A stretch of DNA of 54,256 nt from a virus. Its lineage: Duplodnaviria > Caudoviricetes. How positions within the stretch are numbered: position 1 is the first letter of the stretch; every line of letters begins with the position of its first letter. Below the pieces are notes generated by a model. The model made no database searches, was not told the origin of the DNA, and saw only the letters and a list, made by a program, of their open reading frames with translations. Location: the IMG/VR virus record IMGVR_UViG_3300033141_001736, positions 1-54,256 of that record. One strand, written 5' to 3'. The position numbers and the translations under genes were made by a program. Positions 1 through 54,256 of this stretch are shown in pieces.

Positions 1-1
1 C

Positions 2-196
2 TCTCACGGCGCTTTCTCTCAAATCCAATATCTCTAGGAACCTATGATGCTCAGGATAGGCCGCCCATAGTGCCAACTGAACCCAACACGCATTGGGCCA
101 TAGGCGGTCGGCCAGGCGCGCGATCCACCATCGAAGCCCATTGCGGGCCCATCTAGCGTCCATATTCTGCGTAATTTGGATGCCCTCACTATCCAT
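2..196 (-). CDS. hypothetical protein, truncated at window edge
   Basis: Hand-translated MDSEGIQITQNMDARWARNGLRWW...; AGGAG upstream; frame stays open to the window start. Confidence 0.5.
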   Translation of the reverse strand, partial: MDSEGIQITQNMDARWARNGLRWWIARLADRLWPNACWVQLALWAAYPEHHRFLEILDLRESAVR

Positions 197-386
197 CTTT
201 GCGCTCCTCATACATCTCGCAGTCCTCAGCGAGATCGGACCAGCCGCCATCGAACCACACCACATTGCTTGGCGTCTCGTCGCCTTCGTACACCCATCTA
301 GGCGCGGGCGCCTCGCAAGAACCCCAATTCTTGTATCCCTGGCTTTGAGCATGTCGGCATTTGCCGCACGACTTCTTGCCCATCAC
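189..386 (-). CDS. small Cys-rich hypothetical protein
   Basis: ORF track; starts inside the GGAGGATGAGTGATG junction motif. Confidence 0.6.
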   Translation of the reverse strand: MMGKKSCGKCRHAQSQGYKNWGSCEAPAPRWVYEGDETPSNVVWFDGGWSDLAEDCEMYEERKDG

Positions 387-556
387 TCATCCTCCCCATG
401 TTCCACCGCGGCTATGGCCTCGCGTAGGTCATTCGCCACATCCTCTCTCGTGACCATAGTGCCATATCGTTGACCTCGCTCGTCCAACAATCGCTGGTAG
501 CAATCCAGCATTGCGGCTGCTAACTCGTCTCTAGCTGCCCCTTTCTCATCCATCAT
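383..556 (-). CDS. 57-aa hypothetical protein (below ORF-track cutoff)
   Basis: Hand-translated MMDEKGAARDELAAAMLDCYQRLL...EHGEDE; ATGA overlap with the upstream gene; fills the gap exactly. Confidence 0.6.
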   Translation of the reverse strand: MMDEKGAARDELAAAMLDCYQRLLDERGQRYGTMVTREDVANDLREAIAAVEHGEDE

Positions 557-816
557 TTATCTTCCCCATACTGAGGCCATATTGTTCCTCTCGCCTCATG
601 CGCGCTCATTCCCCGTTCAAGCAAATCGGCATAGGCGCGAAGTTTTTCTGCCTCAGCCTTAAGTGTTGCAATGCGCTTCTGTGCCCATTGTCCGTATTCT
701 CGCTCGGAACATCGGTCGCAAGGCCATACCAAAATCAAATCTTCATTCTTGACTTCAGTGTCTAGTGCGTCGCGGCAGATTCCGCATTGCACAAACACAT
801 CATTGATGTCGATCAT
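553..816 (-). CDS. hypothetical protein with CxxC pairs
   Basis: CGIC...CDRC; AAGGAG RBS. Confidence 0.6.
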   Translation of the reverse strand: MIDINDVFVQCGICRDALDTEVKNEDLILVWPCDRCSEREYGQWAQKRIATLKAEAEKLRAYADLLERGMSAHEARGTIWPQYGEDK

Positions 817-828
817 CGTGCGTTCTCC

Positions 829-1275
829 TTACTCTCCGCAATTGGGTAGCTCCTCGTATTTCTTTCCGTCGAGCATGTTTCCTCCCCAAGTCCCATCGAC
901 CCTGTTCGTGCCTCCCCACTGCTTGAACCAGAAGGGAACACCATACTTGACGCACTGGTCTCGGATGGCCCGAACCCACTCCGGTTTCATCGGCCTAGCG
1001 TTTGGACCGCTCTCGCCGCCAACAATCACCTCTATCGGCACGGTCTCCAAGAAGAAGTCAGACCATGAGCAGACGAAAATCCGCTTCGGCTCTTTCCACT
1101 TCAGCGGCTCCTCAAAGGTCGTTTTACTGCGGCGTAGCTTGGTCGGGTCGTGGCCGAAGCGGCTCTGCTCGCGGAACATATAGCAGTTTTTGCACCCTGC
1201 GCTGACCTTTGTGCATCCCATCCATGGGTTCCAAGTGGTATGCGCCCATTCTATGCCAGTCTGCCTGCCCATCAC
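829..1275 (-). CDS. DUF5131 / phage Gp37-Gp68 family protein, internally shortened
   Basis: [54 protein letters not shown] motifs; only 148 aa. Confidence 0.85.
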   Translation of the reverse strand: [148 protein letters not shown]

Positions 1276-1949
1276 TCATCCTCCCTGGCCGGCGCAATCC
1301 CAAGCGTCGCCCGCGGGCGCTCGCTACCCTCTATGGTGTAACATGCGACATTCACCCCAGAGAGAGGCTGCTTTTCTCGCGCTATCCTTCGGATGACAGA
1401 AATCAACATTGCCATTTCATTTGCTTTCGCAGACTCGAAATAGGCGCTTTGCCGCTTTATCTCCACCCTGTTTTTGTATGCTACCAGCACGCCCCATTTC
1501 TCTGGTGCGTTTGCCAGAACATAGTCCACTAGGTCCGGAGGCACCAAGTAATAGCGTTCATTCCCTTTGCCCAGGGCCTCAATCGTTCTGCGCCCGACCT
1601 TCCATTTGTCGGCATCGAAATCCGAACACGTGGCCTTGCACTCAACAAGCGTTGAATATCCGCCGCGCCAGCCTATAGCGTCTGGTTCCTCTCCCCCAAC
1701 CGCCATCTCTGTAATCACGACCGAGCATCGCTTTGTGTTCGCAAGCCATCTGGCGGCACGCCTAACAAGATGCTCGTGGTCCATCCTTTCCTGCAAACGG
1801 GAAAACGAATAGGCATGGGTGCGGATAGTGTTATCACCATAACGAATTGTGCAATCCTCCCCCCTGTCTCGATGCATCGCCCGATGCCTTGCAATACCGA
1901 GAGGATGAAAATACTTCCTGCATCTGAAGCAGTAGCAATCTGCCATCAC
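1272..1949 (-). CDS. PD-(D/E)XK-fold (MmcB-like) protein with N-terminal Zn-finger-like segment
   Basis: E..PDAIGW..LVECK..SDF motif; N-terminal CxxC...HxxxH. Confidence 0.6.
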   Translation of the reverse strand: MMADCYCFRCRKYFHPLGIARHRAMHRDRGEDCTIRYGDNTIRTHAYSFSRLQERMDHEHLVRRAARWLANTKRCSVVITEMAVGGEEPDAIGWRGGYSTLVECKATCSDFDADKWKVGRRTIEALGKGNERYYLVPPDLVDYVLANAPEKWGVLVAYKNRVEIKRQSAYFESAKANEMAMLISVIRRIAREKQPLSGVNVACYTIEGSERPRATLGIAPAREDE

Positions 1950-2249
1950 TCATCCTCCCATTCGACTTTGAAGCGAAACTCTCTGCGCAGATACCGCAGG
2001 CCCTCACGGCTCAGGGCGAAGTCCTGCACCACATCCCCGTTCTTGTCCAGCACGTCCAGCACGATATGCCCATCATCTTCCTTTAGCATGCCGAAGGCTG
2101 CGCATCGCCGCAGATACATCTCGCATCCTTGCCAAGGGTCCTCCGGAAAGGTCGTCGCCTCATAGTAGCGAAAGCCGTTTTTGAGTGCTCTAACCGGCCG
2201 CAGGCCGCAGGGCCACAGCCCGCTGGTCCAATTCGACCGCATGGCCCAT
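1946..2249 (-). CDS. hypothetical protein, possibly frameshifted near its 5' end
   Basis: ORF 1946-2242; the RBS-associated ATG at 2249 is 7 nt out of register and a 7-bp tandem duplication lies at 2196-2209. Confidence 0.55.
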
Positions 2250-2818
2250 CACTCATCCTCCTCGCTGTATTCGCCTTCGATGAAGTCTGTCTTCGGCGGC
2301 GCCAACTGCGGCGTCATGCCCGCCTCTAGCCACAATTCGTTCAATGTTTTCTTGCCTGATGCCAGCATCCACGGTATCAAGGGCACATATGTCGGGTTCA
2401 ACTGTTTCAGGACCCATTGACCCTCCAGAACGCGGGCCACGTTATAGAGGGCAACCCGCAACGATTGCTCATGCCGTCTACGCAGGACCTCCTGCCAATT
2501 GTGTCTTCGCGACGGCTCCTTCACGGGCAGGGCGGCTATGTCAATGCGCCCATACACCATCTGTCCCCCAGGGCCTTCAATGGAGTAATGGATGATGCAG
2601 CCCGCGCGCTCGACATCACCGATGCGGTATGTGCCGCGCTGGAAGCCGTGGACGATGCCACCAAGGCGAGCTATCGCGCTCACCACTTCGGATTTCAGCC
2701 GGTCGTAGGAAAGCGTTGTGCTGATGCCCTTCCAACCGTCCGCGGCCCGCGCCTCGTCTAGGTATGGCACATCGAGCGTATGGGCATCGTTTTCGTCTGG
2801 CTCAAACACCCAGTCCAT
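2249..2818 (-). CDS. hypothetical protein
   Basis: 189-aa ORF, AAGGAG RBS, ends in the junction motif. Confidence 0.75.
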   Translation of the reverse strand: MDWVFEPDENDAHTLDVPYLDEARAADGWKGISTTLSYDRLKSEVVSAIARLGGIVHGFQRGTYRIGDVERAGCIIHYSIEGPGGQMVYGRIDIAALPVKEPSRRHNWQEVLRRRHEQSLRVALYNVARVLEGQWVLKQLNPTYVPLIPWMLASGKKTLNELWLEAGMTPQLAPPKTDFIEGEYSEEDE

Positions 2819-2865
2819 TACTCACTCCTTTATTCGGGAAGCATCGCATAGCGAATTGGCATCAC

Positions 2866-3084
2866 TCATCCTCCATGTCTCTTGCGCCATTTGCGCCAGC
2901 GGACTGCGTTCGCAAGCTCGCGTATAGCATCTGCTATCTCCCACAGGCTCAGGATTGCAACGACTGCCAATTCGGTTCGCTTCATCATTTCATGGCCGTC
3001 TCGCCTCCCGCTTATCAGTTTGGAGCCTTTCATATTGCCAAGCCATCGCTTGTAAATCTCGGCTCTTTTATCGCGCTCTTCCAT
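2866..3084 (-). CDS. hypothetical protein
   Basis: ORF track; GGGAGG RBS; operon context. Confidence 0.5.
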   Translation of the reverse strand: MEERDKRAEIYKRWLGNMKGSKLISGRRDGHEMMKRTELAVVAILSLWEIADAIRELANAVRWRKWRKRHGG

Positions 3085-3376
3085 CCCACACCTCCCGCCA
3101 CTTGTCCGGCGTGATGCCTCTGACGCCTAGGTATGCATGCTCAAAACAGAAAGCGATGTCGGGGTTTTGGCTTATGCAATTCCAGCAGTTTTCATCCTCT
3201 GAGCATATCTGCCACTTGACCAGCGTCTCCAACATTAATTCCTGTTCTATCGACCGCTCCAAAGACTTATCGACGGCCGGGCCGGTGATTGAAAATGCCA
3301 ATATACCGAGCAGGCAGCCAAACAGGAGGCCTGGCAGGAGGCAAATCAGGATAACGCCTATCAGTTGCTTTCTCAT
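3068..3376 (-). CDS. membrane-anchored hypothetical protein
   Basis: Hydrophobic N-terminus; ATGA coupling. Confidence 0.6.
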   Translation of the reverse strand: MRKQLIGVILICLLPGLLFGCLLGILAFSITGPAVDKSLERSIEQELMLETLVKWQICSEDENCWNCISQNPDIAFCFEHAYLGVRGITPDKWREVWDGRAR

Positions 3377-3882
3377 GTCTCCTCCCCATTCAAGCCACCC
3401 TGCTCAATCCATTCATCGACGGCTTTCTTGTTTCCCCAACACGCGATGGGTGCTTCGTTGTAGAGGAACTCAGCGAAGTCATGTAGCCGCCGCAGGTTCA
3501 CGTCGTCGGCTAACTTGGCTGCGCCTACAAGGTCATTGCGCAAAACAGCCAACAAAAAATCGCCGGGGCGGATGCCTTCCTCGATGTATCTCTGCATGCC
3601 GCCTCTCATATGGCTTGGCAGGATTGAGTAATTGATGCGCGCGCGAGGCTCGTCGTCGTGTTCTTGCTCGTGGGCATCCTTGACGGCTTCGAGCATTGCT
3701 TCCACAATATCCTTCATGTGCAGGATGTATCGCTCGCCCTTGTAATGAAGTATTGGCGAATGGGTAGGTATTGTTACAAAGCACTCAAACTCGACGCCGT
3801 GATATTCGCCTTTGCCAAACGTCTTGTGAAGGAACATATCATGGGGCTTCAACTTTTGAATTGGCAATCCTTTGGTCTCCAT
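3373..3882 (-). CDS. phage hypothetical protein
   Basis: Start moved to METKGL after AAAGGAGAGG; C-terminal RYIEEGIRPGDFLLAVLRNDL segment. Confidence 0.7.
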   Translation of the reverse strand: METKGLPIQKLKPHDMFLHKTFGKGEYHGVEFECFVTIPTHSPILHYKGERYILHMKDIVEAMLEAVKDAHEQEHDDEPRARINYSILPSHMRGGMQRYIEEGIRPGDFLLAVLRNDLVGAAKLADDVNLRRLHDFAEFLYNEAPIACWGNKKAVDEWIEQGGLNGEET

Positions 3883-3916
3883 CTTTCCTCTCCTTTGTTG
3901 GGGTATTTCGTCTTCT

Positions 3917-4117
3917 TCACTCGTCCTCCGGGTGAGGGTCTCGGCTCTGGCACTTCCCCGCCGCCTCACTCACTACAAATTGCACTGGCCATCCCATCAT
4001 TGCTGCCAGTCGCAAAGGCGCCTCTTTGTGGTAGCGGCACATCGGTATAGGCTCTTGTCCAGGCCAAATCAGATAGCCAATGGCAGGTCGCCCACATTCA
4101 GTTTTCTCGTCCATCAC
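3917..4117 (-). CDS. small hypothetical protein
   Basis: Flanked by junction-motif variants at both ends; ends EDE. Confidence 0.55.
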   Translation of the reverse strand: MMDEKTECGRPAIGYLIWPGQEPIPMCRYHKEAPLRLAAMMGWPVQFVVSEAAGKCQSRDPHPEDE

Positions 4118-4142
4118 TCATTCTCCTTTATCCTCCAATTTG

Positions 4143-4220
4143 AAAAAAGGCGGGGCACTGCCCATTCCACCCAACCTACTGTTTTCCTTTCTTTTGTTCT
4201 CACCCGCCAAGTGCCCCGCC
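4143..4220 (-). terminator. 11-bp stem with large loop followed by U-tract (terminator-like)
   Basis: ggcggggcact 4149-4159 / agtgccccgcc 4210-4220; A6 at 4143-4148. Confidence 0.5.
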
Positions 4221-4230
4221 CGCGGGTGGC

Positions 4231-4542
4231 TCAACCCTCCTCATATCTGGCCGCGGCCAGGGCCTCGCGCAGCTTGTCGGCCACATCTCGTGTTGTCGCT
4301 CCGGCTCCATATCGCCGCACGAATTCTGGCGTCGCCATGGCGTGAAAATCAAGGGCGAAGCGTGCTGCTTCCAAGACAGCATTCAGCACCTCAAGCAACT
4401 CAGCATTGAGAGCCTTGAGGGTGGCATACTTATTCAGAATACTTTCTGCCTCTTCGACCGATAACTCTTTGAGCGTGTGCCATTCTTGTATGAATATGTC
4501 TCGCCCGTCAATGTGCCAATCGGGTAGCTCCTCCTTCATCAC
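4231..4542 (-). CDS. hypothetical protein
   Basis: ORF track; junction-motif start. Confidence 0.65.
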   Translation of the reverse strand: MMKEELPDWHIDGRDIFIQEWHTLKELSVEEAESILNKYATLKALNAELLEVLNAVLEAARFALDFHAMATPEFVRRYGAGATTRDVADKLREALAAARYEEG

Positions 4543-4757
4543 TCATCCTCCTTCTTGCCCGGCGTCGATAGCCAATAGAAGAAGGCGAATACAGCCGTGA
4601 CGACCATGTATATTAGAGCGACGAAGGTCCACCTACCGATCTCCGCGAAGGTTTCTTGGTCGAATGTCGATCCCCACAAGGCGCTTCCAAAGAAAACGCC
4701 ACCAATCAGGATCGCGCCCGCGATGACTGCGAGCATTCTTAGAAAGCGATTCTTCAC
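4539..4757 (-). CDS. small two-TM membrane protein
   Basis: Two hydrophobic helices; AAGGAGG RBS. Confidence 0.65.
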   Translation of the reverse strand: MKNRFLRMLAVIAGAILIGGVFFGSALWGSTFDQETFAEIGRWTFVALIYMVVTAVFAFFYWLSTPGKKEDE

Positions 4758-4784
4758 AATCGTCCTCCTTGTCGCTATTGCCCA

Positions 4785-5051
4785 TCACTCATCCTCTGCT
4801 GGCTCATGGGTCATCTCAATCGTGGTCGGCTTTTCGCCTAGCCAGTTGAACTCACCCACAATGCAATCTCGCAATTTCTCTTTAGGCATCTGCGAGTAAT
4901 AGCCGTCATCAATCAGCCCGTGGTAGGCGCAGAACATGCGGATGGCGGGTATCTGGTCCTCGGGGCAATCCTCGACGTGTCGGATGAGTTTCAACAGGTC
5001 ACCAAATATTCGCACTACCTCTTCGGGTGCCAAATCCTCAAGCTCCATCAT
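4785..5051 (-). CDS. hypothetical protein
   Basis: Junction motif at both ends. Confidence 0.65.
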   Translation of the reverse strand: MMELEDLAPEEVVRIFGDLLKLIRHVEDCPEDQIPAIRMFCAYHGLIDDGYYSQMPKEKLRDCIVGEFNWLGEKPTTIEMTHEPAEDE

Positions 5052-5099
5052 TCATCCTCCTCTTTGATAATCTTGTAGATGCGAGCGCCGGTTGCCTCA

Positions 5100-5375
5100 T
5101 CAATCTTCACCAATTCGGCCTCTGGCATAGGACGGGGTTGAAGATTGTCCGGCCGTTGGTTGGCTGATGCACTCTTCGTAGCCCATCTCAATCGCCAGCG
5201 CCTTCCATTTGTCGGCTGCTATTTGTGCCTTGACCATTTCCCGCGCGACTTCGCGAAGCTGGCGCTCCGCTTCTACTCGGAATTCTTCGGTTCTCAGGAT
5301 GAGATTGACGCCCATCAGAACAGCAGCGGTTCCGACCGAGAAGCCCACAATCCCGACCCATAGCGAGATGTTCAT
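5100..5375 (-). CDS. TM-anchored coiled-coil hypothetical protein
   Basis: Start moved to MNISLW; one TM helix then a helical charged region. Confidence 0.6.
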   Translation of the reverse strand: MNISLWVGIVGFSVGTAAVLMGVNLILRTEEFRVEAERQLREVAREMVKAQIAADKWKALAIEMGYEECISQPTAGQSSTPSYARGRIGED

Positions 5376-6244
5376 TATTCTTTCCTTTCCTCCTGCCATT
5401 GTGGGCACCATTGGGCAACTGGGCAGTAGCCTTCGCATCGCGCATACTTCCTCGGTCTTTGTACGATGCTATGGCCCTTCTTCAATTCGCCGTTTTGCAC
5501 AAGGCCCTTTTCCTCGGCGTACTTGAAAATCTCCTTGTACGAAGGCATGAGGCGAATGGCACTCTTGCGGCCCTCCCGCATCAATGCCCATTGCTCGGGC
5601 GAAGCCCATCTTTCCTCGTCCGTACAGTAGCGCGGCTGCTCTGCGAAGTGGTCGCTCAGCAGTTTCTTGACAATCTCCTCGGTGACGGAACTGGGCCATG
5701 TTTCAACCGGGATAGCCATTGCGTTCCGGGGCGGATAATTCCCTCCGGCCTGCGCCCGGCTTTGGCTCCAGTCTCGGAAGATGGCGACGATTTCGAGCCT
5801 GTTGACCTCGATGCCGTTCTTATCCGCCAGCCATTTGTACATATTCAACTGCTTGGTCCAATCCTCGACGGCGTTATTGACGTAGCTCCACGCGGATGTG
5901 ACTTTGTAATCTTGTAGGGTCTTTTCCGTCAGGTGGAGCCGGTCCAGTTTTCCCGACACAACGTAGCCGTCCACAACTGCGAAAAGGCGCTTCTCCGTGA
6001 TGGCGGATGGTTCGGCGCTTTCGAGGATGTAGTGAATGGCGCTGCCGAGCAGCATCCAAATCCGCTCGCTCACATCTTCCTCTATCTCGTCGGCATGTTC
6101 CTTCCATAGCCGTCTTTGGAGGGGCGGAGACAAAAGCCCGGTGACGGTGATGTCGCTTTTCTGTGCCATATCGAAGTCGTAGTCATCGCGGGTGACGGCG
6201 GCGACCAATGCTTCCGGCAGGCCGTACTTATTTGTAATCTTCAT
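5375..6244 (-). CDS. PD-(D/E)XK exonuclease (RecB/Cas4-like)
   Basis: G.AIH.ILE, VSGKLD, LQDYK, QLNMY motifs; C-terminal Cys cluster CEGYCPVAQWC. Confidence 0.8.
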   Translation of the reverse strand: MKITNKYGLPEALVAAVTRDDYDFDMAQKSDITVTGLLSPPLQRRLWKEHADEIEEDVSERIWMLLGSAIHYILESAEPSAITEKRLFAVVDGYVVSGKLDRLHLTEKTLQDYKVTSAWSYVNNAVEDWTKQLNMYKWLADKNGIEVNRLEIVAIFRDWSQSRAQAGGNYPPRNAMAIPVETWPSSVTEEIVKKLLSDHFAEQPRYCTDEERWASPEQWALMREGRKSAIRLMPSYKEIFKYAEEKGLVQNGELKKGHSIVQRPRKYARCEGYCPVAQWCPQWQEERKE

Positions 6245-6657
6245 CGTTCTCTCCTTGGTGGTGAACACGAGTAGCAGTATTTACGGCTTTTGCTCGTCCT
6301 GACGAACTCGATGGAGCATCCTGGCTTTTCGCACATGTGCCTTTCGCCGCTGATTATGCAGCCGTCAAGGTCATCGGTTGATAATAGTGTCACCTTTTTG
6401 GCCTGCGCCTGGAAAGGCGTTGTGCCGTCTTGCTCCAAAAGGGCGAGCGTGAGCGCATACAATAACCCTCCTCCTGCTTGATAATATCCGTGCAGAACGG
6501 AGTGCAGATATTTGTATGAGAAGGCGTCCCCTTCTCGTATCTTGCCCAACTTCTTGCCCAACCAGAGCAAATCTTGACGATGCTCAGAACGTCTATATTG
6601 CTCCAGCAAGAGCCTTATTGCTGCCGCCGCGTCATTAGCCTTGAGTGGCAGTCTCAT
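6241..6657 (-). CDS. hypothetical protein with C-terminal Zn ribbon
   Basis: CEKPGC...YCYSC; ATGA coupling. Confidence 0.55.
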   Translation of the reverse strand: MRLPLKANDAAAAIRLLLEQYRRSEHRQDLLWLGKKLGKIREGDAFSYKYLHSVLHGYYQAGGGLLYALTLALLEQDGTTPFQAQAKKVTLLSTDDLDGCIISGERHMCEKPGCSIEFVRTSKSRKYCYSCSPPRRER

Positions 6658-6846
6658 CTTTTCTGGACCCCGTTTGGACTTCTTGCGGAGCATCCTGGCA
6701 GGTGTTCTCGATAGACAAGAACGAATTCGCCTTTGCCATCGCGATTGACCATCACCATACGCTCGGGTTTGGGTTCAAGCATTACAGGGTAGCCGGTGAT
6801 GGCGGACGGTACGAAGAACACAAGCGCAAGACAGTCAGGGCAGTAG

Positions 6847-7134
6847 CTATAAGATTTGAATGTCGAACCCTTTGCGCGGGATGTCGGTCCAGATTTCTTT
6901 GGAGCAGTTTCTCGGAACAGAGGCATGTAAAAGAGCCCTCCTTTCGGCGGCGGATGGCTTCACACCTGCGGATTTCACTTGGATGAAGCGCACCTTCGTA
7001 TGGTTGTATGCCACGATGTCCCAAAGGCCATGAGAACCCGCCGAGCGCACGGTATAGTAACCTTCATTCCGCAAAAGGCGGATGGCCTTGTACTCTTTAG
7101 ATGTGCCCTTGGCTTTTGAGCGGCTACGTTTCAT
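6847..7134 (-). CDS. Hjc-type Holliday junction resolvase
   Basis: KG..KE....L...GY..VRSAGS...WDIVA...FIQVKS signature. Confidence 0.8.
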   Translation of the reverse strand: MKRSRSKAKGTSKEYKAIRLLRNEGYYTVRSAGSHGLWDIVAYNHTKVRFIQVKSAGVKPSAAERRALLHASVPRNCSKEIWTDIPRKGFDIQIL

Positions 7135-7432
7135 CGAATGAAAATCTCCTTTGAAGGACGCCACCTTCTCCGATGGCGTAAAGCGGCTTGGCTTTTCTGC
7201 CTGTGTATCGGTCGGGCCTTGGCAGCCCTTCGGTCGCCAATCCCGACCTCAGCAAGACATCGACACCGCCGCAGACACTTGATAATCTCATGCCCAATTC
7301 GGTCGCGATTTCGTTGCGCGTTCGGTCGCCGCCGACGGACATGAGATGCGCCCAAATCTTGCGCTCTCGGTTCTGCTTGCGGCCCGATATGATTTCTTCT
7401 CGGTGAGCCTCGTGGGAAGTTTCGCTGACCAT
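7124..7432 (-). CDS. winged-helix DNA-binding protein
   Basis: TRNEIATELGMRLSSVCG.V..L HTH pattern. Confidence 0.7.
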   Translation of the reverse strand: MVSETSHEAHREEIISGRKQNRERKIWAHLMSVGGDRTRNEIATELGMRLSSVCGGVDVLLRSGLATEGLPRPDRYTGRKAKPLYAIGEGGVLQRRFSFDET

Positions 7433-7433
7433 C

Positions 7434-7913
7434 TCAATCCCACCCTACGGAGCAGCCGCAGTAGAAGATGTCGTATTCCTGCGGTCCTTGCGGCTCGAAG
7501 TTATCGCAGGCTTTGTAGAGCATCTTCTTCTCTTGGTTGTGGTAGTTGCGATGCAGGCCGCAGTTCTTGCAGAAGTTTTCTGCCGTGGGCGACCCTTCGC
7601 CGGTATAGACAAAGAACGGCAGGTCAAGCGATGATGGCCGTTCGCAGCGGCAGATGTGGTCCTCGTGTTTTTGGCATTCATCGAAGATGCAGTCTTTATA
7701 GTGCCGGTCGTGCCGCTTGCCGTAACCGGAGCATCTGGCCTTGCGGCCTTCGAGGTTGACCTCTTTCATCGGGATATAGGCATCGGGCGTCAGTCCTGCA
7801 TGGACTACACAAACCGGGTCGCCATCGCGGTTGACTGCCTGCGCCCTGCATCCGCATTTCATCAAAACGTTGGGGGCACCAGGGCCTTGCAGCATCAGGT
7901 CGGCTTCGTTCAT
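7434..7913 (-). CDS. Cys/His-rich hypothetical protein
   Basis: 159-aa ORF with many Cys; operon context. Confidence 0.6.
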   Translation of the reverse strand: MNEADLMLQGPGAPNVLMKCGCRAQAVNRDGDPVCVVHAGLTPDAYIPMKEVNLEGRKARCSGYGKRHDRHYKDCIFDECQKHEDHICRCERPSSLDLPFFVYTGEGSPTAENFCKNCGLHRNYHNQEKKMLYKACDNFEPQGPQEYDIFYCGCSVGWD

Positions 7914-7927
7914 TGTGTCCTCTCATT

Positions 7928-8146
7928 TCAGGTCAATTCTACGCCGTAGCGAGTGATAATCAGTTTCCCGAAATGCACCTCCCCTGCGTATTCTCTGACC
8001 ATCGACGGCGGCGCTTCCTCTTTGATAATCTCCATCGCCTCTTCGAGGTCGCTTGGGGACCAGAGCATCTCCATCTCCTGCGCAGCCGCCTCAACGTCCC
8101 CTCGGCGGGCGGCCCATTGCAATGCATTCCGCGATATACTGTGCAT
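7928..8146 (-). CDS. hypothetical protein
   Basis: AAGGAG RBS. Confidence 0.55.
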   Translation of the reverse strand: MHSISRNALQWAARRGDVEAAAQEMEMLWSPSDLEEAMEIIKEEAPPSMVREYAGEVHFGKLIITRYGVELT

Positions 8147-8267
8147 CTGCTTTTCTCCTTCCTAAGAGACGAATGCGCCGACCTGCCGCCTAGCCGCGGG
8201 AAAGGAGCCGACGCTGCGCACAAGACGAAAGGAGGTGGCGGCATGTCGCAAACAGGCCAGCGCATTC

Positions 8268-8498
8268 TTATCTCCGACTTCGAAGCCATTTCCTATTGAC
8301 CCATCCTTCCACTTCGCCATAGCGGATGGGCACAATGCGAAAGGGCCTCAATCCCTCGACCTTCACCCATTGGTAACTGCCGGTCACTTCGCAGATTTCG
8401 CCTGAGCGGGCGACGGCGATTACCTCTGCCGTGATAGGGTCGTCTGTATTGAAAATCTGGACCTCAGCGCCCAATGGGTGATAGAAGTACATCCTCAT
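8268..8498 (-). CDS. small SH3b-like protein
   Basis: G...EV....W.KV ... EGWV..KWL pattern. Confidence 0.45.
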   Translation of the reverse strand: MRMYFYHPLGAEVQIFNTDDPITAEVIAVARSGEICEVTGSYQWVKVEGLRPFRIVPIRYGEVEGWVNRKWLRSRR

Positions 8499-9268
8499 GG
8501 TTCCAGTAACCTCTCCAGTTCGAGTTCGACTGGCCTCACCTTATACGTCGAAAGGAACATCTCGAACCACTCTTTCATGTGCGACCAGCCGTATTGATAA
8601 ACCTTCTGGAGTAGTTGGATACGCATCGCTTCGCGCGAGTTCGCAATCCGGCCCACGTTATGCGCCATACATTGTGGAGCCATGATTTCATCTGGGCAAG
8701 CTGCGAGGATGGCGCGGGCTTCGGGATTGCCGCGCGCTTTGTCCTTGTGGATGATATGGCCGCCTTGGATGGGGCCATCGCATTTGACCTTGAAGCCTCG
8801 GAGTGCGCATCCGGGCGGGTTTAGCATGATGTATCCGGGCGTGTTCGGTGCAGTCACTTTCTCTCCAAGCAGATTTCTCGCATACGCTCGCAGCCCTCCG
8901 GCGGTGATTTCGTGCCCTTTGGCAAGCCTTTCATCGAGCCATGCGTAGAACTTGTCTTCGGGTATCTTCGCCATCAGTTGCCAGCGGCTTGAATCATTGT
9001 AGGAGATTTGAAGGTCATTAAGGGTCACTTTCCCATCCTGCGATGGTCTGCCGGGCTTGATGTTCTCTTGCAGCCATAGCCCTGCCTTCCTCTCCGCCTT
9101 CAATTGAAAAACCTTGGCCTTCTGGGCTAGTTCTCCCAACTGTTCAGCCGCTGCGATGACCTCAATGGCTTTTGCCTTGGAGCGCAGTTCGAGTATGTCG
9201 AGGATGTCGCTTGCTTCGGCCAAGGCTTGCTCGGCCTTTGATAATCTTACGATAGGGTCCTTGGTCAT
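8495..9268 (-). CDS. helical N-terminal domain fused to HNH/NinG-like C-terminal domain
   Basis: KAERKAG.WL and SSRWQ.MA N-terminal motifs; C-terminal C...GHI...QC..HN. Confidence 0.55.
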   Translation of the reverse strand: MTKDPIVRLSKAEQALAEASDILDILELRSKAKAIEVIAAAEQLGELAQKAKVFQLKAERKAGLWLQENIKPGRPSQDGKVTLNDLQISYNDSSRWQLMAKIPEDKFYAWLDERLAKGHEITAGGLRAYARNLLGEKVTAPNTPGYIMLNPPGCALRGFKVKCDGPIQGGHIIHKDKARGNPEARAILAACPDEIMAPQCMAHNVGRIANSREAMRIQLLQKVYQYGWSHMKEWFEMFLSTYKVRPVELELERLLEP

Positions 9269-9765
9269 CGTCTGTGCCTACTTGTGATGAGCCGTTGGGC
9301 GTCTTCGAGCGCCACACGGACTTCTTCATCGACTATCACGCCGAGGTCCTCCATGGCCCCTGTCAGTTGGCGGACATCGCGGATGCGAACCCTGCCTGCG
9401 AAGCCGTTGCTGATTTCGGGCCAGTTGCCCCCGGCTTCCATAGCCTTGACCAATTCGTGCACGCGGTCCATGAGCGAACTGGTCAGGTTGATGAGCCGAG
9501 TGACGTAGGTTGCGCTATCGGATGGCGAACACAGGAAGAAGCCTTTGCCTATCTCGAAGCCCACCGTATGGCCGATGCGGAACATATGCTGCACGCAAGT
9601 AATCCATGAGTTTTCGTCGATGTCGTACAGATGCCCGAAAGCCTCGACCCAATCGGCTCGCGTGCAATAGGCCCGCGTATGTGCATCGTAGTCGTGCTTG
9701 TAGCCTTCCTTATTCATCCATCGCGCGGTTTCCCGTGCAAGGTTGCTCCAATCCTCAGATTTCAT
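9265..9765 (-). CDS. hypothetical protein
   Basis: GGAGGAG RBS; coupled downstream of ParB. Confidence 0.65.
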   Translation of the reverse strand: MKSEDWSNLARETARWMNKEGYKHDYDAHTRAYCTRADWVEAFGHLYDIDENSWITCVQHMFRIGHTVGFEIGKGFFLCSPSDSATYVTRLINLTSSLMDRVHELVKAMEAGGNWPEISNGFAGRVRIRDVRQLTGAMEDLGVIVDEEVRVALEDAQRLITSRHRR

Positions 9766-9766
9766 G

Positions 9767-10702
9767 TCACTCCTCCAGCAGTTTGATAATCCGGTCAATC
9801 TTGTCGCGGACGGGCCGGAGCCTATCCGCCACGAACGGCTTGGCCTCCGGCGATAGGAGGTCTTCTTCTATGGCCTTTTGAAAATCATCAAGCCACCAAT
9901 TCATCTGTTTCAGATAGCGGAGGAAGTCCGCCACGGGCTTCTCCCAAATCTTCTGCTTGGGCTTGCGTTCCTCTAGCAAGGGGTCAATGCCGCCTCGCTT
10001 TTGGGCGACCTCTTCAATCCTCTCTGGGTCATGCACGAACTCGGAATACGGAGTTTCGATTAGCCTTTCTTTCAGTTTATCGGTGGGGGCTGCGGCGACG
10101 GCCTTGGCGACCTTCCTGGTCTGGGCGACGCTCAACCCTTCATCTACGGCTTTGCGGGCCACTTTAATATTAAAGTCGTCCCCTGCCGCTGCCGCTTCCT
10201 CGACATGATAGCGGCTGATTTCTCCGCTCTTGGAGGCACCCCGGCGGCCTGCGCCCATGTCCGTGACCTTTTCCACCAAGTCGTCGGGGAGGTCGAGCAG
10301 TTTCAGGGTCGCGTCGATGCGCCGGTCGCTCACGCCAAACCTTTTGGAAATCTTAGCCCATGACCAGCCGAACTCATCAATCAGCGATTTGTAGGCGCGG
10401 GCCTCATCAAGAGGCTCCAGGTCATTGCGAGTGACATTCTCTGCAAGGCCCTGCTCCATAACCTGCTCGTCGGTGAGGTCTTCGACGACGGCTTCGATGG
10501 TTATCCATTTCAATCTGCGGGCCGCTTCCACGCGACGATGACCGTAGACAAGCTCATAGCCTTCTTCTACGGGTCTTACTTTGACGGGCACGGCAAGCCC
10601 TATCCTTAGCATACTTGCCATCAGTTCTTGCAGCGGTTCGCCGTTCATCTCAGAGCGAACCTGAAAGGGACTGGGACGGATGTCCTTGACTTTGATGCGC
10701 AT
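9767..10702 (-). CDS. parB: ParB/RepB/Spo0J family protein
   Basis: PSPFQVR, YELVYGHRRVEA, LAENVTRNDL.PLDEA, followed by HTH. Confidence 0.9.
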   Translation of the reverse strand: MRIKVKDIRPSPFQVRSEMNGEPLQELMASMLRIGLAVPVKVRPVEEGYELVYGHRRVEAARRLKWITIEAVVEDLTDEQVMEQGLAENVTRNDLEPLDEARAYKSLIDEFGWSWAKISKRFGVSDRRIDATLKLLDLPDDLVEKVTDMGAGRRGASKSGEISRYHVEEAAAAGDDFNIKVARKAVDEGLSVAQTRKVAKAVAAAPTDKLKERLIETPYSEFVHDPERIEEVAQKRGGIDPLLEERKPKQKIWEKPVADFLRYLKQMNWWLDDFQKAIEEDLLSPEAKPFVADRLRPVRDKIDRIIKLLEE

Positions 10703-10704
10703 AT

Positions 10705-11247
10705 CTATCTCCTTCCGTAACGGCTGCTACGTTTGCGCGCACCCCATTCGCAGCGGCATTCGCTGTAATGGAGGCCGCAGGTCGGACAGTAATCGGTGTG
10801 TTCCTTTCTCCATCTCGGGACCAGAAAAGCCAAAGAGCGCAGGTCCTTTACATACAGATGCGGGCTCTCGTGTTTGATAATCTCGTGCGCCCAACGAACG
10901 AATTTGTCGCCTTGGGCTTCTCCCACTTCGCGCAAGATGACACGAGCGGAAGCATACAGGCTTGATTTGCTTCCCCTGGGGATGCACTCGGGCCAGCATT
11001 CTGCGAATGCCGTAAGCAAAGGTTTCAAAGGCTCCTCGCATCTCCACTGTTTTGATGTCTCGGGTTTGAGTGAAGCGAGCAGCACTTCTTCCTTACTCAA
11101 CGGCTTCCTTTTTGAAAATGTCTCTCTTACTTTGCGTTTCCTAATGGCGGCTTCGGGGAATGCTGCGTCGATGTCCTTGACCTCGCCGCTGCCCAGGCAC
11201 AATTCGCAATCAGGGTCGCCGTCGCACCATGGACAAGGAACTAGCAT
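10705..11247 (-). CDS. hypothetical protein with Zn-finger-like termini
   Basis: CPWCDG..DCELCLGSG; YCPTC. Confidence 0.6.
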   Translation of the reverse strand: MLVPCPWCDGDPDCELCLGSGEVKDIDAAFPEAAIRKRKVRETFSKRKPLSKEEVLLASLKPETSKQWRCEEPLKPLLTAFAECWPECIPRGSKSSLYASARVILREVGEAQGDKFVRWAHEIIKHESPHLYVKDLRSLAFLVPRWRKEHTDYCPTCGLHYSECRCEWGARKRSSRYGRR

Positions 11248-11250
11248 GGC

Positions 11251-11445
11251 CTAGCTCCAAAACTCGGTATTGATGCGTATGTCGGGCCACCTCTGGTGGA
11301 GTCTTCGCAAGCGTTCCTCATTCTCCAAAAGCCATAAGGTGTACTGGAGGTTTTGATGGCCTGCTCCCCCTCTGAACCTAGCTACTGTCTTCGGCCTTTT
11401 CCCCGGCCTCTCCAGCGTGACGATAAGGGTCGATGACGTGCCCAT
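11251..11445 (-). CDS. small hypothetical protein
   Basis: AAGGAG RBS. Confidence 0.55.
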   Translation of the reverse strand: MGTSSTLIVTLERPGKRPKTVARFRGGAGHQNLQYTLWLLENEERLRRLHQRWPDIRINTEFWS

Positions 11446-11580
11446 TGAACTCTCCTTGTGCTATCAGGAGCGTATGTTTTTCGCAGAGCCATTTGCGCCA
11501 ACCGCTTTCTAGAATGACCTCGAACTGTGCCATCCTTGGGCAGCCGGGGTCCTGGCAGTTCAGCACCAGCCTTTTGATAA

Positions 11581-11829
11581 TCACCTATCTCTCAGCCTTT
11601 CTTCCCAGTAATCCTGCGATAGCCTTCCGCGTGGAGGCCCGCCGATTGCCAGAGGATGCTTTCGTGGCCGGTAGCACGCATGATGGATATATCGGGTTCC
11701 CCAACGCGTATGGATAGGAACTATGCGGTCGCTTATTTGATAATCTCCACCGCATACACAGCACTTGCCCTCGTACTTTGAGCGAAAACCCCTGGCTCTT
11801 ATCGTCATCCTTCTCTCTGTTTCTCCCAT
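11581..11829 (-). CDS. small hypothetical protein
   Basis: AGGAGGAGG RBS; SKYEGKCCVCG...H.AC. Confidence 0.55.
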   Translation of the reverse strand: MGETERRMTIRARGFRSKYEGKCCVCGGDYQISDRIVPIHTRWGTRYIHHACYRPRKHPLAIGGPPRGRLSQDYWEERLRDR

Positions 11830-12315
11830 GTTTGTCCTCCTCCTTCGCTCTTGGCTTTCCTTGCTCTTTTTTGGTCCTATCCTTTTTGCCCCATCCTTTT
11901 TTTGAGGTTTCCTTCTGGTTCTTGTGGTGTCACAGTACGCCCATCAACTGGGCGTGAAAGTGAAGAGAGAGGCTGTCACTTTGTACCTATCGGGGGGGAG
12001 AATTACACACCCGCCTCCCCAGGCCCGTTATCCCGATAGCTTTACGGGCGCGCGATGTAGTCGGTGATGGAAGTTGCGGGTTTCGGCGCTCATCCCTATT
12101 GCCACAAGAGCCTACGTGGGCCAAGCGGAGTTTCGAGCCCTGGGTTTATTGCGTGGCTATGCTGCTCGCCCCTATCCCTGCTGTTATACCCGACCCAAAA
12201 GCACAAGACCCGTGGCATGTGCCGCGGGTCGGCTTCATAACGCTGCTATTGCACTCGGGGTCTCCGGGGGTCGCCATTGTTTCATCTTGACAATAACTGT
12301 CCTATTTATGGCTCA

Positions 12316-12344
12316 ATTATAATATGAGTTACTCCTTTTCACAA
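12316..12344 (-). promoter_or_regulatory. sigma70-like leftward promoter
   Basis: TTGTGA-N17-TATAAT on the minus strand. Confidence 0.6.
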
Positions 12345-12364
12345 GCGAAACGATATGCTATAAT
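12336..12364 (+). promoter_or_regulatory. sigma70-like rightward promoter with extended -10
   Basis: TTTTCA-N17-TATAAT with TGn before the -10; no convincing plus-strand gene follows. Confidence 0.5.
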
Positions 12365-12478
12365 TCAGATGTCCTCTCCTTTCTCTTTGGTGGCTGACCG
12401 GAGCGAAAGGAAGAAGAGAGCCTCCCTTGCTGTCCGATAACTCGGGGTTCGCGGGGTTCGGGAGGCTCCCTTCATTTC

Positions 12479-13549
12479 TCAGTCCGCTATGTAGATGTCT
12501 CCAACTCCTTGCTCAACCAGCCGACCGGCCAGGATTTCAAGGGTTGCCGTCTGGTCGGGCCTATCGAGGTTTCTCGCAGCAAAAGAAGCGTCGTTCACAA
12601 AATCGTACAGGGTGTACTTTTCTCGCTCTGCCGCATGAACATTCACCATCTGCTGCCATGCCTCTTTCGATGAGACGAGCAGCCCATACTTGGAGGCCCA
12701 TGTCTCAACTAGGTCGCCCAGACGCTGCTTCTTCAAGCTGACCGTTTGGGTCTCGATGAACTTCTGCGCCGCCTCTTCGGACAAGCGGAAGGCATTGACA
12801 ATCGCCTCAGAAACCTTCAGGGCCATCTCCGCCTCCGAGTACCACCTGTGGATGACGCGGAAGTGTTCTGAGTTTTTCCATCCGAAGATTACGCCATTGT
12901 CGCAATAGGACCGATAGGTACCGGGGCCGATGCTTACACCCATAGTGCCTATCTCGCTGTTTCCGATATACACCGCGGGGTGCAGCCCCCCGTTTCCTCC
13001 GCCATCGGCAGAGCCGGGGTCGGGCCGATGCCTACCGAAGTCAATCTCATCTATCACGAGGTAGGCGCGCATCTCATCCCCCCATTGGCGGACGAGGACA
13101 TTGGGCTTGATGCCGCTTGTCTCTACTGCGTCGCGGAGAGCGCGAGCGAACTGGTCGTGGTTGTATGGCCGATACTCCGATGACAGGACGGCGCGGGTTG
13201 CCAGGGTATCCCCTTTATCGCGCATCCTAATCATCCATTCGGCATGGGTGTTCCGCAGCTTCCAATCCGCCACCATCTGCCGCAGAGGGTTGGGGCATCT
13301 CTCGTCGTCAAAGAGCCAGTCTCCAGGAACCGCGAGGCGGCCAGCGAATTGCAACTGTGCGTGCCGCGTCATGAGCGTTTCCGTTTTGGGCCCTGCGGCA
13401 TTGAAGAGGGCCTCGGCGTTGCCCTTGATGGGCACATGCAGGGCTGCGGGGGATTGAAAATCTACTTCCTCCAGGCTCGCAACTGCGTCGAAGTTATCCT
13501 TCGCCCACTCTGCTGCCTGCTCTACGAACTGGTCCATTGTGAGTTTCAT
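12479..13549 (-). CDS. DUF932 family protein
   Basis: RAVLS..Y, IGNSE.G, YR..C.NG motifs; GAAAGGAGAGGAC RBS. Confidence 0.8.
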   Translation of the reverse strand: MKLTMDQFVEQAAEWAKDNFDAVASLEEVDFQSPAALHVPIKGNAEALFNAAGPKTETLMTRHAQLQFAGRLAVPGDWLFDDERCPNPLRQMVADWKLRNTHAEWMIRMRDKGDTLATRAVLSSEYRPYNHDQFARALRDAVETSGIKPNVLVRQWGDEMRAYLVIDEIDFGRHRPDPGSADGGGNGGLHPAVYIGNSEIGTMGVSIGPGTYRSYCDNGVIFGWKNSEHFRVIHRWYSEAEMALKVSEAIVNAFRLSEEAAQKFIETQTVSLKKQRLGDLVETWASKYGLLVSSKEAWQQMVNVHAAEREKYTLYDFVNDASFAARNLDRPDQTATLEILAGRLVEQGVGDIYIAD

Positions 13550-13574
13550 TGGTCCTCTCCTTTCTCTGCGCGAG

Positions 13575-13829
13575 TTATGAATTGACAATCTCCTCAAGGG
13601 CCCGGAAAACTGCCCGAGGAATCTTGTACTTTGGCAGGTTGATTTTCAGGCAGCCTTGTCGAACGTAGTAAGCTGCCATAGGCTCAGAGATGCCCATGAC
13701 ACGGGCTATCTCCCAGGCGGGGTAACCTCGGGAGGCCCATTTCAGGGCCTCCTTCTCTTCAGCCTTCAACCTGCTGTAATCGCGAAACGGGTCCTGGAGC
13801 AATTCTTTTATCCTTTGGACTTTGCCCAT
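13575..13829 (-). CDS. LuxR/sigma-4-like HTH regulator
   Basis: EKEALKW...G....EIA..MGISE. Confidence 0.75.
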   Translation of the reverse strand: MGKVQRIKELLQDPFRDYSRLKAEEKEALKWASRGYPAWEIARVMGISEPMAAYYVRQGCLKINLPKYKIPRAVFRALEEIVNS

Positions 13830-13832
13830 ACA

Positions 13833-14648
13833 CTAGCCTCCTAACGCTTCTGCGGCCTTATCGAGAAACTTTCCATACGCCTCGTTCACGCGCTTGGCGT
13901 ACTCCTCGGGCTTTTCGTCCTTGTACTTTTCTCGGCCGGACACCCATGCCATGACATAGGCAACGCCATCGATGGTATCAAGTTCCCCGAATGGCACGGT
14001 CTCAAAGAAAGCCGAGTGATTGAGAATGTTCACGGCGTGGGGCCTCGATTGGACCAGTTGCAGGTCCAGGATAGCATCAAGGACCTCCGGCTCCCATTGA
14101 TTGACCACTCTCTGAGCGGCCTTTCCCGTTTTCTTCTTCGGCTTCTTCTTGGGCGGAGGCTCCATGCCTCGCTCCTCTGCGACCCTGGTCACTACGGCCT
14201 CGAAGTCTTCCGATGATTGATAATCCGGGTCGTCGCCGGTTTCAATCATCAAGGTCTGCCGCCAATTGTACTTGGCCGCGATGGTCATGGCCTTGTTTGC
14301 GGCTTTGTCGCCGTAGTCCGTTCCTTCGCCCAAGGTCTGCGTTTGCAACTTCGTTTGGGAAGGCGTATGCATCCACTCCCAGGTGAAGCGGCAAAGCACC
14401 CTCTGCGCAACCGAACCGCGTTTCGTCTCGTACCTGCTGACCTCAATCTCTTCGATTGCGACGGGATAGCAGATAATCCCGAGGTCAATCATGTGAGGCC
14501 GAACGGCACGGATGAAGGCCGGTTCGCTGGCAAAGGTGTAGGGCAAGTCTCCGCTCTCTTCTTTCTGAACGTAGCCGACCCTTGCCCAAAGGAAGTTCAA
14601 GGCTTCATAGATGTTCTGCGGTTCGGGGACTTCTTTTGTTTCTGGCAT
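13833..14648 (-). CDS. erf: ERF-family single-strand annealing protein
   Basis: GEG.D.GDKA.NKAMT.A.KY.....IETGDDPD. Confidence 0.85.
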   Translation of the reverse strand: MPETKEVPEPQNIYEALNFLWARVGYVQKEESGDLPYTFASEPAFIRAVRPHMIDLGIICYPVAIEEIEVSRYETKRGSVAQRVLCRFTWEWMHTPSQTKLQTQTLGEGTDYGDKAANKAMTIAAKYNWRQTLMIETGDDPDYQSSEDFEAVVTRVAEERGMEPPPKKKPKKKTGKAAQRVVNQWEPEVLDAILDLQLVQSRPHAVNILNHSAFFETVPFGELDTIDGVAYVMAWVSGREKYKDEKPEEYAKRVNEAYGKFLDKAAEALGG

Positions 14649-14707
14649 TCCTTCCTCCTATTGATAATGTCTTCGGTTTGCAGGTATTGGCATTGCCCTC
14701 CTTTCAT

Positions 14708-14932
14708 CTAATAGACAGTGAAGTACTTCATCACGGTTTGCAACAGATGGTCGTAATCGCCCTCCGTCGCCTCTTTGGTAAACTCCTCGGAAATGGTAGC
14801 GGCCATACTCTTTGGAAGAACGCCCTTGCGAGCGGCGTTTCTTATCGCGCGTCGGCATCTGCCGATGATGCCAAAGGCATTGCCATCCTCTCCTAAGAGC
14901 TTTACTTCGACATCCGGATACAGCGGTTCCAT
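14708..14932 (-). CDS. conserved phage hypothetical protein
   Basis: L.GEDGNAF.IIG...A..GDYDHLL motif. Confidence 0.75.
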   Translation of the reverse strand: MEPLYPDVEVKLLGEDGNAFGIIGRCRRAIRNAARKGVLPKSMAATISEEFTKEATEGDYDHLLQTVMKYFTVY

Positions 14933-14946
14933 TGTGTCCTCTCCTT

Positions 14947-15255
14947 TCAGTCAATGAACGTTCCGCAGGATTGACAATAGGCTTCGATGCCCGTGGCGGT
15001 GACGCGCACTTCTATGGGTTCCAGGTCGTCACACATGGGGCAGAAGTCCATCGCGTATGTTGGGTTCTGCTCGGCCGCCGTTTGGAGCAAGCGCAGGAAC
15101 TCATGCCTTATATCAGAGGCATGAATGGGATGCTCTTGGTATGCCAGCCTCCAAAGAAGCTTCAAAGCAGCCTGAGTACTCTCGGCTTCTTGATAATTGT
15201 CTTTCGGTTTGCGCTTGGCAAGCATATTTAGGTGTGCGTTGGTTTCTCGTATCAT
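14947..15255 (-). CDS. hypothetical protein with Zn ribbon
   Basis: CPMC...CQSC; AAGGAGAGG RBS. Confidence 0.6.
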   Translation of the reverse strand: MIRETNAHLNMLAKRKPKDNYQEAESTQAALKLLWRLAYQEHPIHASDIRHEFLRLLQTAAEQNPTYAMDFCPMCDDLEPIEVRVTATGIEAYCQSCGTFID

Positions 15256-15267
15256 TCACCCTCTCCT

Positions 15268-15486
15268 TCATTGCTGCTGGCTGAAACGGATGACGAATTC
15301 AGCAACGGGTGGCGCGTCCCAATCGCCGATGCTGACAACCTTGCCGCAAACACCACAATGGCGGTGCCGTTCTTGGATGCCGCAGGGACAGTCCGGCTCA
15401 GCTTTTATCCACGGCTTTTCTGTATGCGTTAGGTCTGGCATGTGGTCTGCCCATTCGGGTGATAGCGGCGGCAAATCGTCATTCAT
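15268..15486 (-). CDS. small Cys/His protein
   Basis: CPC...H.HC..C; RBS. Confidence 0.6.
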   Translation of the reverse strand: MNDDLPPLSPEWADHMPDLTHTEKPWIKAEPDCPCGIQERHRHCGVCGKVVSIGDWDAPPVAEFVIRFSQQQ

Positions 15487-15658
15487 CCGTCTCCTCCTTC
15501 TGGTAGCAAACCTCTGTGGCCTCTTTGATATACATGCGCACGCCCTTGAACTCCATGTATTTGCCGGGCTTCTCGGCGTGGATGTAGATATAGATGCGCG
15601 GCTTCTCGCTGAACAGCATTCGGCGAAGATAGGGTTTGGAGCAGACAGGGCATGTCAT
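15479..15658 (-). CDS. 59-aa hypothetical protein (below ORF-track cutoff)
   Basis: Hand-translated MTCPVCSKPYLRR...EETDE; AAGGAGAGG RBS. Confidence 0.55.
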   Translation of the reverse strand: MTCPVCSKPYLRRMLFSEKPRIYIYIHAEKPGKYMEFKGVRMYIKEATEVCYQKEETDE

Positions 15659-15671
15659 TGCGCCTCTCCTT

Positions 15672-16190
15672 TTATGGCTTCGCGCAGGTCACTTGATATG
15701 TTTCTTTTGTGACCTTTTTGATTTCGCAGCCAGGCGCAGGCCATGAGGAGCGGAATTTGACGACGACTTTCATGCCATCCCATTCACCGAGGCCCTCGTA
15801 CACGGCCCTGGGCGGCCGAGCGGTCTCCCAATCGCGCTCTGTCCACTCGGGCCTGGGATGTTTGAAAATCATCTTGAAGAAGCGCATCAAACCCGCCAGT
15901 ATTTCTTTGTCTTCTTCCTCTTTCCAGAGGTAGAAAGGCTCCGAGACAAGCTCGATTTGGATGTAGCGCGGATGGTCAGGCGGACTGATGCCATCATCTT
16001 CGCTCCAGCGGACGGAGCAACCAATAACGCGGTCAAAGCTAATCGGTAATTCTTCCGGCAAGGGCTCATGTTCCAGAGCCAATGCCACTCGATGTTTGAT
16101 GGCCCTGATCTGTTTCGCGTAGTTGATCGACGAACGGTACTGCTTTTCAGCATCATCGTATAGTTCTTGTGCATCTTCATTCCAGAACAT
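15672..16190 (-). CDS. hypothetical protein
   Basis: Start MFWNED after GAAAGGAGAGG. Confidence 0.7.
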   Translation of the reverse strand: MFWNEDAQELYDDAEKQYRSSINYAKQIRAIKHRVALALEHEPLPEELPISFDRVIGCSVRWSEDDGISPPDHPRYIQIELVSEPFYLWKEEEDKEILAGLMRFFKMIFKHPRPEWTERDWETARPPRAVYEGLGEWDGMKVVVKFRSSWPAPGCEIKKVTKETYQVTCAKP

Positions 16191-16254
16191 CTTTGCCTCT
16201 CCTTTCTTCTGCGGCGCCACTTTAATATTAAAGTGCGCAATCTATCCCTCAGTC

Positions 16255-16497
16255 TCAATGAGGTTTTGTTCTCCCAGGTTGGGTGTCGAAGAAGGCGGCG
16301 ACATCTTGGAGCATTCGCTTCTCGTTCGCTTTCGAGTAATGGGCCACGCCAATCTTAGAAGATAAGTTGTCTGCCCCGTAGTAGCGGACGAAGAAGTAAG
16401 ACGCGCTCGCCAAGATGCGAACCTTGCCAACCTTGCTCTTGTGGTCTATGGTCAGGATGCCGTTTTTGTCGTAGCGGCGGATGAGGGCGTCGTTCAT
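16255..16497 (-). CDS. hypothetical protein
   Basis: ATGA coupling. Confidence 0.55.
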   Translation of the reverse strand: MNDALIRRYDKNGILTIDHKSKVGKVRILASASYFFVRYYGADNLSSKIGVAHYSKANEKRMLQDVAAFFDTQPGRTKPH

Positions 16498-16676
16498 AGT
16501 TCCGCCTCGTCCAGCACTTTGACTTCAACGCAATCTTGACAATAGGGATGGCTGCCGTTGTCCTCCGGCAGCCAAATCGTGCGGTCATCTGCGGGGTCCA
16601 TGAGCCAACCGCATTTGGTGCAAGCAACGGGTTCAAAGACCCGCAGCCCCTCTCGGATTGCTTCTTGCTTCGTCAT
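16494..16676 (-). CDS. small Zn-ribbon protein
   Basis: CTKC...CQDC; strong RBS motif. Confidence 0.65.
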   Translation of the reverse strand: MTKQEAIREGLRVFEPVACTKCGWLMDPADDRTIWLPEDNGSHPYCQDCVEVKVLDEAEL

Positions 16677-16697
16677 CGTCCTCTCCTTTCTTGATAA

Positions 16698-16937
16698 TCA
16701 GCTTACATCTTCCCAGTCGCCCTTTTCGATGAGGGCGCCGTCATCAGTCCTTCCCAGGAACTTGCGGCGTAGCCGGAAGTCCTCGGGACTGATATGCCAT
16801 TGGGGTTTGGCGGCGATGTATTCTTTCAACATCTGGTCCGCCACCTGCCGGACCCAAGCATCCTCATCGCTTGGGCCGACGGCGTATGCCCTTGGCGCGT
16901 CCTCTTCGAAGTAGGCATACAACACTTGCGTCTCCAT
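16698..16937 (-). CDS. hypothetical protein
   Basis: Start METQVL after GAAAGGAGAGG. Confidence 0.6.
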   Translation of the reverse strand: METQVLYAYFEEDAPRAYAVGPSDEDAWVRQVADQMLKEYIAAKPQWHISPEDFRLRRKFLGRTDDGALIEKGDWEDVS

Positions 16938-17042
16938 GTTCCTCTCCTTTCTACGCAGCGGATTGATAATCGGCAAGCCTACATTCCAGGGCCCTCGGGC
17001 GCGACCCGAAAACCCTGGAACGGGGGCTTGCGCCCCTCGCTC

Positions 17043-17222
17043 TTATATGCTGCCCAACACTAGGAAGGGCGATTTGTGGCCGTGGGGACAGGTGCCATCC
17101 AACTCGACCATGCAACCGTCGGCCACTTCGATGACCCCATCCTCCACAGCATCTTCGAAGTCCGCGAATGAAAATGTCAATGCCCATTCGAGGTCTTCAT
17201 CCTGGGTGATTTCATCGAGCAT
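17043..17222 (-). CDS. 59-aa small phage protein (below ORF-track cutoff)
   Basis: Hand-translated ...DGCMVELDGTCPHGHKSP...; GAAAGGAG RBS. Confidence 0.65.
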   Translation of the reverse strand: MLDEITQDEDLEWALTFSFADFEDAVEDGVIEVADGCMVELDGTCPHGHKSPFLVLGSI

Positions 17223-17238
17223 CTTTGCTCTCCTTTCC

Positions 17239-17601
17239 TTATGCGGGGCCGCCGTGCTTTTCTATCAGGCGGTTCATCTTTTCGGTCGGTACGTATGCGC
17301 AGATGTAAGGGACATTCCGCTCCTTTTCTTTTCCGAAAACAGCCTTTAGGTAATCGAGCAGGCGAGGCGGCCCTTCGGAGTTGACAACATACTTACGAAG
17401 GGCGAACGGTGGCAACCTATAGAAGCCGACCTCGACGCCTCCGTAAGGTCCAAAGTTGCGTCTCGGGGAGCAGTAGTGCATCTCGGATGCCTGTATCGAA
17501 AAGATAGTCCCATCTTTGCAGCGGAAGGGCTTGCAAAGCCGCCCGCATCGCTTGCGCATAGTCCGGGGGTTCACCAGATGTTCGTTCACGTAGTCCTTCA
17601 T
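17239..17601 (-). CDS. phage hypothetical protein
   Basis: C.DG..FSIQAS..HYC.PR...VEVGF motif. Confidence 0.7.
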   Translation of the reverse strand: MKDYVNEHLVNPRTMRKRCGRLCKPFRCKDGTIFSIQASEMHYCSPRRNFGPYGGVEVGFYRLPPFALRKYVVNSEGPPRLLDYLKAVFGKEKERNVPYICAYVPTEKMNRLIEKHGGPA

Positions 17602-17822
17602 TGCCATCTCCTTTCTACTGGGTAAATCTCGACCTCGGCCCTGCCATGGTCCTGAAGACGCCATTCGCTGACCCATCGCTCGTTCAGCCGTTCCAGGCGG
17701 CGCATGCTCGCATCGGTGATGCCTGCGTATGTCCTGGGTGGCTTCCACTCTCGATGGACCTCGGCGTTCCAGCCATAGAGGACGTAAAGCCTTATCTTAC
17801 GAACGGGTGAGGTCTTCATCAT
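17598..17822 (-). CDS. hypothetical protein
   Basis: GAAAGGAG RBS. Confidence 0.55.
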   Translation of the reverse strand: MMKTSPVRKIRLYVLYGWNAEVHREWKPPRTYAGITDASMRRLERLNERWVSEWRLQDHGRAEVEIYPVERRWQ

Positions 17823-17888
17823 GCGGCTCCTTTCGCATTGAATGGCCACTCCCGACCCCAAGCCATCACTTGGGGGCGGGGTCGCTAT

Positions 17889-18065
17889 TCAATTGATTTT
17901 GGTGATGGTCAGCGGGATGTAGTGCGGGCGGCCTTCATCCTTGGCAGCATCCTTCTTGAGGATGATGGCGCACTTTTCACACACCCTCAGGTGCTGGCCG
18001 TCCGTGTGGACGATGAACTTTGCCGCAGGCACCTTGCCGCGACCGAAGTGAACTTGGCACTTCAT
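17889..18065 (-). CDS. 58-aa hypothetical protein (below ORF-track cutoff)
   Basis: Hand-translated MKCQVHFGRGK...VCEKC...; ATGA coupling. Confidence 0.5.
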   Translation of the reverse strand: MKCQVHFGRGKVPAAKFIVHTDGQHLRVCEKCAIILKKDAAKDEGRPHYIPLTITKIN

Positions 18066-18319
18066 TCTTGGCTCCTTCCGATGTTTGCCATCCGGGCGAG
18101 GGCAATCAAGTTGGCCAGATTGAATGTCTCGCTTCGGCCCGTGTTCTCGTTCACCAGGACCATAAACGCCTCATGCCCGAGGCCAGCGTTATCGAGTTTC
18201 TCGCCCCAAACGCCGACCAGAATTACCGGCGGCTCGTGCATGTTATCGGCGCAGCCTTGGGTGACTTCGAGCAATCGCTTTTGACAATCTTGGAGCAATT
18301 CCTTTTCGTAGTCCCTCAT
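18062..18319 (-). CDS. hypothetical protein
   Basis: GGAG RBS; operon context. Confidence 0.6.
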   Translation of the reverse strand: MRDYEKELLQDCQKRLLEVTQGCADNMHEPPVILVGVWGEKLDNAGLGHEAFMVLVNENTGRSETFNLANLIALARMANIGRSQE

Positions 18320-18321
18320 TG

Positions 18322-18636
18322 TTATATCTCCAGTCGTTTGCTTGCGGTCAAGGCGGCAATGTCGTTCGGGTTCAGGATGTCAATGGTCGTAGGTGTGACC
18401 AAGAGCCAATGCGGCCATTGCCGGACCAGCTTGAACTTGTCGTCCAAGACTAGAGCGGGCCGCTCAGCAACGTAAGGCCCACTACTGGGTGTTCCTTCGC
18501 ACCCGTAGTACTGGGTCTTCGGCTCGCCTTCGCGTGCCACCTTTCGGGCGAGCATCTCCACCCGAACCTCGCGGGGGACCTTTCGGGGCCTAAGGGCCTC
18601 GGCCAGCATGTTGGCGTCATTGAGTGGATTGCGCAT
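18322..18636 (-). CDS. hypothetical protein
   Basis: AGGAGAAGACGATG start motif. Confidence 0.6.
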   Translation of the reverse strand: MRNPLNDANMLAEALRPRKVPREVRVEMLARKVAREGEPKTQYYGCEGTPSSGPYVAERPALVLDDKFKLVRQWPHWLLVTPTTIDILNPNDIAALTASKRLEI

Positions 18637-18829
18637 CGTCTTCTCCTATCTCCAGGGCTTCTACTTTGCTCAGAGCCTTCCGGACTACTTCGCGCTTGGT
18701 GGGCAGAACGCCTTGCTCAGGGATGATGCAAACGTCTTTGCCCTCCTCGTCGAACACTTCTGCGTACCAACCGCAGTCATCCTCCGAATAAACTGCTGTG
18801 AAGTAAAGGTGGCGTTTCCTCTTAGGCAT
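18617..18829 (-). CDS. hypothetical protein
   Basis: Start MPKRKR after AAGGAGAGGACG. Confidence 0.6.
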   Translation of the reverse strand: MPKRKRHLYFTAVYSEDDCGWYAEVFDEEGKDVCIIPEQGVLPTKREVVRKALSKVEALEIGEDDAQSTQ

Positions 18830-19205
18830 CGTCCTCTCCTTGCTGTTCCGGCTTGAAGTTGATTGTGTGCCATGCAATACTGTGCATCTCATCAACGGTC
18901 CGTCGAAGGTCTCGGAACGAGAACGGAGCGTTGACTCGCTTCCGAATGTCTATCAGGGAATTGACAATCTCCCTGACAACTATGCTATCCCGCCTAGTAG
19001 TTAGCATGTCGCTGATGGTCTCCAGGTCGCGGATGGCATTGGCGCATATGGAGCGAACCAACTTGCGGGTATCTTCGAAGAAATAGCCAATCTCGTTGTC
19101 CTTGACCTCCTCGATTTCGAACATACGCTTCTGGACCTTTGTTATCTCCTCGCTGAACCTCTTGCCGACTGCATTGATTTCGGGGCCTACGTTCTTGCTT
19201 TCCAT
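18822..19205 (-). CDS. hypothetical helical protein
   Basis: Start MESKNV after GAAAGGAGAGGACG. Confidence 0.65.
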   Translation of the reverse strand: MESKNVGPEINAVGKRFSEEITKVQKRMFEIEEVKDNEIGYFFEDTRKLVRSICANAIRDLETISDMLTTRRDSIVVREIVNSLIDIRKRVNAPFSFRDLRRTVDEMHSIAWHTINFKPEQQGEDDA

Positions 19206-19277
19206 CGTCCTCTCCTTTCGTCTATTGAATAGCCGCTCCCGGCCCCGACTGATGTCGGGAACGGGGTCAGTATTCAA

Positions 19278-19529
19278 TTAGAGGTTCCAGCCGCCTCGGT
19301 CAAACGCAAGGCAAAATGTCTTGCCCGATTGGGTGCAACGGAAGGTAACTTCGCCTTCTGGCGGCGACGGGTCGCTCATTGGCTCCTTGCCATCATTCAA
19401 CTCGAAGGGGAAGAACGCGTCGTAGAATGCGTCATTTCCACTCAGGCACATAATGTTTGCGGGAGCCCCGCACTTGGGGCATGAGTGGTCCTCGAGCAGT
19501 CTGGCGATGACTTCTTCTACGGCCAACAT
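19278..19529 (-). CDS. small Cys-containing protein, first gene of the left arm
   Basis: AAGGAG RBS; CPKC. Confidence 0.6.
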   Translation of the reverse strand: MLAVEEVIARLLEDHSCPKCGAPANIMCLSGNDAFYDAFFPFELNDGKEPMSDPSPPEGEVTFRCTQSGKTFCLAFDRGGWNL

Positions 19530-20087
19530 TTTCTAATCTCCTTCCTGTGCGCATTGGACGGACATTTGGCTAGCGGAACTATGCCGCTCCGCTAGCCCAT
19601 ATCTCAGTCCAATTCCAGCATGGGGTCTATGGGTGCCTCCCAAAAGCACCAGCAGGTCCGGTCCCAACGGCTGACGACCTACTCCCTTGCTCTTCAAATG
19701 GCAAGCCCGGTCCCAACGGCTGACGACCTACCATTTAAAAGAACAACTCCTTTACGGAGCCATGTGGTTTTGCCTCCACGCTTCGCATGAACGCTTCCGA
19801 TGTGCCTAGGGGCCTATCCGCTGGCTGCCCGCCTGTTAGGCACACCGCCGTAGAGGATGCGGTTGTTCGGTCCCTCTACGCTTCTCCTTCTAACCCTCGG
19901 ATTTACGGAGCCGACCTCCGGGCTTTCCGACTGCTTGCAATCCTCCCCACTCCAACCCCTCACCGGATACCCCGTACTAGCGGCCCCGGGCTTGGCGTTG
20001 GCAGTTCGGACACTCGGGCAATCGTTCCACCCTTCAGTTCTGCCACTCCTACCTCGGTTGTAAAGGTGCCTCTTTCCTTGTTCCTTT
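19530..20087 (-). ncRNA. candidate long structured leader / non-coding RNA
   Basis: About 550 nt with no credible minus-strand ORF between a strong promoter and the first gene; many inverted repeats; boxA-like start. Confidence 0.5.
19658..19731. repeat. 25-bp perfect direct repeat, two copies
   Basis: ccggtcccaacggctgacgacctac at 19658-19682 and 19707-19731. Confidence 0.95.
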
Positions 20088-20093
20088 ATAAAG

Positions 20094-20122
20094 ATTATAA
20101 TGGAAAGTTATAAAAAGTTCAA
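20094..20122 (-). promoter_or_regulatory. main leftward sigma70-like promoter
   Basis: TTGAAC-N17-TATAAT on the minus strand in an AT-rich patch. Confidence 0.75.
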
Positions 20123-20166
20123 GTGATTGCCGGGCCGCCGATTGGGCAATTGGGTCTCTATTAGTG

Positions 20167-20195
20167 TTGCATCCACGTCGTATTCGGTGTATATT
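20167..20195 (+). promoter_or_regulatory. rightward sigma70-like promoter
   Basis: TTGCAT-N17-TATATT upstream of the AAGGAG RBS of the first right-arm gene. Confidence 0.55.
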
Positions 20196-20237
20196 GCCCC
20201 TGTATCCACCATGTAATTTCAAGGAGTTGGTATCCCG

Positions 20238-20834
20238 GTGAATGAGATTTGGAAGAATCGCATTGTTGGCCAGGGCGAGATTGACCCTGAGCAATTGTTA
20301 GCGAACCCGAGGAACTGGCGAATCCATCCGGAGGCGCAGCAAGAGGCGCTCCAAGGTTCTTTAGAGGAGGTTGGGTGGGTGGACGAAGTTACCGTCAACA
20401 AACGAACGGGCTTCGTCATTGATGGTCACTTGCGTGTCGCTTTGGCGCTCCGGCATAACCAAAAGAAGGTGCCCGTCAAGTATGTGGACCTGAGCGAAGA
20501 AGAAGAAATGCTTATACTGATGACGCTCGACCCTATTACGGGCATGGCGGTCATGGACGCCGAGAAGATGCAAGTATTGATAAACGAGGTTGCAATCGAG
20601 GATGAAAGGCTTGGCGAAATACTAACCGAATTAAAGGACGAGATGGAGGCGAGGCTTTTTCAAACACCCACCCTCGATGAGCTTGAAGCGGAATATGGCG
20701 AACTCGAGGACGAAGAATTGTGGCCAATTCTGCGCTTCAAAGTAAGCCCCGAAGTTTATGCTATGTTCATGGACCGCTATGATAAAGCCCCCGGCGATTC
20801 GCCTTCCGAGAAAATCGCTGCCATGCTGAAATGA
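20238..20834 (+). CDS. ParB/Srx N-terminal domain protein
   Basis: ANPRNWRIH...SL.EVGW...VIDGHLRV. Confidence 0.8.
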   Translation: MNEIWKNRIVGQGEIDPEQLLANPRNWRIHPEAQQEALQGSLEEVGWVDEVTVNKRTGFVIDGHLRVALALRHNQKKVPVKYVDLSEEEEMLILMTLDPITGMAVMDAEKMQVLINEVAIEDERLGEILTELKDEMEARLFQTPTLDELEAEYGELEDEELWPILRFKVSPEVYAMFMDRYDKAPGDSPSEKIAAMLK

Positions 20835-21700
20835 AGCTATATCTCGCTTCTATTCCATACACAGCAAAAGTGTTGCTCGCCAATACTGGGCGGCCCTATA
20901 ATTTTCTGTTCTCGTTCTATCATTTCATAAACGAAGATATTGCCGAGTTGCAGCAAACATACTTTCCAGAAGGTTTTCGCCTTTTCGCTGATAGCGGGGC
21001 GTTCTCCGCCTGGACACTGGGCCTAGAGATTGACATTGATGCCTACATTGCGTGGCTACATAAATGGAACCGCTTCTTTGATTGCTATGCCAATCTCGAT
21101 GTGCGGGGCGACCTGAAGGGAACAAAAGAAAATCAGCGCATTCTCGAAGAGGCGGGCCTGGAGCCATTGCCTGTATATCATGCAGGCGAGCCTTTTGCCT
21201 ACTTTGAGGAGTTGATTGAAAAGTACGACTACATTGCACTTGGCGGCGTTGCTGGAAAGCATCTGCGCGGGACATCATTGATGCGTTGGTTGATAAGATG
21301 CTTTCGGGCGGTTGAAGGAAAACCCGTCGCGCTGCATGGTTTTGGTATGACAGCTTGGACTTTGCTGAAGTCTTTTCCCTGGTACTCGGTGGATAGCACG
21401 TCGTGGGCAACGGGTAATCGCTACGGAACTGTGCAAATCTTCGATGATGAGCTTGGTTGTTGGTACAGTTTCCATTGTTCCAACAAAAGAAAAATCTACA
21501 CCTATGGGAGGTATTTGCGAAAACTCGGCATAGACCCAAAAGTGTTCGTAGAAGCAAACGACCAGGCGATAAAGAATCGTTTCTTGGCGATAATCGGCGC
21601 AAGGTCCTATCAAGTGGCCGCCCGGTGGCTTACGGAGAAATGGGCACATGCTCAAATTCATCAACCAACTTACGGAATTGGCCGAAAGGCTTGTGATTGA
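20831..21700 (+). CDS. tRNA-guanine transglycosylase-fold (TGT/DpdA-like) protein
   Basis: FADSGAFS, NLD, PVYH, IALGG, LHGFG, YSVDSTSW motifs; adjacent to queC. Confidence 0.8.
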   Translation: MKLYLASIPYTAKVLLANTGRPYNFLFSFYHFINEDIAELQQTYFPEGFRLFADSGAFSAWTLGLEIDIDAYIAWLHKWNRFFDCYANLDVRGDLKGTKENQRILEEAGLEPLPVYHAGEPFAYFEELIEKYDYIALGGVAGKHLRGTSLMRWLIRCFRAVEGKPVALHGFGMTAWTLLKSFPWYSVDSTSWATGNRYGTVQIFDDELGCWYSFHCSNKRKIYTYGRYLRKLGIDPKVFVEANDQAIKNRFLAIIGARSYQVAARWLTEKWAHAQIHQPTYGIGRKACD

Positions 21701-22514
21701 AAATCTTGACCCGCCACCTCTCTTGTTCTGGGAAGCCTTTTTGGAGGCGCTTGGCGAGCCGGAGTATCCGAAGATTGGTGTAACTCAGATACCTTGCGAG
21801 CCGAGAAACGTCGTGCTTGTTTCGGGTGGGCTTGATAGCACAATTGGATATTTCATGTGGCTTGCTCAGGGCAGGGAGCCTACTGGCCTGTATATCGATT
21901 TTGGGCAGAAATACAAAGAAGCAGAGCTCTATGCGATGCGCCAACTTGGCATCCACTTCGAGGAAGAAACCATTGCCCTTTCGGTTGAAAATCGCGTCGG
22001 GGAATGGGCGCACATCATTCCCGCGAGGAACATGATTGCCCTACTTCATGCCGCGCAAAAAGGAAGCAACGCAATCTTATTCTCTGTCGTAAATGGCGAA
22101 AGCCCACCGCGGGGAGGAGACAAAAGCGACCGTTTCATTACGCTCATGGACGATATGCTTCCTCAGCGCATCTACACGATGCGAGAACGAACGAAAGCTC
22201 AATGGGTGCGCTTCGCCATAGACCAGAAGATAATGACAATCGAGCAGCTGCTGAAGACATACTCGTGTTTTGAGGGAACTGTTGGTGTGCAATGCGGGCG
22301 TTGCCAATCTTGCTTGCGCAGGTACATAGCATTCGCCTACAACGATATTCCGGACGATGAAATTCTTTGGAACTACGAAGTTCATCCACTCGAAGGTTGT
22401 AAGGAGGCCATTGAGAAATACAGGAAGAAGATGAGAGTGGGAAATTGTCGTTACACAGCACAGCGAATAAAAGAAACGTTGGCCGTCATCGGAAAGGAAG
22501 ATGTCCATGCCTGA
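21648..22514 (+). CDS. queC: QueC-like 7-cyano-7-deazaguanine synthase (PP-loop ATPase)
   Basis: SGGLDS, IPARN, TK, TYSC...CGRCQSC Zn motif; start may be GTG at 21693. Confidence 0.9.
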   Translation: MLKFINQLTELAERLVIENLDPPPLLFWEAFLEALGEPEYPKIGVTQIPCEPRNVVLVSGGLDSTIGYFMWLAQGREPTGLYIDFGQKYKEAELYAMRQLGIHFEEETIALSVENRVGEWAHIIPARNMIALLHAAQKGSNAILFSVVNGESPPRGGDKSDRFITLMDDMLPQRIYTMRERTKAQWVRFAIDQKIMTIEQLLKTYSCFEGTVGVQCGRCQSCLRRYIAFAYNDIPDDEILWNYEVHPLEGCKEAIEKYRKKMRVGNCRYTAQRIKETLAVIGKEDVHA

Positions 22515-23583
22515 GAAAGAAATTCGTGTCGCGGTTGTTGGTGTCGGTAACTGTGCAAGTGCGCTCATTCAGGGGCTGGAGTTCTACAAGGCCGTTGAGG
22601 CAGATGGCGAGATACCCGGCGTGATGCACCCAAATCTCGCCGGTTACTTCATCCGCCACATAAAAGTCGTGGCGGCATTCGATGTGGCCGCAACGAAGGT
22701 CGGGTATCCCTTGGCCGTAGCTATACATGCGCCACCAAACAATGCCATGCAATTTACCGATGTCCAAAGCGATGTGATTGTCCAGCGAGGGCCCTTGCTC
22801 GATGGCTTCGGCAAGTATCTGAAGGAGCGAGTACCGGTTTCATCGTTGGCCTCCGTCAATGTGACCGACGCCTTGAAAAAGGCGAGGGCGGAAATTGTGG
22901 TCAATTTCTGTCCTGTCGGCTCAGCGCAAGCCACCCGGTATTATGCCCAAGCGGCCCTTGATGCAGGCTGCGCGTTTATCAATTGCATACCCGAATTCAT
23001 CGCCAGCGACGAGGTTTGGGCGGCAAAATTCGAAGAGCGAGGCCTGCCCGTCATTGGGGATGATGTGAAGTCGCAACTTGGTGCCACCATCATTCATCGG
23101 GTCTTGTCGCGATTGTTTGTAAATCGAGGTGTCTGGCTGGACAGAACTTATCAATTGAATTTCGGTGGAAATGGCGATTTCCTCAACATGCTGGAGCGTA
23201 GCCGTTTGACCAGCAAGAAGATTAGCAAAACCCAGTCGGTCAACAGCATGTTGCCAGAGCATCTCGGGGAAGGGGAGATACACATCGGGCCATCTGATTA
23301 CGTGCCATTTCTGAAGGACCAGAAGAATTGCTACATCAGAATGGAGGGGCGTAACTTTGGGCATCAGCCGGTGACAATCGAACTGAAACTGGAGGTGCAG
23401 GATTCTCCCAATAGCGCCGGTGTTGTGATTGATGCAATTCGTTGTGCTAAACTGGCTTTAGACCGCGGCCTTGCCGGTGTTCTGATTGGCCCAAGTGCTT
23501 ATTTCATGAAGTCGCCACCAGAGCAGATGCCGGATTGGAAGGCATTTCGTAAGGTCGAGGAATTCATAAACGAAAGGAGGTGA
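22501..23583 (+). CDS. ino1: myo-inositol-1-phosphate synthase
   Basis: VGVGNCAS, GDDVKSQLGATI, YQLNFGGNGDFLNM, SKKISKT, DSPNSAG, FMKSPP; full length and intact. Confidence 0.95.
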   Translation: MSMPEKEIRVAVVGVGNCASALIQGLEFYKAVEADGEIPGVMHPNLAGYFIRHIKVVAAFDVAATKVGYPLAVAIHAPPNNAMQFTDVQSDVIVQRGPLLDGFGKYLKERVPVSSLASVNVTDALKKARAEIVVNFCPVGSAQATRYYAQAALDAGCAFINCIPEFIASDEVWAAKFEERGLPVIGDDVKSQLGATIIHRVLSRLFVNRGVWLDRTYQLNFGGNGDFLNMLERSRLTSKKISKTQSVNSMLPEHLGEGEIHIGPSDYVPFLKDQKNCYIRMEGRNFGHQPVTIELKLEVQDSPNSAGVVIDAIRCAKLALDRGLAGVLIGPSAYFMKSPPEQMPDWKAFRKVEEFINERR

Positions 23584-23587
23584 TGAC

Positions 23588-23920
23588 TTGATAGAGACAA
23601 TTAAGAACGACGCGGGGCCAATCGCAATCCGCTACACGCCGGAATTTACTGCGATTTGCTCGGTCGGCAAGGCTCCCTTCTCTGGTGTTATGGAGATTGA
23701 GTACTTGGCCGACGACCTGCTCTTGGAGTTCCAGTCCTTTGAGATTTGGCTTCGGGAGCACGCCAACGCCGAGACAACTATCGAGGGCTTCTGCAAGATG
23801 GCTTTCGATGCGTTGACCGAGGCGCTTGGTGACATTCCTCTGGCCGTCACGGTGACGGCTACGACAACCGTACATGCGCCAGTTGAAGCGCGCATCGAAA
23901 GGAACTTTGAAAATGTCTAG
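23588..23920 (+). CDS. QueF-like tunnelling-fold protein
   Basis: PEFTAIC...P....IEY...LLE..S pattern; divergent from the canonical QueF motif. Confidence 0.7.
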   Translation: MIETIKNDAGPIAIRYTPEFTAICSVGKAPFSGVMEIEYLADDLLLEFQSFEIWLREHANAETTIEGFCKMAFDALTEALGDIPLAVTVTATTTVHAPVEARIERNFENV

Positions 23921-24605
23921 GAAAAGCAGGAAGAACCGATTGCCCATTGCTTGGGCCGTAGTGGCATTGGTAGGAGGTTATATCTTCTGCCAGGCTCTTG
24001 CCGATGTTGCGGCTACCAAGATTGTGCAGATTGGCAATGTCACGATGCCTGCGGGCACGTTCGTCTTCGCCATCACATTCACGCTGCGAGACATGCTTCA
24101 CAAGCGTTTAGGGCGTGAATGGGCGCGCGCTGCCATCGTCATGGCGGGCGTTTTGAACCTCATCATGGCGGGTTATCTGTACTGGATGTCTCGCCTGCCC
24201 GCTCCCCCGTTCTATGGCTTGGCCGAAGCCTGGTCTAGCATCTTCGCCTTCGTGCCTGCCATCGTCCTGGGCTCTATCATCGCGGAGGTGGTCAGCGAGT
24301 GGGTTGATACGGACGTCTATCATGCCGTGGCCCGATACTTCAAAGGCCCGTGGCAGTTCATGAGGGTCATCATCTCCAACCTCGTCTCTTTGCCGCTGGA
24401 TAGCCTTATCTTCGGTGCTTTGGCATTCGTGTATCTGCCCGTAATCTTTGGCGCTGAACCTATGCCATTCGCCGCCGCCATGCACATCGTTGGGGGCCAA
24501 ATCATCTTCAAGGCCATTGTGACAGCGGTTTCTCTTCCGGGCATTTACTTGGTCAAAGAAGAACATCTTCTGACGACCGCATCTTTGCAGGAGGCCGGTA
24601 ACTGA
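23913..24605 (+). CDS. yhhQ: queuosine precursor transporter (YhhQ/VUT family)
   Basis: Multi-TM; ATK..MPAGTF.F..TF..RD; R...SN.VS..LDS.IF..LAF. Confidence 0.9.
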   Translation: MSRKSRKNRLPIAWAVVALVGGYIFCQALADVAATKIVQIGNVTMPAGTFVFAITFTLRDMLHKRLGREWARAAIVMAGVLNLIMAGYLYWMSRLPAPPFYGLAEAWSSIFAFVPAIVLGSIIAEVVSEWVDTDVYHAVARYFKGPWQFMRVIISNLVSLPLDSLIFGALAFVYLPVIFGAEPMPFAAAMHIVGGQIIFKAIVTAVSLPGIYLVKEEHLLTTASLQEAGN

Positions 24606-24621
24606 AAGACAGGTAATAAAC

Positions 24622-25107
24622 ATGCCCAATAAGACTTGGCCGCAATACATTGAGACGGCCGAGCGCCGAGCGTTCGTACTGAACCTCAGAAAACGAGGCG
24701 TCAACTATCGTCAGATAGCGCAACTCGCCATTCAGCAATTCGGCGCAGAACGATTACCTGCTGGATGGGATGAGCGATATGCCTACAAAGACGTCAAACG
24801 CGAGCTGGCCCGCCTTCGCAAAGAGATAGCCGAGGATGCCGAGGCAGTTCGCACTCTGGAGTTGGAGCGATTAGATGCCCTGTATGTCGAGATGCACCGT
24901 CAGGCATTACAGGGCATCGTCGGCGCTGTCGATAGGTGTTTGAGAATCATGGAGAGGCGAGACAAACTGCTTGGCCTTTCCATGCCCGAAAAGCTAGAGG
25001 TGACTGGCGAGGGCGGCGCCCCATTGTTGAAAGAGGTCGTCATCATTCATAGCAGCGAGGAGCCGGACGGTGATGGAGCCGACGGTCGAGGCGACGGCAA
25101 GAGTTAA
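24622..25107 (+). CDS. terminase small subunit
   Basis: N-terminal HTH; LELERLD...RR.KLLGL..P.K.EVTG.GG.P; directly upstream of TerL. Confidence 0.75.
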   Translation: MPNKTWPQYIETAERRAFVLNLRKRGVNYRQIAQLAIQQFGAERLPAGWDERYAYKDVKRELARLRKEIAEDAEAVRTLELERLDALYVEMHRQALQGIVGAVDRCLRIMERRDKLLGLSMPEKLEVTGEGGAPLLKEVVIIHSSEEPDGDGADGRGDGKS

Positions 25108-26395
25108 GCCGCCGCCTTTTCTCCGGTTTGAGGCTGGCCGCGTATTCGTTTCGTACCATGCTGGTCAGGATGTCGCATGGTATAGCAAGCGGCGCTTCGT
25201 CTTTGTGTTCGCAGGAACGCAGGGAGGCAAAACCGTCTTTGGCCCCTGGTGGCTGCACCGCGAGATACTGCGCACTTCTGAGCCCAAGGGTGAGAACGAC
25301 TATCTCGCTGTCACATCCTCTTACGACCTGTTCAAACTGAAGATGCTGCCTGAGATGAGGCGGGTGTTTGAAAATATCCTGGGCATAGGCCGCTGGTGGG
25401 CGGGCCAGCGTGTGATTGAGTTGCGCGACCCTGACACCGGCAAGTTCTGGGCCAAGAAGGGCGACGATTTGATGTGGGGGCGCATCATTCTGCGCTCAAC
25501 GCAATCCGATGGCGGTCTGGAAGCCGCAACTGCAAAAGCCGCGTGGCTAGACGAGTGCGGCATGGATGAGTTCAAAGTGGACCATTGGGAGGCCGTCCGC
25601 CGCCGTCTCAGTCTCGCACGGGGCCGTGTATTGGGCACGACAACACTCTACAATCGCGGCTGGCTCAAAGCCCAAATCTACGACCCATGGACACAAGGCG
25701 ATGATGAGATTGATGTTGTCCAGTTCCCATCCTATCTGAACCCGGCATTCCCCAAGGAAGAGTACGATCGCATTGTCGCCCGGCTGCCTGCGTGGAAAGT
25801 CAACATGTTTTACCGGGGCGAGTTTGATGTGCCCGCGGGCCTCATCTACGACAACTGGGATGATGATAAACAAGTGATTGAGCCCTTCGCCATTCCGGAA
25901 GATTGGCCGGTGTATGGCTTCATCGACTTCGGTGGCGTGAACACGGCTGCTCTCCGCTGCGCTATGAACCCCGAGAACAAGACCTACTATCTCACGGATG
26001 AGTATTGGGAGGGCGGCAGGACTGCGGCCCAACATGCTGCCTACTTACGCAAATGGAACGCAAAGGTTTGGTACGGGGGCGCTCCGTCCGAGGAGCAATG
26101 GCGGGCTGAGTTTCGGGCGGCGGGCATTCCGGTCCAGAAGCCTGCGGTGTCTGATGTCGAAGTCGGCATAGACAGGGTGTATGGCGCTCATAGCGAAGGT
26201 AGGATATTCTGTTTCAAGCACTTGGTCCATTACCGCGACCAGAAGGGTATGTACAGGCGAGAACTCGACCGCAATGGTGAGCCGACGGAGAAGATACACA
26301 ACAAGAACGAGTTTCACTTCATGGATGCGGAACGGTACGGCATAGCGACATTGGAGCGAAGGCCGAAGAAGGCGAAGGTGGTGCGACTTGGCTAA
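25070..26395 (+). CDS. terL: terminase large subunit
   Basis: Walker A GTQGGKT, Walker B AWLDE, GTTT, nuclease IDFG and HFMDAERY. Confidence 0.93.
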   Translation: MMEPTVEATARVKPPPFLRFEAGRVFVSYHAGQDVAWYSKRRFVFVFAGTQGGKTVFGPWWLHREILRTSEPKGENDYLAVTSSYDLFKLKMLPEMRRVFENILGIGRWWAGQRVIELRDPDTGKFWAKKGDDLMWGRIILRSTQSDGGLEAATAKAAWLDECGMDEFKVDHWEAVRRRLSLARGRVLGTTTLYNRGWLKAQIYDPWTQGDDEIDVVQFPSYLNPAFPKEEYDRIVARLPAWKVNMFYRGEFDVPAGLIYDNWDDDKQVIEPFAIPEDWPVYGFIDFGGVNTAALRCAMNPENKTYYLTDEYWEGGRTAAQHAAYLRKWNAKVWYGGAPSEEQWRAEFRAAGIPVQKPAVSDVEVGIDRVYGAHSEGRIFCFKHLVHYRDQKGMYRRELDRNGEPTEKIHNKNEFHFMDAERYGIATLERRPKKAKVVRLG

Positions 26396-28127
26396 GAAGG
26401 ACGAACTCACAACAGTTGCAGAACAAAGCGTCCAGGAGCGCGGCAAGCGCAAGGATGTAATGGCAGCGCACTCGCTGCTGCTCATGCTCGCGCGGGCGGG
26501 CACACTTGTTGCTCCGTGGTGGTCGCGGCGGCGTGACAGCGACCTGAGAAAGTTTTGGAAAGAGAACGACTATCTTTCCGGTGCGGTGTATACATTCACC
26601 AGCCGCATCAAAACTGTCCCATGGCGCATTGTCCCCAAAGACATGACCGTAAAGGCTCATGTCAGACATGCCGACGAATTTGAGGCGCGGCTGAATGAGT
26701 TGAGCGATTTTGGCAAGGGCTGGATGACACTCATTTCAAAGTTTGTCGAAGACTTGCTCACTCAGGACAACGGAGCCTTTCTCGAAGTCATCGGCAAAGG
26801 CAAGCCTGACGGGCCTATCGTGGGGCCTGCAATGGGCCTTGCCCATCTCGATTCGTGGCGATGCCAACGGACGAGCAATCATGAATTCCCCGTTGTCTTC
26901 ACCGACACCGACGGCAAGCGGTACAAGCTACATTACACCCGCGTCATCATGGAGAGCCAGATGCCCTCGCCGCTGGCTCAAATGCATGATGTTGGCTTTT
27001 GCGCATTGAGCCGCTGCATCAACAATGCTCAATCGCTTCTCGACATACTCATCCACAAGCAAGAGAAGTTGGGTTCTCGGCCTCAGCGCGGCCTACTATT
27101 GACCGGCGGCGGGCTGGACCCCGATGACGTGCGCGAAGCGTTCCGCGTGAGCAATCAGGTCATGGATGACCAGTTACTCCAGCGGTACTCCAAGACGGTT
27201 GTCGTGGGCCATCAAGAATTGCCCGATGCGACCCTGCAACTCATTGAACTCTCTGGGCTGCCCGATGGCTTCAATGAGGAGCAAAGCACAACCTTGGGAA
27301 TGGCCGCAATCGCGCTGGCGTTTGGCATGGACCCGCGGGAGTTGTGGCCCGCAATCACGGGAGGCGTCACAAGGGCAGAGGCGCTCATCGCTCATATCAA
27401 GCAGCGGGGCAAGGGCTTGGGCGAGACATTGCTTGCAATCGAGCGCCATCTGGGTTCGAAGTTCCTCCCGCCGTACCTGACCTTCAGCTTCGACTTCCAA
27501 GATGATGAGCAGGATAGGCAAAAGGCAGAGATAAAGAACATCCGCGCCCGCAGGCAAGTGATGATGCTTGAAGTGGGAGCGATGGATAGCCGCACCTTGC
27601 GAGAGGAACAACTGGCCGACGGCGACCTGACAGAAGCCCAGTTTGAAAGGATGGAGTTGCGTGATGGCCGCCTGAAGGATGGCACTCCGGTACTGACACT
27701 TTTCTTCAACCCTGACTACTCAGACCTGCTAGACTTGGGGATTGATAATCCCTTGGACAAGCAATCGAATGATGCCACCGAAGTGAAGTGGGCAATCAAT
27801 GCTGCGAAGGCCACAATCCTCGAAAAGATGGCCGGAGCGAACCCTGGCGAGAAGAAGCGGCTGAACGAGGCGATGGCGGCTCTTGATAAACTGCTCGAAA
27901 TGTACGGCGCGGAGAAAGAGACAAGGGCTGAGACAGAGCGGCCCACGCCCGCCACGCCCGAAGAAGGCGAAGAAACAGAACCGGAAGAACTTGAAGAGGG
28001 CATCAAGCAGCCTCCAGGCGAATTCACGGAAGAGGACCTGGAAGTGAAGGCAAATAGCATCTATGCAAAGACAATGAAAGCGATAAGCGATGCCGCCAGG
28101 AGAATCAGAATTACACGCTCTTCGTAA
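26388..28127 (+). CDS. portal protein
   Basis: Follows TerL; DLL..DNGAF.EV, IALAFG.DP.EL; size. Confidence 0.85.
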   Translation: MAKKDELTTVAEQSVQERGKRKDVMAAHSLLLMLARAGTLVAPWWSRRRDSDLRKFWKENDYLSGAVYTFTSRIKTVPWRIVPKDMTVKAHVRHADEFEARLNELSDFGKGWMTLISKFVEDLLTQDNGAFLEVIGKGKPDGPIVGPAMGLAHLDSWRCQRTSNHEFPVVFTDTDGKRYKLHYTRVIMESQMPSPLAQMHDVGFCALSRCINNAQSLLDILIHKQEKLGSRPQRGLLLTGGGLDPDDVREAFRVSNQVMDDQLLQRYSKTVVVGHQELPDATLQLIELSGLPDGFNEEQSTTLGMAAIALAFGMDPRELWPAITGGVTRAEALIAHIKQRGKGLGETLLAIERHLGSKFLPPYLTFSFDFQDDEQDRQKAEIKNIRARRQVMMLEVGAMDSRTLREEQLADGDLTEAQFERMELRDGRLKDGTPVLTLFFNPDYSDLLDLGIDNPLDKQSNDATEVKWAINAAKATILEKMAGANPGEKKRLNEAMAALDKLLEMYGAEKETRAETERPTPATPEEGEETEPEELEEGIKQPPGEFTEEDLEVKANSIYAKTMKAISDAARRIRITRSS

Positions 28128-28734
28128 ATTGGCGCTTATGGCCCTGCGGACCAAAAGCATCGCGGACTTTGGTCGCCGGGTGCGCGGGCTTACGCGCGGC
28201 TACTGGGCGGGCGAGATAGACCAGTTTACTTTCGTCGATAGTATGATAGAGGCCGTTCGCCGTGGCATTACGCAGGCATGGTACCAGGGCTTTCGGGAAT
28301 GTGGCTTCTCGGTCGAGGAGATGACCCACGACGAACGCTCGCAACTCGACCAGCACATCCTCGACAGCCATTCGACCATTCTCTCGTTCGCCCGCTTCAT
28401 TGCAGAAAACAGCAAGGCCAGCGGCGGCAAACTGCGAACCTGCCTGGCAAGAGCGGAGTTATGGACCAACCGCTACAACGCCGTTTACAATGAGGCCAAG
28501 GCAATCGCGTGCGCGGACCAGAAGCTGATGTGGCTCTACAATCCTGAGAAAGAGCATTGTGTTGACTGCCTGCGCTATCACGGGCGCGTGTATCGAGCCT
28601 CGGTTTGGAAAAAGTATGGAGCACTTCCACAATCCAGGAACCTTGCCTGCGGAGGTTGGCGATGCGGCTGCCGTCTCGTCCCAACCGACCAGCCCTGCAC
28701 GCCGGGAAGACCGCCCTCACCGATGTTTGCTTGA
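28090..28734 (+). CDS. MuF-like minor head / head morphogenesis protein
   Basis: After the portal; EHC.DC...GRV...L.CGG.RCGC.L; true start may be 28138. Confidence 0.7.
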   Translation: MPPGESELHALRKLALMALRTKSIADFGRRVRGLTRGYWAGEIDQFTFVDSMIEAVRRGITQAWYQGFRECGFSVEEMTHDERSQLDQHILDSHSTILSFARFIAENSKASGGKLRTCLARAELWTNRYNAVYNEAKAIACADQKLMWLYNPEKEHCVDCLRYHGRVYRASVWKKYGALPQSRNLACGGWRCGCRLVPTDQPCTPGRPPSPMFA

Positions 28735-28862
28735 AGGCCACAAATGGCAGCATGGGCCTTGCCGCAAACTTGTCTTTGAAGAGGTCATTTGGTATCAACA
28801 GTTCCGGATATGCACTCGGTGCTGGGCGCGGGCATGGAAGGTGATTGGCAGGGAGAAAAGAG

Positions 28863-29024
28863 ATGACGACCTACAACCTGCTGATGGATGATGGCGATGC
28901 CATACCCGACGCGAGCGAAGACCTGAATGATAATGTCTATGACGTTCTAAGGGATGACGGCGGCGCTATCCCGGACAACTCGGAGACGGTTGAGCAGTAC
29001 CAGTACGACCTGCTGAGAGAATGA
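28863..29024 (+). CDS. 53-aa acidic protein with internal tandem repeat (below ORF-track cutoff)
   Basis: Hand-translated MTTYNLLMDDGDAIPDASEDLNDNVYDVLRDDGGAIPDNSETVEQYQYDLLRE; GGGAG RBS; stop 1 nt before the next ATG. Confidence 0.65.
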   Translation: MTTYNLLMDDGDAIPDASEDLNDNVYDVLRDDGGAIPDNSETVEQYQYDLLRE

Positions 29025-29025
29025 G

Positions 29026-29562
29026 ATGCCGCGCGTCTTTCTGGTCAAAGCTATCACGCCCCGGAAAAGGATGGACCAGCAGGGTTTCATCGTGTCTATC
29101 ATGGCGGCGCTTGAAAAAGAAGGCCGCGTCGTCAAACGCATGTACGAGAAAACCACAAGGACATGGAGCAGGCCGAGGCCGGTGTTCAAGATTGAGGTCA
29201 AGTATGGCAAACCGCCGGGGCCGCAAGGCGGGCGCGAAAGCAGGCCAGCGTCCGTTGACGTATTCACAGAGAGCGATAAGTACCGGTGGGTAGATGAGGG
29301 GACCAAGAGGCATTGGATTGCGCCTAAGCGCGCAAAGATGCTAAGATGGAGGACGGGCGGCAAACCCAAAACAAAGCCCCGTGTCATAGGCTCGACCAAA
29401 GGCGCACGCGGCTCTGGTCCGTGGGCATCGTCAAAGGGCCATTGGCATCCGGGCACCAAGCCGCGGGAGTTCAGCAAAGAGATAATGAAGCGCCGTAAAT
29501 CAGCCTTCCACAAGAACATGGCTAAGGCTATCAGGGAGGCGACGAAAAGACATGCCTGGTAG
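29026..29562 (+). CDS. HK97 gp10-like neck/tail-completion protein
   Basis: Y..VDEGT.RH.I.PK.AK.L.W...HPGTKP..F. Confidence 0.7.
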   Translation: MPRVFLVKAITPRKRMDQQGFIVSIMAALEKEGRVVKRMYEKTTRTWSRPRPVFKIEVKYGKPPGPQGGRESRPASVDVFTESDKYRWVDEGTKRHWIAPKRAKMLRWRTGGKPKTKPRVIGSTKGARGSGPWASSKGHWHPGTKPREFSKEIMKRRKSAFHKNMAKAIREATKRHAW

Positions 29563-29782
29563 AGCGTGGCCCGAAGACATCAAACCTCAATGGTTCAACG
29601 TTATCCGTAGGCTGCAAAGCATCGCCAGGAATGATAATGAAGGCCTTGCTGTGCTGCGTATCGAGGTGCTGGTAGACAAGGAAGGCGTGCCGGTTATCTG
29701 GACCTCACCCAAGAAGACACTACTCGAACCCAAACGACTAGGGGAACACCTCCTCGAAATCCTAACCGCTGCGGAGGGATAG
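29552..29782 (+). CDS. hypothetical protein
   Basis: Overlap-coupled on both sides. Confidence 0.65.
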   Translation: MPGRAWPEDIKPQWFNVIRRLQSIARNDNEGLAVLRIEVLVDKEGVPVIWTSPKKTLLEPKRLGEHLLEILTAAEG

Positions 29783-32700
29783 ATGCCTTGGAAGAAGGTG
29801 CGCAATCATCCGCGCTGTAAGCCGGGGCAGATTGCTGTCGTCCAAGTCCATGATGGCCGTCTTATGGGCTGCCACGATGATGAGGAAGCGGCGAATGCGC
29901 AGCTTGCCTATCTCAACATTCATGTCAAGGGCGGACCGGGTTCAGGGAATTGGGGCCACGCCGGGAGACCTGGACAGAGAGGAGGTAGTGCGCCGCGAAG
30001 TAGCGGTGCGGCGATGCCAATAAGTCATTCAGAGTACAAGCTGTCTGAGATGACGAAAGAGCAGAGAGAAAGACTCGGGAAGAAGTTGTATGCTGTCAGG
30101 GATGAATGGCGAGATAGCATCCAGCACATCGGCGATCTTGAAGAATACGAGAAAAGGCAGAAGGCTTGCGATTTACTTGGAAGTATTGCGCAAGACATCG
30201 ATGAGAGTTTCTTTGATAAAGGCAGCATAGTCCTTCGAAGGGATAAAGGGCGTGTAGTCGGCTTCATATATTGGGATGAATATGATATAGGCGGAAAGGG
30301 TGCTTACTGGCATCTTAGCGCCTTGGCTACTATTGAAAAAGGGCATGGCACGGCGCTATGCCTAGATTTTCTCCTAAAGGCTTCCCGTGAAGGCAAGGCT
30401 ATCGGAGGCACTTCCTTGTCCACCGCCTGGACGTTCTATCAAGGTTTGATGAAATCGGTTGGCCGTGAAGATTTGATAAAACAGGTGGCGCAAAGGAGCA
30501 AAACTGGAGTTAGGATTTCGATAAGTGCTGAGACATTGCGCGAGATAATGGAACCGTTCCAGGGTTTGGAAATCAAAGGTTTGAAAGAGGATGCCGAGAA
30601 ATTCCTGCGCGAATTCCGCAAGAAGCACGACGATGCGGGTGTTTGGTTCATACCTGACAAGGAAGAAAAAGGAGGCCCCGGAAGCGGTAACTGGGGACAC
30701 GCAGGCAGACCCGGACAACGAGGTGGAAGCGCGCCGCGAAGTAGCGGTGCGGCCATGCCCATCACTCATCAGGAATACGAACTGCGCAAGATGACAGAGG
30801 AGCAAAGAAAGAAATTTGGCGAGGAGTTAACGGACCTGACATACGAGTGGGAAGAAAAGAAAAACCAGATTCAAGACCCGAACGAAAAGACGAAGCGCGG
30901 CCAGGCCCTCGACCTATTGAATGTCGTTGCATTTGGCATCAAGCACGGTTATCGAGAGTCGGGCAACATCATCCTGCGTCGCGATAAAGGCAGCGTTGTT
31001 GGCTTCTTGATGTATGAGGAAAAGGGTCCTAACACTTGGCATCTTGCCGACTTAGCTACAATCGAGAAGGGCAATGGCACGCCGTTGATAATGGACTTTC
31101 TCCTGAAGGCAGGGAGGGAGCGCAAGACTGTTTCAGGCAACGCTTTAGGCAGCGCCTGGACGTTCTACGAGGGCCTGTTCAAAGCAACTGGCCGAGCGGA
31201 CTTGGCGAAGGAGGTCGCAAAGCACGAACCGTATGGCGTCCGACTTCGCATTCCCGGTGACGTGATGGCGGAGATAATGGAGCCGTTCCAGGGCTTGGAG
31301 GTCAAGGAACGCAAGAAGGAGGCGGAGAAGTTCTTGCGCGAGTTCCGCAATAAGCACGATGACATCGGCGTTTGGTTTCATCACGACCCAGACCAGATGG
31401 AAGTGCCTACAACGAAAGGAGGCCCAGGTTCAGGAAACTGGGGCCACGCGGGACGTCCGGGCCAACGTGGAGGCAGCGCGCCCAAGAGCGTCGTCATTGG
31501 CGAGCCGCAGAAGCTCACGAAGACGGCAATCTCGAAATACATCCAATGGTCCACTAGCCGCTACAATGAGTACCCGAAGAAATACGTCGTTGACACAGCA
31601 TACAGAATGCTCACGACCGGCAAAGACGAATATGGTGAGAGCAGGGCCGTGTTCTCTTCTGGAGGTTATACACCGTCCTCAGCCATGACCGGCAATGATT
31701 ACCTCGTTGATGGAGAGGAGAAATACATCGCTCGCGGAGTTGGGTGGGAGATTGATGATTTCGTTGAGCATGAGCGTGTGTATTTCACCGAGAAGGAAAT
31801 GGCAGACAAAGGCGGCCCTGGCTCTGGAAACTGGGGGCACGCGGGACGTCCAGGGCAGAGGGGAGGCAGTAGTCCCGGCGGAGGTTTGGGCGCAGTACCA
31901 TTCCAGCGTGTGACATACGAAGTTGAGGGCCTCGGTGAAGTGGTCAAACTGCCAAAGGAGTATTCATCGGATGCCCCCGCCGGTGTGGACGTGGTGAAGT
32001 TCTTCAAAAAGAACCCTGACGGAGCGGTCGTCTGGCAGGAGGACCAGGATTTCTTTGGCGAGAGCCGTCAAGCCTACTACATTGCTCATCGCAACGTCCG
32101 GCCGGGAGAGAAACCGTGGCGCATTACTGAGTTGGAGCGCACAGAGGGACCGGGCGGCAGCGTGCTCATGCCAAGAACGCATACGCAACATGGCAGTCCT
32201 AGAGAATTACTCCAAGCGATGAACAAGTTGGCCTCACGGGCGCAGGATAGCCAGATAATCACGGGCTTCAAGCCCATCGGTTTGACGAGCCCAGTTGAAT
32301 TGAAGGCGGTGATTGCACTCAGCGACAGTCTTGTGCTAGGATACGATGAGGAGAATGAGATGGAAGAAAAAGGCGGTCCAGGTTCTGGCAACTGGGGACA
32401 CGGAGGCCGTCCCGGAATGAGAGGCGGGAGCGCGCCAAAAGGTGGCGGCTTTGGAGGTGGCTATGGGAATCTGGGCTTGGCTCCGAGCGCGCCATCCGTC
32501 GTCGGTGTCAAGGCTCCTAAAACAGGGCGCAAAGTCTACGACTATTCAACCAACAAGCTCTGGCAACATGCCGGCGGCACAGACGGTTTGAAAAAGAAGT
32601 TCCCGCCGTCAAAGACGGATGCCGACAAGGTTTTCGACCACCTAACCGAGGTGTATGACCATGAAGCCGATTACTTGGTCGGCGCAGGTTTCGAGGAGGT

Positions 32701-34519
32701 TATCGAACCTGACTGGACGCGGGTCAGCGACCGTGTCTACAATACATGGGAGGCGAAGTCTCTCAAAGGGGACGATGGCTCCGATCTCAAGGAAGAACTT
32801 GGTGAGCGCGGGATGATGCTGCCAGCAGAAAAGGATGGGATTGTGGAGAAGTTTGGAGAAGCAGTGCAACCTGTTGAAATCACCCAATCGTTGGGCGGCG
32901 CTCAATCGTGGGATGAGTACGATGAGTATATGAAGCTAAGCGAACTGCAAGCAGCCAACGAAGCGGCCATTCGGGACTTCCGCTACATGGTTCAGAATAT
33001 CCTCGATGACGAGGAGTTAGACATGGCCGAGAAAAGCAAGCGCGTTGCGGCTCTGGCAGATGGGTTGCCGGACCGCGTTGAGAAGATTGTGACACAGAGT
33101 AAGGAGGCAGACTTATCGGAGGAAAGCATCATCGCAAAACTGGTCGGAATGGTCACACGTAAAGCAAAGCCTACTCGGATGGTGGATGGCAAGCCGCACA
33201 CCGCGGATGATTTCGCCTATGTGCCCGACCCCGAAACGCCATCCACATGGAAGCTCCCCATCTTCGATGAAGACCACATCTCTATGGCTATCACGGCGCT
33301 GCAACCCAGCGGCTTCCGAGGCCAAAAGGTTGACATACCAGCCGATGATAAGTCCAAAGTCTTGAGCCGCATATCAGCCGCAATCAATAAGATTGCCGAC
33401 GACGATACAAAGAACAGGCTGAAGCGGCGGCTCGAGGCGATTAGGAAAGAAAAGTCCTTCTACGTCTTCAAGGACAACAGCGGCTCATGGCGCTGGTTCG
33501 GATGGGTGAGCAACAAGTTCCGAGACCGAGACTATGGCAGGCATCCAGAAGGCGAGGTGCTAGCCGAAGCTGCCCATAAGGAATACATCGCCTGGGTAGA
33601 TGCAAATCCCCAGGAACGGATGCCGAGGTTACTTGCTTGGCACATTCCTCAGACGGCGACGGCCCACAAGGCCGATTGGGTGGAATACTCGGACGGCTTC
33701 TTGATGGCGAGCGGACCGCTCACGCCCGAAGAAGCCGAACGCATCAAAGCCGTCGAAGAGGAATATCGCCTGGGCATGAGCCACGGCTTCATTGCCTTGG
33801 ACAAAGACGAGAAAGAGGGTATCATCGAGAAGTACCGGACCTTCGAGATGACGTATCTTCCAATCGACGCGGCAGCGAACCCTTGGACGGACTTCCTGAC
33901 CGTCAGTAAGGAGGTAGAGCAGATGGGATTGTCCGAAAAGAAGCGAGAGTTCCTCAGCAAACTCATGGGCGATGAGTTCGTAGAGGAAATCGAGCAGGAA
34001 ACGGAAGCCAAAACAGCGGCCTTGGTAGCCGCAGGGGTGGACTACAAAGAGGGCGAGGAACCCGAGCCCGAGGCAGCCACCGATGAGGAAACGACCACGG
34101 AAGAGGAGGCCGAAGAGCCCGCAGCCGAGCAAGAGAAGGCGGACGAGGAGGAGCCGGAAGCTCCAGACCCGGTTGCCGAATTGCGCTCAGAGCTTGGAGA
34201 GGCTATGAAGGCCATTGGCGAGCAGTTGCACGCGCTCAACGAACGCATTGACAATCTCCAAGTCGAGAACAAACAGGTCCAAGAAGCCATCGAAGAGGTG
34301 GTTGGGCAAACGCCGAAGGTGAGCCTGAAGGACCTGTTCATGGGGTCGGTTATCGGCAAGGAGGAGGCCAAGGTTGACGGGCGCGTGTCTCTAGCGAAGG
34401 ATGGGCCAGAGGAAACTAAGCCGGAAGAGGGCATCGGCGCTTTCCCGGTTCCCATCCTGGGCCAAATCAAACAGCGCAACATGGAGTTCCAAATGGGTGT
34501 AAAGCCGGAGGTTGAATAG
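29783..34519 (+). CDS. polyprotein: repeat-delimited cargo modules, prohead protease and acidic scaffold
   Basis: Five K-GGPGSGNWGH.GRPG.RGGS repeats; C-terminal LLAWH / GMSHGF / FEMTYLP..AANP protease-like motifs then acidic coiled coil; directly before the capsid gene. Confidence 0.8.
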   Translation: MPWKKVRNHPRCKPGQIAVVQVHDGRLMGCHDDEEAANAQLAYLNIHVKGGPGSGNWGHAGRPGQRGGSAPRSSGAAMPISHSEYKLSEMTKEQRERLGKKLYAVRDEWRDSIQHIGDLEEYEKRQKACDLLGSIAQDIDESFFDKGSIVLRRDKGRVVGFIYWDEYDIGGKGAYWHLSALATIEKGHGTALCLDFLLKASREGKAIGGTSLSTAWTFYQGLMKSVGREDLIKQVAQRSKTGVRISISAETLREIMEPFQGLEIKGLKEDAEKFLREFRKKHDDAGVWFIPDKEEKGGPGSGNWGHAGRPGQRGGSAPRSSGAAMPITHQEYELRKMTEEQRKKFGEELTDLTYEWEEKKNQIQDPNEKTKRGQALDLLNVVAFGIKHGYRESGNIILRRDKGSVVGFLMYEEKGPNTWHLADLATIEKGNGTPLIMDFLLKAGRERKTVSGNALGSAWTFYEGLFKATGRADLAKEVAKHEPYGVRLRIPGDVMAEIMEPFQGLEVKERKKEAEKFLREFRNKHDDIGVWFHHDPDQMEVPTTKGGPGSGNWGHAGRPGQRGGSAPKSVVIGEPQKLTKTAISKYIQWSTSRYNEYPKKYVVDTAYRMLTTGKDEYGESRAVFSSGGYTPSSAMTGNDYLVDGEEKYIARGVGWEIDDFVEHERVYFTEKEMADKGGPGSGNWGHAGRPGQRGGSSPGGGLGAVPFQRVTYEVEGLGEVVKLPKEYSSDAPAGVDVVKFFKKNPDGAVVWQEDQDFFGESRQAYYIAHRNVRPGEKPWRITELERTEGPGGSVLMPRTHTQHGSPRELLQAMNKLASRAQDSQIITGFKPIGLTSPVELKAVIALSDSLVLGYDEENEMEEKGGPGSGNWGHGGRPGMRGGSAPKGGGFGGGYGNLGLAPSAPSVVGVKAPKTGRKVYDYSTNKLWQHAGGTDGLKKKFPPSKTDADKVFDHLTEVYDHEADYLVGAGFEEVIEPDWTRVSDRVYNTWEAKSLKGDDGSDLKEELGERGMMLPAEKDGIVEKFGEAVQPVEITQSLGGAQSWDEYDEYMKLSELQAANEAAIRDFRYMVQNILDDEELDMAEKSKRVAALADGLPDRVEKIVTQSKEADLSEESIIAKLVGMVTRKAKPTRMVDGKPHTADDFAYVPDPETPSTWKLPIFDEDHISMAITALQPSGFRGQKVDIPADDKSKVLSRISAAINKIADDDTKNRLKRRLEAIRKEKSFYVFKDNSGSWRWFGWVSNKFRDRDYGRHPEGEVLAEAAHKEYIAWVDANPQERMPRLLAWHIPQTATAHKADWVEYSDGFLMASGPLTPEEAERIKAVEEEYRLGMSHGFIALDKDEKEGIIEKYRTFEMTYLPIDAAANPWTDFLTVSKEVEQMGLSEKKREFLSKLMGDEFVEEIEQETEAKTAALVAAGVDYKEGEEPEPEAATDEETTTEEEAEEPAAEQEKADEEEPEAPDPVAELRSELGEAMKAIGEQLHALNERIDNLQVENKQVQEAIEEVVGQTPKVSLKDLFMGSVIGKEEAKVDGRVSLAKDGPEETKPEEGIGAFPVPILGQIKQRNMEFQMGVKPEVE

Positions 34520-35931
34520 TGGAAACTCAAATCTCGCCTGAAATCATCAAACAACTAGCCGCTGCGTTCCAGGCTCTGGCCGAACAAAAGTCAGCGGACG
34601 CAGGACCGACCGGCCCTGCATCTCTGTTCGGTAGCGGCGGCATCTTCTCCACACCCGGAGTAGAGCCTGACGTAATCACGGCCTATGTCCGTCCGCATGG
34701 GCTTATCACCGAACTGCCGCGAATGCCGTCCACCTATGAAAATCCTCGCTTCGCTACCATCACCGGCTTCACGGACACAGTTGGCTCGGAGCCTGCTCAG
34801 CCGTGCGATGACGCCCCGATGGGCTACATGAAGGGCTGCAATCTCACCGCTGCGTTCGGACGCCTCTCTCGGTCAACGCCGACGATTGAGTTCGACAAGG
34901 TGATGCTGCGATTGCACCGAGGTATCAGTACGGACCTTGCCCTGCGCGGGCGGGTGCTTGGCCTCGGTGACATGGCCCCCGCGGGGCTCAGCGAAGCAGA
35001 CATCCTCAATATCTACACAATGGCCGAGATGGTAACGGTCGGCGTGAATATTGAGCGCGAGTTGTCCAGGATGATTTGGCAGGGCACGCCTGCCAATAAC
35101 AACGTCGGCGGCGGCTACAAGGAATGCCCCGGCCTCGACAATCAAATCGCGACGGGCCAAGTGGATGCCGATACTGAGACTGCTTGCGAGGCGCTTGACA
35201 GCGATGTCAAGAACTTCAACAACAACCCTGTGACCGGTTCCTCACCGAGCATCGTCGAATACATGAGCATGATGGAGTTCTACCTGCGCTACAACGCGGA
35301 GCGCATGGGCCTCATGCCAGTCGAGTGGGTCATCGCAATGACCGAGGGCCTGTGGTTCGAGTTGACCGAAATCTGGCCCTGCCAGTACAACACGAACCGC
35401 TGCGCGTCAGCGGTCGTGGGCGACCAGTCCCGCACCGTCCTCGATGGTGGCGAGATGCGGTCCCAGATTGATGCGATGCGGACGGGCAAGTACATCGACA
35501 TCAACGGGCATCGTTATCGTGTCATCACCGATAGCGGCATCCTGGAAGAGAGCATCGGCTACGGCACGTTCCGCTCATCCATCTACTTCATCCCGCTCAC
35601 CATCACGGGTGGGTTCCAGGTCACCTACCTGGAGTACGTGGACTATCGGGCCGGCGCACGCGATACCGCTCTCTTGCGCGGCAATGAAACCTTCTGGACC
35701 GACCGCGGCATGTACTCTTGGGCCGCCGAATTCCAGAAGTGGTGCTACAAGTTGTCCTGCAAGATTGAGCCTCGCATTGTGCTGCGAACACCGCAGCTTG
35801 CCGGGCGCATCGACGATGTGCTCTACGAGCCGCTCCAGCACGTGCGCGAGCCGTATCCTGACAGCCCGTACTTCAAGGATGGCGGCGTGAGCCTCCGAGG
35901 CGGTGAAAGCCTGCACGCGGTCTGGCTCTAA
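34519..35931 (+). CDS. major capsid protein
   Basis: Position after the scaffold; IWQG...GLD HK97-fold pattern; GGAGG RBS; followed by a hairpin. Confidence 0.8.
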   Translation: METQISPEIIKQLAAAFQALAEQKSADAGPTGPASLFGSGGIFSTPGVEPDVITAYVRPHGLITELPRMPSTYENPRFATITGFTDTVGSEPAQPCDDAPMGYMKGCNLTAAFGRLSRSTPTIEFDKVMLRLHRGISTDLALRGRVLGLGDMAPAGLSEADILNIYTMAEMVTVGVNIERELSRMIWQGTPANNNVGGGYKECPGLDNQIATGQVDADTETACEALDSDVKNFNNNPVTGSSPSIVEYMSMMEFYLRYNAERMGLMPVEWVIAMTEGLWFELTEIWPCQYNTNRCASAVVGDQSRTVLDGGEMRSQIDAMRTGKYIDINGHRYRVITDSGILEESIGYGTFRSSIYFIPLTITGGFQVTYLEYVDYRAGARDTALLRGNETFWTDRGMYSWAAEFQKWCYKLSCKIEPRIVLRTPQLAGRIDDVLYEPLQHVREPYPDSPYFKDGGVSLRGGESLHAVWL

Positions 35932-35944
35932 CCTAGCGGATGAT

Positions 35945-35973
35945 GAGGGGGGAGGCTAACGGCCTCCCTCCTC
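35945..35973 (+). terminator. GC-rich hairpin after the capsid gene (no U-tract)
   Basis: gaggggggaggc-taacg-gcctccctcctc. Confidence 0.55.
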
Positions 35974-36014
35974 TGAGCCCAATCTGCACTAGAGAACCTG
36001 AGTAGCAGGGACCC

Positions 36015-36728
36015 ATGGGTTATCGCGTATTCGTCACAACCTCAGACAAGTATCTGCTTGCTCTGAGGCCTTTTGCTTGGCTTTTCAACAAGTACTGGTC
36101 CCCCGAAGTCGAGGTCATTGTGGGCGGCTTCACGCCGCCTTCATTTTCGCTGCCGTCGAACTTTCATTTCATGGTCCTGGGCGAGCAAGAGAAGTATCCG
36201 GTGGATAGGTGGTCGGATGCTTTTATCCGCATGGTGGAGTACCTGGGCGATGAAATATTCGCCTTCATGCTGGAGGACTACTGGATAACAGAGCCTGTGG
36301 ACCTGCGCGCGGTTCAGATGCTATACGATTACATGCGCCAGTTTCGCTATGTCATCCGCATGGACCTGACAACGGACCGTATGTTCGCGGGCGGGGCGCA
36401 GCCTTACGGCAAGGTCGAGGACATTGAATTGGTGAAGTCGTCGCCGGGTTCGCCGTATCATATGAGCCTGATGACTGCGTTTTGGCGCACAGAGCATCTA
36501 ATGAAAATCTTGGTCCCGCATGAGAGCCCTTGGGACATAGAAATCAAAGGGACAACAAGGCTCTCTGCTTTTGGCGATACGATGCTGGTACTCGGCACAA
36601 AAGTTGCGCCCGTGAAGCATTGCCTCGCCTTCCGCGCAGACCAGCCCGGCAAGCTGCTTCTCGATGGCTTGAAGGCAGAGGATATTGATGAGATGAGAAA
36701 CCTCGGCCTACTGGAGGGATTAGAATGA
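36015..36728 (+). CDS. putative GT-A glycosyltransferase
   Basis: TSDKY...FNKYW, FMLEDYW metal motif, ESPW.IE; cluster context. Confidence 0.6.
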   Translation: MGYRVFVTTSDKYLLALRPFAWLFNKYWSPEVEVIVGGFTPPSFSLPSNFHFMVLGEQEKYPVDRWSDAFIRMVEYLGDEIFAFMLEDYWITEPVDLRAVQMLYDYMRQFRYVIRMDLTTDRMFAGGAQPYGKVEDIELVKSSPGSPYHMSLMTAFWRTEHLMKILVPHESPWDIEIKGTTRLSAFGDTMLVLGTKVAPVKHCLAFRADQPGKLLLDGLKAEDIDEMRNLGLLEGLE

Positions 36729-37948
36729 TAAAACAGAAAGGCAAGGCGGGGCGAAGGGCCATTCGGCGTGTCGGCACCGGCGACTTCAATGCTTCCCTGC
36801 GCATGGTCACTCTTGTGAATAAGGTGCTAGCATCGGGCCGCCTTTCCTATGGGCCGATGTCTAAGAGGTTCGAAAGAGAGTTCGCACGGCTCCACGGCTG
36901 CCGTTATGGCATTCTCTCAAACAGCGGCACTTCCAGTCTCCATGTTGCTCTCCAGGCCATGAAAGAGATACACGGCTGGCGGGATGGAGATGAAGTTATT
37001 GTGCCTGCTTCGACGTTCGTGGCAACCGTCAATGTCGTCCTGCACAATCGCCTGAAGCCTGTTCTCGCGGACATCACGGTTCACGACTACGGCCTGAACC
37101 CGCGGGAGGTCGTCAAGAAACTCACGAACCGAACACGGGCCATCATCCCCGTTCATTTGTATGGGCAGCCTTGCAACATGCGCGCATTGATGGCGATTGC
37201 CGACAGGTACAGTTTGAAAATCATCGAGGATAGTTGCGAGTGCATGTTCGCAGCCCATCACGGAATGCCCGTTGGCTCCATGGGCGACATCGGATGCTTC
37301 AGCCTATACAATGCCCATATCATCACCGCGGGCGTCGGCGGCATTGCAACGACCAGCAATCCGGATTACGCCAAGGTGATGAGGTCGCTGGTCAATCACG
37401 GCCTTGATATTCAGGAGTTGAACACAGATGAAAATTTCTCGCCCCGGCCCGTTACTGGCCGCTCTTTTCGTTTCAGCCTTTGTGGTCACAGTTATCGCAT
37501 CACGGAATTGGAAGCTGCGCTGGCGTTGGCGCAGTTAGAGGATTGGCAGCAAATCATCAAGACACGCCGCAGGAATGCGCGACACCTACGCACTGGCTTG
37601 CGCAACATCGAACGCGAGATAGGTGTGAGCCTGTGGTATCTACCAAGCGCGCGCCAGGGCAACACGCATTCGTGGATGATGTTCCCCATTCTGCTCCGAC
37701 GGGATGTGCTCGCCAAAGAGAAATTCATTCGATGCCTCAATGCTCTGGGTATCGAGACACGAGACATGATGCCCATCGTTTCGCAGCCCATTTACAAGGA
37801 TTGGATTAGGCCGGAAGATTATCCCGTTTCGAAGTATGTAGACGAGAATGGCTTCTATATCGGCTGCCATCCCGGACTGACGCCGGACGACATCGAGTAC
37901 GTTTTGCAGGTCTTCCGCGATTACATTTACGAGACGTGCCGTGTTTGA
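36725..37948 (+). CDS. DegT/DnrJ/EryC1/StrS PLP enzyme, His-type (ColD/E1-like dehydratase)
   Basis: NSGTSSL, TFVAT, PVHLYG, IEDSCE, FSLYNAHIIT with His at the usual Lys position. Confidence 0.9.
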   Translation: MIKQKGKAGRRAIRRVGTGDFNASLRMVTLVNKVLASGRLSYGPMSKRFEREFARLHGCRYGILSNSGTSSLHVALQAMKEIHGWRDGDEVIVPASTFVATVNVVLHNRLKPVLADITVHDYGLNPREVVKKLTNRTRAIIPVHLYGQPCNMRALMAIADRYSLKIIEDSCECMFAAHHGMPVGSMGDIGCFSLYNAHIITAGVGGIATTSNPDYAKVMRSLVNHGLDIQELNTDENFSPRPVTGRSFRFSLCGHSYRITELEAALALAQLEDWQQIIKTRRRNARHLRTGLRNIEREIGVSLWYLPSARQGNTHSWMMFPILLRRDVLAKEKFIRCLNALGIETRDMMPIVSQPIYKDWIRPEDYPVSKYVDENGFYIGCHPGLTPDDIEYVLQVFRDYIYETCRV

Positions 37949-38672
37949 GAACGAATACTGGACGCGCTTTGAAAATCTCCCTCCCATTGAGGGTTCCGGC
38001 TATTGGGCCAACCGCCGCAAAAACATGCGGGCGCATATGGTCAAAGAGCCGCCAGATAAGCCGTGGACATGGAGTACCGTCATAGCAACAATGTATGTCG
38101 GCCACGGCAACAAAAAGGTCATCAAAGCCGCCAAAGAAATCCCTCCCGAATGGCTCGGCAGGCTCGAAGGCGAAGAGGATGCTCCCAACCTCGTTTGCCA
38201 AGCATATCACCTGTGGCGCTGGCTACGTCGTCAATCGTCCCTGCGCTTGGAGGACCTGAGTACCATTGTGGAGTTCGGTGGCGGCTATGGGGCGATGGTT
38301 GTCGTTTGCTCTGCTCTTGGCTTCCGCGGCGATTACTACATCTACGACTATCCCGAAATGGCATTGATGCAGGAGTATCACCTGGGCACCCGCGAGATTG
38401 AATGTAGTGTCCATTGGGAGCCGCATCCCAGAAAGCCCGACCTGTTCATCTCGTGCAATGGCATCGACGAGGCGCCGCTTGATGAGCGAGAAGCATTCTT
38501 GGGGACAATCAGGCCATCGCAGTTCTTGATTGTCGCTCAACACATGTGGCTGGACATCAATAACTACAATTACTTCCACGACTGGGCGCAAAGACAATTC
38601 AGCAAGTGGCGTGTCCTATGGGCCATTGAGAAAGACGGCAACGCAATCTATATCATGTCGATAGGGCGATAG
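37941..38672 (+). CDS. putative sugar O-methyltransferase
   Basis: SAM motif IVEFGGGYG, Y.IYD.PE...Q..HL. Confidence 0.75.
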   Translation: MFENEYWTRFENLPPIEGSGYWANRRKNMRAHMVKEPPDKPWTWSTVIATMYVGHGNKKVIKAAKEIPPEWLGRLEGEEDAPNLVCQAYHLWRWLRRQSSLRLEDLSTIVEFGGGYGAMVVVCSALGFRGDYYIYDYPEMALMQEYHLGTREIECSVHWEPHPRKPDLFISCNGIDEAPLDEREAFLGTIRPSQFLIVAQHMWLDINNYNYFHDWAQRQFSKWRVLWAIEKDGNAIYIMSIGR

Positions 38673-38673
38673 T

Positions 38674-39444
38674 ATGCAGGAACGACAGAATGTAGTTGTC
38701 GTTGGATACCCGAGAAGCGGAAACACATGGCTTGCCCGATTGCTCGGCAACGCTCTCAATTCCCCCGTGACCGGCTTGAAAAAAGCAATGCCTCTTGCTA
38801 ATGAGGGCAAAGACCGTCCCGGTCCTTACTGGGTGAGACAGTTACATCTTCATCCTCATGCAGGCCCCTGCGAGCACAAGGTTGCGCTTGTCAACGCGGG
38901 AACGTTTTGTCTTGATAATTGGCGCGATGAGCGGATAGCTTTCATCGTCCGCGACCCTCGCGATGTCGCCGTGAGCGCCGCGAGTTACTGGCACATGCCG
39001 CTTGCCAAGACCGTTCGGCGCATGAAGGATGCGAAGTTTCCGATGGGCTTTGGGCCATGGTCGAAGTTCGTCCGCGACTGGCTCCACGTCTACAAAAACA
39101 ATGTGGACCACCGCATGATAGTTGTGAAGTATGAGGCCCTGAACGAGGATACAGTTGCCATCCTGGGAGCGGCCCTTGCGATGCTCGACCTTGAACCCGT
39201 AAAGCCTTTGGAACAGGTTGCGGCGGAAGAAAGCATCGAGGCCAAACGCAAGCAGGTTATGAAAGATGGCGACCAGCGGCCTTACGGCAAGGACATACAG
39301 TTGCACCATCTCCGGAAAGGCATCGTGGGCGACTGGAAGAACTGGGACTGGTCCAGCATCGGCCCGTTTGCGGACGAGACGTTTGGCCCCACGATGGACC
39401 TGCTCGGCTACGAAAGAGAGGAGAACTGGTGGTCATCCCGATAG
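38674..39444 (+). CDS. PAPS-dependent sulfotransferase
   Basis: YPRSGNTW (5'-PSB), RDPRDVAVS (3'-PB), RKG.VGDWKN. Confidence 0.92.
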   Translation: MQERQNVVVVGYPRSGNTWLARLLGNALNSPVTGLKKAMPLANEGKDRPGPYWVRQLHLHPHAGPCEHKVALVNAGTFCLDNWRDERIAFIVRDPRDVAVSAASYWHMPLAKTVRRMKDAKFPMGFGPWSKFVRDWLHVYKNNVDHRMIVVKYEALNEDTVAILGAALAMLDLEPVKPLEQVAAEESIEAKRKQVMKDGDQRPYGKDIQLHHLRKGIVGDWKNWDWSSIGPFADETFGPTMDLLGYEREENWWSSR

Positions 39445-40268
39445 ATGATGCCTTATTCGGACATGCAAAAGCCATCGGTTTCTCGGGTGAGAATGCGGGC
39501 CGCAGCCCAACCTACTTCGAGTGGCTGCGGGAAGACCGTGAGCATCAAGACATGAAGGTCTTTACAGACGCTTCGCTGAAGCGTGCGGCAGAAGACCCAA
39601 CGCCGCGCAAGGTTGCTTTGATACTAGAGCCTTACTGCCTGCATCCTGAGCCCTATGAAACGGCAGCGGCCATGATTGAACACTTTGACGCTATCTTCAC
39701 GCACCACACGGCTTGGGCGAACAGAGGCAAGCCGTGGCGCTGGTATCCCTTTGGCGGCTCATGGATAAAGGATTGGCCCCAGAGCGTCCCCAAGACGCGT
39801 AAGGTGAGCATACTTGTTTCGAAGAAGCGGGCCACAGACGGCCACCGGCTCCGCCACAAAGTAGCAACGACCTTCAATCATATCTTGGATGTCTACGGCG
39901 AGCCTTATACGCAATGGCTAAGTAACAAGCGGCAGGCGCTGGAGCCTTATGCGTTCTCGGTTGTGATAGAGAATTGTGCCGCTGAAGGTTTCTTTACTGA
40001 GAAGTTACTTGACTGTTTCGCTCTGAGGACGGTTCCTATCTACTGGGGCGCGCCGGACATTCACCGCTACTTCGACCCTGATGGCATCATCACTTTCCAT
40101 TCGATCTATGATTTGGCGAGTATCCTTTCGCGTCTAACGCCTGACGAGTATACAAAAAGGCTCTCTGCAATCGAAAGCAATGCGCATCGGGCTATTATCT
40201 ATCGGACGCCGGAAGACTGGCTATATGAGCGTTATCCCGAATTCTTCGCCACCGGAGGGCTTAGATGA
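39429..40268 (+). CDS. GT10 (alpha-1,3-fucosyltransferase-like) glycosyltransferase
   Basis: Y.FSVVIEN...FFTEKLLDCF...TVPIYWG. Confidence 0.85.
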   Translation: MVIPIDDALFGHAKAIGFSGENAGRSPTYFEWLREDREHQDMKVFTDASLKRAAEDPTPRKVALILEPYCLHPEPYETAAAMIEHFDAIFTHHTAWANRGKPWRWYPFGGSWIKDWPQSVPKTRKVSILVSKKRATDGHRLRHKVATTFNHILDVYGEPYTQWLSNKRQALEPYAFSVVIENCAAEGFFTEKLLDCFALRTVPIYWGAPDIHRYFDPDGIITFHSIYDLASILSRLTPDEYTKRLSAIESNAHRAIIYRTPEDWLYERYPEFFATGGLR

Positions 40269-43222
40269 AGGTCTACATGCTGCCTCGGTTGGCTGACATG
40301 GGCCGCGAGGAGAGCGGCATCAAGCGAGTTATCGAAGCGTACCTTCAGTATCTTCCGGCTCACGGCTTTGAGTTCGTAGATAGGCCAGAAGATGCGGAGT
40401 TGCGGGTTTCTCATGCGGGAGCGGGCATCGGGGTTGAAGTAGTTCATTGCCACGGCCTTTATTGGACCGCTGACTATCCGGCGTCAAACTGGGAATGGGC
40501 GGTGAACAGAGATGTGATTGAGGCCTGCCGCCGCGCCAAAGCCATCACCGTCCCTAGCGATTGGGTCGCTGAAACTTTCCGGCGGGATATGCGGCTTGCT
40601 CCGTACATAGTGCCGCACGGTATCGAATGGCGAAAGTATGAGCCTCGAAAGGAGCGGGCGGGCCACGTTCTCTGGAACAAGAACCGCATCGGCGATGTAT
40701 GCGACCCTGCGCCTCTCATCTATCTTGCGGCTCAGTTTGAAAATGTCGACTTCATCACTACATTTGCGAAAGGGCCTGTAACGCCCAATGTCCGAGTGAC
40801 GGGCCTTCAGCCTCATGGCTTGATGATGGAGACGCTTGCGAATGCGGGCGTGTATCTCGCGACCACCAAGGAGACGTTCGGCATTGGCATCCTCGAGGCA
40901 ATGGCTCTCGGTGTACCCGTCTTGGGTTTCAATCACGGCGGCGTGGTCGAGATGGTTGAGCATCTCGAAACCGGCTACCTCGCCCAACCCGGAGACTATC
41001 AGGACTTGGCGGAGGGACTGAGGTACTGTCTCGAAGAAGGCCCGCGGCTAGGCGCAAATGGGCGCGAAGCAGTAAAGCAATTCACCTGGGAGAAGGTTGC
41101 AAAGAAGGTCGCGGCCATCTACCGCCTCGCTGCTAAAGAAGAAGAGCCGACGGCGGCCATCATCATCCCCTGCTACAACTACGAGAAAATCGTGGGCCGG
41201 GCAATCGAGAGCGCCCGCGCTCAAACCTATCCTCTGCTCACAAAGATAATCGTCATTGACGACGGCTCGGATAATCCGGAAGCCGTGAAACGGGCAGTCA
41301 AAGAGGCCGCACAAGGCGACGCGCGCGTGATGCTTGTCCGCCAAGAAAACAGCGGCGTAGCCATTGCGCGTAACACAGGCATCGCAGCCGCGGGCACAAA
41401 GTACGTTGCGTGTTTGGACGCTGACGATGCCATCGGGCCGCGTTTCATGGAGGTTTGCATTGAGGCTCTTGAAGCAGACCGCTCTCTCGGCATCGCCTAC
41501 ACGGGCCTGCGCTGGATAAAGCCAGACGGCACGACGGGCATCTCCCGCTGGCCCGCTGACTGGGACTACGACCAGCAACTTCGGCGGCGCAATCAGGTGC
41601 CTACCTGCTGCGTGTTTCGAAGAGAGATGTGGGAGCGACTAGGCGGATACAAAGCCCGATATGCTCCGAAAGGTGCTGGTTCAGAGGACGCCGAGTTTTG
41701 GACACGCGCTGGAGCGTATGGGTGGGCAGCGAAAAAGGTTACTGCGGAGCCGCTGTTTGTCTATTCATGGCTCAGCGGCAGGGTGTCGGGCAATGAGGAG
41801 TACCGTGAGGTTGACTGGCTGGCATGGCATCCGTGGGTCAAGGACCAGCAGCATCCTTTCGCAAGTTACGCAACGCCACGCCAGCAGAGCCATCCAGTTC
41901 GCGAATATGATGAGCCGCTTATCTCTGTCATCATCCCTGTTTCCGCGGCCCATGTCAAAACGCTGGCAGATAGCCTTGATAGCCTGGAAGCGCAGACATT
42001 CAGGCGGTGGGAAGCGGTCGTAGTCGATGATAGCGGCGAAAACATAGTCGATAGGTATAAAGTATCCTATCCCTACGTAAGATGGGTTAGAACCGAGGAA
42101 AAGGCGGGTGCAGGGAAGGCTAGGAACCTGGGGGTTGATAATGCCCGTGCCAATCTAATCGTGTTCCTCGATGCAGACGACTGGCTCTATCCCGAGGCGC
42201 TCGAAGTCATGCTGGAAGCCTTCAATGATGAGCCTGCCATCATATACACAGACTACGTTGGCAAGGCGAAGATTGATAATCCCGACGATTTGGCCGATGA
42301 CCTCAAAGAGCGCATCTACTACCATGATGAAAGGACGGGCGATGCCGTTATCGGGTTCCGCTCAGCCGATTATGACCCGCGCGTGTGCCAGCACCAGCCG
42401 CCCGAACACGGCCAGCCTTTGATTTGGGCGCTGGTAACTTGTCTCTATCCGAAGGCATGGCACTATGAAATCGGCGGCTTCGATGAGAGCATGGATTCTT
42501 GGGAGGACGTTGACTACCATTGGCGGCTTGCTAAGGCGGGCAAGTGTTATGTGCGCGTTCCCCAAGAGCTCGCGGTTGTCCGCTTCTACACAGGCACCCG
42601 GCGAGACCTGGGTGTACAAAAGCATCGGAGGCTTATATCATACCTGCGAAAGAAATACGAGGAGATTGAAGTTATGGGATGCGGGTGCGGTGCGCGCAAA
42701 ACATACAACCCGCGCAGGCCAGCGTTGCCGCGCGCGGTGCCGACGAATACTACTAAGGAGGCTTCAATGCAAGACGGCGAGTTCGTCCTGGCAAAGTACT
42801 TACATCCGAACCGAGGCAAGCATCGAGTTATTGGCGGCAATACGAAGATAGACTACGGCCGGAGGGCTGGCGGCGAGACGTTTTTGGTGCATGTAAACGA
42901 TGTCCAAGGCCAGCCGCACTTGTTCCAGAGGATTGAGCAGCCCCAACCCGCGCCCAAACCTATCACTCCGGCTGCCCCGCCAAAGGTGGAGGCGGAAGTC
43001 TATGAGCCAGAGCCGATTGAAATCTCAACCGAATTGGAGATTGAACTGCTCCCCGGCGTGACACCCAAGATTGCGGAAGCACTCCGCGAGGCGGGCTTTG
43101 ATAATGCCGAGGCGATAATCAGCGCCGGTGAGGGAGGGCTGCAAGAGGTCAAGGGCATTGGCCCGACAAAGGCCAAGCAAATCTACGAGGCCGTGTCATT
43201 GCTTGCGAGGTCGGTTTCGTGA
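40265..43222 (+). CDS. multidomain glycosyltransferase GT4-GT2-GT2 with C-terminal helix-hairpin-helix
   Basis: ETFGIGILEAMA.G.PV (GT4); IIPCYN..DDGS..ARN..LDADD and VIIP..VDDS..ARN..LDADD (GT2 x2); LPGV/VKGIGP HhH. Confidence 0.9.
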   Translation: MKVYMLPRLADMGREESGIKRVIEAYLQYLPAHGFEFVDRPEDAELRVSHAGAGIGVEVVHCHGLYWTADYPASNWEWAVNRDVIEACRRAKAITVPSDWVAETFRRDMRLAPYIVPHGIEWRKYEPRKERAGHVLWNKNRIGDVCDPAPLIYLAAQFENVDFITTFAKGPVTPNVRVTGLQPHGLMMETLANAGVYLATTKETFGIGILEAMALGVPVLGFNHGGVVEMVEHLETGYLAQPGDYQDLAEGLRYCLEEGPRLGANGREAVKQFTWEKVAKKVAAIYRLAAKEEEPTAAIIIPCYNYEKIVGRAIESARAQTYPLLTKIIVIDDGSDNPEAVKRAVKEAAQGDARVMLVRQENSGVAIARNTGIAAAGTKYVACLDADDAIGPRFMEVCIEALEADRSLGIAYTGLRWIKPDGTTGISRWPADWDYDQQLRRRNQVPTCCVFRREMWERLGGYKARYAPKGAGSEDAEFWTRAGAYGWAAKKVTAEPLFVYSWLSGRVSGNEEYREVDWLAWHPWVKDQQHPFASYATPRQQSHPVREYDEPLISVIIPVSAAHVKTLADSLDSLEAQTFRRWEAVVVDDSGENIVDRYKVSYPYVRWVRTEEKAGAGKARNLGVDNARANLIVFLDADDWLYPEALEVMLEAFNDEPAIIYTDYVGKAKIDNPDDLADDLKERIYYHDERTGDAVIGFRSADYDPRVCQHQPPEHGQPLIWALVTCLYPKAWHYEIGGFDESMDSWEDVDYHWRLAKAGKCYVRVPQELAVVRFYTGTRRDLGVQKHRRLISYLRKKYEEIEVMGCGCGARKTYNPRRPALPRAVPTNTTKEASMQDGEFVLAKYLHPNRGKHRVIGGNTKIDYGRRAGGETFLVHVNDVQGQPHLFQRIEQPQPAPKPITPAAPPKVEAEVYEPEPIEISTELEIELLPGVTPKIAEALREAGFDNAEAIISAGEGGLQEVKGIGPTKAKQIYEAVSLLARSVS

Positions 43223-43223
43223 T

Positions 43224-43538
43224 ATGGTAGGGGCGACTGATTTCCTGATACTGGGGCTAGCAGTTTGGCGGCTCTCATCGCTGCTGGTCGTAGAGGAGGG
43301 GCCGTGGCGAATTCTGCAAAGGTTCAGGTCTTGGTTCCGCCGCATGTCGCCAGAACCCTTAGACAAATCAAGCGAGACAGAGCTTGGAAAGCTGTTCTCT
43401 TGCGTTTGGTGCATGTCGATATGGGTGGGTTCATTTACTGCCCTTGGCTACTATTTCTTCCCGTGCCTTATCCGCTGGATTGCGTTGCCTTTTTCGCTGA
43501 GCGCGATGGCGGCCATCGTGGACCGAATTCTGGAGTAG
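43224..43538 (+). CDS. DUF1360-like membrane protein
   Basis: LA.WRLS.L...E.GP...L.SC.WC.SIW. Confidence 0.75.
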   Translation: MVGATDFLILGLAVWRLSSLLVVEEGPWRILQRFRSWFRRMSPEPLDKSSETELGKLFSCVWCMSIWVGSFTALGYYFFPCLIRWIALPFSLSAMAAIVDRILE

Positions 43539-43541
43539 GAG

Positions 43542-44786
43542 ATGTCGATAGCGAAAACTCCGACACTATTAGCCTTGGATAGATGGGCTGAAATCCTCGG
43601 CATCAATCCCGCTCACTTCAACGAGGGCGTTGGCACAAACATCATGCCTCAACTGGGCGGCGGCTGCCAGGACATCTACTGGCAGTACCCTTGGCAGGCC
43701 GGAGGGAGAGTTTCGCGCGAAGAAATTGCCCAGGCGATTGCCCGCGCGGAGGAGGACATAGCACTCTACCTCGGCTACTGGCCCGCGCCCAAATGGACCA
43801 AGAATGAACTTGTCCATATGGAGCATCCTTACCGCCGTGAATACTTCGGCACGGGCCTGAACATCAAAGGGCAACACAAAGCCGTCCGCACGAAATGGGG
43901 CCGCTTTATCGCGGGCGGGGAGCGAGGCGTCTCAGCGGTCGACACGGGTGTGGCGGTTGTGTATAGCGACGATGATGGCGACGGCTACGATGAAACCGCA
44001 ACCGTCTCTTGCGCCACAACCCTCACGGACGCATGTGAAATCAAGGTGTATTTCAAAGGGCACTCAGAGCAGGAATGGGAGATAAGGCCCGCGCGGACAA
44101 AGCAAATCTCAGGTGGCACATTCACGGCAACTTTCTGGTCGTGGCAACTGATTGACCCTAAACGCTGGTTCGAACTGCCGACCAGCAGGCAAGCAGGCGC
44201 AGAGGATTTGGAAGCCGCCATCTATGTTTCCGAGGTGGATGTCTATCGAGAGTACAATGACTACTCCAAGCCGGGCGTTGTGTTCTACTGGGAAGACAGG
44301 CCAGGAGGCTGCGGCTCTTGCCCGGCCTGTGAACATGAAGCACAAGAAGGATGCCTGCATGTGCGCGACCGCGACCAGGGTATCGCGGTGCCTATGGCCG
44401 CTTCCTTTGACGGCACGGACTGGGTGGAACAGACGCTCCAGGTTTGCCGAGACCCTGACATCCTGCGGGTTTCTTACTATCACGGAGAGGTGAGCGACCG
44501 CTACTTGCAAGGCTTGGATTGCGACCCATTGAGTGACTGGTGGGCCGAAACTATCGCGTGGTTGGCGACCGCTCGCTTGCCACGGCCTCTGTGTTCGTGC
44601 AACAATGTGACGTTGCTTGCACGGAACCTAATGCAAGATTTGGCCCAGACAGAACCCGACGGGCCTAGCTACACTCTTTCGGAGGATGTGCTTGAAAATC
44701 CGTTCGGCTCACGTCGTGGCGAGGTCATTGCATGGCGGCGGGTTTCTAAACTCAGGGGCAAACGGGTAAGGACGGCGGTAATTTGA
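43542..44786 (+). CDS. putative head-tail adaptor / virion protein
   Basis: AI..AE.DI..YLGY N-terminus; position before the tail genes. Confidence 0.55.
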   Translation: MSIAKTPTLLALDRWAEILGINPAHFNEGVGTNIMPQLGGGCQDIYWQYPWQAGGRVSREEIAQAIARAEEDIALYLGYWPAPKWTKNELVHMEHPYRREYFGTGLNIKGQHKAVRTKWGRFIAGGERGVSAVDTGVAVVYSDDDGDGYDETATVSCATTLTDACEIKVYFKGHSEQEWEIRPARTKQISGGTFTATFWSWQLIDPKRWFELPTSRQAGAEDLEAAIYVSEVDVYREYNDYSKPGVVFYWEDRPGGCGSCPACEHEAQEGCLHVRDRDQGIAVPMAASFDGTDWVEQTLQVCRDPDILRVSYYHGEVSDRYLQGLDCDPLSDWWAETIAWLATARLPRPLCSCNNVTLLARNLMQDLAQTEPDGPSYTLSEDVLENPFGSRRGEVIAWRRVSKLRGKRVRTAVI

Positions 44787-45082
44787 AAAAGGTTGTAATC
44801 GAGGATGCGCACGGATATAAGCATGCCTTTCTCCTTCGAGACACCGACCCCGTTTCGATGGCCGAACAAGGCATTCCGCTTGAACCGCCGGATGTCAATC
44901 TCATCCCTTGGGAGGAGGTGAAGCGAGACTTACACAACGCTTTGGTAGAGTACGGATTGTTCACTTGGCAGGACGTTCAGCGCGGCCAAAACCGCATCAC
45001 AACTATCACTCGCTCGCTTATCAAGCGGCATTTGGTCCTGCTATACAGGCTAGACGAACAGGAGGTAAAGCAGAATGGGTGA
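44783..45082 (+). CDS. hypothetical protein
   Basis: Overlap-coupled on both sides. Confidence 0.65.
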   Translation: MKKVVIEDAHGYKHAFLLRDTDPVSMAEQGIPLEPPDVNLIPWEEVKRDLHNALVEYGLFTWQDVQRGQNRITTITRSLIKRHLVLLYRLDEQEVKQNG

Positions 45083-46568
45083 CCCACTTGCTACTGGGTA
45101 TACGCGCGTCTTTCTGATTGAAGGCCGCGCGCGGGCTGACCGTGAACCCAGTTACGAGTCCTCGCTGAAGATGGCGGGTATTGACTACTCGCGCGGAGAC
45201 ATCGAGGACATCAAAGTACCAGACCCGCAGACATACGACCGCTTCAAGACCGTCGGCAAACTGCGCGGCGAAGAGGAGCGGCCATCAACAAGCCTAAGCG
45301 GGCGGTACTGTGTGGACGTAAGAAGCGAACTGCTTCGCCTAGCCAGAATTGGCTGCGCCGTGGATGTGCAGTTGCACATGGGCACTTGCAGCATCCCGAG
45401 TATCTTCAATGAGTTCCAGAAGGCGGTCGTGCTGGAGGATGTGTACCTTGCCAGCTACTCCACCGATGAACTGGGCGCTTTGGGGCCTGATGAGAGGGCC
45501 GTGGTCAATGAAACCGTGGAAATCTCGGCGGCGAAAATCTACGAAGTCCTGCCCGTAGTAGTCTCCGAGGTCGGCGCGGATGTAGTGACCAATGAAGTCC
45601 TCGACATCATCATCGCGGACCAAGTGAGTTGTGGCGAGTGCGAGAGTTACTCGGATGGCTGCCAGAAAATCTTTGCCATCACGAAAGCCGCGGGCGGCTC
45701 GCCTTCAACGCCTGCCGATGTGGTGTTCTCGCTTGATGGAGGGGCGACGTGGCACGCTCATGACATCGATAGCATGAATGCCACAGATGACCCTTCGGCA
45801 ATTGCCAAGGTCCAGAGTTACATCGTCGTTGTCTCGCAAGATAGCGGCTCGCTGCACTATGCCCTGTTCTCAGAGTTCGACGGCGCGACTGACCCCGACT
45901 TCACCGAAGTCAGCACGGGCTTCAATGCTTCTGGCGCTCCGAATGATATTTGGAGCATCGGCAATATGGCATTCATCGTTGGCGAGGGTGGCTACATCTA
46001 CAAGGTCACGGACCCGTCCGCGGGTGTGACCGAGTTGGATAGTTCCGCTGCCGGAGGCGATGGGCTGAACGCGGTCCATGCGCTCGATGACGAGAAAGCA
46101 GTTGCGGTCGGAGATAACGGTGCGGTTGTCTACACCCGCAACGGCACGCTTTGGACTGCCGCTTCCCGCCCCGTGGGTTATGGCGTAAACCTGACCTGCG
46201 TTTGGATGCGGGGCGAGGATGAGTGGTGGGTCGGGACGGATGACGGCCGGGTGTTCTACACGCTTGATGCTGGAACCTCTTGGACCGAAAAGTCCCTGCC
46301 GGGCAATCTGGCTGCTATCTATGACATCTGCTTCCCGTTTGAGAGTGTTGGCTGGATTGCTGGCGCTACTTCGGCACCTGCGGGCCGCATCTTGCGGTCT
46401 TACGATGGCGGTTACTCCTGGCTGGTCATCCCAGAGGGCACAAGCGTTATCCCCGCCAATGATGCCGTCAACGCAATCGCAGGCTGTACCGAAGACGCTA
46501 ACATCCTGGCCGCTGGCGGGCTTGCCGACGATGGCTCCGATGGCATCCTGCTGATTGCCCAACCTTAG
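45075..46568 (+). CDS. major tail tube protein with C-terminal BNR/Asp-box beta-propeller
   Basis: Upstream of chaperones and tape measure; SLDGGATW, TRNGTLW, TLDAGTSW, SYDGGYSW. Confidence 0.7.
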   Translation: MGDPLATGYTRVFLIEGRARADREPSYESSLKMAGIDYSRGDIEDIKVPDPQTYDRFKTVGKLRGEEERPSTSLSGRYCVDVRSELLRLARIGCAVDVQLHMGTCSIPSIFNEFQKAVVLEDVYLASYSTDELGALGPDERAVVNETVEISAAKIYEVLPVVVSEVGADVVTNEVLDIIIADQVSCGECESYSDGCQKIFAITKAAGGSPSTPADVVFSLDGGATWHAHDIDSMNATDDPSAIAKVQSYIVVVSQDSGSLHYALFSEFDGATDPDFTEVSTGFNASGAPNDIWSIGNMAFIVGEGGYIYKVTDPSAGVTELDSSAAGGDGLNAVHALDDEKAVAVGDNGAVVYTRNGTLWTAASRPVGYGVNLTCVWMRGEDEWWVGTDDGRVFYTLDAGTSWTEKSLPGNLAAIYDICFPFESVGWIAGATSAPAGRILRSYDGGYSWLVIPEGTSVIPANDAVNAIAGCTEDANILAAGGLADDGSDGILLIAQP

Positions 46569-46599
46569 CAGAAGATGAGCCTTCGGACTGGAGGAAAGA

Positions 46600-47136
46600 A
46601 TGGCTAACGAGGAGATAAAAGCTGCTGTCAAAGTAGCGGAAAGCAGGCAACGTGCGGGCGATGATGTTGTGACCTTGAGTACGGGCTATCGCGCGCGCAT
46701 CCGCCCAGTATCGGTTTCGTTGATTGATGAGGTGCAGGCTTCCTTCAAGGAACCCGAAGTGCCCATCTGGCACAATCCCGACAAGGACCGGGATGAACCT
46801 AATCCCAACGACCCCGAATACGTCAAGGCGCTGGCCGAGGTGGAGCGCAAGCGAGGGCGGGCAGTCATTGATACCTTGTTGCTCATGGGTATCCAATTGA
46901 TTGACGGCTTGCCCGAGGATGATGGCTGGCTCGAAGAATTGCGTATGCTTGAAAAGCAGGGCTATCTCGACCTGAGCGGTATTGACTTTGATAATCCCCG
47001 AGAGAAGGAACTGCTATTCAAGAGGTACGTTGCCTGCTCCGCCGAAGACATCGCGCTCGTCGTGGATGTGAGCGGCGTCTCAGAGGAGGACATCGGCCGT
47101 TCGATGCGCTCCTTTCGAGGTGAAGAGACAGGGTGA
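46600..47136 (+). CDS. tail assembly chaperone (gpG-like)
   Basis: Between tail tube and tape measure; GGAGG RBS. Confidence 0.7.
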   Translation: MANEEIKAAVKVAESRQRAGDDVVTLSTGYRARIRPVSVSLIDEVQASFKEPEVPIWHNPDKDRDEPNPNDPEYVKALAEVERKRGRAVIDTLLLMGIQLIDGLPEDDGWLEELRMLEKQGYLDLSGIDFDNPREKELLFKRYVACSAEDIALVVDVSGVSEEDIGRSMRSFRGEETG

Positions 47137-47389
47137 ATGGATATGGGAGGTTCCACTCCCAGATGCCATTGACCCAAAGATAACCTACTCTCAAACCTTC
47201 GAGTTTTGGGCCGCGGCCACGAATGCTAATCTCGACCTGTGGCGGTGGGAGCAGGGTCTATATCCCCGTTGGTTCATGGCTAAGGTTGTCGCGTTTTACC
47301 GCCTCAGCAATCTAGTCGAGGCGCATAAATCGCAGGCTGTTGTCGCGAAGCAGAAGCGCGAAGCGAAGAAGCGCGGGAGGCGAAGGTAG
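47120..47389 (+). CDS. tail assembly chaperone extension (gpT-like), probably reached by frameshift
   Basis: Overlaps the previous ORF in the +1 frame at TCC TTT CGA; no strong RBS. Confidence 0.6.
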   Translation: MKRQGEWIWEVPLPDAIDPKITYSQTFEFWAAATNANLDLWRWEQGLYPRWFMAKVVAFYRLSNLVEAHKSQAVVAKQKREAKKRGRRR

Positions 47390-49663
47390 ATGGGTTTCGA
47401 GAAACTGGGTATCCAAGCCGTCGCCGCAGGCGTTCCAGGTTTTGTGAGCGACCTCGGTCGTATGCAGGGTGCCATCAGCAAGACCTCCGGCGCAGCCCAA
47501 AGAATGGCATCCGATTTCGTCGGCGTCGGAGATACTGTCCTAAAAGCCGCCGCGGGCTTGGGCACGGCCATAGTAGGGGCCGCTGGCGCTGCTGGAGGCG
47601 CGCTGTTCAAACTCGCCGCGGATGCGGCCCCTCTCGCCGGTGTGCGAACCGCATTCGAAGCTACATCAGAGCGGATAGGGAAGTCCGGCGACGAAATGCT
47701 CGCCGCGCTCCAGAAGGCATCGGGCGGCATGATTGATAATCGCCGCTTGATGCTGGAGTTCAACAAGTCCGCTGCGCTCATCTCGGATGACTTCGCTGCC
47801 CGGCTGCCTGATGCTTTCGGCTTGCTCGCAAAGGCTTCGCTCGCAACCGGCCAGTCGCTTGATTGGATGCTCCAGTCCTACACATTGGGCGTCGGCCGTC
47901 TGAGCCCAATGATTATCGACAACCTCGCCATTCAAGTCAAAGCAACAGAAGCGTATGAGGAGTTCGCAGAGGCGAATGGCTTGGTTGCGAGTGAGTTGAC
48001 CAAGACGCAGCAGCAGATGGCCTTGAATGAGGCCGTCATCGCCAAACTCGAAGAGAAATACGGGGCCTTGGGGGATGTCGGAGACACAACGGTAGGCAAG
48101 CTCGGCAGCCTCGGCACGATGTTCTCGAACCTGAAAGATGAACTCGGCCTCGCTCTCTTGCCTGCGTTTGGCACATTGATTGACACCCTTACAGGAATGC
48201 TCAATGATGTGCTGCCCCGGTTCCTGGAGTACTTCCGGGACAAGATTGTGCCAGTTATCGAGGTGGTGACTTTCCAGTTCGCCAACTGGGTGAAGCATGT
48301 GCGCGATGGCACTAATCCGATAATGGCTTTCGCCCTTCTGATTGATAATATGTACGGCACGCACCTGCGCGAGACGGTGGGCAAGACTATAAGCAAACTC
48401 AGTGAACTTATCGAGAAGTTCAAGGAGTTTTACACGGAACACAAGGACGAAATCATCGCTGCGGCAAAGGCTATCGCCGGGGCGCTCGGCGGGGCCGCTA
48501 TGGTTGCTGCAATCATGCGGCTCACAACGTTGCTCGCTCGTCTTACGTCGCCAATAGGACTTTTGATTACATTCATCGGCTTGTTGGCAGCGGCATGGGA
48601 AGGCGACTGGCTCGGCATCCGCACAACCCTCACAGACTTCTGGGAGAATGTAGGCCAGCCCATCTTCGAAGAAATCTCAACGTGGCTTGAGGAAAAGATA
48701 CCCCAGGCGGTGCAAATAGCGAAGAGCTTTTGGGAGCAGAGATTGCAGCCGATATTTGATAAGGCCCAGACATGGCTCAAGAGATTGTCGGGCGGGATGG
48801 ATGAGTTTGGCATTGCATTCCTGCCGGCGCTATTGAGGATCCGAGAATTTGTCCAGCCGATTATCGAAACCTTCCGCTCCTGGTTCGCGACAGTTTCCGA
48901 AGAAGGACCTTCCGCATTGGCCGAGCTTATTGCATTCTTCCAGCCAATCATCGAAGGTGTGCAAGCCATCATTGACGCCGTGAGGGAAAACTGGCCTGCC
49001 GTCCAAGAGGCTTTCGCGCGGGTGAGCAACTTCATCAAGGAGACTGTCGGGCCTACGTTTTCGACGGTGGTTGAAAATATCCGCGACGCTCTTGAGGCGG
49101 CGGTGAAGATTGTGGGCAAGTTGCTGAAGAAGATTGCTGCCTTCTGGTCGAAGCACGGCGACAAGATTATGGAGACAGTTAGCAATGCCTTCAACTTCAT
49201 CTTGGGCATCATCGAGATTGTGCTGACCACGGGTTCTGGCTTGGTAGCGGCTATCCTGCAACTCATCGCAGGCGACTTCGAAGGCTTTCTGGATACGCTC
49301 ACGCGAACAGGCGAAAACTTGAAGAACCTGTGGTGGCGCGTGTGGGATTCTTTGAGGCAGACCGTGGTCAACATTTGGGATGGGATTGTTGGCTTCGTGC
49401 GAAACGGTCTTGCGAGACTGGTTGAAATGTTAGAGCCTGCGCTTGACTTCGCGGAATGGCTAGGTATGCCTGTGGGGGGCATTCGCAGCTTGGGTGAGGC
49501 CTTGACTTCCGGACCGGGCACCTTTGCGAGCATCCCTATCATGCCTGAGGCGACAAGTCCCGAGGTCACAAACTACAACCTGACGGTGAACACAAGCACG
49601 CCTGTTGAGCCTGTCATATCGGACTTCAATATGATGAGAGCGTTGGGAGGGCTGATACCGTGA
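47390..49663 (+). CDS. tape measure protein
   Basis: Ala/Gly-rich helical protein; GR.SP.I.DNL; periodic W/F repeats. Confidence 0.9.
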   Translation: MGFEKLGIQAVAAGVPGFVSDLGRMQGAISKTSGAAQRMASDFVGVGDTVLKAAAGLGTAIVGAAGAAGGALFKLAADAAPLAGVRTAFEATSERIGKSGDEMLAALQKASGGMIDNRRLMLEFNKSAALISDDFAARLPDAFGLLAKASLATGQSLDWMLQSYTLGVGRLSPMIIDNLAIQVKATEAYEEFAEANGLVASELTKTQQQMALNEAVIAKLEEKYGALGDVGDTTVGKLGSLGTMFSNLKDELGLALLPAFGTLIDTLTGMLNDVLPRFLEYFRDKIVPVIEVVTFQFANWVKHVRDGTNPIMAFALLIDNMYGTHLRETVGKTISKLSELIEKFKEFYTEHKDEIIAAAKAIAGALGGAAMVAAIMRLTTLLARLTSPIGLLITFIGLLAAAWEGDWLGIRTTLTDFWENVGQPIFEEISTWLEEKIPQAVQIAKSFWEQRLQPIFDKAQTWLKRLSGGMDEFGIAFLPALLRIREFVQPIIETFRSWFATVSEEGPSALAELIAFFQPIIEGVQAIIDAVRENWPAVQEAFARVSNFIKETVGPTFSTVVENIRDALEAAVKIVGKLLKKIAAFWSKHGDKIMETVSNAFNFILGIIEIVLTTGSGLVAAILQLIAGDFEGFLDTLTRTGENLKNLWWRVWDSLRQTVVNIWDGIVGFVRNGLARLVEMLEPALDFAEWLGMPVGGIRSLGEALTSGPGTFASIPIMPEATSPEVTNYNLTVNTSTPVEPVISDFNMMRALGGLIP

Positions 49664-52134
49664 TAGGTATTCTTCGGCCAGTAGCTACGACGAACCTCAT
49701 TGAAAATCCCTCATTGGGCCTGGACACAACAGGCTACATAGCATCCGGCTCATCAATTGCGCGTTCGCTTGACAGGGCGCGGTTCGGCAGGGCCTCATTG
49801 AAAATAACGCCTGACGGCCTTGCTCTCAACGAGGGCGCATACTATTCTATCGACCCCAACGACAGTAAGGCGCAGTACACCGGCAGCGTTTACGTACGCG
49901 GAGCGGGCACCGTCCGCATTCGCCTCAGAGACCAGACGAACGGTTTGGAATGGGTAGGGAAACCTGTCACTATCGACGATGATTACTGGCGCAGGCTATC
50001 AGTAACCGGCGTGCTTGGGGCTAACACCTGCTCCGACCTTCGCTTGTACGTCGAGACGGCGGGCCGAATTCAGAGCGGCGTTTTCTACGCAGACGGCTTT
50101 CAGACTGAGCAGGGGTCTCTGACTTCCTACACCGACGGCGACCTTGAACTTGAAGTCGCCTTGCACGATGGCGCGCCTTTCTTTTGGTGGGAGGGTGGAC
50201 GTTATTCGTCTATATCACACCGCTCCAGGCGGTACCGCCCTGCCGGAGAACTCGTAGACCTTTCCCAAGGGCTTGACGTGAACCTCTGGCCCACGGCCAT
50301 CTCCGGCTTGGGCATGCCGCCCATCCGTTTGCGTACACAAACCTATCCCAACAATGACCGCGCAGAAGTGCAATCAGTCATGCCGCAGCCGCGCGCCGTG
50401 ATGATGACTTTTACTGCGGTCGGGTCGAACAGAGAGTTGAAGCCCGTTTCGCTCAGGGCGCTGAACAGGGCTAGGCGCGCCCTCGAAGATGTGGTGAAAG
50501 CGGACATGACGCAGATGCCGCAGCCTTTTATCCTCAGATACGCTGAGGATTATCTGGCGATGGACCTTGAGGCGTTCTACGAAGCGGGCTTGGAGTTTCA
50601 AGGGGACATCCGCTATCCGATTGAAAATCGGTTCGGCGCTCGGTTCTTTTGCCCTAATCCCTTCTGGCAGGCCGATAGCCAGGACGTTCACGAACTGACG
50701 GCTTCACAATCAATTGTGACATCTAACTACGGCTTGCTCGCGCGCGTCAATGGGGAGTGGCAAGAGATTGTAGATGTGAACGGAGCCATCAATGTCGTGG
50801 CGGTTCATCCGAACGGCGACATCTACATCGGGGGCGCGTTCACTTCCGTGGGCGGTGTAGCCAATACCGCCCGCGTCGCCCGCTACGACGGTGAGAACTG
50901 GCACGCTCTAGCCAACGGCATTGACGACGGAGAAGTGAATGCCATAGCATTCGCTGCGGATGGCACGGTTTACATTGGTGGCTCTTTCACGGCTATCTCA
51001 GCGACGACCTACAACCGCATCGCTTCTTATGACCCTTCAACTGACGCTTTCTCGCAGATGGGGACCGAGGCCACCAAAGGGCTTGATAATGTGGTGCGCG
51101 GGCTGGCGGTTGCCGACGACCTGACCCTCTATATCGCAGGGGACTTCACCGCCACCGCTGGCGGCGGGACCACCTTGAACTATGTCGCATCTTACACGCC
51201 CGGCACGAATGCCTTTGGCGCTCTGAGCAACGGATTGAACGCGGCGGCCTACTGCGTGATTGTGGACATGGACGGCTCGACGGTTTATTTCGGGGGCAAC
51301 TTCACGGACGAGAGCGGCGGTCCCGGCACCTACAACCTCGAACGCATTGCCAAGTGGACCGGAAGCGCCTGGGCCGAGATGTCCGAAGAAGGCATGGATG
51401 CCACTGTTCGCTGCTTCGCCCGCGGCGCAGACGGGCGCATCTACGCAGGCGGCGCATTCACGCAGGCTGGCTTTTGGGATGCCGACGGCGTGGCGGTTTG
51501 GAGCCGCAGGGAGTGGTATCCGTTAGGCAAAGACGGGGACGGAGTAGCAGGCGGCGGAGCAACAGTTTACGGTTTGGTCGAAGACGATAAGGGGCTCCTG
51601 TGGATTGCCGGTGACTTCACGTCTGTTACAAACGCCTCGCTTGCCGATTACTTGGCGACCTGGGATAAGACGAGGTTGCGCCACACGGATGCTCAATTCC
51701 CTGCGGCCCTTCATTCCATCGCTGCGAAAGGCGAAGACATCTACGTTGCCCTGAGCGGCTCCGGCACGACAACGGCTGCTTATGTCGAAGATGTCGAGAG
51801 CAACGGGCGGGCGGCTTCTGGACCCTTGCTGGATATACTGGGGCCTGCGCATTTGGTTTGGCTTGAAAATCAAGAAACGGACGCAGCCCTAATCCTCGAC
51901 CTCGAAGTGCAGGATGGCGAGAGAGTGCTGATTGACATGCGCCCAGGCATGATGAAAGCCATATCCGACGCCCGCGGCAATGTGATGAACGGCATTTCTC
52001 CAGGCTCTAACTTTGGAGACTTACGGCTTCTGCCAGGAGATAACCGCATCGCCTTTTTGGCGACCGGCACGACTGGAGATAGCGAATTGTGCATCCGCTG
52101 GCGGCCCGCTCATTGGAGCTTTGACGACCTATGA
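49660..52134 (+). CDS. distal tail (Dit-like) protein with CBM-like and beta-propeller insertions
   Basis: Follows TMP; TNLI.NPS CBM-like start; F.CPNPFW; repeated IYIGG.FT blades; L.PGDN.I C-terminus. Confidence 0.75.
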   Translation: MIGILRPVATTNLIENPSLGLDTTGYIASGSSIARSLDRARFGRASLKITPDGLALNEGAYYSIDPNDSKAQYTGSVYVRGAGTVRIRLRDQTNGLEWVGKPVTIDDDYWRRLSVTGVLGANTCSDLRLYVETAGRIQSGVFYADGFQTEQGSLTSYTDGDLELEVALHDGAPFFWWEGGRYSSISHRSRRYRPAGELVDLSQGLDVNLWPTAISGLGMPPIRLRTQTYPNNDRAEVQSVMPQPRAVMMTFTAVGSNRELKPVSLRALNRARRALEDVVKADMTQMPQPFILRYAEDYLAMDLEAFYEAGLEFQGDIRYPIENRFGARFFCPNPFWQADSQDVHELTASQSIVTSNYGLLARVNGEWQEIVDVNGAINVVAVHPNGDIYIGGAFTSVGGVANTARVARYDGENWHALANGIDDGEVNAIAFAADGTVYIGGSFTAISATTYNRIASYDPSTDAFSQMGTEATKGLDNVVRGLAVADDLTLYIAGDFTATAGGGTTLNYVASYTPGTNAFGALSNGLNAAAYCVIVDMDGSTVYFGGNFTDESGGPGTYNLERIAKWTGSAWAEMSEEGMDATVRCFARGADGRIYAGGAFTQAGFWDADGVAVWSRREWYPLGKDGDGVAGGGATVYGLVEDDKGLLWIAGDFTSVTNASLADYLATWDKTRLRHTDAQFPAALHSIAAKGEDIYVALSGSGTTTAAYVEDVESNGRAASGPLLDILGPAHLVWLENQETDAALILDLEVQDGERVLIDMRPGMMKAISDARGNVMNGISPGSNFGDLRLLPGDNRIAFLATGTTGDSELCIRWRPAHWSFDDL

Positions 52135-53279
52135 ATGCTCGGAATTGGCTAATCATCCGAACGCATGATGGGCAGATGTTGACAGTCGTCAACGATGTCA
52201 TCATGGCGGAGTTGGTCAGAACGCAAAACGAAGAGGGTTGGTTCCAGGTCACAGTCTCTCCGGATTTCGACCCGCGCTACTTCCACGCCGACAACATCGT
52301 GGAGTTCTGGCGGCAGCCCGTCGGCGGCGAAGAAGTGTGTCTCGGCACCGGCCTAATGAGAATATGGGGCTGGAAGGAAACCGGCTCAGGCGAAGAGGTA
52401 GCCTATTTCTCGGGGCCGGACCAAATCGAACTGCTGAAACGGCGGATTGTGAACTATCGCTCTCAAACATCAGAGGCCGAAAAGGCCATGGAAGCGGATG
52501 ACCTAATCAAGGAAGTAGTGAATGAAAATATGGGGCCGGGCGCGGGCAATGACTACTATGGCCGCCCGCGCTACTATCCCGCGGCGCACTTCTCCATCGC
52601 GCCGGACGAGACCGCGGCTCCGTCGGTTGATATGGCGTTTGCGTGGCGCAATGTTTTGGAGGTCATCAAGTCTGTGGCCGAGGCATCGGCCAATCAAGGC
52701 ACAAACCTTTTCTTTGACCTGGAGTACCTCGGCGAAGCCGTGTACCTGTTCAAGACCTGGGTGAATATCAGAGGCGTGGACCGAACCCTGAAAGGCTCAG
52801 TCGCGCCTATCGTGTTCTCGAAAGAAACTGGGAACCTCGCCAAGCCCGATTTGAAATGGGACTACTCGGAAGAAATCAATTACGTCACCGGCGGTGGTCC
52901 GGGCGAGGGCGCAGGCCGCATTATAGACCCTGAGAACGACCAAGTGCGAGAACAATTGACAATCTGGAACAAGAGGGAAGCCTTCCAAGACGCTCGTGAG
53001 TGCCCCTCGACCGGAGGCTCTTTGTGTGTCGCCAACAAAGCATTCGACCGGATGCAGGCGGGGCGACCAAAGGTCTATTTCACAGGCAAGCTACTCGACA
53101 CGCCATCCGGCAGGTTTGCAAAGGACTGGTTCTTTGGGGACAAGGTGACAATCCGCTATCACGGCTTTGAATTTGATGGTCATGTTGCACAATTTCATTT
53201 GCGCTGGACCGCGCGCGGCGATGATACGCTTGAAGCGGCGGTAAAGGTTACGGAGACGCTGGAAGGTCATCCGACATAA
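52131..53279 (+). CDS. baseplate hub / siphovirus Gp37-like minor tail protein
   Basis: After Dit; N.V.GGG.GEG..R, RE.FQDAR, F.KDW..GDKVT. Confidence 0.75.
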   Translation: MNARNWLIIRTHDGQMLTVVNDVIMAELVRTQNEEGWFQVTVSPDFDPRYFHADNIVEFWRQPVGGEEVCLGTGLMRIWGWKETGSGEEVAYFSGPDQIELLKRRIVNYRSQTSEAEKAMEADDLIKEVVNENMGPGAGNDYYGRPRYYPAAHFSIAPDETAAPSVDMAFAWRNVLEVIKSVAEASANQGTNLFFDLEYLGEAVYLFKTWVNIRGVDRTLKGSVAPIVFSKETGNLAKPDLKWDYSEEINYVTGGGPGEGAGRIIDPENDQVREQLTIWNKREAFQDARECPSTGGSLCVANKAFDRMQAGRPKVYFTGKLLDTPSGRFAKDWFFGDKVTIRYHGFEFDGHVAQFHLRWTARGDDTLEAAVKVTETLEGHPT

Positions 53280-53293
53280 CGGGAGGTGAGGGC

Positions 53294-53869
53294 ATGGCTA
53301 GGAAACTTGAAGGCGGGACCGCGAAGCCAGTCGTCTTGTACGATTTGATTGATGACGTATTGGCTAGCGTCGATAGAATTTCAAAAGGTTTGGCAGTCAT
53401 CCAGGTTTCTCACCGTGAGATACACGACGGCACGGCTTACTCGCTCACCTACATCGACGAAAATCTTGGCGACGATGCGACCATCATTTTCGGCCTACCT
53501 GCCTATCCCACCCTGGGCAAGATGATTCACCTTGTGTTCTCAGGCGGCTGCGGCGGAGACGCCATCATCGAACTGCTGGAGAACCCGACCATCACCGGCG
53601 GGAGCAATATGCAGGCCAAGAACATGAACCGGAATTACGCCGACGGCCTGACCTGGAAACTGAACCCGACACTCGGCGGCACCCCGACAACGCTGGCGGA
53701 GGTCTATCTGTTCGGCGGGTCCGCTCCGAAGCCCGTCGGCATCGCTGGTGGCATGCGAGCGGATTGGGAGTGGCTTTTGTACCCGACGCGCACCTATGCG
53801 CTCAGGCTCACGAACAAGGCCGGAAGCGCCCAAGCAGCACAATTGATGTGCGATTACTACGTGGAGTGA
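53294..53869 (+). CDS. putative virion structural protein
   Basis: GGGAGG RBS; beta-rich; tail module context. Confidence 0.55.
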   Translation: MARKLEGGTAKPVVLYDLIDDVLASVDRISKGLAVIQVSHREIHDGTAYSLTYIDENLGDDATIIFGLPAYPTLGKMIHLVFSGGCGGDAIIELLENPTITGGSNMQAKNMNRNYADGLTWKLNPTLGGTPTTLAEVYLFGGSAPKPVGIAGGMRADWEWLLYPTRTYALRLTNKAGSAQAAQLMCDYYVE

Positions 53870-53875
53870 TGGTGA

Positions 53876-54256
53876 ATGATTGAGCGCCAATTGGCGGCCC
53901 GCCTTGACCGGGCGAAGAAACTCATCGAACGCCTCGAGACACTCGAATTCACCTCGGCGGGCATGTCGAATGAAATCATCCTGCTCAATGCCAACGCCGA
54001 GGCGATAGGGCGGTACGGTTTCTCTGAAGAAGGGTTTGACGCCGCCATCGCGGACGCCGGGGACGGCGACACAATCCTGCTGCCGGTCGGGACATTGACA
54101 ATCACCGGGAATAAGACTATCCCCTCAGGCTGCTCGCTGATTGGGCGCGGCAAGGACAACTCCATCATCTCGGCCTCGGGCAATTACTCGTCCCCGCTCA
54201 TCCGCATCGACTATGCCATCGCAAAGGGCTTCCGCCTCAACTGGACGCGCTCGACC
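53876..54256 (+). CDS. tail fibre/spike with pectin-lyase-like beta-helix start, truncated at window edge
   Basis: Hand-translated MIERQLAARL...AIADAGDGDTILLPVG...SLIGRG; frame stays open to the window end. Confidence 0.65.
   Translation, partial: MIERQLAARLDRAKKLIERLETLEFTSAGMSNEIILLNANAEAIGRYGFSEEGFDAAIADAGDGDTILLPVGTLTITGNKTIPSGCSLIGRGKDNSIISASGNYSSPLIRIDYAIAKGFRLNWTRST

Follow-up and report, generated by a model that had tools for sequence, protein, structure and literature searches.

Gene content of the locus

The region from 20238 to 24605 of the window (the whole stretch of 54,256 nucleotides that was analysed) holds one tight operon on the plus strand, in which ParB-N-like, DpdA-like, QueC-like, Ino1, QueF-like and YhhQ genes run into the terminase genes, as an earlier sequence-only reading had described. 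The ParB and DpdA genes overlap by 4 nt, DpdA and QueC-like by 53 nt, and QueC-like and Ino1 by 14 nt; a 4 nt gap separates Ino1 from the QueF-like gene, which overlaps YhhQ by 47 nt (8 nt with the YhhQ start at 23913), and the next gene follows YhhQ after 16 nt. Judged by its predicted genes, this operon serves 7-deazaguanine DNA modification of the salvage type, with ParB-like, DpdA, QueF-like and YhhQ as its recurring core.

The first gene (20238–20834, 198 aa) encodes a ParB N-terminal-domain-like protein matched by phrog_620 (1.4e-16) and phrog_498 (1e-20), with no match in a Pfam search. A ParB-like gene also stands first, ahead of DpdA, in mycobacteriophages Nadezda and Bipper, and precedes DpdA in three metagenomic relatives (L242, L245, L246). 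The second gene (20831–21700, 289 aa) encodes a putative DpdA-like DNA guanine transglycosylase (phrog_887, 2.4e-50), for which no Pfam TGT match and no PDB sequence match were obtained. Using tblastn, 246 phage records were matched, the best being mycobacteriophage genes at 39–41% identity annotated as DpdA-like or queuine tRNA-ribosyltransferase.

The third gene (21648–22514, 288 aa) encodes a divergent QueC-family PP-loop ATPase, here called DK type, which scored above the cut-off for PF06508 (55.3 bits, cut-off 22) and below that for TIGR00364 (44 bits, cut-off 150). Canonical QueC motifs were taken from the available part of PMC13329287. The motifs SGGLDS, IPARN and C-x8-C-x2-C-x2-C are all kept, with GGDK in place of YPDC and FGQKYKEAE in place of YxQxHxxE. 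Against PDB sequences the best match was Cap9 (9NTO, 2.6e-7), ahead of QueC (2PG3, 7.7e-4), and a Foldseek search with an AF2 model (pLDDT 78.5) returned Cap9 first (1.4e-7), then QueC and QatC.

Ino1 (22501–23583, 360 aa, plus strand), a myo-inositol-1-phosphate (inositol-3-phosphate) synthase, was confirmed as intact and lying between the QueC-like and QueF-like genes. Its first 14 nt are shared with the end of the QueC-like gene, and GGAAGGAAG lies upstream of the start. The protein matched PF01658 (117 bits, 4.2e-34) and TIGR03450 (468 bits, under the equivalog cut-off of 638). Of 122 columns with at least 97% conservation across a reference of 80 cellular Ino1 proteins, 115 are kept, and so far as its residues tell the protein looks catalytically intact.

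The QueF-like gene (23588–23920, plus strand) encodes a T-fold protein of 110 aa, whose matches to PF14489 (18.9 bits, 0.0018) and TIGR03139 (34.8 bits, 1.3e-8) both fall under cut-off. When aligned with B. subtilis QueF (4F8B), PEFTAIC pairs with PEFTSLC and LEFQSFEIW with VESKSLKLY; the catalytic-type Cys is kept and the two lysines of the NADPH-binding motif are both lost. Across the family (n=12), Cys24 is invariant and the motif reads EFxSF(E/D)xW. A family profile searched against the PDB matched QueF (5.9e-5), FolE (~1e-3) and QueF-L 5JYX (0.92). The YhhQ/COG1738 queuosine-precursor transporter homologue (23874–24605, plus strand, 243 aa, with a likely start that may be 23913) passed the cut-offs of PF02592 (1.2e-31, 110.6 bits, cut-off 27.2) and TIGR00697 (87.8 bits, cut-off 50.95).

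The reported lack of folE, queD and queE held for the window: tblastn with phage FolE, QueD and QueE queries gave no match below E = 0.4, and a six-frame HMM search with PF01227, PF01242 and PF04055 gave none at E ≤ 0.1. The record is linear with a CheckV completeness estimate of ~71%, so these genes could sit in the unrecovered part. No phosphatase gene was found in this ~71%-complete record, and searches of the window for inositol dehydrogenase (PF01408), IMPase (PF00459), AADT, HMUDK and other thymidine-hypermodification genes found none.

Relatives and the variable slot

Relatives of the window phage share a layout of ParB, DpdA, a variable gene, QueF-like and YhhQ, with YhhQ placed after QueF-like in 11 of 22 metagenomic relatives. 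Between DpdA and QueF-like the window phage carries the QueC-like gene and Ino1, and relatives carry a SAM methyltransferase, a GT4 glycosyltransferase, a DK-type QueC-like gene or nothing; this variation matches the behaviour expected of a slot for decorating enzymes. Of the 22 metagenomic loci with a member of the window's QueF-like family, most of them on contigs of 1–4 kb, none was seen to have Ino1, and in both metagenomic relatives with a DK-type gene the contig begins inside that gene.

Recurrence of Ino1 in phage DNA-modification clusters

Viral Ino1 neighbourhoods were surveyed in the best 80 of 530 IMG/VR matches to the window Ino1, a non-random sample since the loci were picked as best matches. 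In 70 of these best 80, Ino1 lies within thymidine-hypermodification clusters, flanked by AADT (PF18724), HMUDK (PF18723), P-loop kinases and TET/JBP dioxygenase. The AADT context was taken from the available part of PMC13229309. An amino-acid:DNA transferase homologue is present at 63 of the 80 best-matching loci (of 530), no more than 1 kb from Ino1 in 62 of the 63 and at a median gap of 79 bp, and in the same best 80 TET/JBP or HMUDK kinases accompany the transferase-linked Ino1. Gene order at the transferase-linked loci is conserved though their Ino1 proteins are just 46–60% identical to that of the window. A HAD-type phosphatase, of two unrelated kinds, directly follows Ino1 in 47 of the best 80 of 530. 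DpdA/QueC-like/FolE/QueE clusters account for three of these best 80. Among 80 cellular Ino1 loci, 0 have neighbours of either cluster type. The viral Ino1 neighbourhoods also contain genes for DNA methylases, dUTPase-like proteins and nucleotide metabolism.

Both forms of the cluster exist in cultured phages, the thymidine form in Caulobacter phage Cr30 and Ralstonia phage RP13, where the same thymidine-type genes flank Ino1, and the deazaguanine form in the Stenotrophomonas Menderavirus phages. In 16 Menderavirus records Ino1 stands beside a QueC-like gene, with FolE, QueD, QueE and a DpdA-type gene whose tie to DpdA is weak (hhalign probability 17.6%; no Pfam TGT match). Mendera, the one of these records that was examined in detail, has the order FolE, hypothetical, Ino1, small HAD, QueC-like, ‘TGT’, QueE. 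A 273-kb contig (L040) carries QueD-QueE-FolE2-MTase-QueC-like-Ino1-DpdA, and in two further loci (L080, L083) Ino1 is beside a QueC-like gene, with FolE/QueD/QueE and a DpdA-type gene. SAM methyltransferases are present in L040 and L083, and GT1/GT4 genes come after QueC-like in L080 and L083, those of the GT1 family directly. L169, L171 and L173/L174 combine Ino1, QueC-like and FolE/QueE, with no DpdA detected by BLAST. The QueF-like gene was not found in the other Ino1-deazaguanine clusters. A linkage of ino1 with DpdA-type and QueC-like genes thus recurs in several unrelated phage lineages (Menderavirus, L040, L080, L083), which disposes of the view that it is a one-off.

The QueC-like partner co-varies with this linkage. 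In 10 of 10 distinct Ino1-linked QueC-like proteins the substrate motif YPDC is replaced by xxDK(S/N), and 47 unlinked distinct phage QueCs have DC in 41 cases, DK in two and other residues in four; the QueC loci L200 and L201 have the DK motif yet no Ino1 nearby. Among 70 viral QueC loci Ino1 is adjacent in 8, precisely those whose QueC most resembles the QueC-like protein of the window or of Mendera. The DK-type protein is the sole QueC-family gene in Mendera (complete) and L040 (97%-complete), where CDG-forming genes are present. By their motifs, the Ino1-linked proteins appear to be a distinct QueC subtype, in which ATP and Zn motifs are kept and the substrate motif is changed.

In the phage-versus-host phylogeny, the window Ino1 is of cellular type and falls outside a virus-only clade, on a branch of 0.65–0.75 against a median of 0.16–0.26; its best identity is 62%, to an Actinomycetota MAG. 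The five deazaguanine-linked Ino1 proteins are dispersed across the tree, and Ino1 has been recruited into deazaguanine clusters several times independently. A single clade for the five was rejected (delta lnL 359, p-AU 8e-52).

Comparison with known systems

The closest comparison is phage DpdA 7-deazaguanine modification (Hutinet et al. 2019, PMC6884629; Cui et al. 2023, PMC10516641). The operon shares with these systems a transglycosylase gene with QueC-family, QueF-family and YhhQ genes upstream of packaging genes, and with Bipper and Nadezda the ParB-like gene in first place. It differs in lacking FolE, QueD and QueE in the window, in a QueC-family member without the two canonical substrate motifs, in a QueF-family member without the NADPH motif, and in the embedded Ino1 gene. 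In the available parts of those two papers, none of the eight deazaguanine derivatives carries a cyclitol, and ‘inositol’ did not co-occur with DpdA in the literature searched.

Cap9 of type IV CBASS and QatC of Qat defence (PDB 9NTO, 9Y01/9Y02) are QueC-family proteins that, according to the available part of PMC13329287, attach 7-carboxy-7-deazaguanine to the N-terminus of a protein. The window QueC-like protein keeps their PP-loop and Zn-cysteine motif and, as proposed here, would likewise give the adenylated base to a nucleophile other than ammonia. They are host defence proteins whereas the window gene is a predicted phage DNA-modification gene; Cap9 keeps aromatic-x-DC (YYDCS in the alignment) against GGDKS, the window shows no evident partner protein like those of Cap9/QatB systems, and the proposed nucleophile is a small cyclitol.

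Thymidine hypermodification (5-hmdU DNA kinase and amino-acid:DNA transferase) is the setting in which phage Ino1 is mostly found, with 70 of the best 80 of 530 viral loci. The known nucleophiles of this chemistry are reportedly amino acids and polyamines. By occurrence counts, the word ‘inositol’ is not found in the available text of Lee et al. 2018 (PMC5889632) or 2021 (PMC8989533).

Bacterial MIPS is represented by M. tuberculosis Ino1 (1GR0), which aligns with the window protein over its residues 6–356 (439 bits), effectively full length. The window Ino1 differs in being virus-encoded within a DNA-modification operon, in scoring 468, short of the NCBIfam equivalog cut-off of 638, and in its long branch.

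Proposed function and alternatives

The recurrence of Ino1 in phage DNA-modification clusters points to an undescribed inositol-bearing DNA base, and we give roughly even chances to the reading, made through guilt by association, that Ino1 supplies a cyclitol joined to the deazapurine. Also in its favour are the co-variation of the QueC subtype with Ino1, the DK-type protein as sole QueC-family gene in Mendera and L040, the place of Ino1 beside a second, unrelated DNA-base chemistry, the lack of such neighbours at 80 cellular loci, the repeated recruitment of Ino1, the variable slot in relatives and the apparently intact Ino1. A literature search found no paper proposing an inositol-bearing deazaguanine DNA base made via Ino1. 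In the proposed route, Ino1 would convert host glucose-6-phosphate to inositol-3-phosphate, a host phosphatase would release free myo-inositol, and the QueC-like protein would adenylate the carboxyl of 7-carboxy-7-deazaguanine and hand the activated base to the cyclitol rather than to ammonia, much as Cap9 and QatC hand it to a protein amine; DpdA would place the base in the phage DNA ahead of packaging, either before or after conjugation. The deazaguanine and thymidine chemistries both activate the base side, so a free nucleophile suffices. The earlier suggestion of joining after QueC adenylation gains indirect support, in that the DK subtype keeps the ATP and Zn motifs and its nearest conjugating enzyme is Cap9. 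As the window is without FolE, QueD and QueE, the 7-carboxy-7-deazaguanine is assumed to come from the host or from conversion of salvaged preQ0, and the QueF-like protein may possibly turn salvaged preQ0 into a usable form. The inositol would land on the base through an ester linkage, and the modification would presumably protect from host nucleases. Against this reading, a hydroxyl nucleophile gives an ester, and the amine route needs a dehydrogenase that is absent from the window. We know of no precedent for ester formation in the QueC family. Counting against it as well are the lack of FolE, QueD, QueE and phosphatase genes in the window, the 22 metagenomic loci of its QueF-like family in which no ino1 was seen, the DK motif of L200 and L201 with no Ino1 nearby, the weak tie of the Mendera-type protein to DpdA, and a glycan cluster in the window that could use inositol.

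Ino1 could instead be a metabolic passenger in an ordinary deazaguanine operon making a known base (dPreQ0, dADG, dG+ or dPreQ1), feeding the inositol pools of the host (in one of actinobacterial type, those for mycothiol or phosphatidylinositol) or a glycan cluster of the phage, which we consider unlikely. In bacteria such as M. tuberculosis, the pathways to mycothiol and phosphatidylinositol start with Ino1. The cellular type of the window Ino1, with its 62% identity to an Actinomycetota MAG, its 439 bits to the M. tuberculosis protein and its place outside the virus-only clade, fits a passenger, as do relatives that carry the DpdA-QueF-like-YhhQ core without ino1 in the recovered sequence. 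The one paper found to mention the Menderavirus ino1, PMC9025141, treats it in the available part as a horizontally acquired bacterial-like gene, which also fits a passenger. The glycan cluster, outside the operon and a possible rival sink for inositol, does exist on the plus strand at 36725–40268: a DegT/StrS-family aminotransferase (36725–37948, PF01041, 9.4e-90), an ORF of unknown function, a sulfotransferase (38674–39444, PF00685, 2e-14) and a GT10-like glycosyltransferase (39429–40268, PF00852, 1e-8). The earlier alternative of a glycan sink is thus borne out as to genes, but they lie 13 kb from ino1, whereas ino1 and the QueC-like gene overlap. A passenger also leaves unexplained why a DNA-base transferase lies no more than ~1 kb from Ino1 in 62 of the best 80 of 530 viral loci against 0 of 80 cellular ones, why a QueC-like gene adjoins Ino1 in every deazaguanine case, why the QueC subtype co-varies with Ino1, and why Ino1 entered modification clusters repeatedly and independently.

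Equally improbable is that the Ino1 homologue serves DNA hypermodification with a moiety other than simple O-linked myo-inositol. An inositol phosphate might be retained, as a phosphodiester or in a phosphate-bearing adduct; the inositol might be glycosylated; the moiety might be an aminocyclitol formed by an aminotransferase; or QueF-like thioimide chemistry might take the place of QueC-like adenylation in the attachment. Such variants accord with the GT1-family genes right behind QueC-like in L080 and L083, the SAM methyltransferases of L040 and L083, the DegT/StrS-family aminotransferase in the window and the QueF-like protein with its Cys but no NADPH motif. Among solved relatives of the window Ino1, Ari2 (6K96), a synthase of five-membered cyclitols, ranks second at 212 bits, but the window protein is far nearer true MIPS. 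The phosphatase of two HAD kinds after Ino1 in 47 of the best 80 of 530 loci argues for a free cyclitol as the usual product; the inositol dehydrogenase is absent from the window, and the QueF-like gene is missing from the other Ino1-deazaguanine clusters.

Anti-defence genes of phages are often clustered, and DNA methylases, dUTPase-like and nucleotide-metabolism genes do lie near Ino1, but a counter-defence or regulatory module of Ino1 and phosphatase merely co-localised in anti-restriction islands (acting through a small molecule against a host system, or through a drain on glucose-6-phosphate) is very improbable given the 79 bp median gap to the DNA transferase and the gene order conserved at 46–60% Ino1 identity, and leaves the co-variation with one QueC subtype unexplained.

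Downstream packaging genes

A coupling of the modification to packaging, raised earlier, found no support beyond the position before the terminase, a layout that Bipper and Nadezda share without ino1. On the plus strand, a phrog_645 protein (24622–25107, 3.6e-22) takes the small-terminase position, followed by the large terminase TerL (25070–26395, phrog_2, 8e-20), at most 28% identical to that of any cultured phage, and a weak portal match (26388–28127). The PHROGs label for phrog_645 is ‘Rnase E’, and the same label is found at the same position in Bipper and Nadezda.

Organisation of the operon

The record is linear and about 71% complete by estimate. Its gene arms diverge, running leftward to ~19.5 kb and rightward from ~19.8 kb, and no tRNA was found in the 54,256-bp window. 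GC skew and AT skew both flip sign near 20 kb, and the divergent arms meet at 19530-20238.

Six genes on the plus strand occupy 20238-24605, each overlapping or abutting the next. These encode, in order, a ParB-N-like protein (phrog_620, 1.4e-16), a DpdA-like transglycosylase (phrog_887, 2.4e-50; 39-41% identity to mycobacteriophage DpdA-like genes), a QueC-family protein (PF06508, 55 bits), an intact Ino1 (439 bits to 1GR0, M. tuberculosis Ino1), a small QueF-like protein and a YhhQ homologue. The operon leads into a phrog_645 gene and then the large terminase. FolE, QueD and QueE were not found in the window, the record being ~71% complete, and neither were a HAD phosphatase, an IMPase or an inositol dehydrogenase. 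The sequence-only reading had described this six-gene run, with its intact Ino1, downstream terminases and lack of folE, queD and queE in the window, and was confirmed on every point.

G+C was 0.48-0.50 in the DpdA and QueC-like genes and 0.48-0.51 across the first three genes of the operon, against a window mean of 0.554, which fits a mosaic module but proves nothing. By megablast the operon had no match in 50,697 phage records, and TerL identity to cultured phages was at most 28%. Mycobacteriophages Nadezda and Bipper resemble the window in carrying ParB-like, DpdA and deazaguanine genes followed by a phrog_645-type gene, terminase and portal, whereas the middle segment differs, being QueD-QueE-FolE in these phages and QueC-Ino1-QueF-YhhQ in the window. 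A conserved 141-aa hypothetical gene lies between DpdA and QueD in both (Nadezda, L001 2043-2468; Bipper, L002 2047-2472), with no QueC; according to PMC6884629, Bipper DNA might carry the QueC substrate.

Ino1, QueF-like and YhhQ proteins

Ino1 scored 117.4 bits with its catalytic-domain model (PF01658, cut-off 27) and 468.3 bits over the full length of the actinobacterial Ino1 model TIGR03450 (model positions 1-355), under the equivalog cut-off of 638; it is therefore a family member and not an equivalog by the NCBI threshold. Of the 122 columns with at least 97% conservation across 80 cellular Ino1, 115 are unchanged in the protein, which is for this reason most likely a working synthase, predicted to convert glucose-6-phosphate to inositol-3-phosphate. 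At the other seven columns the substitutions found were D>P70, T>A82, L>C137, I>V189, V>L193, W>F270 and R>Q274.

The QueF-like protein retains the catalytic Cys of the EFTxxCP context, its PEFTAIC pairing with PEFTSLC of 4F8B, and this Cys is present in every member of a family of 12 database proteins. The QueF NADPH motif, given as E(S/L)K(S/A)hK(L/Y)(Y/F/W) in PMC10516641, is lost: the corresponding stretch is EFQSFEIW in the window protein and EFESF(E/D)xW across the family, and neither Lys is retained. The protein scored below the PF14489 and TIGR03139 cut-offs, and its profile matched QueF at 5.9e-5, FolE at ~1e-3 and Pyrobaculum QueF-L (5JYX) at only 0.92; small size and the missing NADPH motif are features it shares with QueF-L. 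No relative came from a single-protein scan of IMG/VR, and all those obtained were from the protein database or from metagenome contigs. The last protein of the operon exceeded both YhhQ cut-offs (Vut_1, 110.6 against 27.2; TIGR00697, 87.8 against 50.95) and is a YhhQ/COG1738 homologue, predicted to transport preQ0/preQ1.

The QueC-like partner

Canonical QueC motifs are SGGxDS, YxQxHxxE, VPxRN, YPDC and a zinc motif, and the residues listed as essential are Y35 (of YxQxHxxE), R99, Y131 (the YPDC aromatic, E. coli) and Y189 (Libby et al. 2026, PMC13329287). The window protein keeps the PP-loop as SGGLDS and the cysteines C207/C216/C219/C222 (C-x8-C-x2-C-x2-C), which are invariant across the DK subtype, divergent QueC-family proteins with xxDK(S/N) replacing YPDC. 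At the YPDC position the window protein reads GGDK, and 10/10 distinct Ino1-linked copies read xxDK(S/N). YxQxHxxE has become FGQKYKEAE in the window, with Tyr and His not kept in the subtype (10/10 Ino1-linked), and xPxRN, the PP-loop and the zinc motif are kept in all ten. The window protein scored 44.1 bits with TIGR00364, under the equivalog cut-off of 150.3, and was nearer Cap9 than QueC in sequence (2.6e-7 vs 7.7e-4), the fold agreeing. Cap9 and QatC are described as joining an activated deazaguanine carboxylate to a protein amine (PMC13329287).

An IMG/VR scan with four QueC-like queries gave 70 loci. Ino1 adjoins eight of them, which are exactly those with a QueC closest to that of the window or of the Stenotrophomonas Menderavirus phage Mendera. 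The 47 distinct phage QueCs unlinked to Ino1 comprised 41 with DC, two with DK and four that differ otherwise, in a motif table that merges identical sequences and omits L189, L195, L227 and L234 (no BLASTP match to two QueC queries). The two exceptions to the DK-Ino1 rule, L200 (~1679-2400) and L201, carry a 'TRDKD' QueC with DpdA, QueE and FolE, and no Ino1 in the recovered flank. In the Mendera genome (complete) and the L040 contig (97% complete) the DK-type protein is the sole QueC-family gene, and genes for making 7-carboxy-7-deazaguanine are present.

In the viral contigs L080 and L083 (~10890-12281 in L083) a GT1-family glycosyltransferase of ~470 aa directly follows the Ino1-linked QueC-like gene, and SAM methyltransferase genes are found in L040 and L083; these enzymes might decorate an adduct further.

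Ino1 neighbourhoods in viruses and cells

By tblastn, Ino1 matched 19 of 50,697 phage records: 16 from Stenotrophomonas (Menderavirus), two from Caulobacter phage Cr30 (phiCr30) and one from Ralstonia phage RP13. Gene order in the Menderavirus phage Mendera is FolE, a hypothetical gene, Ino1, a 123-aa protein, QueC-like, a 403-aa protein and QueE. For the sister phage Ps15, the available text of PMC9025141 annotates the 403-aa protein as a queuine tRNA-ribosyltransferase and describes ino1 no further than as a bacteria-like gene gained by horizontal transfer. In Cr30 an amino-acid:DNA transferase (AADT; PF18724, 1.3e-52) precedes Ino1, and RP13 has an AADT homologue, an ORF of the 5-hmdU DNA kinase (HMUDK) cluster and the same small protein after Ino1. 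In the window itself, AADT and HMUDK gave no tblastn match below E = 0.5, and were present around Ino1 only in other phages.

By tblastn, the window's DpdA-like protein matched 246 phage records, and many of the matched genes are annotated as DpdA-like. The protein had no PF01702 hit at E <= 0.01 and no PDB sequence match at E <= 1. The same Pfam TGT model also missed the Mendera-type proteins (0/5 hit), the PDB sequence search was empty with either type, and hhalign aligned the two types weakly (probability 17.6%). The name 'DpdA' for the Mendera type therefore rests mainly on the annotation in PMC9025141.

When five phage Ino1 proteins were aligned and the alignment used for a pattern scan of IMG/VR, 530 relatives were obtained, and the best 80 of these 530, most like the window's, were analysed, their neighbours being typed by BLASTP with a query panel and by all-against-all clustering. 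Among these best 80, an AADT homologue was found in 63, in 62 of them at most 1 kb from Ino1 (median gap 79 bp), and an HMUDK-type protein without AADT in seven more, so that 70/80 were of thymidine-hypermodification type. Three of the best 80 were of deazaguanine type (L040, L080 and L083). The seven with neither type were five short T4-like contigs, L076 and a 2.4-kb contig with a truncated AADT-cluster ORF by clustering.

Two architectures were recognised by Pfam on cluster representatives: TET/JBP dioxygenase, AADT, Ino1, small HAD-like protein and P-loop nucleotide kinase; and Ino1, HAD_2 phosphatase (1e-17) or FkbM methyltransferase, AADT, kinase, HMUDK helical domain and a thymidylate-synthase-like gene. 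The first order is conserved in T4-like phages including phiCr30 (L005), L043-L049 and similar loci, and appears to represent a complete post-replicative thymidine pathway that includes an inositol module. Seven Ino1 loci without BLAST-detectable AADT (L050, L051, L063, L065, L071, L072 and L087) have an HMUDK-helical protein and a 372-aa Pfam-less protein, possibly a divergent transferase, with a C5 DNA methylase in 5/7.

As a cellular control, the 80 Ino1 loci most like the window's were taken (best 80 of 595 relatives in GTDB species genomes). AADT, HMUDK, DpdA, QueC-like or small-HAD neighbours occurred in 0/80 of these and FolE in 2/80. The ino1 linkage noted from the sequence is thus not a one-off, recurring in the deazaguanine clusters of Menderavirus, L040, L080 and L083, and linkage of ino1 to DNA-modification genes is both recurrent and specific.

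Putative phosphatases after Ino1

In the 123-aa protein that follows Ino1, motifs of HAD type are recognisable (DxDGV, TGR(S), a conserved K and (E)DD). Its structural model (pLDDT 90.5) best matched lipin/Pah and other HAD phosphatases, weakly (E 7e-4, TMq 0.56), and the putative HAD assignment is drawn from the motifs and this weak lipin/Pah fold match. When the small HAD-like family was searched as a profile against the PDB, the sole matches were to ubiquitin and were discarded as spurious.

This small HAD-like protein or an unrelated HAD_2 phosphatase adjoins Ino1 in 47/80 viral loci (best 80 of 530), and the recruitment of two different phosphatases to the same position argues that free cyclitol would be the usual product. 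The small HAD tracks the virus-only Ino1 clade described below and is absent with the Ino1 of the window, of L040 and of cellular-type viral loci.

Ino1 phylogeny

A FastTree phylogeny of 151 Ino1 proteins omitted L003, which is the window, L004, which shares a contig with L020, 12 duplicates and hits with fewer than 300 aligned residues. It placed 36 viral sequences in a virus-only clade (support 100), which mixes AADT-linked with deazaguanine-linked Ino1 and has L083, L080 and Mendera in three subclades. Other viral AADT-linked Ino1 nest at several places among the cellular proteins, and the Ino1 of the window and of L040 form separate long branches among the cellular type. In an IQ-TREE analysis of 65 rows picked by hand from the 151, a constraint that placed the five deazaguanine-linked Ino1 (window, Mendera, L040, L080 and L083) in one clade cost 359 lnL units (p-AU 8e-52), the group having been named after the first tree was seen. 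The phage versus host phylogeny proposed in the sequence-only reading thus found deazaguanine-linked Ino1 scattered; from these positions and the rejected single clade, Ino1 entered DNA-modification clusters repeatedly.

Lineage of the window

Relatives of the QueF-like protein (44-67% identity) were found on 22 metagenome contigs, where the gene order, when flanks exist, is ParB, DpdA, a variable slot, QueF-like and YhhQ. This compact module recurs without preQ0 synthesis genes (L238-L259; e.g. L245 5288-8950). The slot holds a class I SAM methyltransferase by Pfam in L242, L245 and L254, an ORF of similar size in L243 and L248, a GT4 glycosyltransferase in L241, a DK-type QueC-like gene in L257 and a DK-type QueC-like gene plus methyltransferase in L259, and is empty in L240, L246 and L253. 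No Ino1 was found on the 22 contigs, most of which are only 1-4 kb long, with L257 and L259 starting inside the QueC-like gene. As the relatives keep the core and vary the slot, the operon is best described, from gene order, as a recurrent salvage-type core with QueC-like and Ino1 in the slot that holds other decorating enzymes elsewhere.

Proposed cyclitol-bearing bases

In the thymidine chemistry the base side would be activated by the phosphorylated 5-hydroxymethyl group, and in the deazaguanine chemistry by the adenylated carboxylate. Since both would activate the base, each would need only a free nucleophile, such as Ino1 and a phosphatase would supply. We therefore propose that the QueC-like protein couples 7-carboxy-7-deazaguanine to inositol and that DpdA would install the conjugated base in DNA. 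The source of the carboxy base would be the host, or else salvaged preQ0 on which the QueF-like protein had acted.

More broadly, phages may possess an undescribed class of cyclitol-bearing DNA bases, in which a portable Ino1 module, generally paired with a HAD phosphatase, has repeatedly been combined with two unrelated base-activating chemistries, that of phosphorylated 5-hydroxymethyl-uracil with an AADT-family transferase and that of 7-carboxy-7-deazaguanine with a Cap9-like QueC-family ligase and DpdA; we consider this plausible, if just short of probable. The expected products would be inositol-thymidine and inositol-deazaguanine adducts, with calculated nucleoside [M+H]+ values of 421.145 and 473.151, respectively. 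The window would be a salvage-type, phosphatase-less member of the deazaguanine branch, and phiCr30 would carry the thymidine form. The first reading of this operon, in which inositol would be joined to a deazapurine, is partly supported, through the recurrence and specificity of the linkage.

Several observations count against inositol-bearing bases: the window has neither a phosphatase nor the 7-carboxy-7-deazaguanine pathway, no ino1 was recovered among its lineage relatives (22 contigs), and L200 and L201 are DK-type exceptions. We also know of no precedent in the QueC family for an ester product. Alternatively, inositol could feed a cluster at 36.7-40.3 kb that encodes a DegT aminotransferase, a sulfotransferase and a GT10-like protein. 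For the window, an aminocyclitol route was set aside, a DegT-family aminotransferase being present and an inositol dehydrogenase absent, as was a reading of Ino1 as an Ari2-like five-membered cyclitol synthase, Ari2 scoring 212 against 439 bits for 1GR0.

The wider region of that cluster, 36015-40268 (+), lies inside the structural-gene arm and encodes a DegT/StrS-family aminotransferase (9.4e-90), the sulfotransferase, the GT10-like glycosyltransferase and two Pfam-less ORFs, which may serve glycosylation or sulfation of virion proteins. The same arm holds a single 1578-aa ORF at 29783-34519 (+), and rightward of it BNR/Asp-box and beta-propeller proteins and a Sipho_Gp37-like protein.

Relation to known modifications

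Full-text searches of open-access main texts returned no paper linking inositol or Ino1 to phage DNA modification. The supplementary tables of PMC10516641, PMC6884629 and PMC13329287 (phage gene content, QueC clusters) might list these QueC-like proteins or Menderavirus phages. Where 'inositol' and hypermodification terms co-occurred, inositol was named only for glycosyltransferase structural matches. At the level of titles and abstract openings, no report on the DNA chemistry of Menderavirus, Cr30 or RP13 was found.

If the proposal holds, cyclitol adducts would represent a chemical class new to DNA and a variant of the known phage hypermodification systems, inositol would be a new kind of nucleophile for the QueC family, and the presence of ino1 in phages, published without function or as a horizontally acquired bacterial-like gene, would be explained. 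Hypermodification protects phage DNA from restriction enzymes and other nucleases, and is a source of biotechnology enzymes. Known adducts on thymidine comprise amino acids and polyamines. Cultured carriers exist in phiCr30, the standard Caulobacter transducing phage, and in several Stenotrophomonas Menderavirus phages. The known deazaguanine series consists of eight small substituents, as given in PMC6884629 and PMC10516641.

Follow-up and report, generated by a model that had tools for sequence, protein, structure and literature searches.

An uninterrupted ORF of 1578 aa (29783..34519, + strand, no in-frame stop) in the 54,256-nt stretch of viral DNA analysed here (the window) probably encodes a protease-scaffold with five inserted modules, each headed by the same 20-residue tag; the modules would be cut apart after Lys in the procapsid and the cargo would leave with the DNA, the tag being a general device of this kind. 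From the architecture and folds of the protein, the distribution of the tag and its co-variation with the head protease we infer cleavage, packaging, ejection and effector roles, and this reading is given a probability of roughly 0.6.

Architecture of the polyprotein

The ORF sits between a portal-like and a capsid-like gene, with the terminase-like and portal-like genes (25070..28127, + strand) upstream and the GTG start of the capsid-like gene overlapping the polyprotein stop (TAGTG). The tag, GGPGSGNWGH[AG]GRPG[QM]RGGS, begins at the five positions listed in Table 1 and is immediately preceded by Lys in every copy, as the original prediction had stated and as the ORF listing and a six-frame motif scan confirmed; the scan of the window revealed no sixth copy. 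In a DNA alignment of the five copies nearly all third codon positions were variable, including switches between Ser TCN and AGY and between Arg AGA and CGT, while the peptide was identical at 20/20 positions in four copies and at 18/20 in the fifth. The codons vary and the peptide hardly does, so the repeat has been kept as a peptide, as predicted, and does not stem from recent duplication of the DNA. The predicted module spans of 247, 249, 131 and 187 aa were likewise recovered, followed by ~150 aa up to the family core; what had been taken as a fifth module proved to be half cargo-like and half conserved family core.

Table 1. Features of the polyprotein ORF and neighbouring genes in the window.
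Feature	Position (nt)	Strand	Basis or remark
Large terminase-like gene	25070-26395	+	44% identity to L204 ORF carrying Terminase_6C
Portal-like gene	26388-28127	+	28% identity to N-terminal part of 770-aa tag-bearing L204 ORF
N-terminal leader, 49 aa, last residue Lys49	29783..29929	+	resembles P0081 N-terminus, phmmer E 7e-5
Tag copy 1, aa 50-69	29930..29989	+	motif and DNA alignment; pLDDT <50 in model (disordered)
Module 1, GNAT-fold (modelled)	29990..30670	+	AF2 model, Foldseek PDB
Tag copy 2, aa 297-316	30671..30730	+	motif and DNA alignment
Module 2, paralogue of module 1	30731..31417	+	58% identity to module 1
Tag copy 3, aa 546-565	31418..31477	+	motif and DNA alignment
Module 3, ~110 aa	31478..31810	+	no Pfam match, no tag-free local match
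Tag copy 4, aa 677-696	31811..31870	+	motif and DNA alignment
Module 4, ~167 aa	31871..32371	+	no Pfam, Atlas, shorter-homologue or local match
Tag copy 5, aa 864-883	32372..32431	+	motif and DNA alignment; variants GH-G-G and G-M-R
Fifth module, variable Gly-rich part, aa 884-1014	32432..32824	+	loose alignment to P0002 only
Family core, conserved N-terminal helical part	32825..33133	+	phmmer to N-terminal regions of 34 family members, E 6e-16 to 6e-3
FAYVPD..PSTWKLP domain	33134..33448	+	phrog_19463 E 3.8e-13; tblastn to 29 phage records; pLDDT >90
Predicted prohead-protease fold domain	33449..34021	+	residue invariance, Foldseek PDB, VIA, BFVD
His1287	33641-33643	+	invariant in 105 aligned sequences of the protease-scaffold family
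Ser1333	33779-33781	+	invariant in the same 105 sequences
Glu1355	33845-33847	+	invariant in the same 105 sequences
AAGGAGGT and in-frame ATG (Met1381)	33908..33925	+	candidate internal start of a possible nested 198-aa scaffold
Lys1422 junction and acidic disordered linker	34022..34168	+	composition, 22 D+E in 49 aa; pLDDT <50
Scaffold-like long helix and C-terminal tail	34169..34516	+	model helix 358-404; family-conserved
Capsid-like gene	34519..35931	+	23-26% identity to same-position ORFs of relatives L203 and L204

No Pfam match was returned for the ORF, for eight pieces of it or for its neighbours, and the capsid-like protein also had no PDB sequence match. PHROGs gave two matches of unknown function, phrog_19463 on the FAYVPD segment and phrog_24776 on a 214-aa neighbour. 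The last ~560 aa place the protein in a large protease-scaffold family outside Pfam coverage; with the C-terminal 473 aa as query, 3009 relatives (E<=1e-3) were found among 1.84 billion cluster representatives. The protease-scaffold was modelled at pLDDT 81. The best Foldseek PDB match of the protease domain was T4 gp21 (5jbl, prob 1.0); VIA aligned 133 residues with T4 gp21 at Z 9.1, the next 35 rows being herpesvirus proteases (Z 7.9-5.6), and BFVD gave 112 matches at E<=1e-3, down to 3.5e-8, the named ones mostly prohead or HK97-family proteases. These model comparisons support a C-terminal part made up of an HK97/T4-gp21/herpesvirus protease fold and a scaffold, directly upstream of the capsid-like gene. 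The predicted prohead-protease identity thus stands at the level of fold, and the predicted succession of FAYVPD..PSTWKLP domain, protease-like domain and acidic scaffold was found by PHROG, models, Foldseek and composition. The Lys1422 junction (K317 of family alignment A1) is conserved at at least 90%.

Protease-scaffold fusions with nested scaffold genes are known from lambda (C/Nu3) and herpesviruses (UL26/UL26.5). The polyprotein resembles the HK97 family, lambda C and UL26 in its predicted fold, putative catalytic His and Ser, position before the capsid gene and C-terminal scaffold or targeting part. As in C/Nu3 and UL26/UL26.5, an internal in-frame start may exist for the scaffold alone: Met1381 is a candidate start for a nested 198-aa protein, and the 8-mer AAGGAGGT occurs four times in the window, twice ahead of start codons. 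Unlike HK97-family proteases, the protein carries a FAYVPD domain in addition, with a 1000-residue N-terminal cargo array, and it matches none of Peptidase_S78, S77 and S21 (aa 1223-1400 gave nothing in Pfam even at E<=10). The Pfam protease models matched 0 of 35 scanned family members, and a search of the protease-family profile against PDB sequences found nothing. For the FAYVPD domain no fold was identified from structural comparison. In a tblastn search of 50,697 phage records with the whole protein, all 29 matches (e.g. 9NA gp38) lay within aa 1022-1222, with none on the tag or modules.

Cargo modules and their insertion

The AF2 model of module 1, built from a two-sequence alignment, had a core pLDDT of 80-95 and a whole-model mean of 66.6. 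All Foldseek PDB matches listed for it were GNAT acetyltransferases (best 4u9w, E 3.6e-4), and ESM Atlas gave a weak GNAT lead (0.89-0.90). Modules 1 and 2, both without Pfam match, model as a GNAT fold. The motifs EKGHGT and EKGNGT, read by eye, would place a G-x-G at the expected site of the CoA pyrophosphate loop. Module 3 had no Pfam match and no tag-free match in the local set; the same holds for module 4, which also had no usable ESM Atlas match. Residues 884-1014, with which the fifth module opens behind its tag, were unmatched in Pfam and in the local set. Shorter homologues of modules 1 and 4 were not found by a word-based search, which may miss distant ones. Earlier apparent module homologies vanished after removal of the tag and were dropped. 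A fold was recognised for the first two modules only, and for the remaining ones the word effector is therefore inferred. Of the original proposal of a capsid-loaded effector system, the protease-scaffold fold, the wide distribution of the tag, the varying modules and a P1-like residue stood, while structure prediction gave enzyme-like folds for the first two modules alone.

The tag was found in 2 of the 149 nearest family representatives, P0002 (two degenerate tags) and P0049 (one tag), and neither has a counterpart of modules 1-4. The leader is similar to the N-termini of untagged family members, and its pattern recurs in P0145 and P0169. Since only these two nearest relatives carry the tag, in one and two copies, the sequence comparison indicates that the array of five modules represents a rare insertion, placed after a leader of 49 aa that is itself conserved. 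In a further relative (G012) a K-preceded tag is on a portal-like ORF and the 370-aa protease-scaffold is untagged. Module number and content vary among relatives, as predicted, with 0, 1, 2 or 5 tags.

Distribution of the tag and the residue that precedes it

The tag consensus is GG(P/K)GSGN(W/F/H)GHxG(R/V/I)PGxxGGS, and the tag was seen in contigs assigned to a wide range of bacterial phyla, as well as in a single archaeal MAG. It connects portal, MuF or DUF2213 domains to enzymes and is carried also by protease-scaffold and capsid proteins; tag-bearing proteins often have ART-PolyVal, InPase, 2H phosphoesterase, NUDIX, MuF or portal domains. The anticipated Gly-rich motif in MuF and polyvalent head proteins was thereby recovered by motif search and domain scan, and extends to many portal proteins. 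The scan of bacterial genomes gave 77 in-frame motif matches, four of them spurious (L241), as the DNA pattern also catches unrelated G/N-rich repeats. Among the genomes that the DNA pattern matched were those of the isolates Paenibacillus favisporus DSM 17253, Jutongia huaianensis NSJ-37, Duganella callida DN04 and several Paraburkholderia strains, which are candidate carriers of the tag. A tblastn search with a 32-aa tag query gave six matches, all at E>=4, with the low-complexity filter on, a setting at which tblastn does not settle presence of the tag in cultured phages. The portal of the Faecalibacterium phage FP_Brigit matches a D-type portal fusion until just before the first tag of that fusion, and the 19.9-kb FP_Brigit locus contains no tag. 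No paper was found that spells out the tag, and term searches of Iyer et al. 2017 (PMC5512222) and Jamet et al. 2017 (PMC5576092) gave no mention of a Gly-rich junction. The N-x-x-H spacing of the tag recalls NPTH autocleavage sites. A P-loop reading of GGPGSGN was rejected, the segment having neither Lys-Ser/Thr nor predicted structure, and an AT-hook reading of GRPG was weakened by V or I in place of Arg12 in 20/98 tags.

The residue before GG was compared over 98 tags in 45 proteins: it agreed in 99% of pairs from the same protein vs 32% of pairs from different proteins, and at other variable tag positions pairs from the same protein agreed in 42-69% of cases. An independent set of 106 viral contigs (196 tags) contained 46 with more than one tag; this residue was uniform in 38 of them and mixed in eight, one of these merely through a tag cut at the locus edge; the eight tags of G035 are preceded by Y, H, Q, Y, M, D, Q and Y. 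DUF2213 was present in 10/10 D-type vs 0/10 K-type records, which are not phylogenetically independent, and gave a weak match in 3/5 L-type records, so that its pairing with D is not one-to-one. The FP_Brigit record names its DUF2213 protein 'head maturation protease'; hhalign detected no similarity between the protease family and the DUF2213 alignment, and the same fold is therefore not claimed for DUF2213. Among K/R-type records Peptidase_S78 was found in G001 and G033, the protease family of the window in G012, and HK97-type capsids in G003 and G014. No protease was recognised in 8 of 10 K-type records (S78 run on G001-G005, alignment A1 on G011-G015), and searching selected ORFs from 20-kb stretches of K-type records locally with A1 added none; a relaxed Pfam scan of candidate protease ORFs of E-, K- and F-type records gave as its sole protease model a weak Peptidase_S78 match (E 0.0016, G001 ORF). 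Before GG, each of the 8 distinct E-type sites has [LI]xE, and in one E-type record Peptidase_S77 adjoins a Gp23-type capsid gene. T4 gp21 cuts after Glu in I/LxE motifs (PMC12991175).

These comparisons support the view that the residue before GG has the character of a protease P1 position, mostly constant within a phage, differing between phages and tracking head-protease type: K/R appears to go with an HK97-type protease, [LI]xE with a T4-type protease and D with DUF2213. The predicted role of the Lys as a protease site is consistent with this co-variation and with the gp21-like E class, which suggests that the tag marks head-protease cut sites in capsid-packed proteins. A complex prediction of the protease domain with a 61-aa tag peptide scored 0.01 and counts neither for nor against this view.

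If the tag were instead a flexible uncleaved linker, the intact polyprotein could act as an enlarged internal scaffold, an inner body or a tethered multi-enzyme. The tag is rich in Gly and Pro, is modelled as disordered and has, in every fusion protein scanned, a place between Pfam domains, and the N4 virion RNA polymerase is a polyvalent protein packaged unprocessed (PMC5512222). This reading is distinctly improbable: in 26 of 47 tag-bearing ORFs the tag directly follows an N-terminal leader of <=54 aa, where there is nothing to link and a mere inter-domain linker is therefore not needed, the pre-GG residue follows the protease as above, and in a linker N, W/F, H and R would not stay fixed while their codons change synonymously.

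The tag, with its preceding residue, could also be an autonomous signal for capsid or portal docking, DNA binding, ejection threading or self-cleavage, the prohead protease being uninvolved at the bond. Conservation of 20 residues across differing protease, portal and capsid families suggests a common partner or chemistry; Gly recurs at every third position (5, 8, 11, 14, 17) and S, N and H are invariant (partly imposed by the search pattern), and the mixed residues before GG in some phages fit the absence of strict reading by a protease. Self-cleavage or a universal partner would, however, leave the phage-specific preceding residues and the I/LxE of the T4-like class unexplained, the replacement of Arg12 speaks against AT-hook-like DNA contact, and the tag has no predicted structure, so that this alternative is rather unlikely.

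A third reading, considered very unlikely, takes the polyprotein as an expression device from which the protease frees the modules in the cytoplasm, as in RNA-virus polyproteins, where they would act late in infection and stay unpackaged. Some tag genes (G004, G005, G009, G010) do lie among replication and recombination genes outside the head modules, and host or phage molecules in the producer cell are conceivable substrates of GNAT enzymes. Against it, the tag carriers are virion-assembly proteins (portal, MuF, protease-scaffold, capsid), and the activity of prohead proteases of the HK97/gp21 fold is generally confined to procapsids. T4 internal proteins are also encoded away from the head genes and are still packaged, via an N-terminal targeting sequence (PMC5694885, PMC3012670).

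Proposed mechanism and known systems

Under the preferred reading of released cargo, five modules would have been inserted between the short leader and the core of a protease-scaffold, each headed by the disordered tag. The C-terminal scaffold part would bring the whole polyprotein and the capsid protein of the adjacent gene into the procapsid, where the protease would cleave behind the Lys preceding each GG. Two GNAT-like enzymes and three proteins of unassigned fold would be freed inside the head, each with the N-terminus GGPGSGNWGH..., scaffold and linker fragments would be removed, and the cargo would exit together with the DNA upon infection. In other phages the tag would connect an enzyme with its portal, MuF or DUF2213 carrier, or would follow a short leader on stand-alone proteins, with residues before GG matched to the head protease of each phage. 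Twenty conserved residues far exceed the need of a cleavage site, and the tag must therefore have an additional role. Five modules (~106 kDa) per scaffold copy would crowd a 54-kb capsid, which requires few full-length copies or loss of cargo; few full-length copies might be achieved through the putative nested start at Met1381. A wider proposition, to which we give somewhat less than even odds, is that tailed phages and prophages use the tag with protease-matched residues almost universally as a cargo label, for loading, release at maturation and delivery with DNA, the tag serving as a leader for threading through portal and tail.

Leaders of capsid-targeted head proteins of T4 are cut by gp21, and ejection proteins of phiKZ and SPN3US are cut at AXE (PMC12991175, PMC5694885, PMC10052503). 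The tagged proteins resemble T4 internal proteins in a short N-terminal leader or propeptide ending in a protease-specific site (here a sequence pattern), in the [LI]xE form of the E-class sites (as stated for gp21, PMC12991175) and in diverse cargo, which in T4 is packaged and ejected and here is presumed to be. Unlike in T4, a single chain holds several cargoes together with the protease-scaffold, each site is followed by an invariant 20-residue Gly-rich tag that would remain on the cargo, and this one tag occurs with four or more types of protease.

Polyvalent proteins and MuF polymorphic toxins are multi-domain, head-module-encoded fusions with virion domains, for which packaging and injection are predicted (PMC5512222, PMC5576092), and processing of polyvalent proteins by zincin metallopeptidases has been proposed (Iyer et al. 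2017, PMC5512222). The polyprotein likewise combines several unrelated domains in one ORF encoded with virion packaging genes. It differs from polyvalent proteins in having no MuF, portal, zincin peptidase, ART or methylase-helicase domain detected by Pfam and a protease-scaffold as carrier, and from MuF toxins in that no PF04233 was found and the next gene is capsid-like. Encapsulin cargo-loading peptides are usually C-terminal, shell-binding and uncleaved. As with these, which direct enzymes into an HK97-fold shell, a short conserved peptide is found on unrelated enzymes; unlike them, the tag is N-terminal to its cargo, cleavage is proposed and shell binding is not implied by the present data.

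Phage proteins that accompany the DNA (anti-defence factors, host-takeover enzymes, toxins) are hard to spot, and targeting signals are known for few model phages. A tag that can be found in sequence, with a protease-matched cut site, would give a rule for cargo discovery in metagenomes, and would explain the disassembly of polyvalent and portal/MuF fusions, many of which are without the zincin peptidases of the published proposal. The polyprotein of the window is an extreme and clean case, with five cargoes on the protease-scaffold itself. If the proposal is true, the injected proteome of uncultured phages would be readable directly from sequence, and the tag would offer a portable handle for loading foreign proteins into HK97-fold capsids.

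Polyprotein and its protease-scaffold carrier

The polyprotein is encoded by a single ORF of 1578 aa (Table). A pattern scan of the ORF placed GGPGSGNWGH.GRPG.RGGS, the 20-residue Gly-rich tag, at aa 50, 297, 546, 677 and 864. These sites coincide exactly, in nucleotide coordinates, with those given in the original prediction, and Lys directly precedes the tag in 5/5 copies; no further copies were found in the window when all frames were scanned. In a DNA alignment of the five copies nearly every third codon position differs, including Ser TCN/AGY and Arg AGA/CGT switches, and therefore the peptide is conserved rather than the DNA, as predicted from the Lys and the varied synonymous codons.

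No part of the polyprotein was matched by Pfam, even at E<=10, and a single PHROG, of unknown function, covers aa 1118-1218. A search of 1.84 billion cluster representatives with the last 473 aa yielded 3009 matches at E<=1e-3, of which 399 reach E<=1e-30; most of the matching proteins are 400-700 aa long, and a Pfam protease model was matched by 0/35 family members scanned. An alignment of 105 family members shows no variation at His1287, Ser1333 or Glu1355, and an AlphaFold model of the protease-scaffold part was built on it (pLDDT 81). The closest PDB structure by Foldseek was the T4 gp21 prohead protease (probability 1.0); by VIA, the model aligned to T4 gp21 over 133 residues (Z 9.1, rmsd 3.2), and the next 35 rows were all herpesvirus proteases (Z 7.9-5.6). 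Among predicted viral structures there were 112 matches at E<=1e-3, those with names being mostly "prohead protease", "HK97 family prohead protease" or "phage head maturation protease". C-terminal of the protease domain lie a nearly invariant K1422, a disordered stretch (22 acidic/49), a 47-residue helix and a tail, which together have the predicted shape of a scaffold. The next ORF (470 aa) begins with a GTG that overlaps the polyprotein stop codon, and has 23-26% identity with the same-position ORFs of two related viral records. Upstream, a 441-aa ORF is 44% identical to an ORF bearing a terminase domain in the tag-bearing viral record G012, and a 579-aa ORF shares 28% identity with the first part of the G012 portal-like ORF. 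Because of the fold, the invariant residues, the scaffold-like tail and the gene neighbourhood, the C-terminal 560 aa are read as a prohead protease-scaffold, from a large family outside curated sequence models. The order first proposed, a protease-like domain followed by an acidic scaffold, is upheld by the T4 gp21 and herpesvirus matches and by the acidic stretch.

The FAYVPD..W.LP domain was also found in proteins without the window's protease domain. It is borne by gp38 of Salmonella phage 9NA, whose gene immediately precedes those for decoration and major head proteins, and by a 538-aa ORF of a record with Glu before the tag, where only the flanking parts of the protease-scaffold family profile match.

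A strong AAGGAGGT precedes Met1381 and may provide a putative nested 198-aa scaffold start; the 8-mer of this candidate start occurs 4 times in the window, once before the ORF starting at 23588. Scaffolds nested within the protease gene are known from lambda C/Nu3 and herpesvirus UL26/UL26.5, which the candidate arrangement resembles. If each copy of the scaffold carried all five modules, the load would be heavy; with a nested scaffold from Met1381, full-length copies would be few.

A glycosylation cluster, flanked by the capsid-like gene on one side and tail genes on the other, encodes a DegT-type aminotransferase, a sulfotransferase, a GT10-like fucosyltransferase and a 985-aa protein with GT4, two GT2 domains and a helix-hairpin-helix. 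Glycosyltransferases occupy the same location in G012 and G011, and the cluster may serve virion or host-surface glycan modification. The QueC-like, myo-inositol-1-phosphate synthase and transporter genes just upstream of the terminase may have a role in 7-deazaguanine or other nucleotide/DNA modification.

Features of the window and of other sequence stretches (L numbers)
Feature	Coordinates	Strand	Remark
Polyprotein ORF	29783-34519	+	single ORF
FAYVPD..W.LP domain	window 33134-33448; L001 5779-7038; L200 15054-16667		also in proteins without the window's protease domain
AAGGAGGT	33908-33925		7 nt before in-frame ATG (Met1381) inside the polyprotein gene
Four tandem paralogous genes, 382-406 aa	L222 (record G019) 10592-15760		each with ~24-aa basic leader ending ..RR.D/GG (slash, putative cut) plus tag
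Glycosylation gene cluster	36015-43222		
QueC-like, myo-inositol-1-phosphate synthase and Vut_1-type transporter genes	21648-24605		
PD-(D/E)XK nuclease, ParB-like, DUF932 and ERF recombinase genes	5378-14648	-	opposite to structural genes

Tagged modules as an apparent insertion

The tag is missing in 147/149 of the best family representatives. The two exceptions also have Lys before the tag. A single degenerate copy is present in P0049 (691 aa), and two copies in P0002 (880 aa), which is 40% identical over aa 870-1422. Relatives thus have 0, 1 or 2 tags against five, and the architecture is not invariant. Modules 1-4, with tags removed, gave no matches among 195 proteins and the collected viral loci. 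In 34 family members the N-terminal region is matched by aa ~1015-1105, the second half of the fifth module. The 49-aa leader resembles the start of P0081, a member without tags (E 7e-5), and P0145 and P0169 begin in the same way. Since leader and core are matched in the family and modules 1-4 are not, the five tag-headed modules lie as an insertion between the two in an otherwise ordinary protease-scaffold protein. Of the five modules originally delimited, modules 1-4 and the front of the fifth are extra, and the fifth's second half belongs to the family core. Close relatives carry other predicted cargo or none. In G012 the protease-scaffold is bare (370 aa) and it is the portal-like ORF (770 aa) that has a tag preceded by Lys, at residue 490; related phages thus seem to attach predicted cargo to different head-assembly proteins.

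Modules 1 and 2 share 58% identity. A structure model built from these two sequences only had a core pLDDT of 80-95, with residues 1-29 (the tag) below 50; all Foldseek PDB matches listed were GNAT acetyltransferases, from E 3.6e-4, and the ESM Atlas gave the same lead weakly. No shorter-protein homologues of module 1 or module 4 were found, and module 4 had no match in the ESM Atlas.

Tag distribution and the residue before GG

A whole-protein search returned 46 other proteins of 880-2443 aa, most matching via the tag alone, and a stricter pattern found 1-5 copies each in 44/46. Precomputed Pfam annotations of the 46 include portals (PF04860, PF06381, PF06074), MuF, a capsid domain, ADP-ribosyltransferases, NUDIX, 2H phosphoesterase, a glutamine amidase and others, in agreement with the similar Gly-rich motifs first cited for head-associated MuF/polyvalent proteins. 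A degenerate DNA pattern matched at least 174 stretches in IMG/VR, the matches listed giving 196 distinct in-frame tags on 106 contigs (up to 9 per contig). True tags also occur on bacterial genome contigs under labels of many phyla, where the DNA pattern is less specific; Methanothrix and Saccharibacteria MAG contigs (the L286/L290 pair) have in-frame tags preceded by F and N, respectively, binning errors being possible. Pfam scans of 49 tag-bearing ORF pieces placed the tag between domains, directly after DUF2213 in two cases. In thirty 20-kb contexts, only a short leader precedes the first tag in 26/47 tag-bearing ORFs, which places that tag among the first 54 residues. Several tag-bearing genes sit among replication or recombination genes; T4 internal proteins are likewise encoded away from head genes, according to the text available (PMC5694885, PMC3012670).

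Two viral contigs (L093-L098 and L158-L164) have 9 and 7 tags preceded by Lys over 8-10 kb on one strand, and would be very long cargo arrays. The portal of Faecalibacterium phage FP_Brigit (L178) is 51% identical to a portal fusion with Asp before its tags, the match stopping just before the first tag; no tag was found in its 19.9-kb locus, although the phage has a DUF2213 protein. Tag plus cargo looks like an optional add-on.

Records were typed by the residue directly before GG (putative P1). Among 98 protein-database tags the entropy of this residue is 1.9 bits (K 41, D 39, plus N, E, L, Y/F and R), with 99% agreement in within-protein pairs vs 32% between proteins; at the other variable positions of the tag, within-protein agreement is only 42-69%. 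In an independent viral set 38/46 multi-tag contigs are uniform, including all K and D contigs; of the non-uniform ones, one reflects only a tag cut off and the rest mix H/N, M/A, L/A, Q/H or Y/Q/M. G035 (L217) is an exception to the rule of one residue per phage, with eight tags in five neighbouring ORFs preceded by Y, H, Q, Y, M, D, Q and Y, several sharing an upstream H-I-I-P-V-like stretch.

DUF2213 (PF09979) was found in 10/10 D-type vs 0/10 K-type records (two-sided exact test ~1e-5, the records not being independent), the D-type ORFs with this domain being 419-544 aa long and sharing only 21-42% identity. In the FP_Brigit record the DUF2213 protein is annotated as "head maturation protease"; a literature search found no published work on DUF2213 activity. 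Kinship of DUF2213 with the window's protease family was considered, and hhalign shows no link. The HK97 protease cuts after Lys. K-type G001 has Peptidase_S78 with a PF04860 portal, G012 encodes a protease of the window's family, and HK97-type capsids are encoded by G003 and G014; a protease was recognised in only 2/10 K-type records (S78 query on G001-G005; the 105-member alignment on G011-G015 and, in a further local search, on selected ORFs of the 20-kb stretches). The one R-type record looked at has S78, PF04860 and PF05065. One of 3 E-type records has Peptidase_S77, adjoining a Gp23-type capsid gene, and Leu or Ile is at P3 in 8/8 distinct E-type sites (four sources). In the text available, T4 gp21 cuts after Glu in I/LxE motifs (2026 preprint, PMC12991175) and cleavage after Glu is common to the proteases of SPN3US, phiKZ and T4 (PMC5694885, PMC10052503). 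L-type records have a Mu-like protease in 1/5 and weak DUF2213 matches in 3/5; the L, A and M classes have R/K at P3 and L/I at P4 in common. Given the within-phage uniformity and the pairing with protease type, the residues before GG behave, judged by sequence, like P4-P1 of each phage's own head protease.

Proposed cargo processing and wider occurrence

The 20 residues after the putative cut bond are common to all classes, with Gly every third residue and S, N, W/F and H fixed, part of this invariance being imposed by the search pattern. After the putative cleavage the tag might, speculatively, act as a flexible N-terminal leader for exit from the head by threading. The tag sequence was not found described in the searchable literature (subscription journals and supplements being outside its scope), where the one hit was an influenza paper with no bearing on it, and an earlier description is possible. 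A text search of the MuF-toxin paper PMC5576092 found no mention of motif, glycine, cleavage or linker. The available part of the polyvalent-protein paper PMC5512222 proposes zincin peptidases for processing and was found to hold no mention of glycine, linker or low-complexity.

The best-supported reading of the polyprotein is a prohead protease-scaffold with a string of tagged predicted cargo modules, which its own Lys-directed protease would most likely separate within the procapsid. It belongs with known kinds of protein, polyvalent proteins and internal proteins targeted to the capsid; more broadly, very diverse phages share one tag whose putative cut site is matched to the protease.
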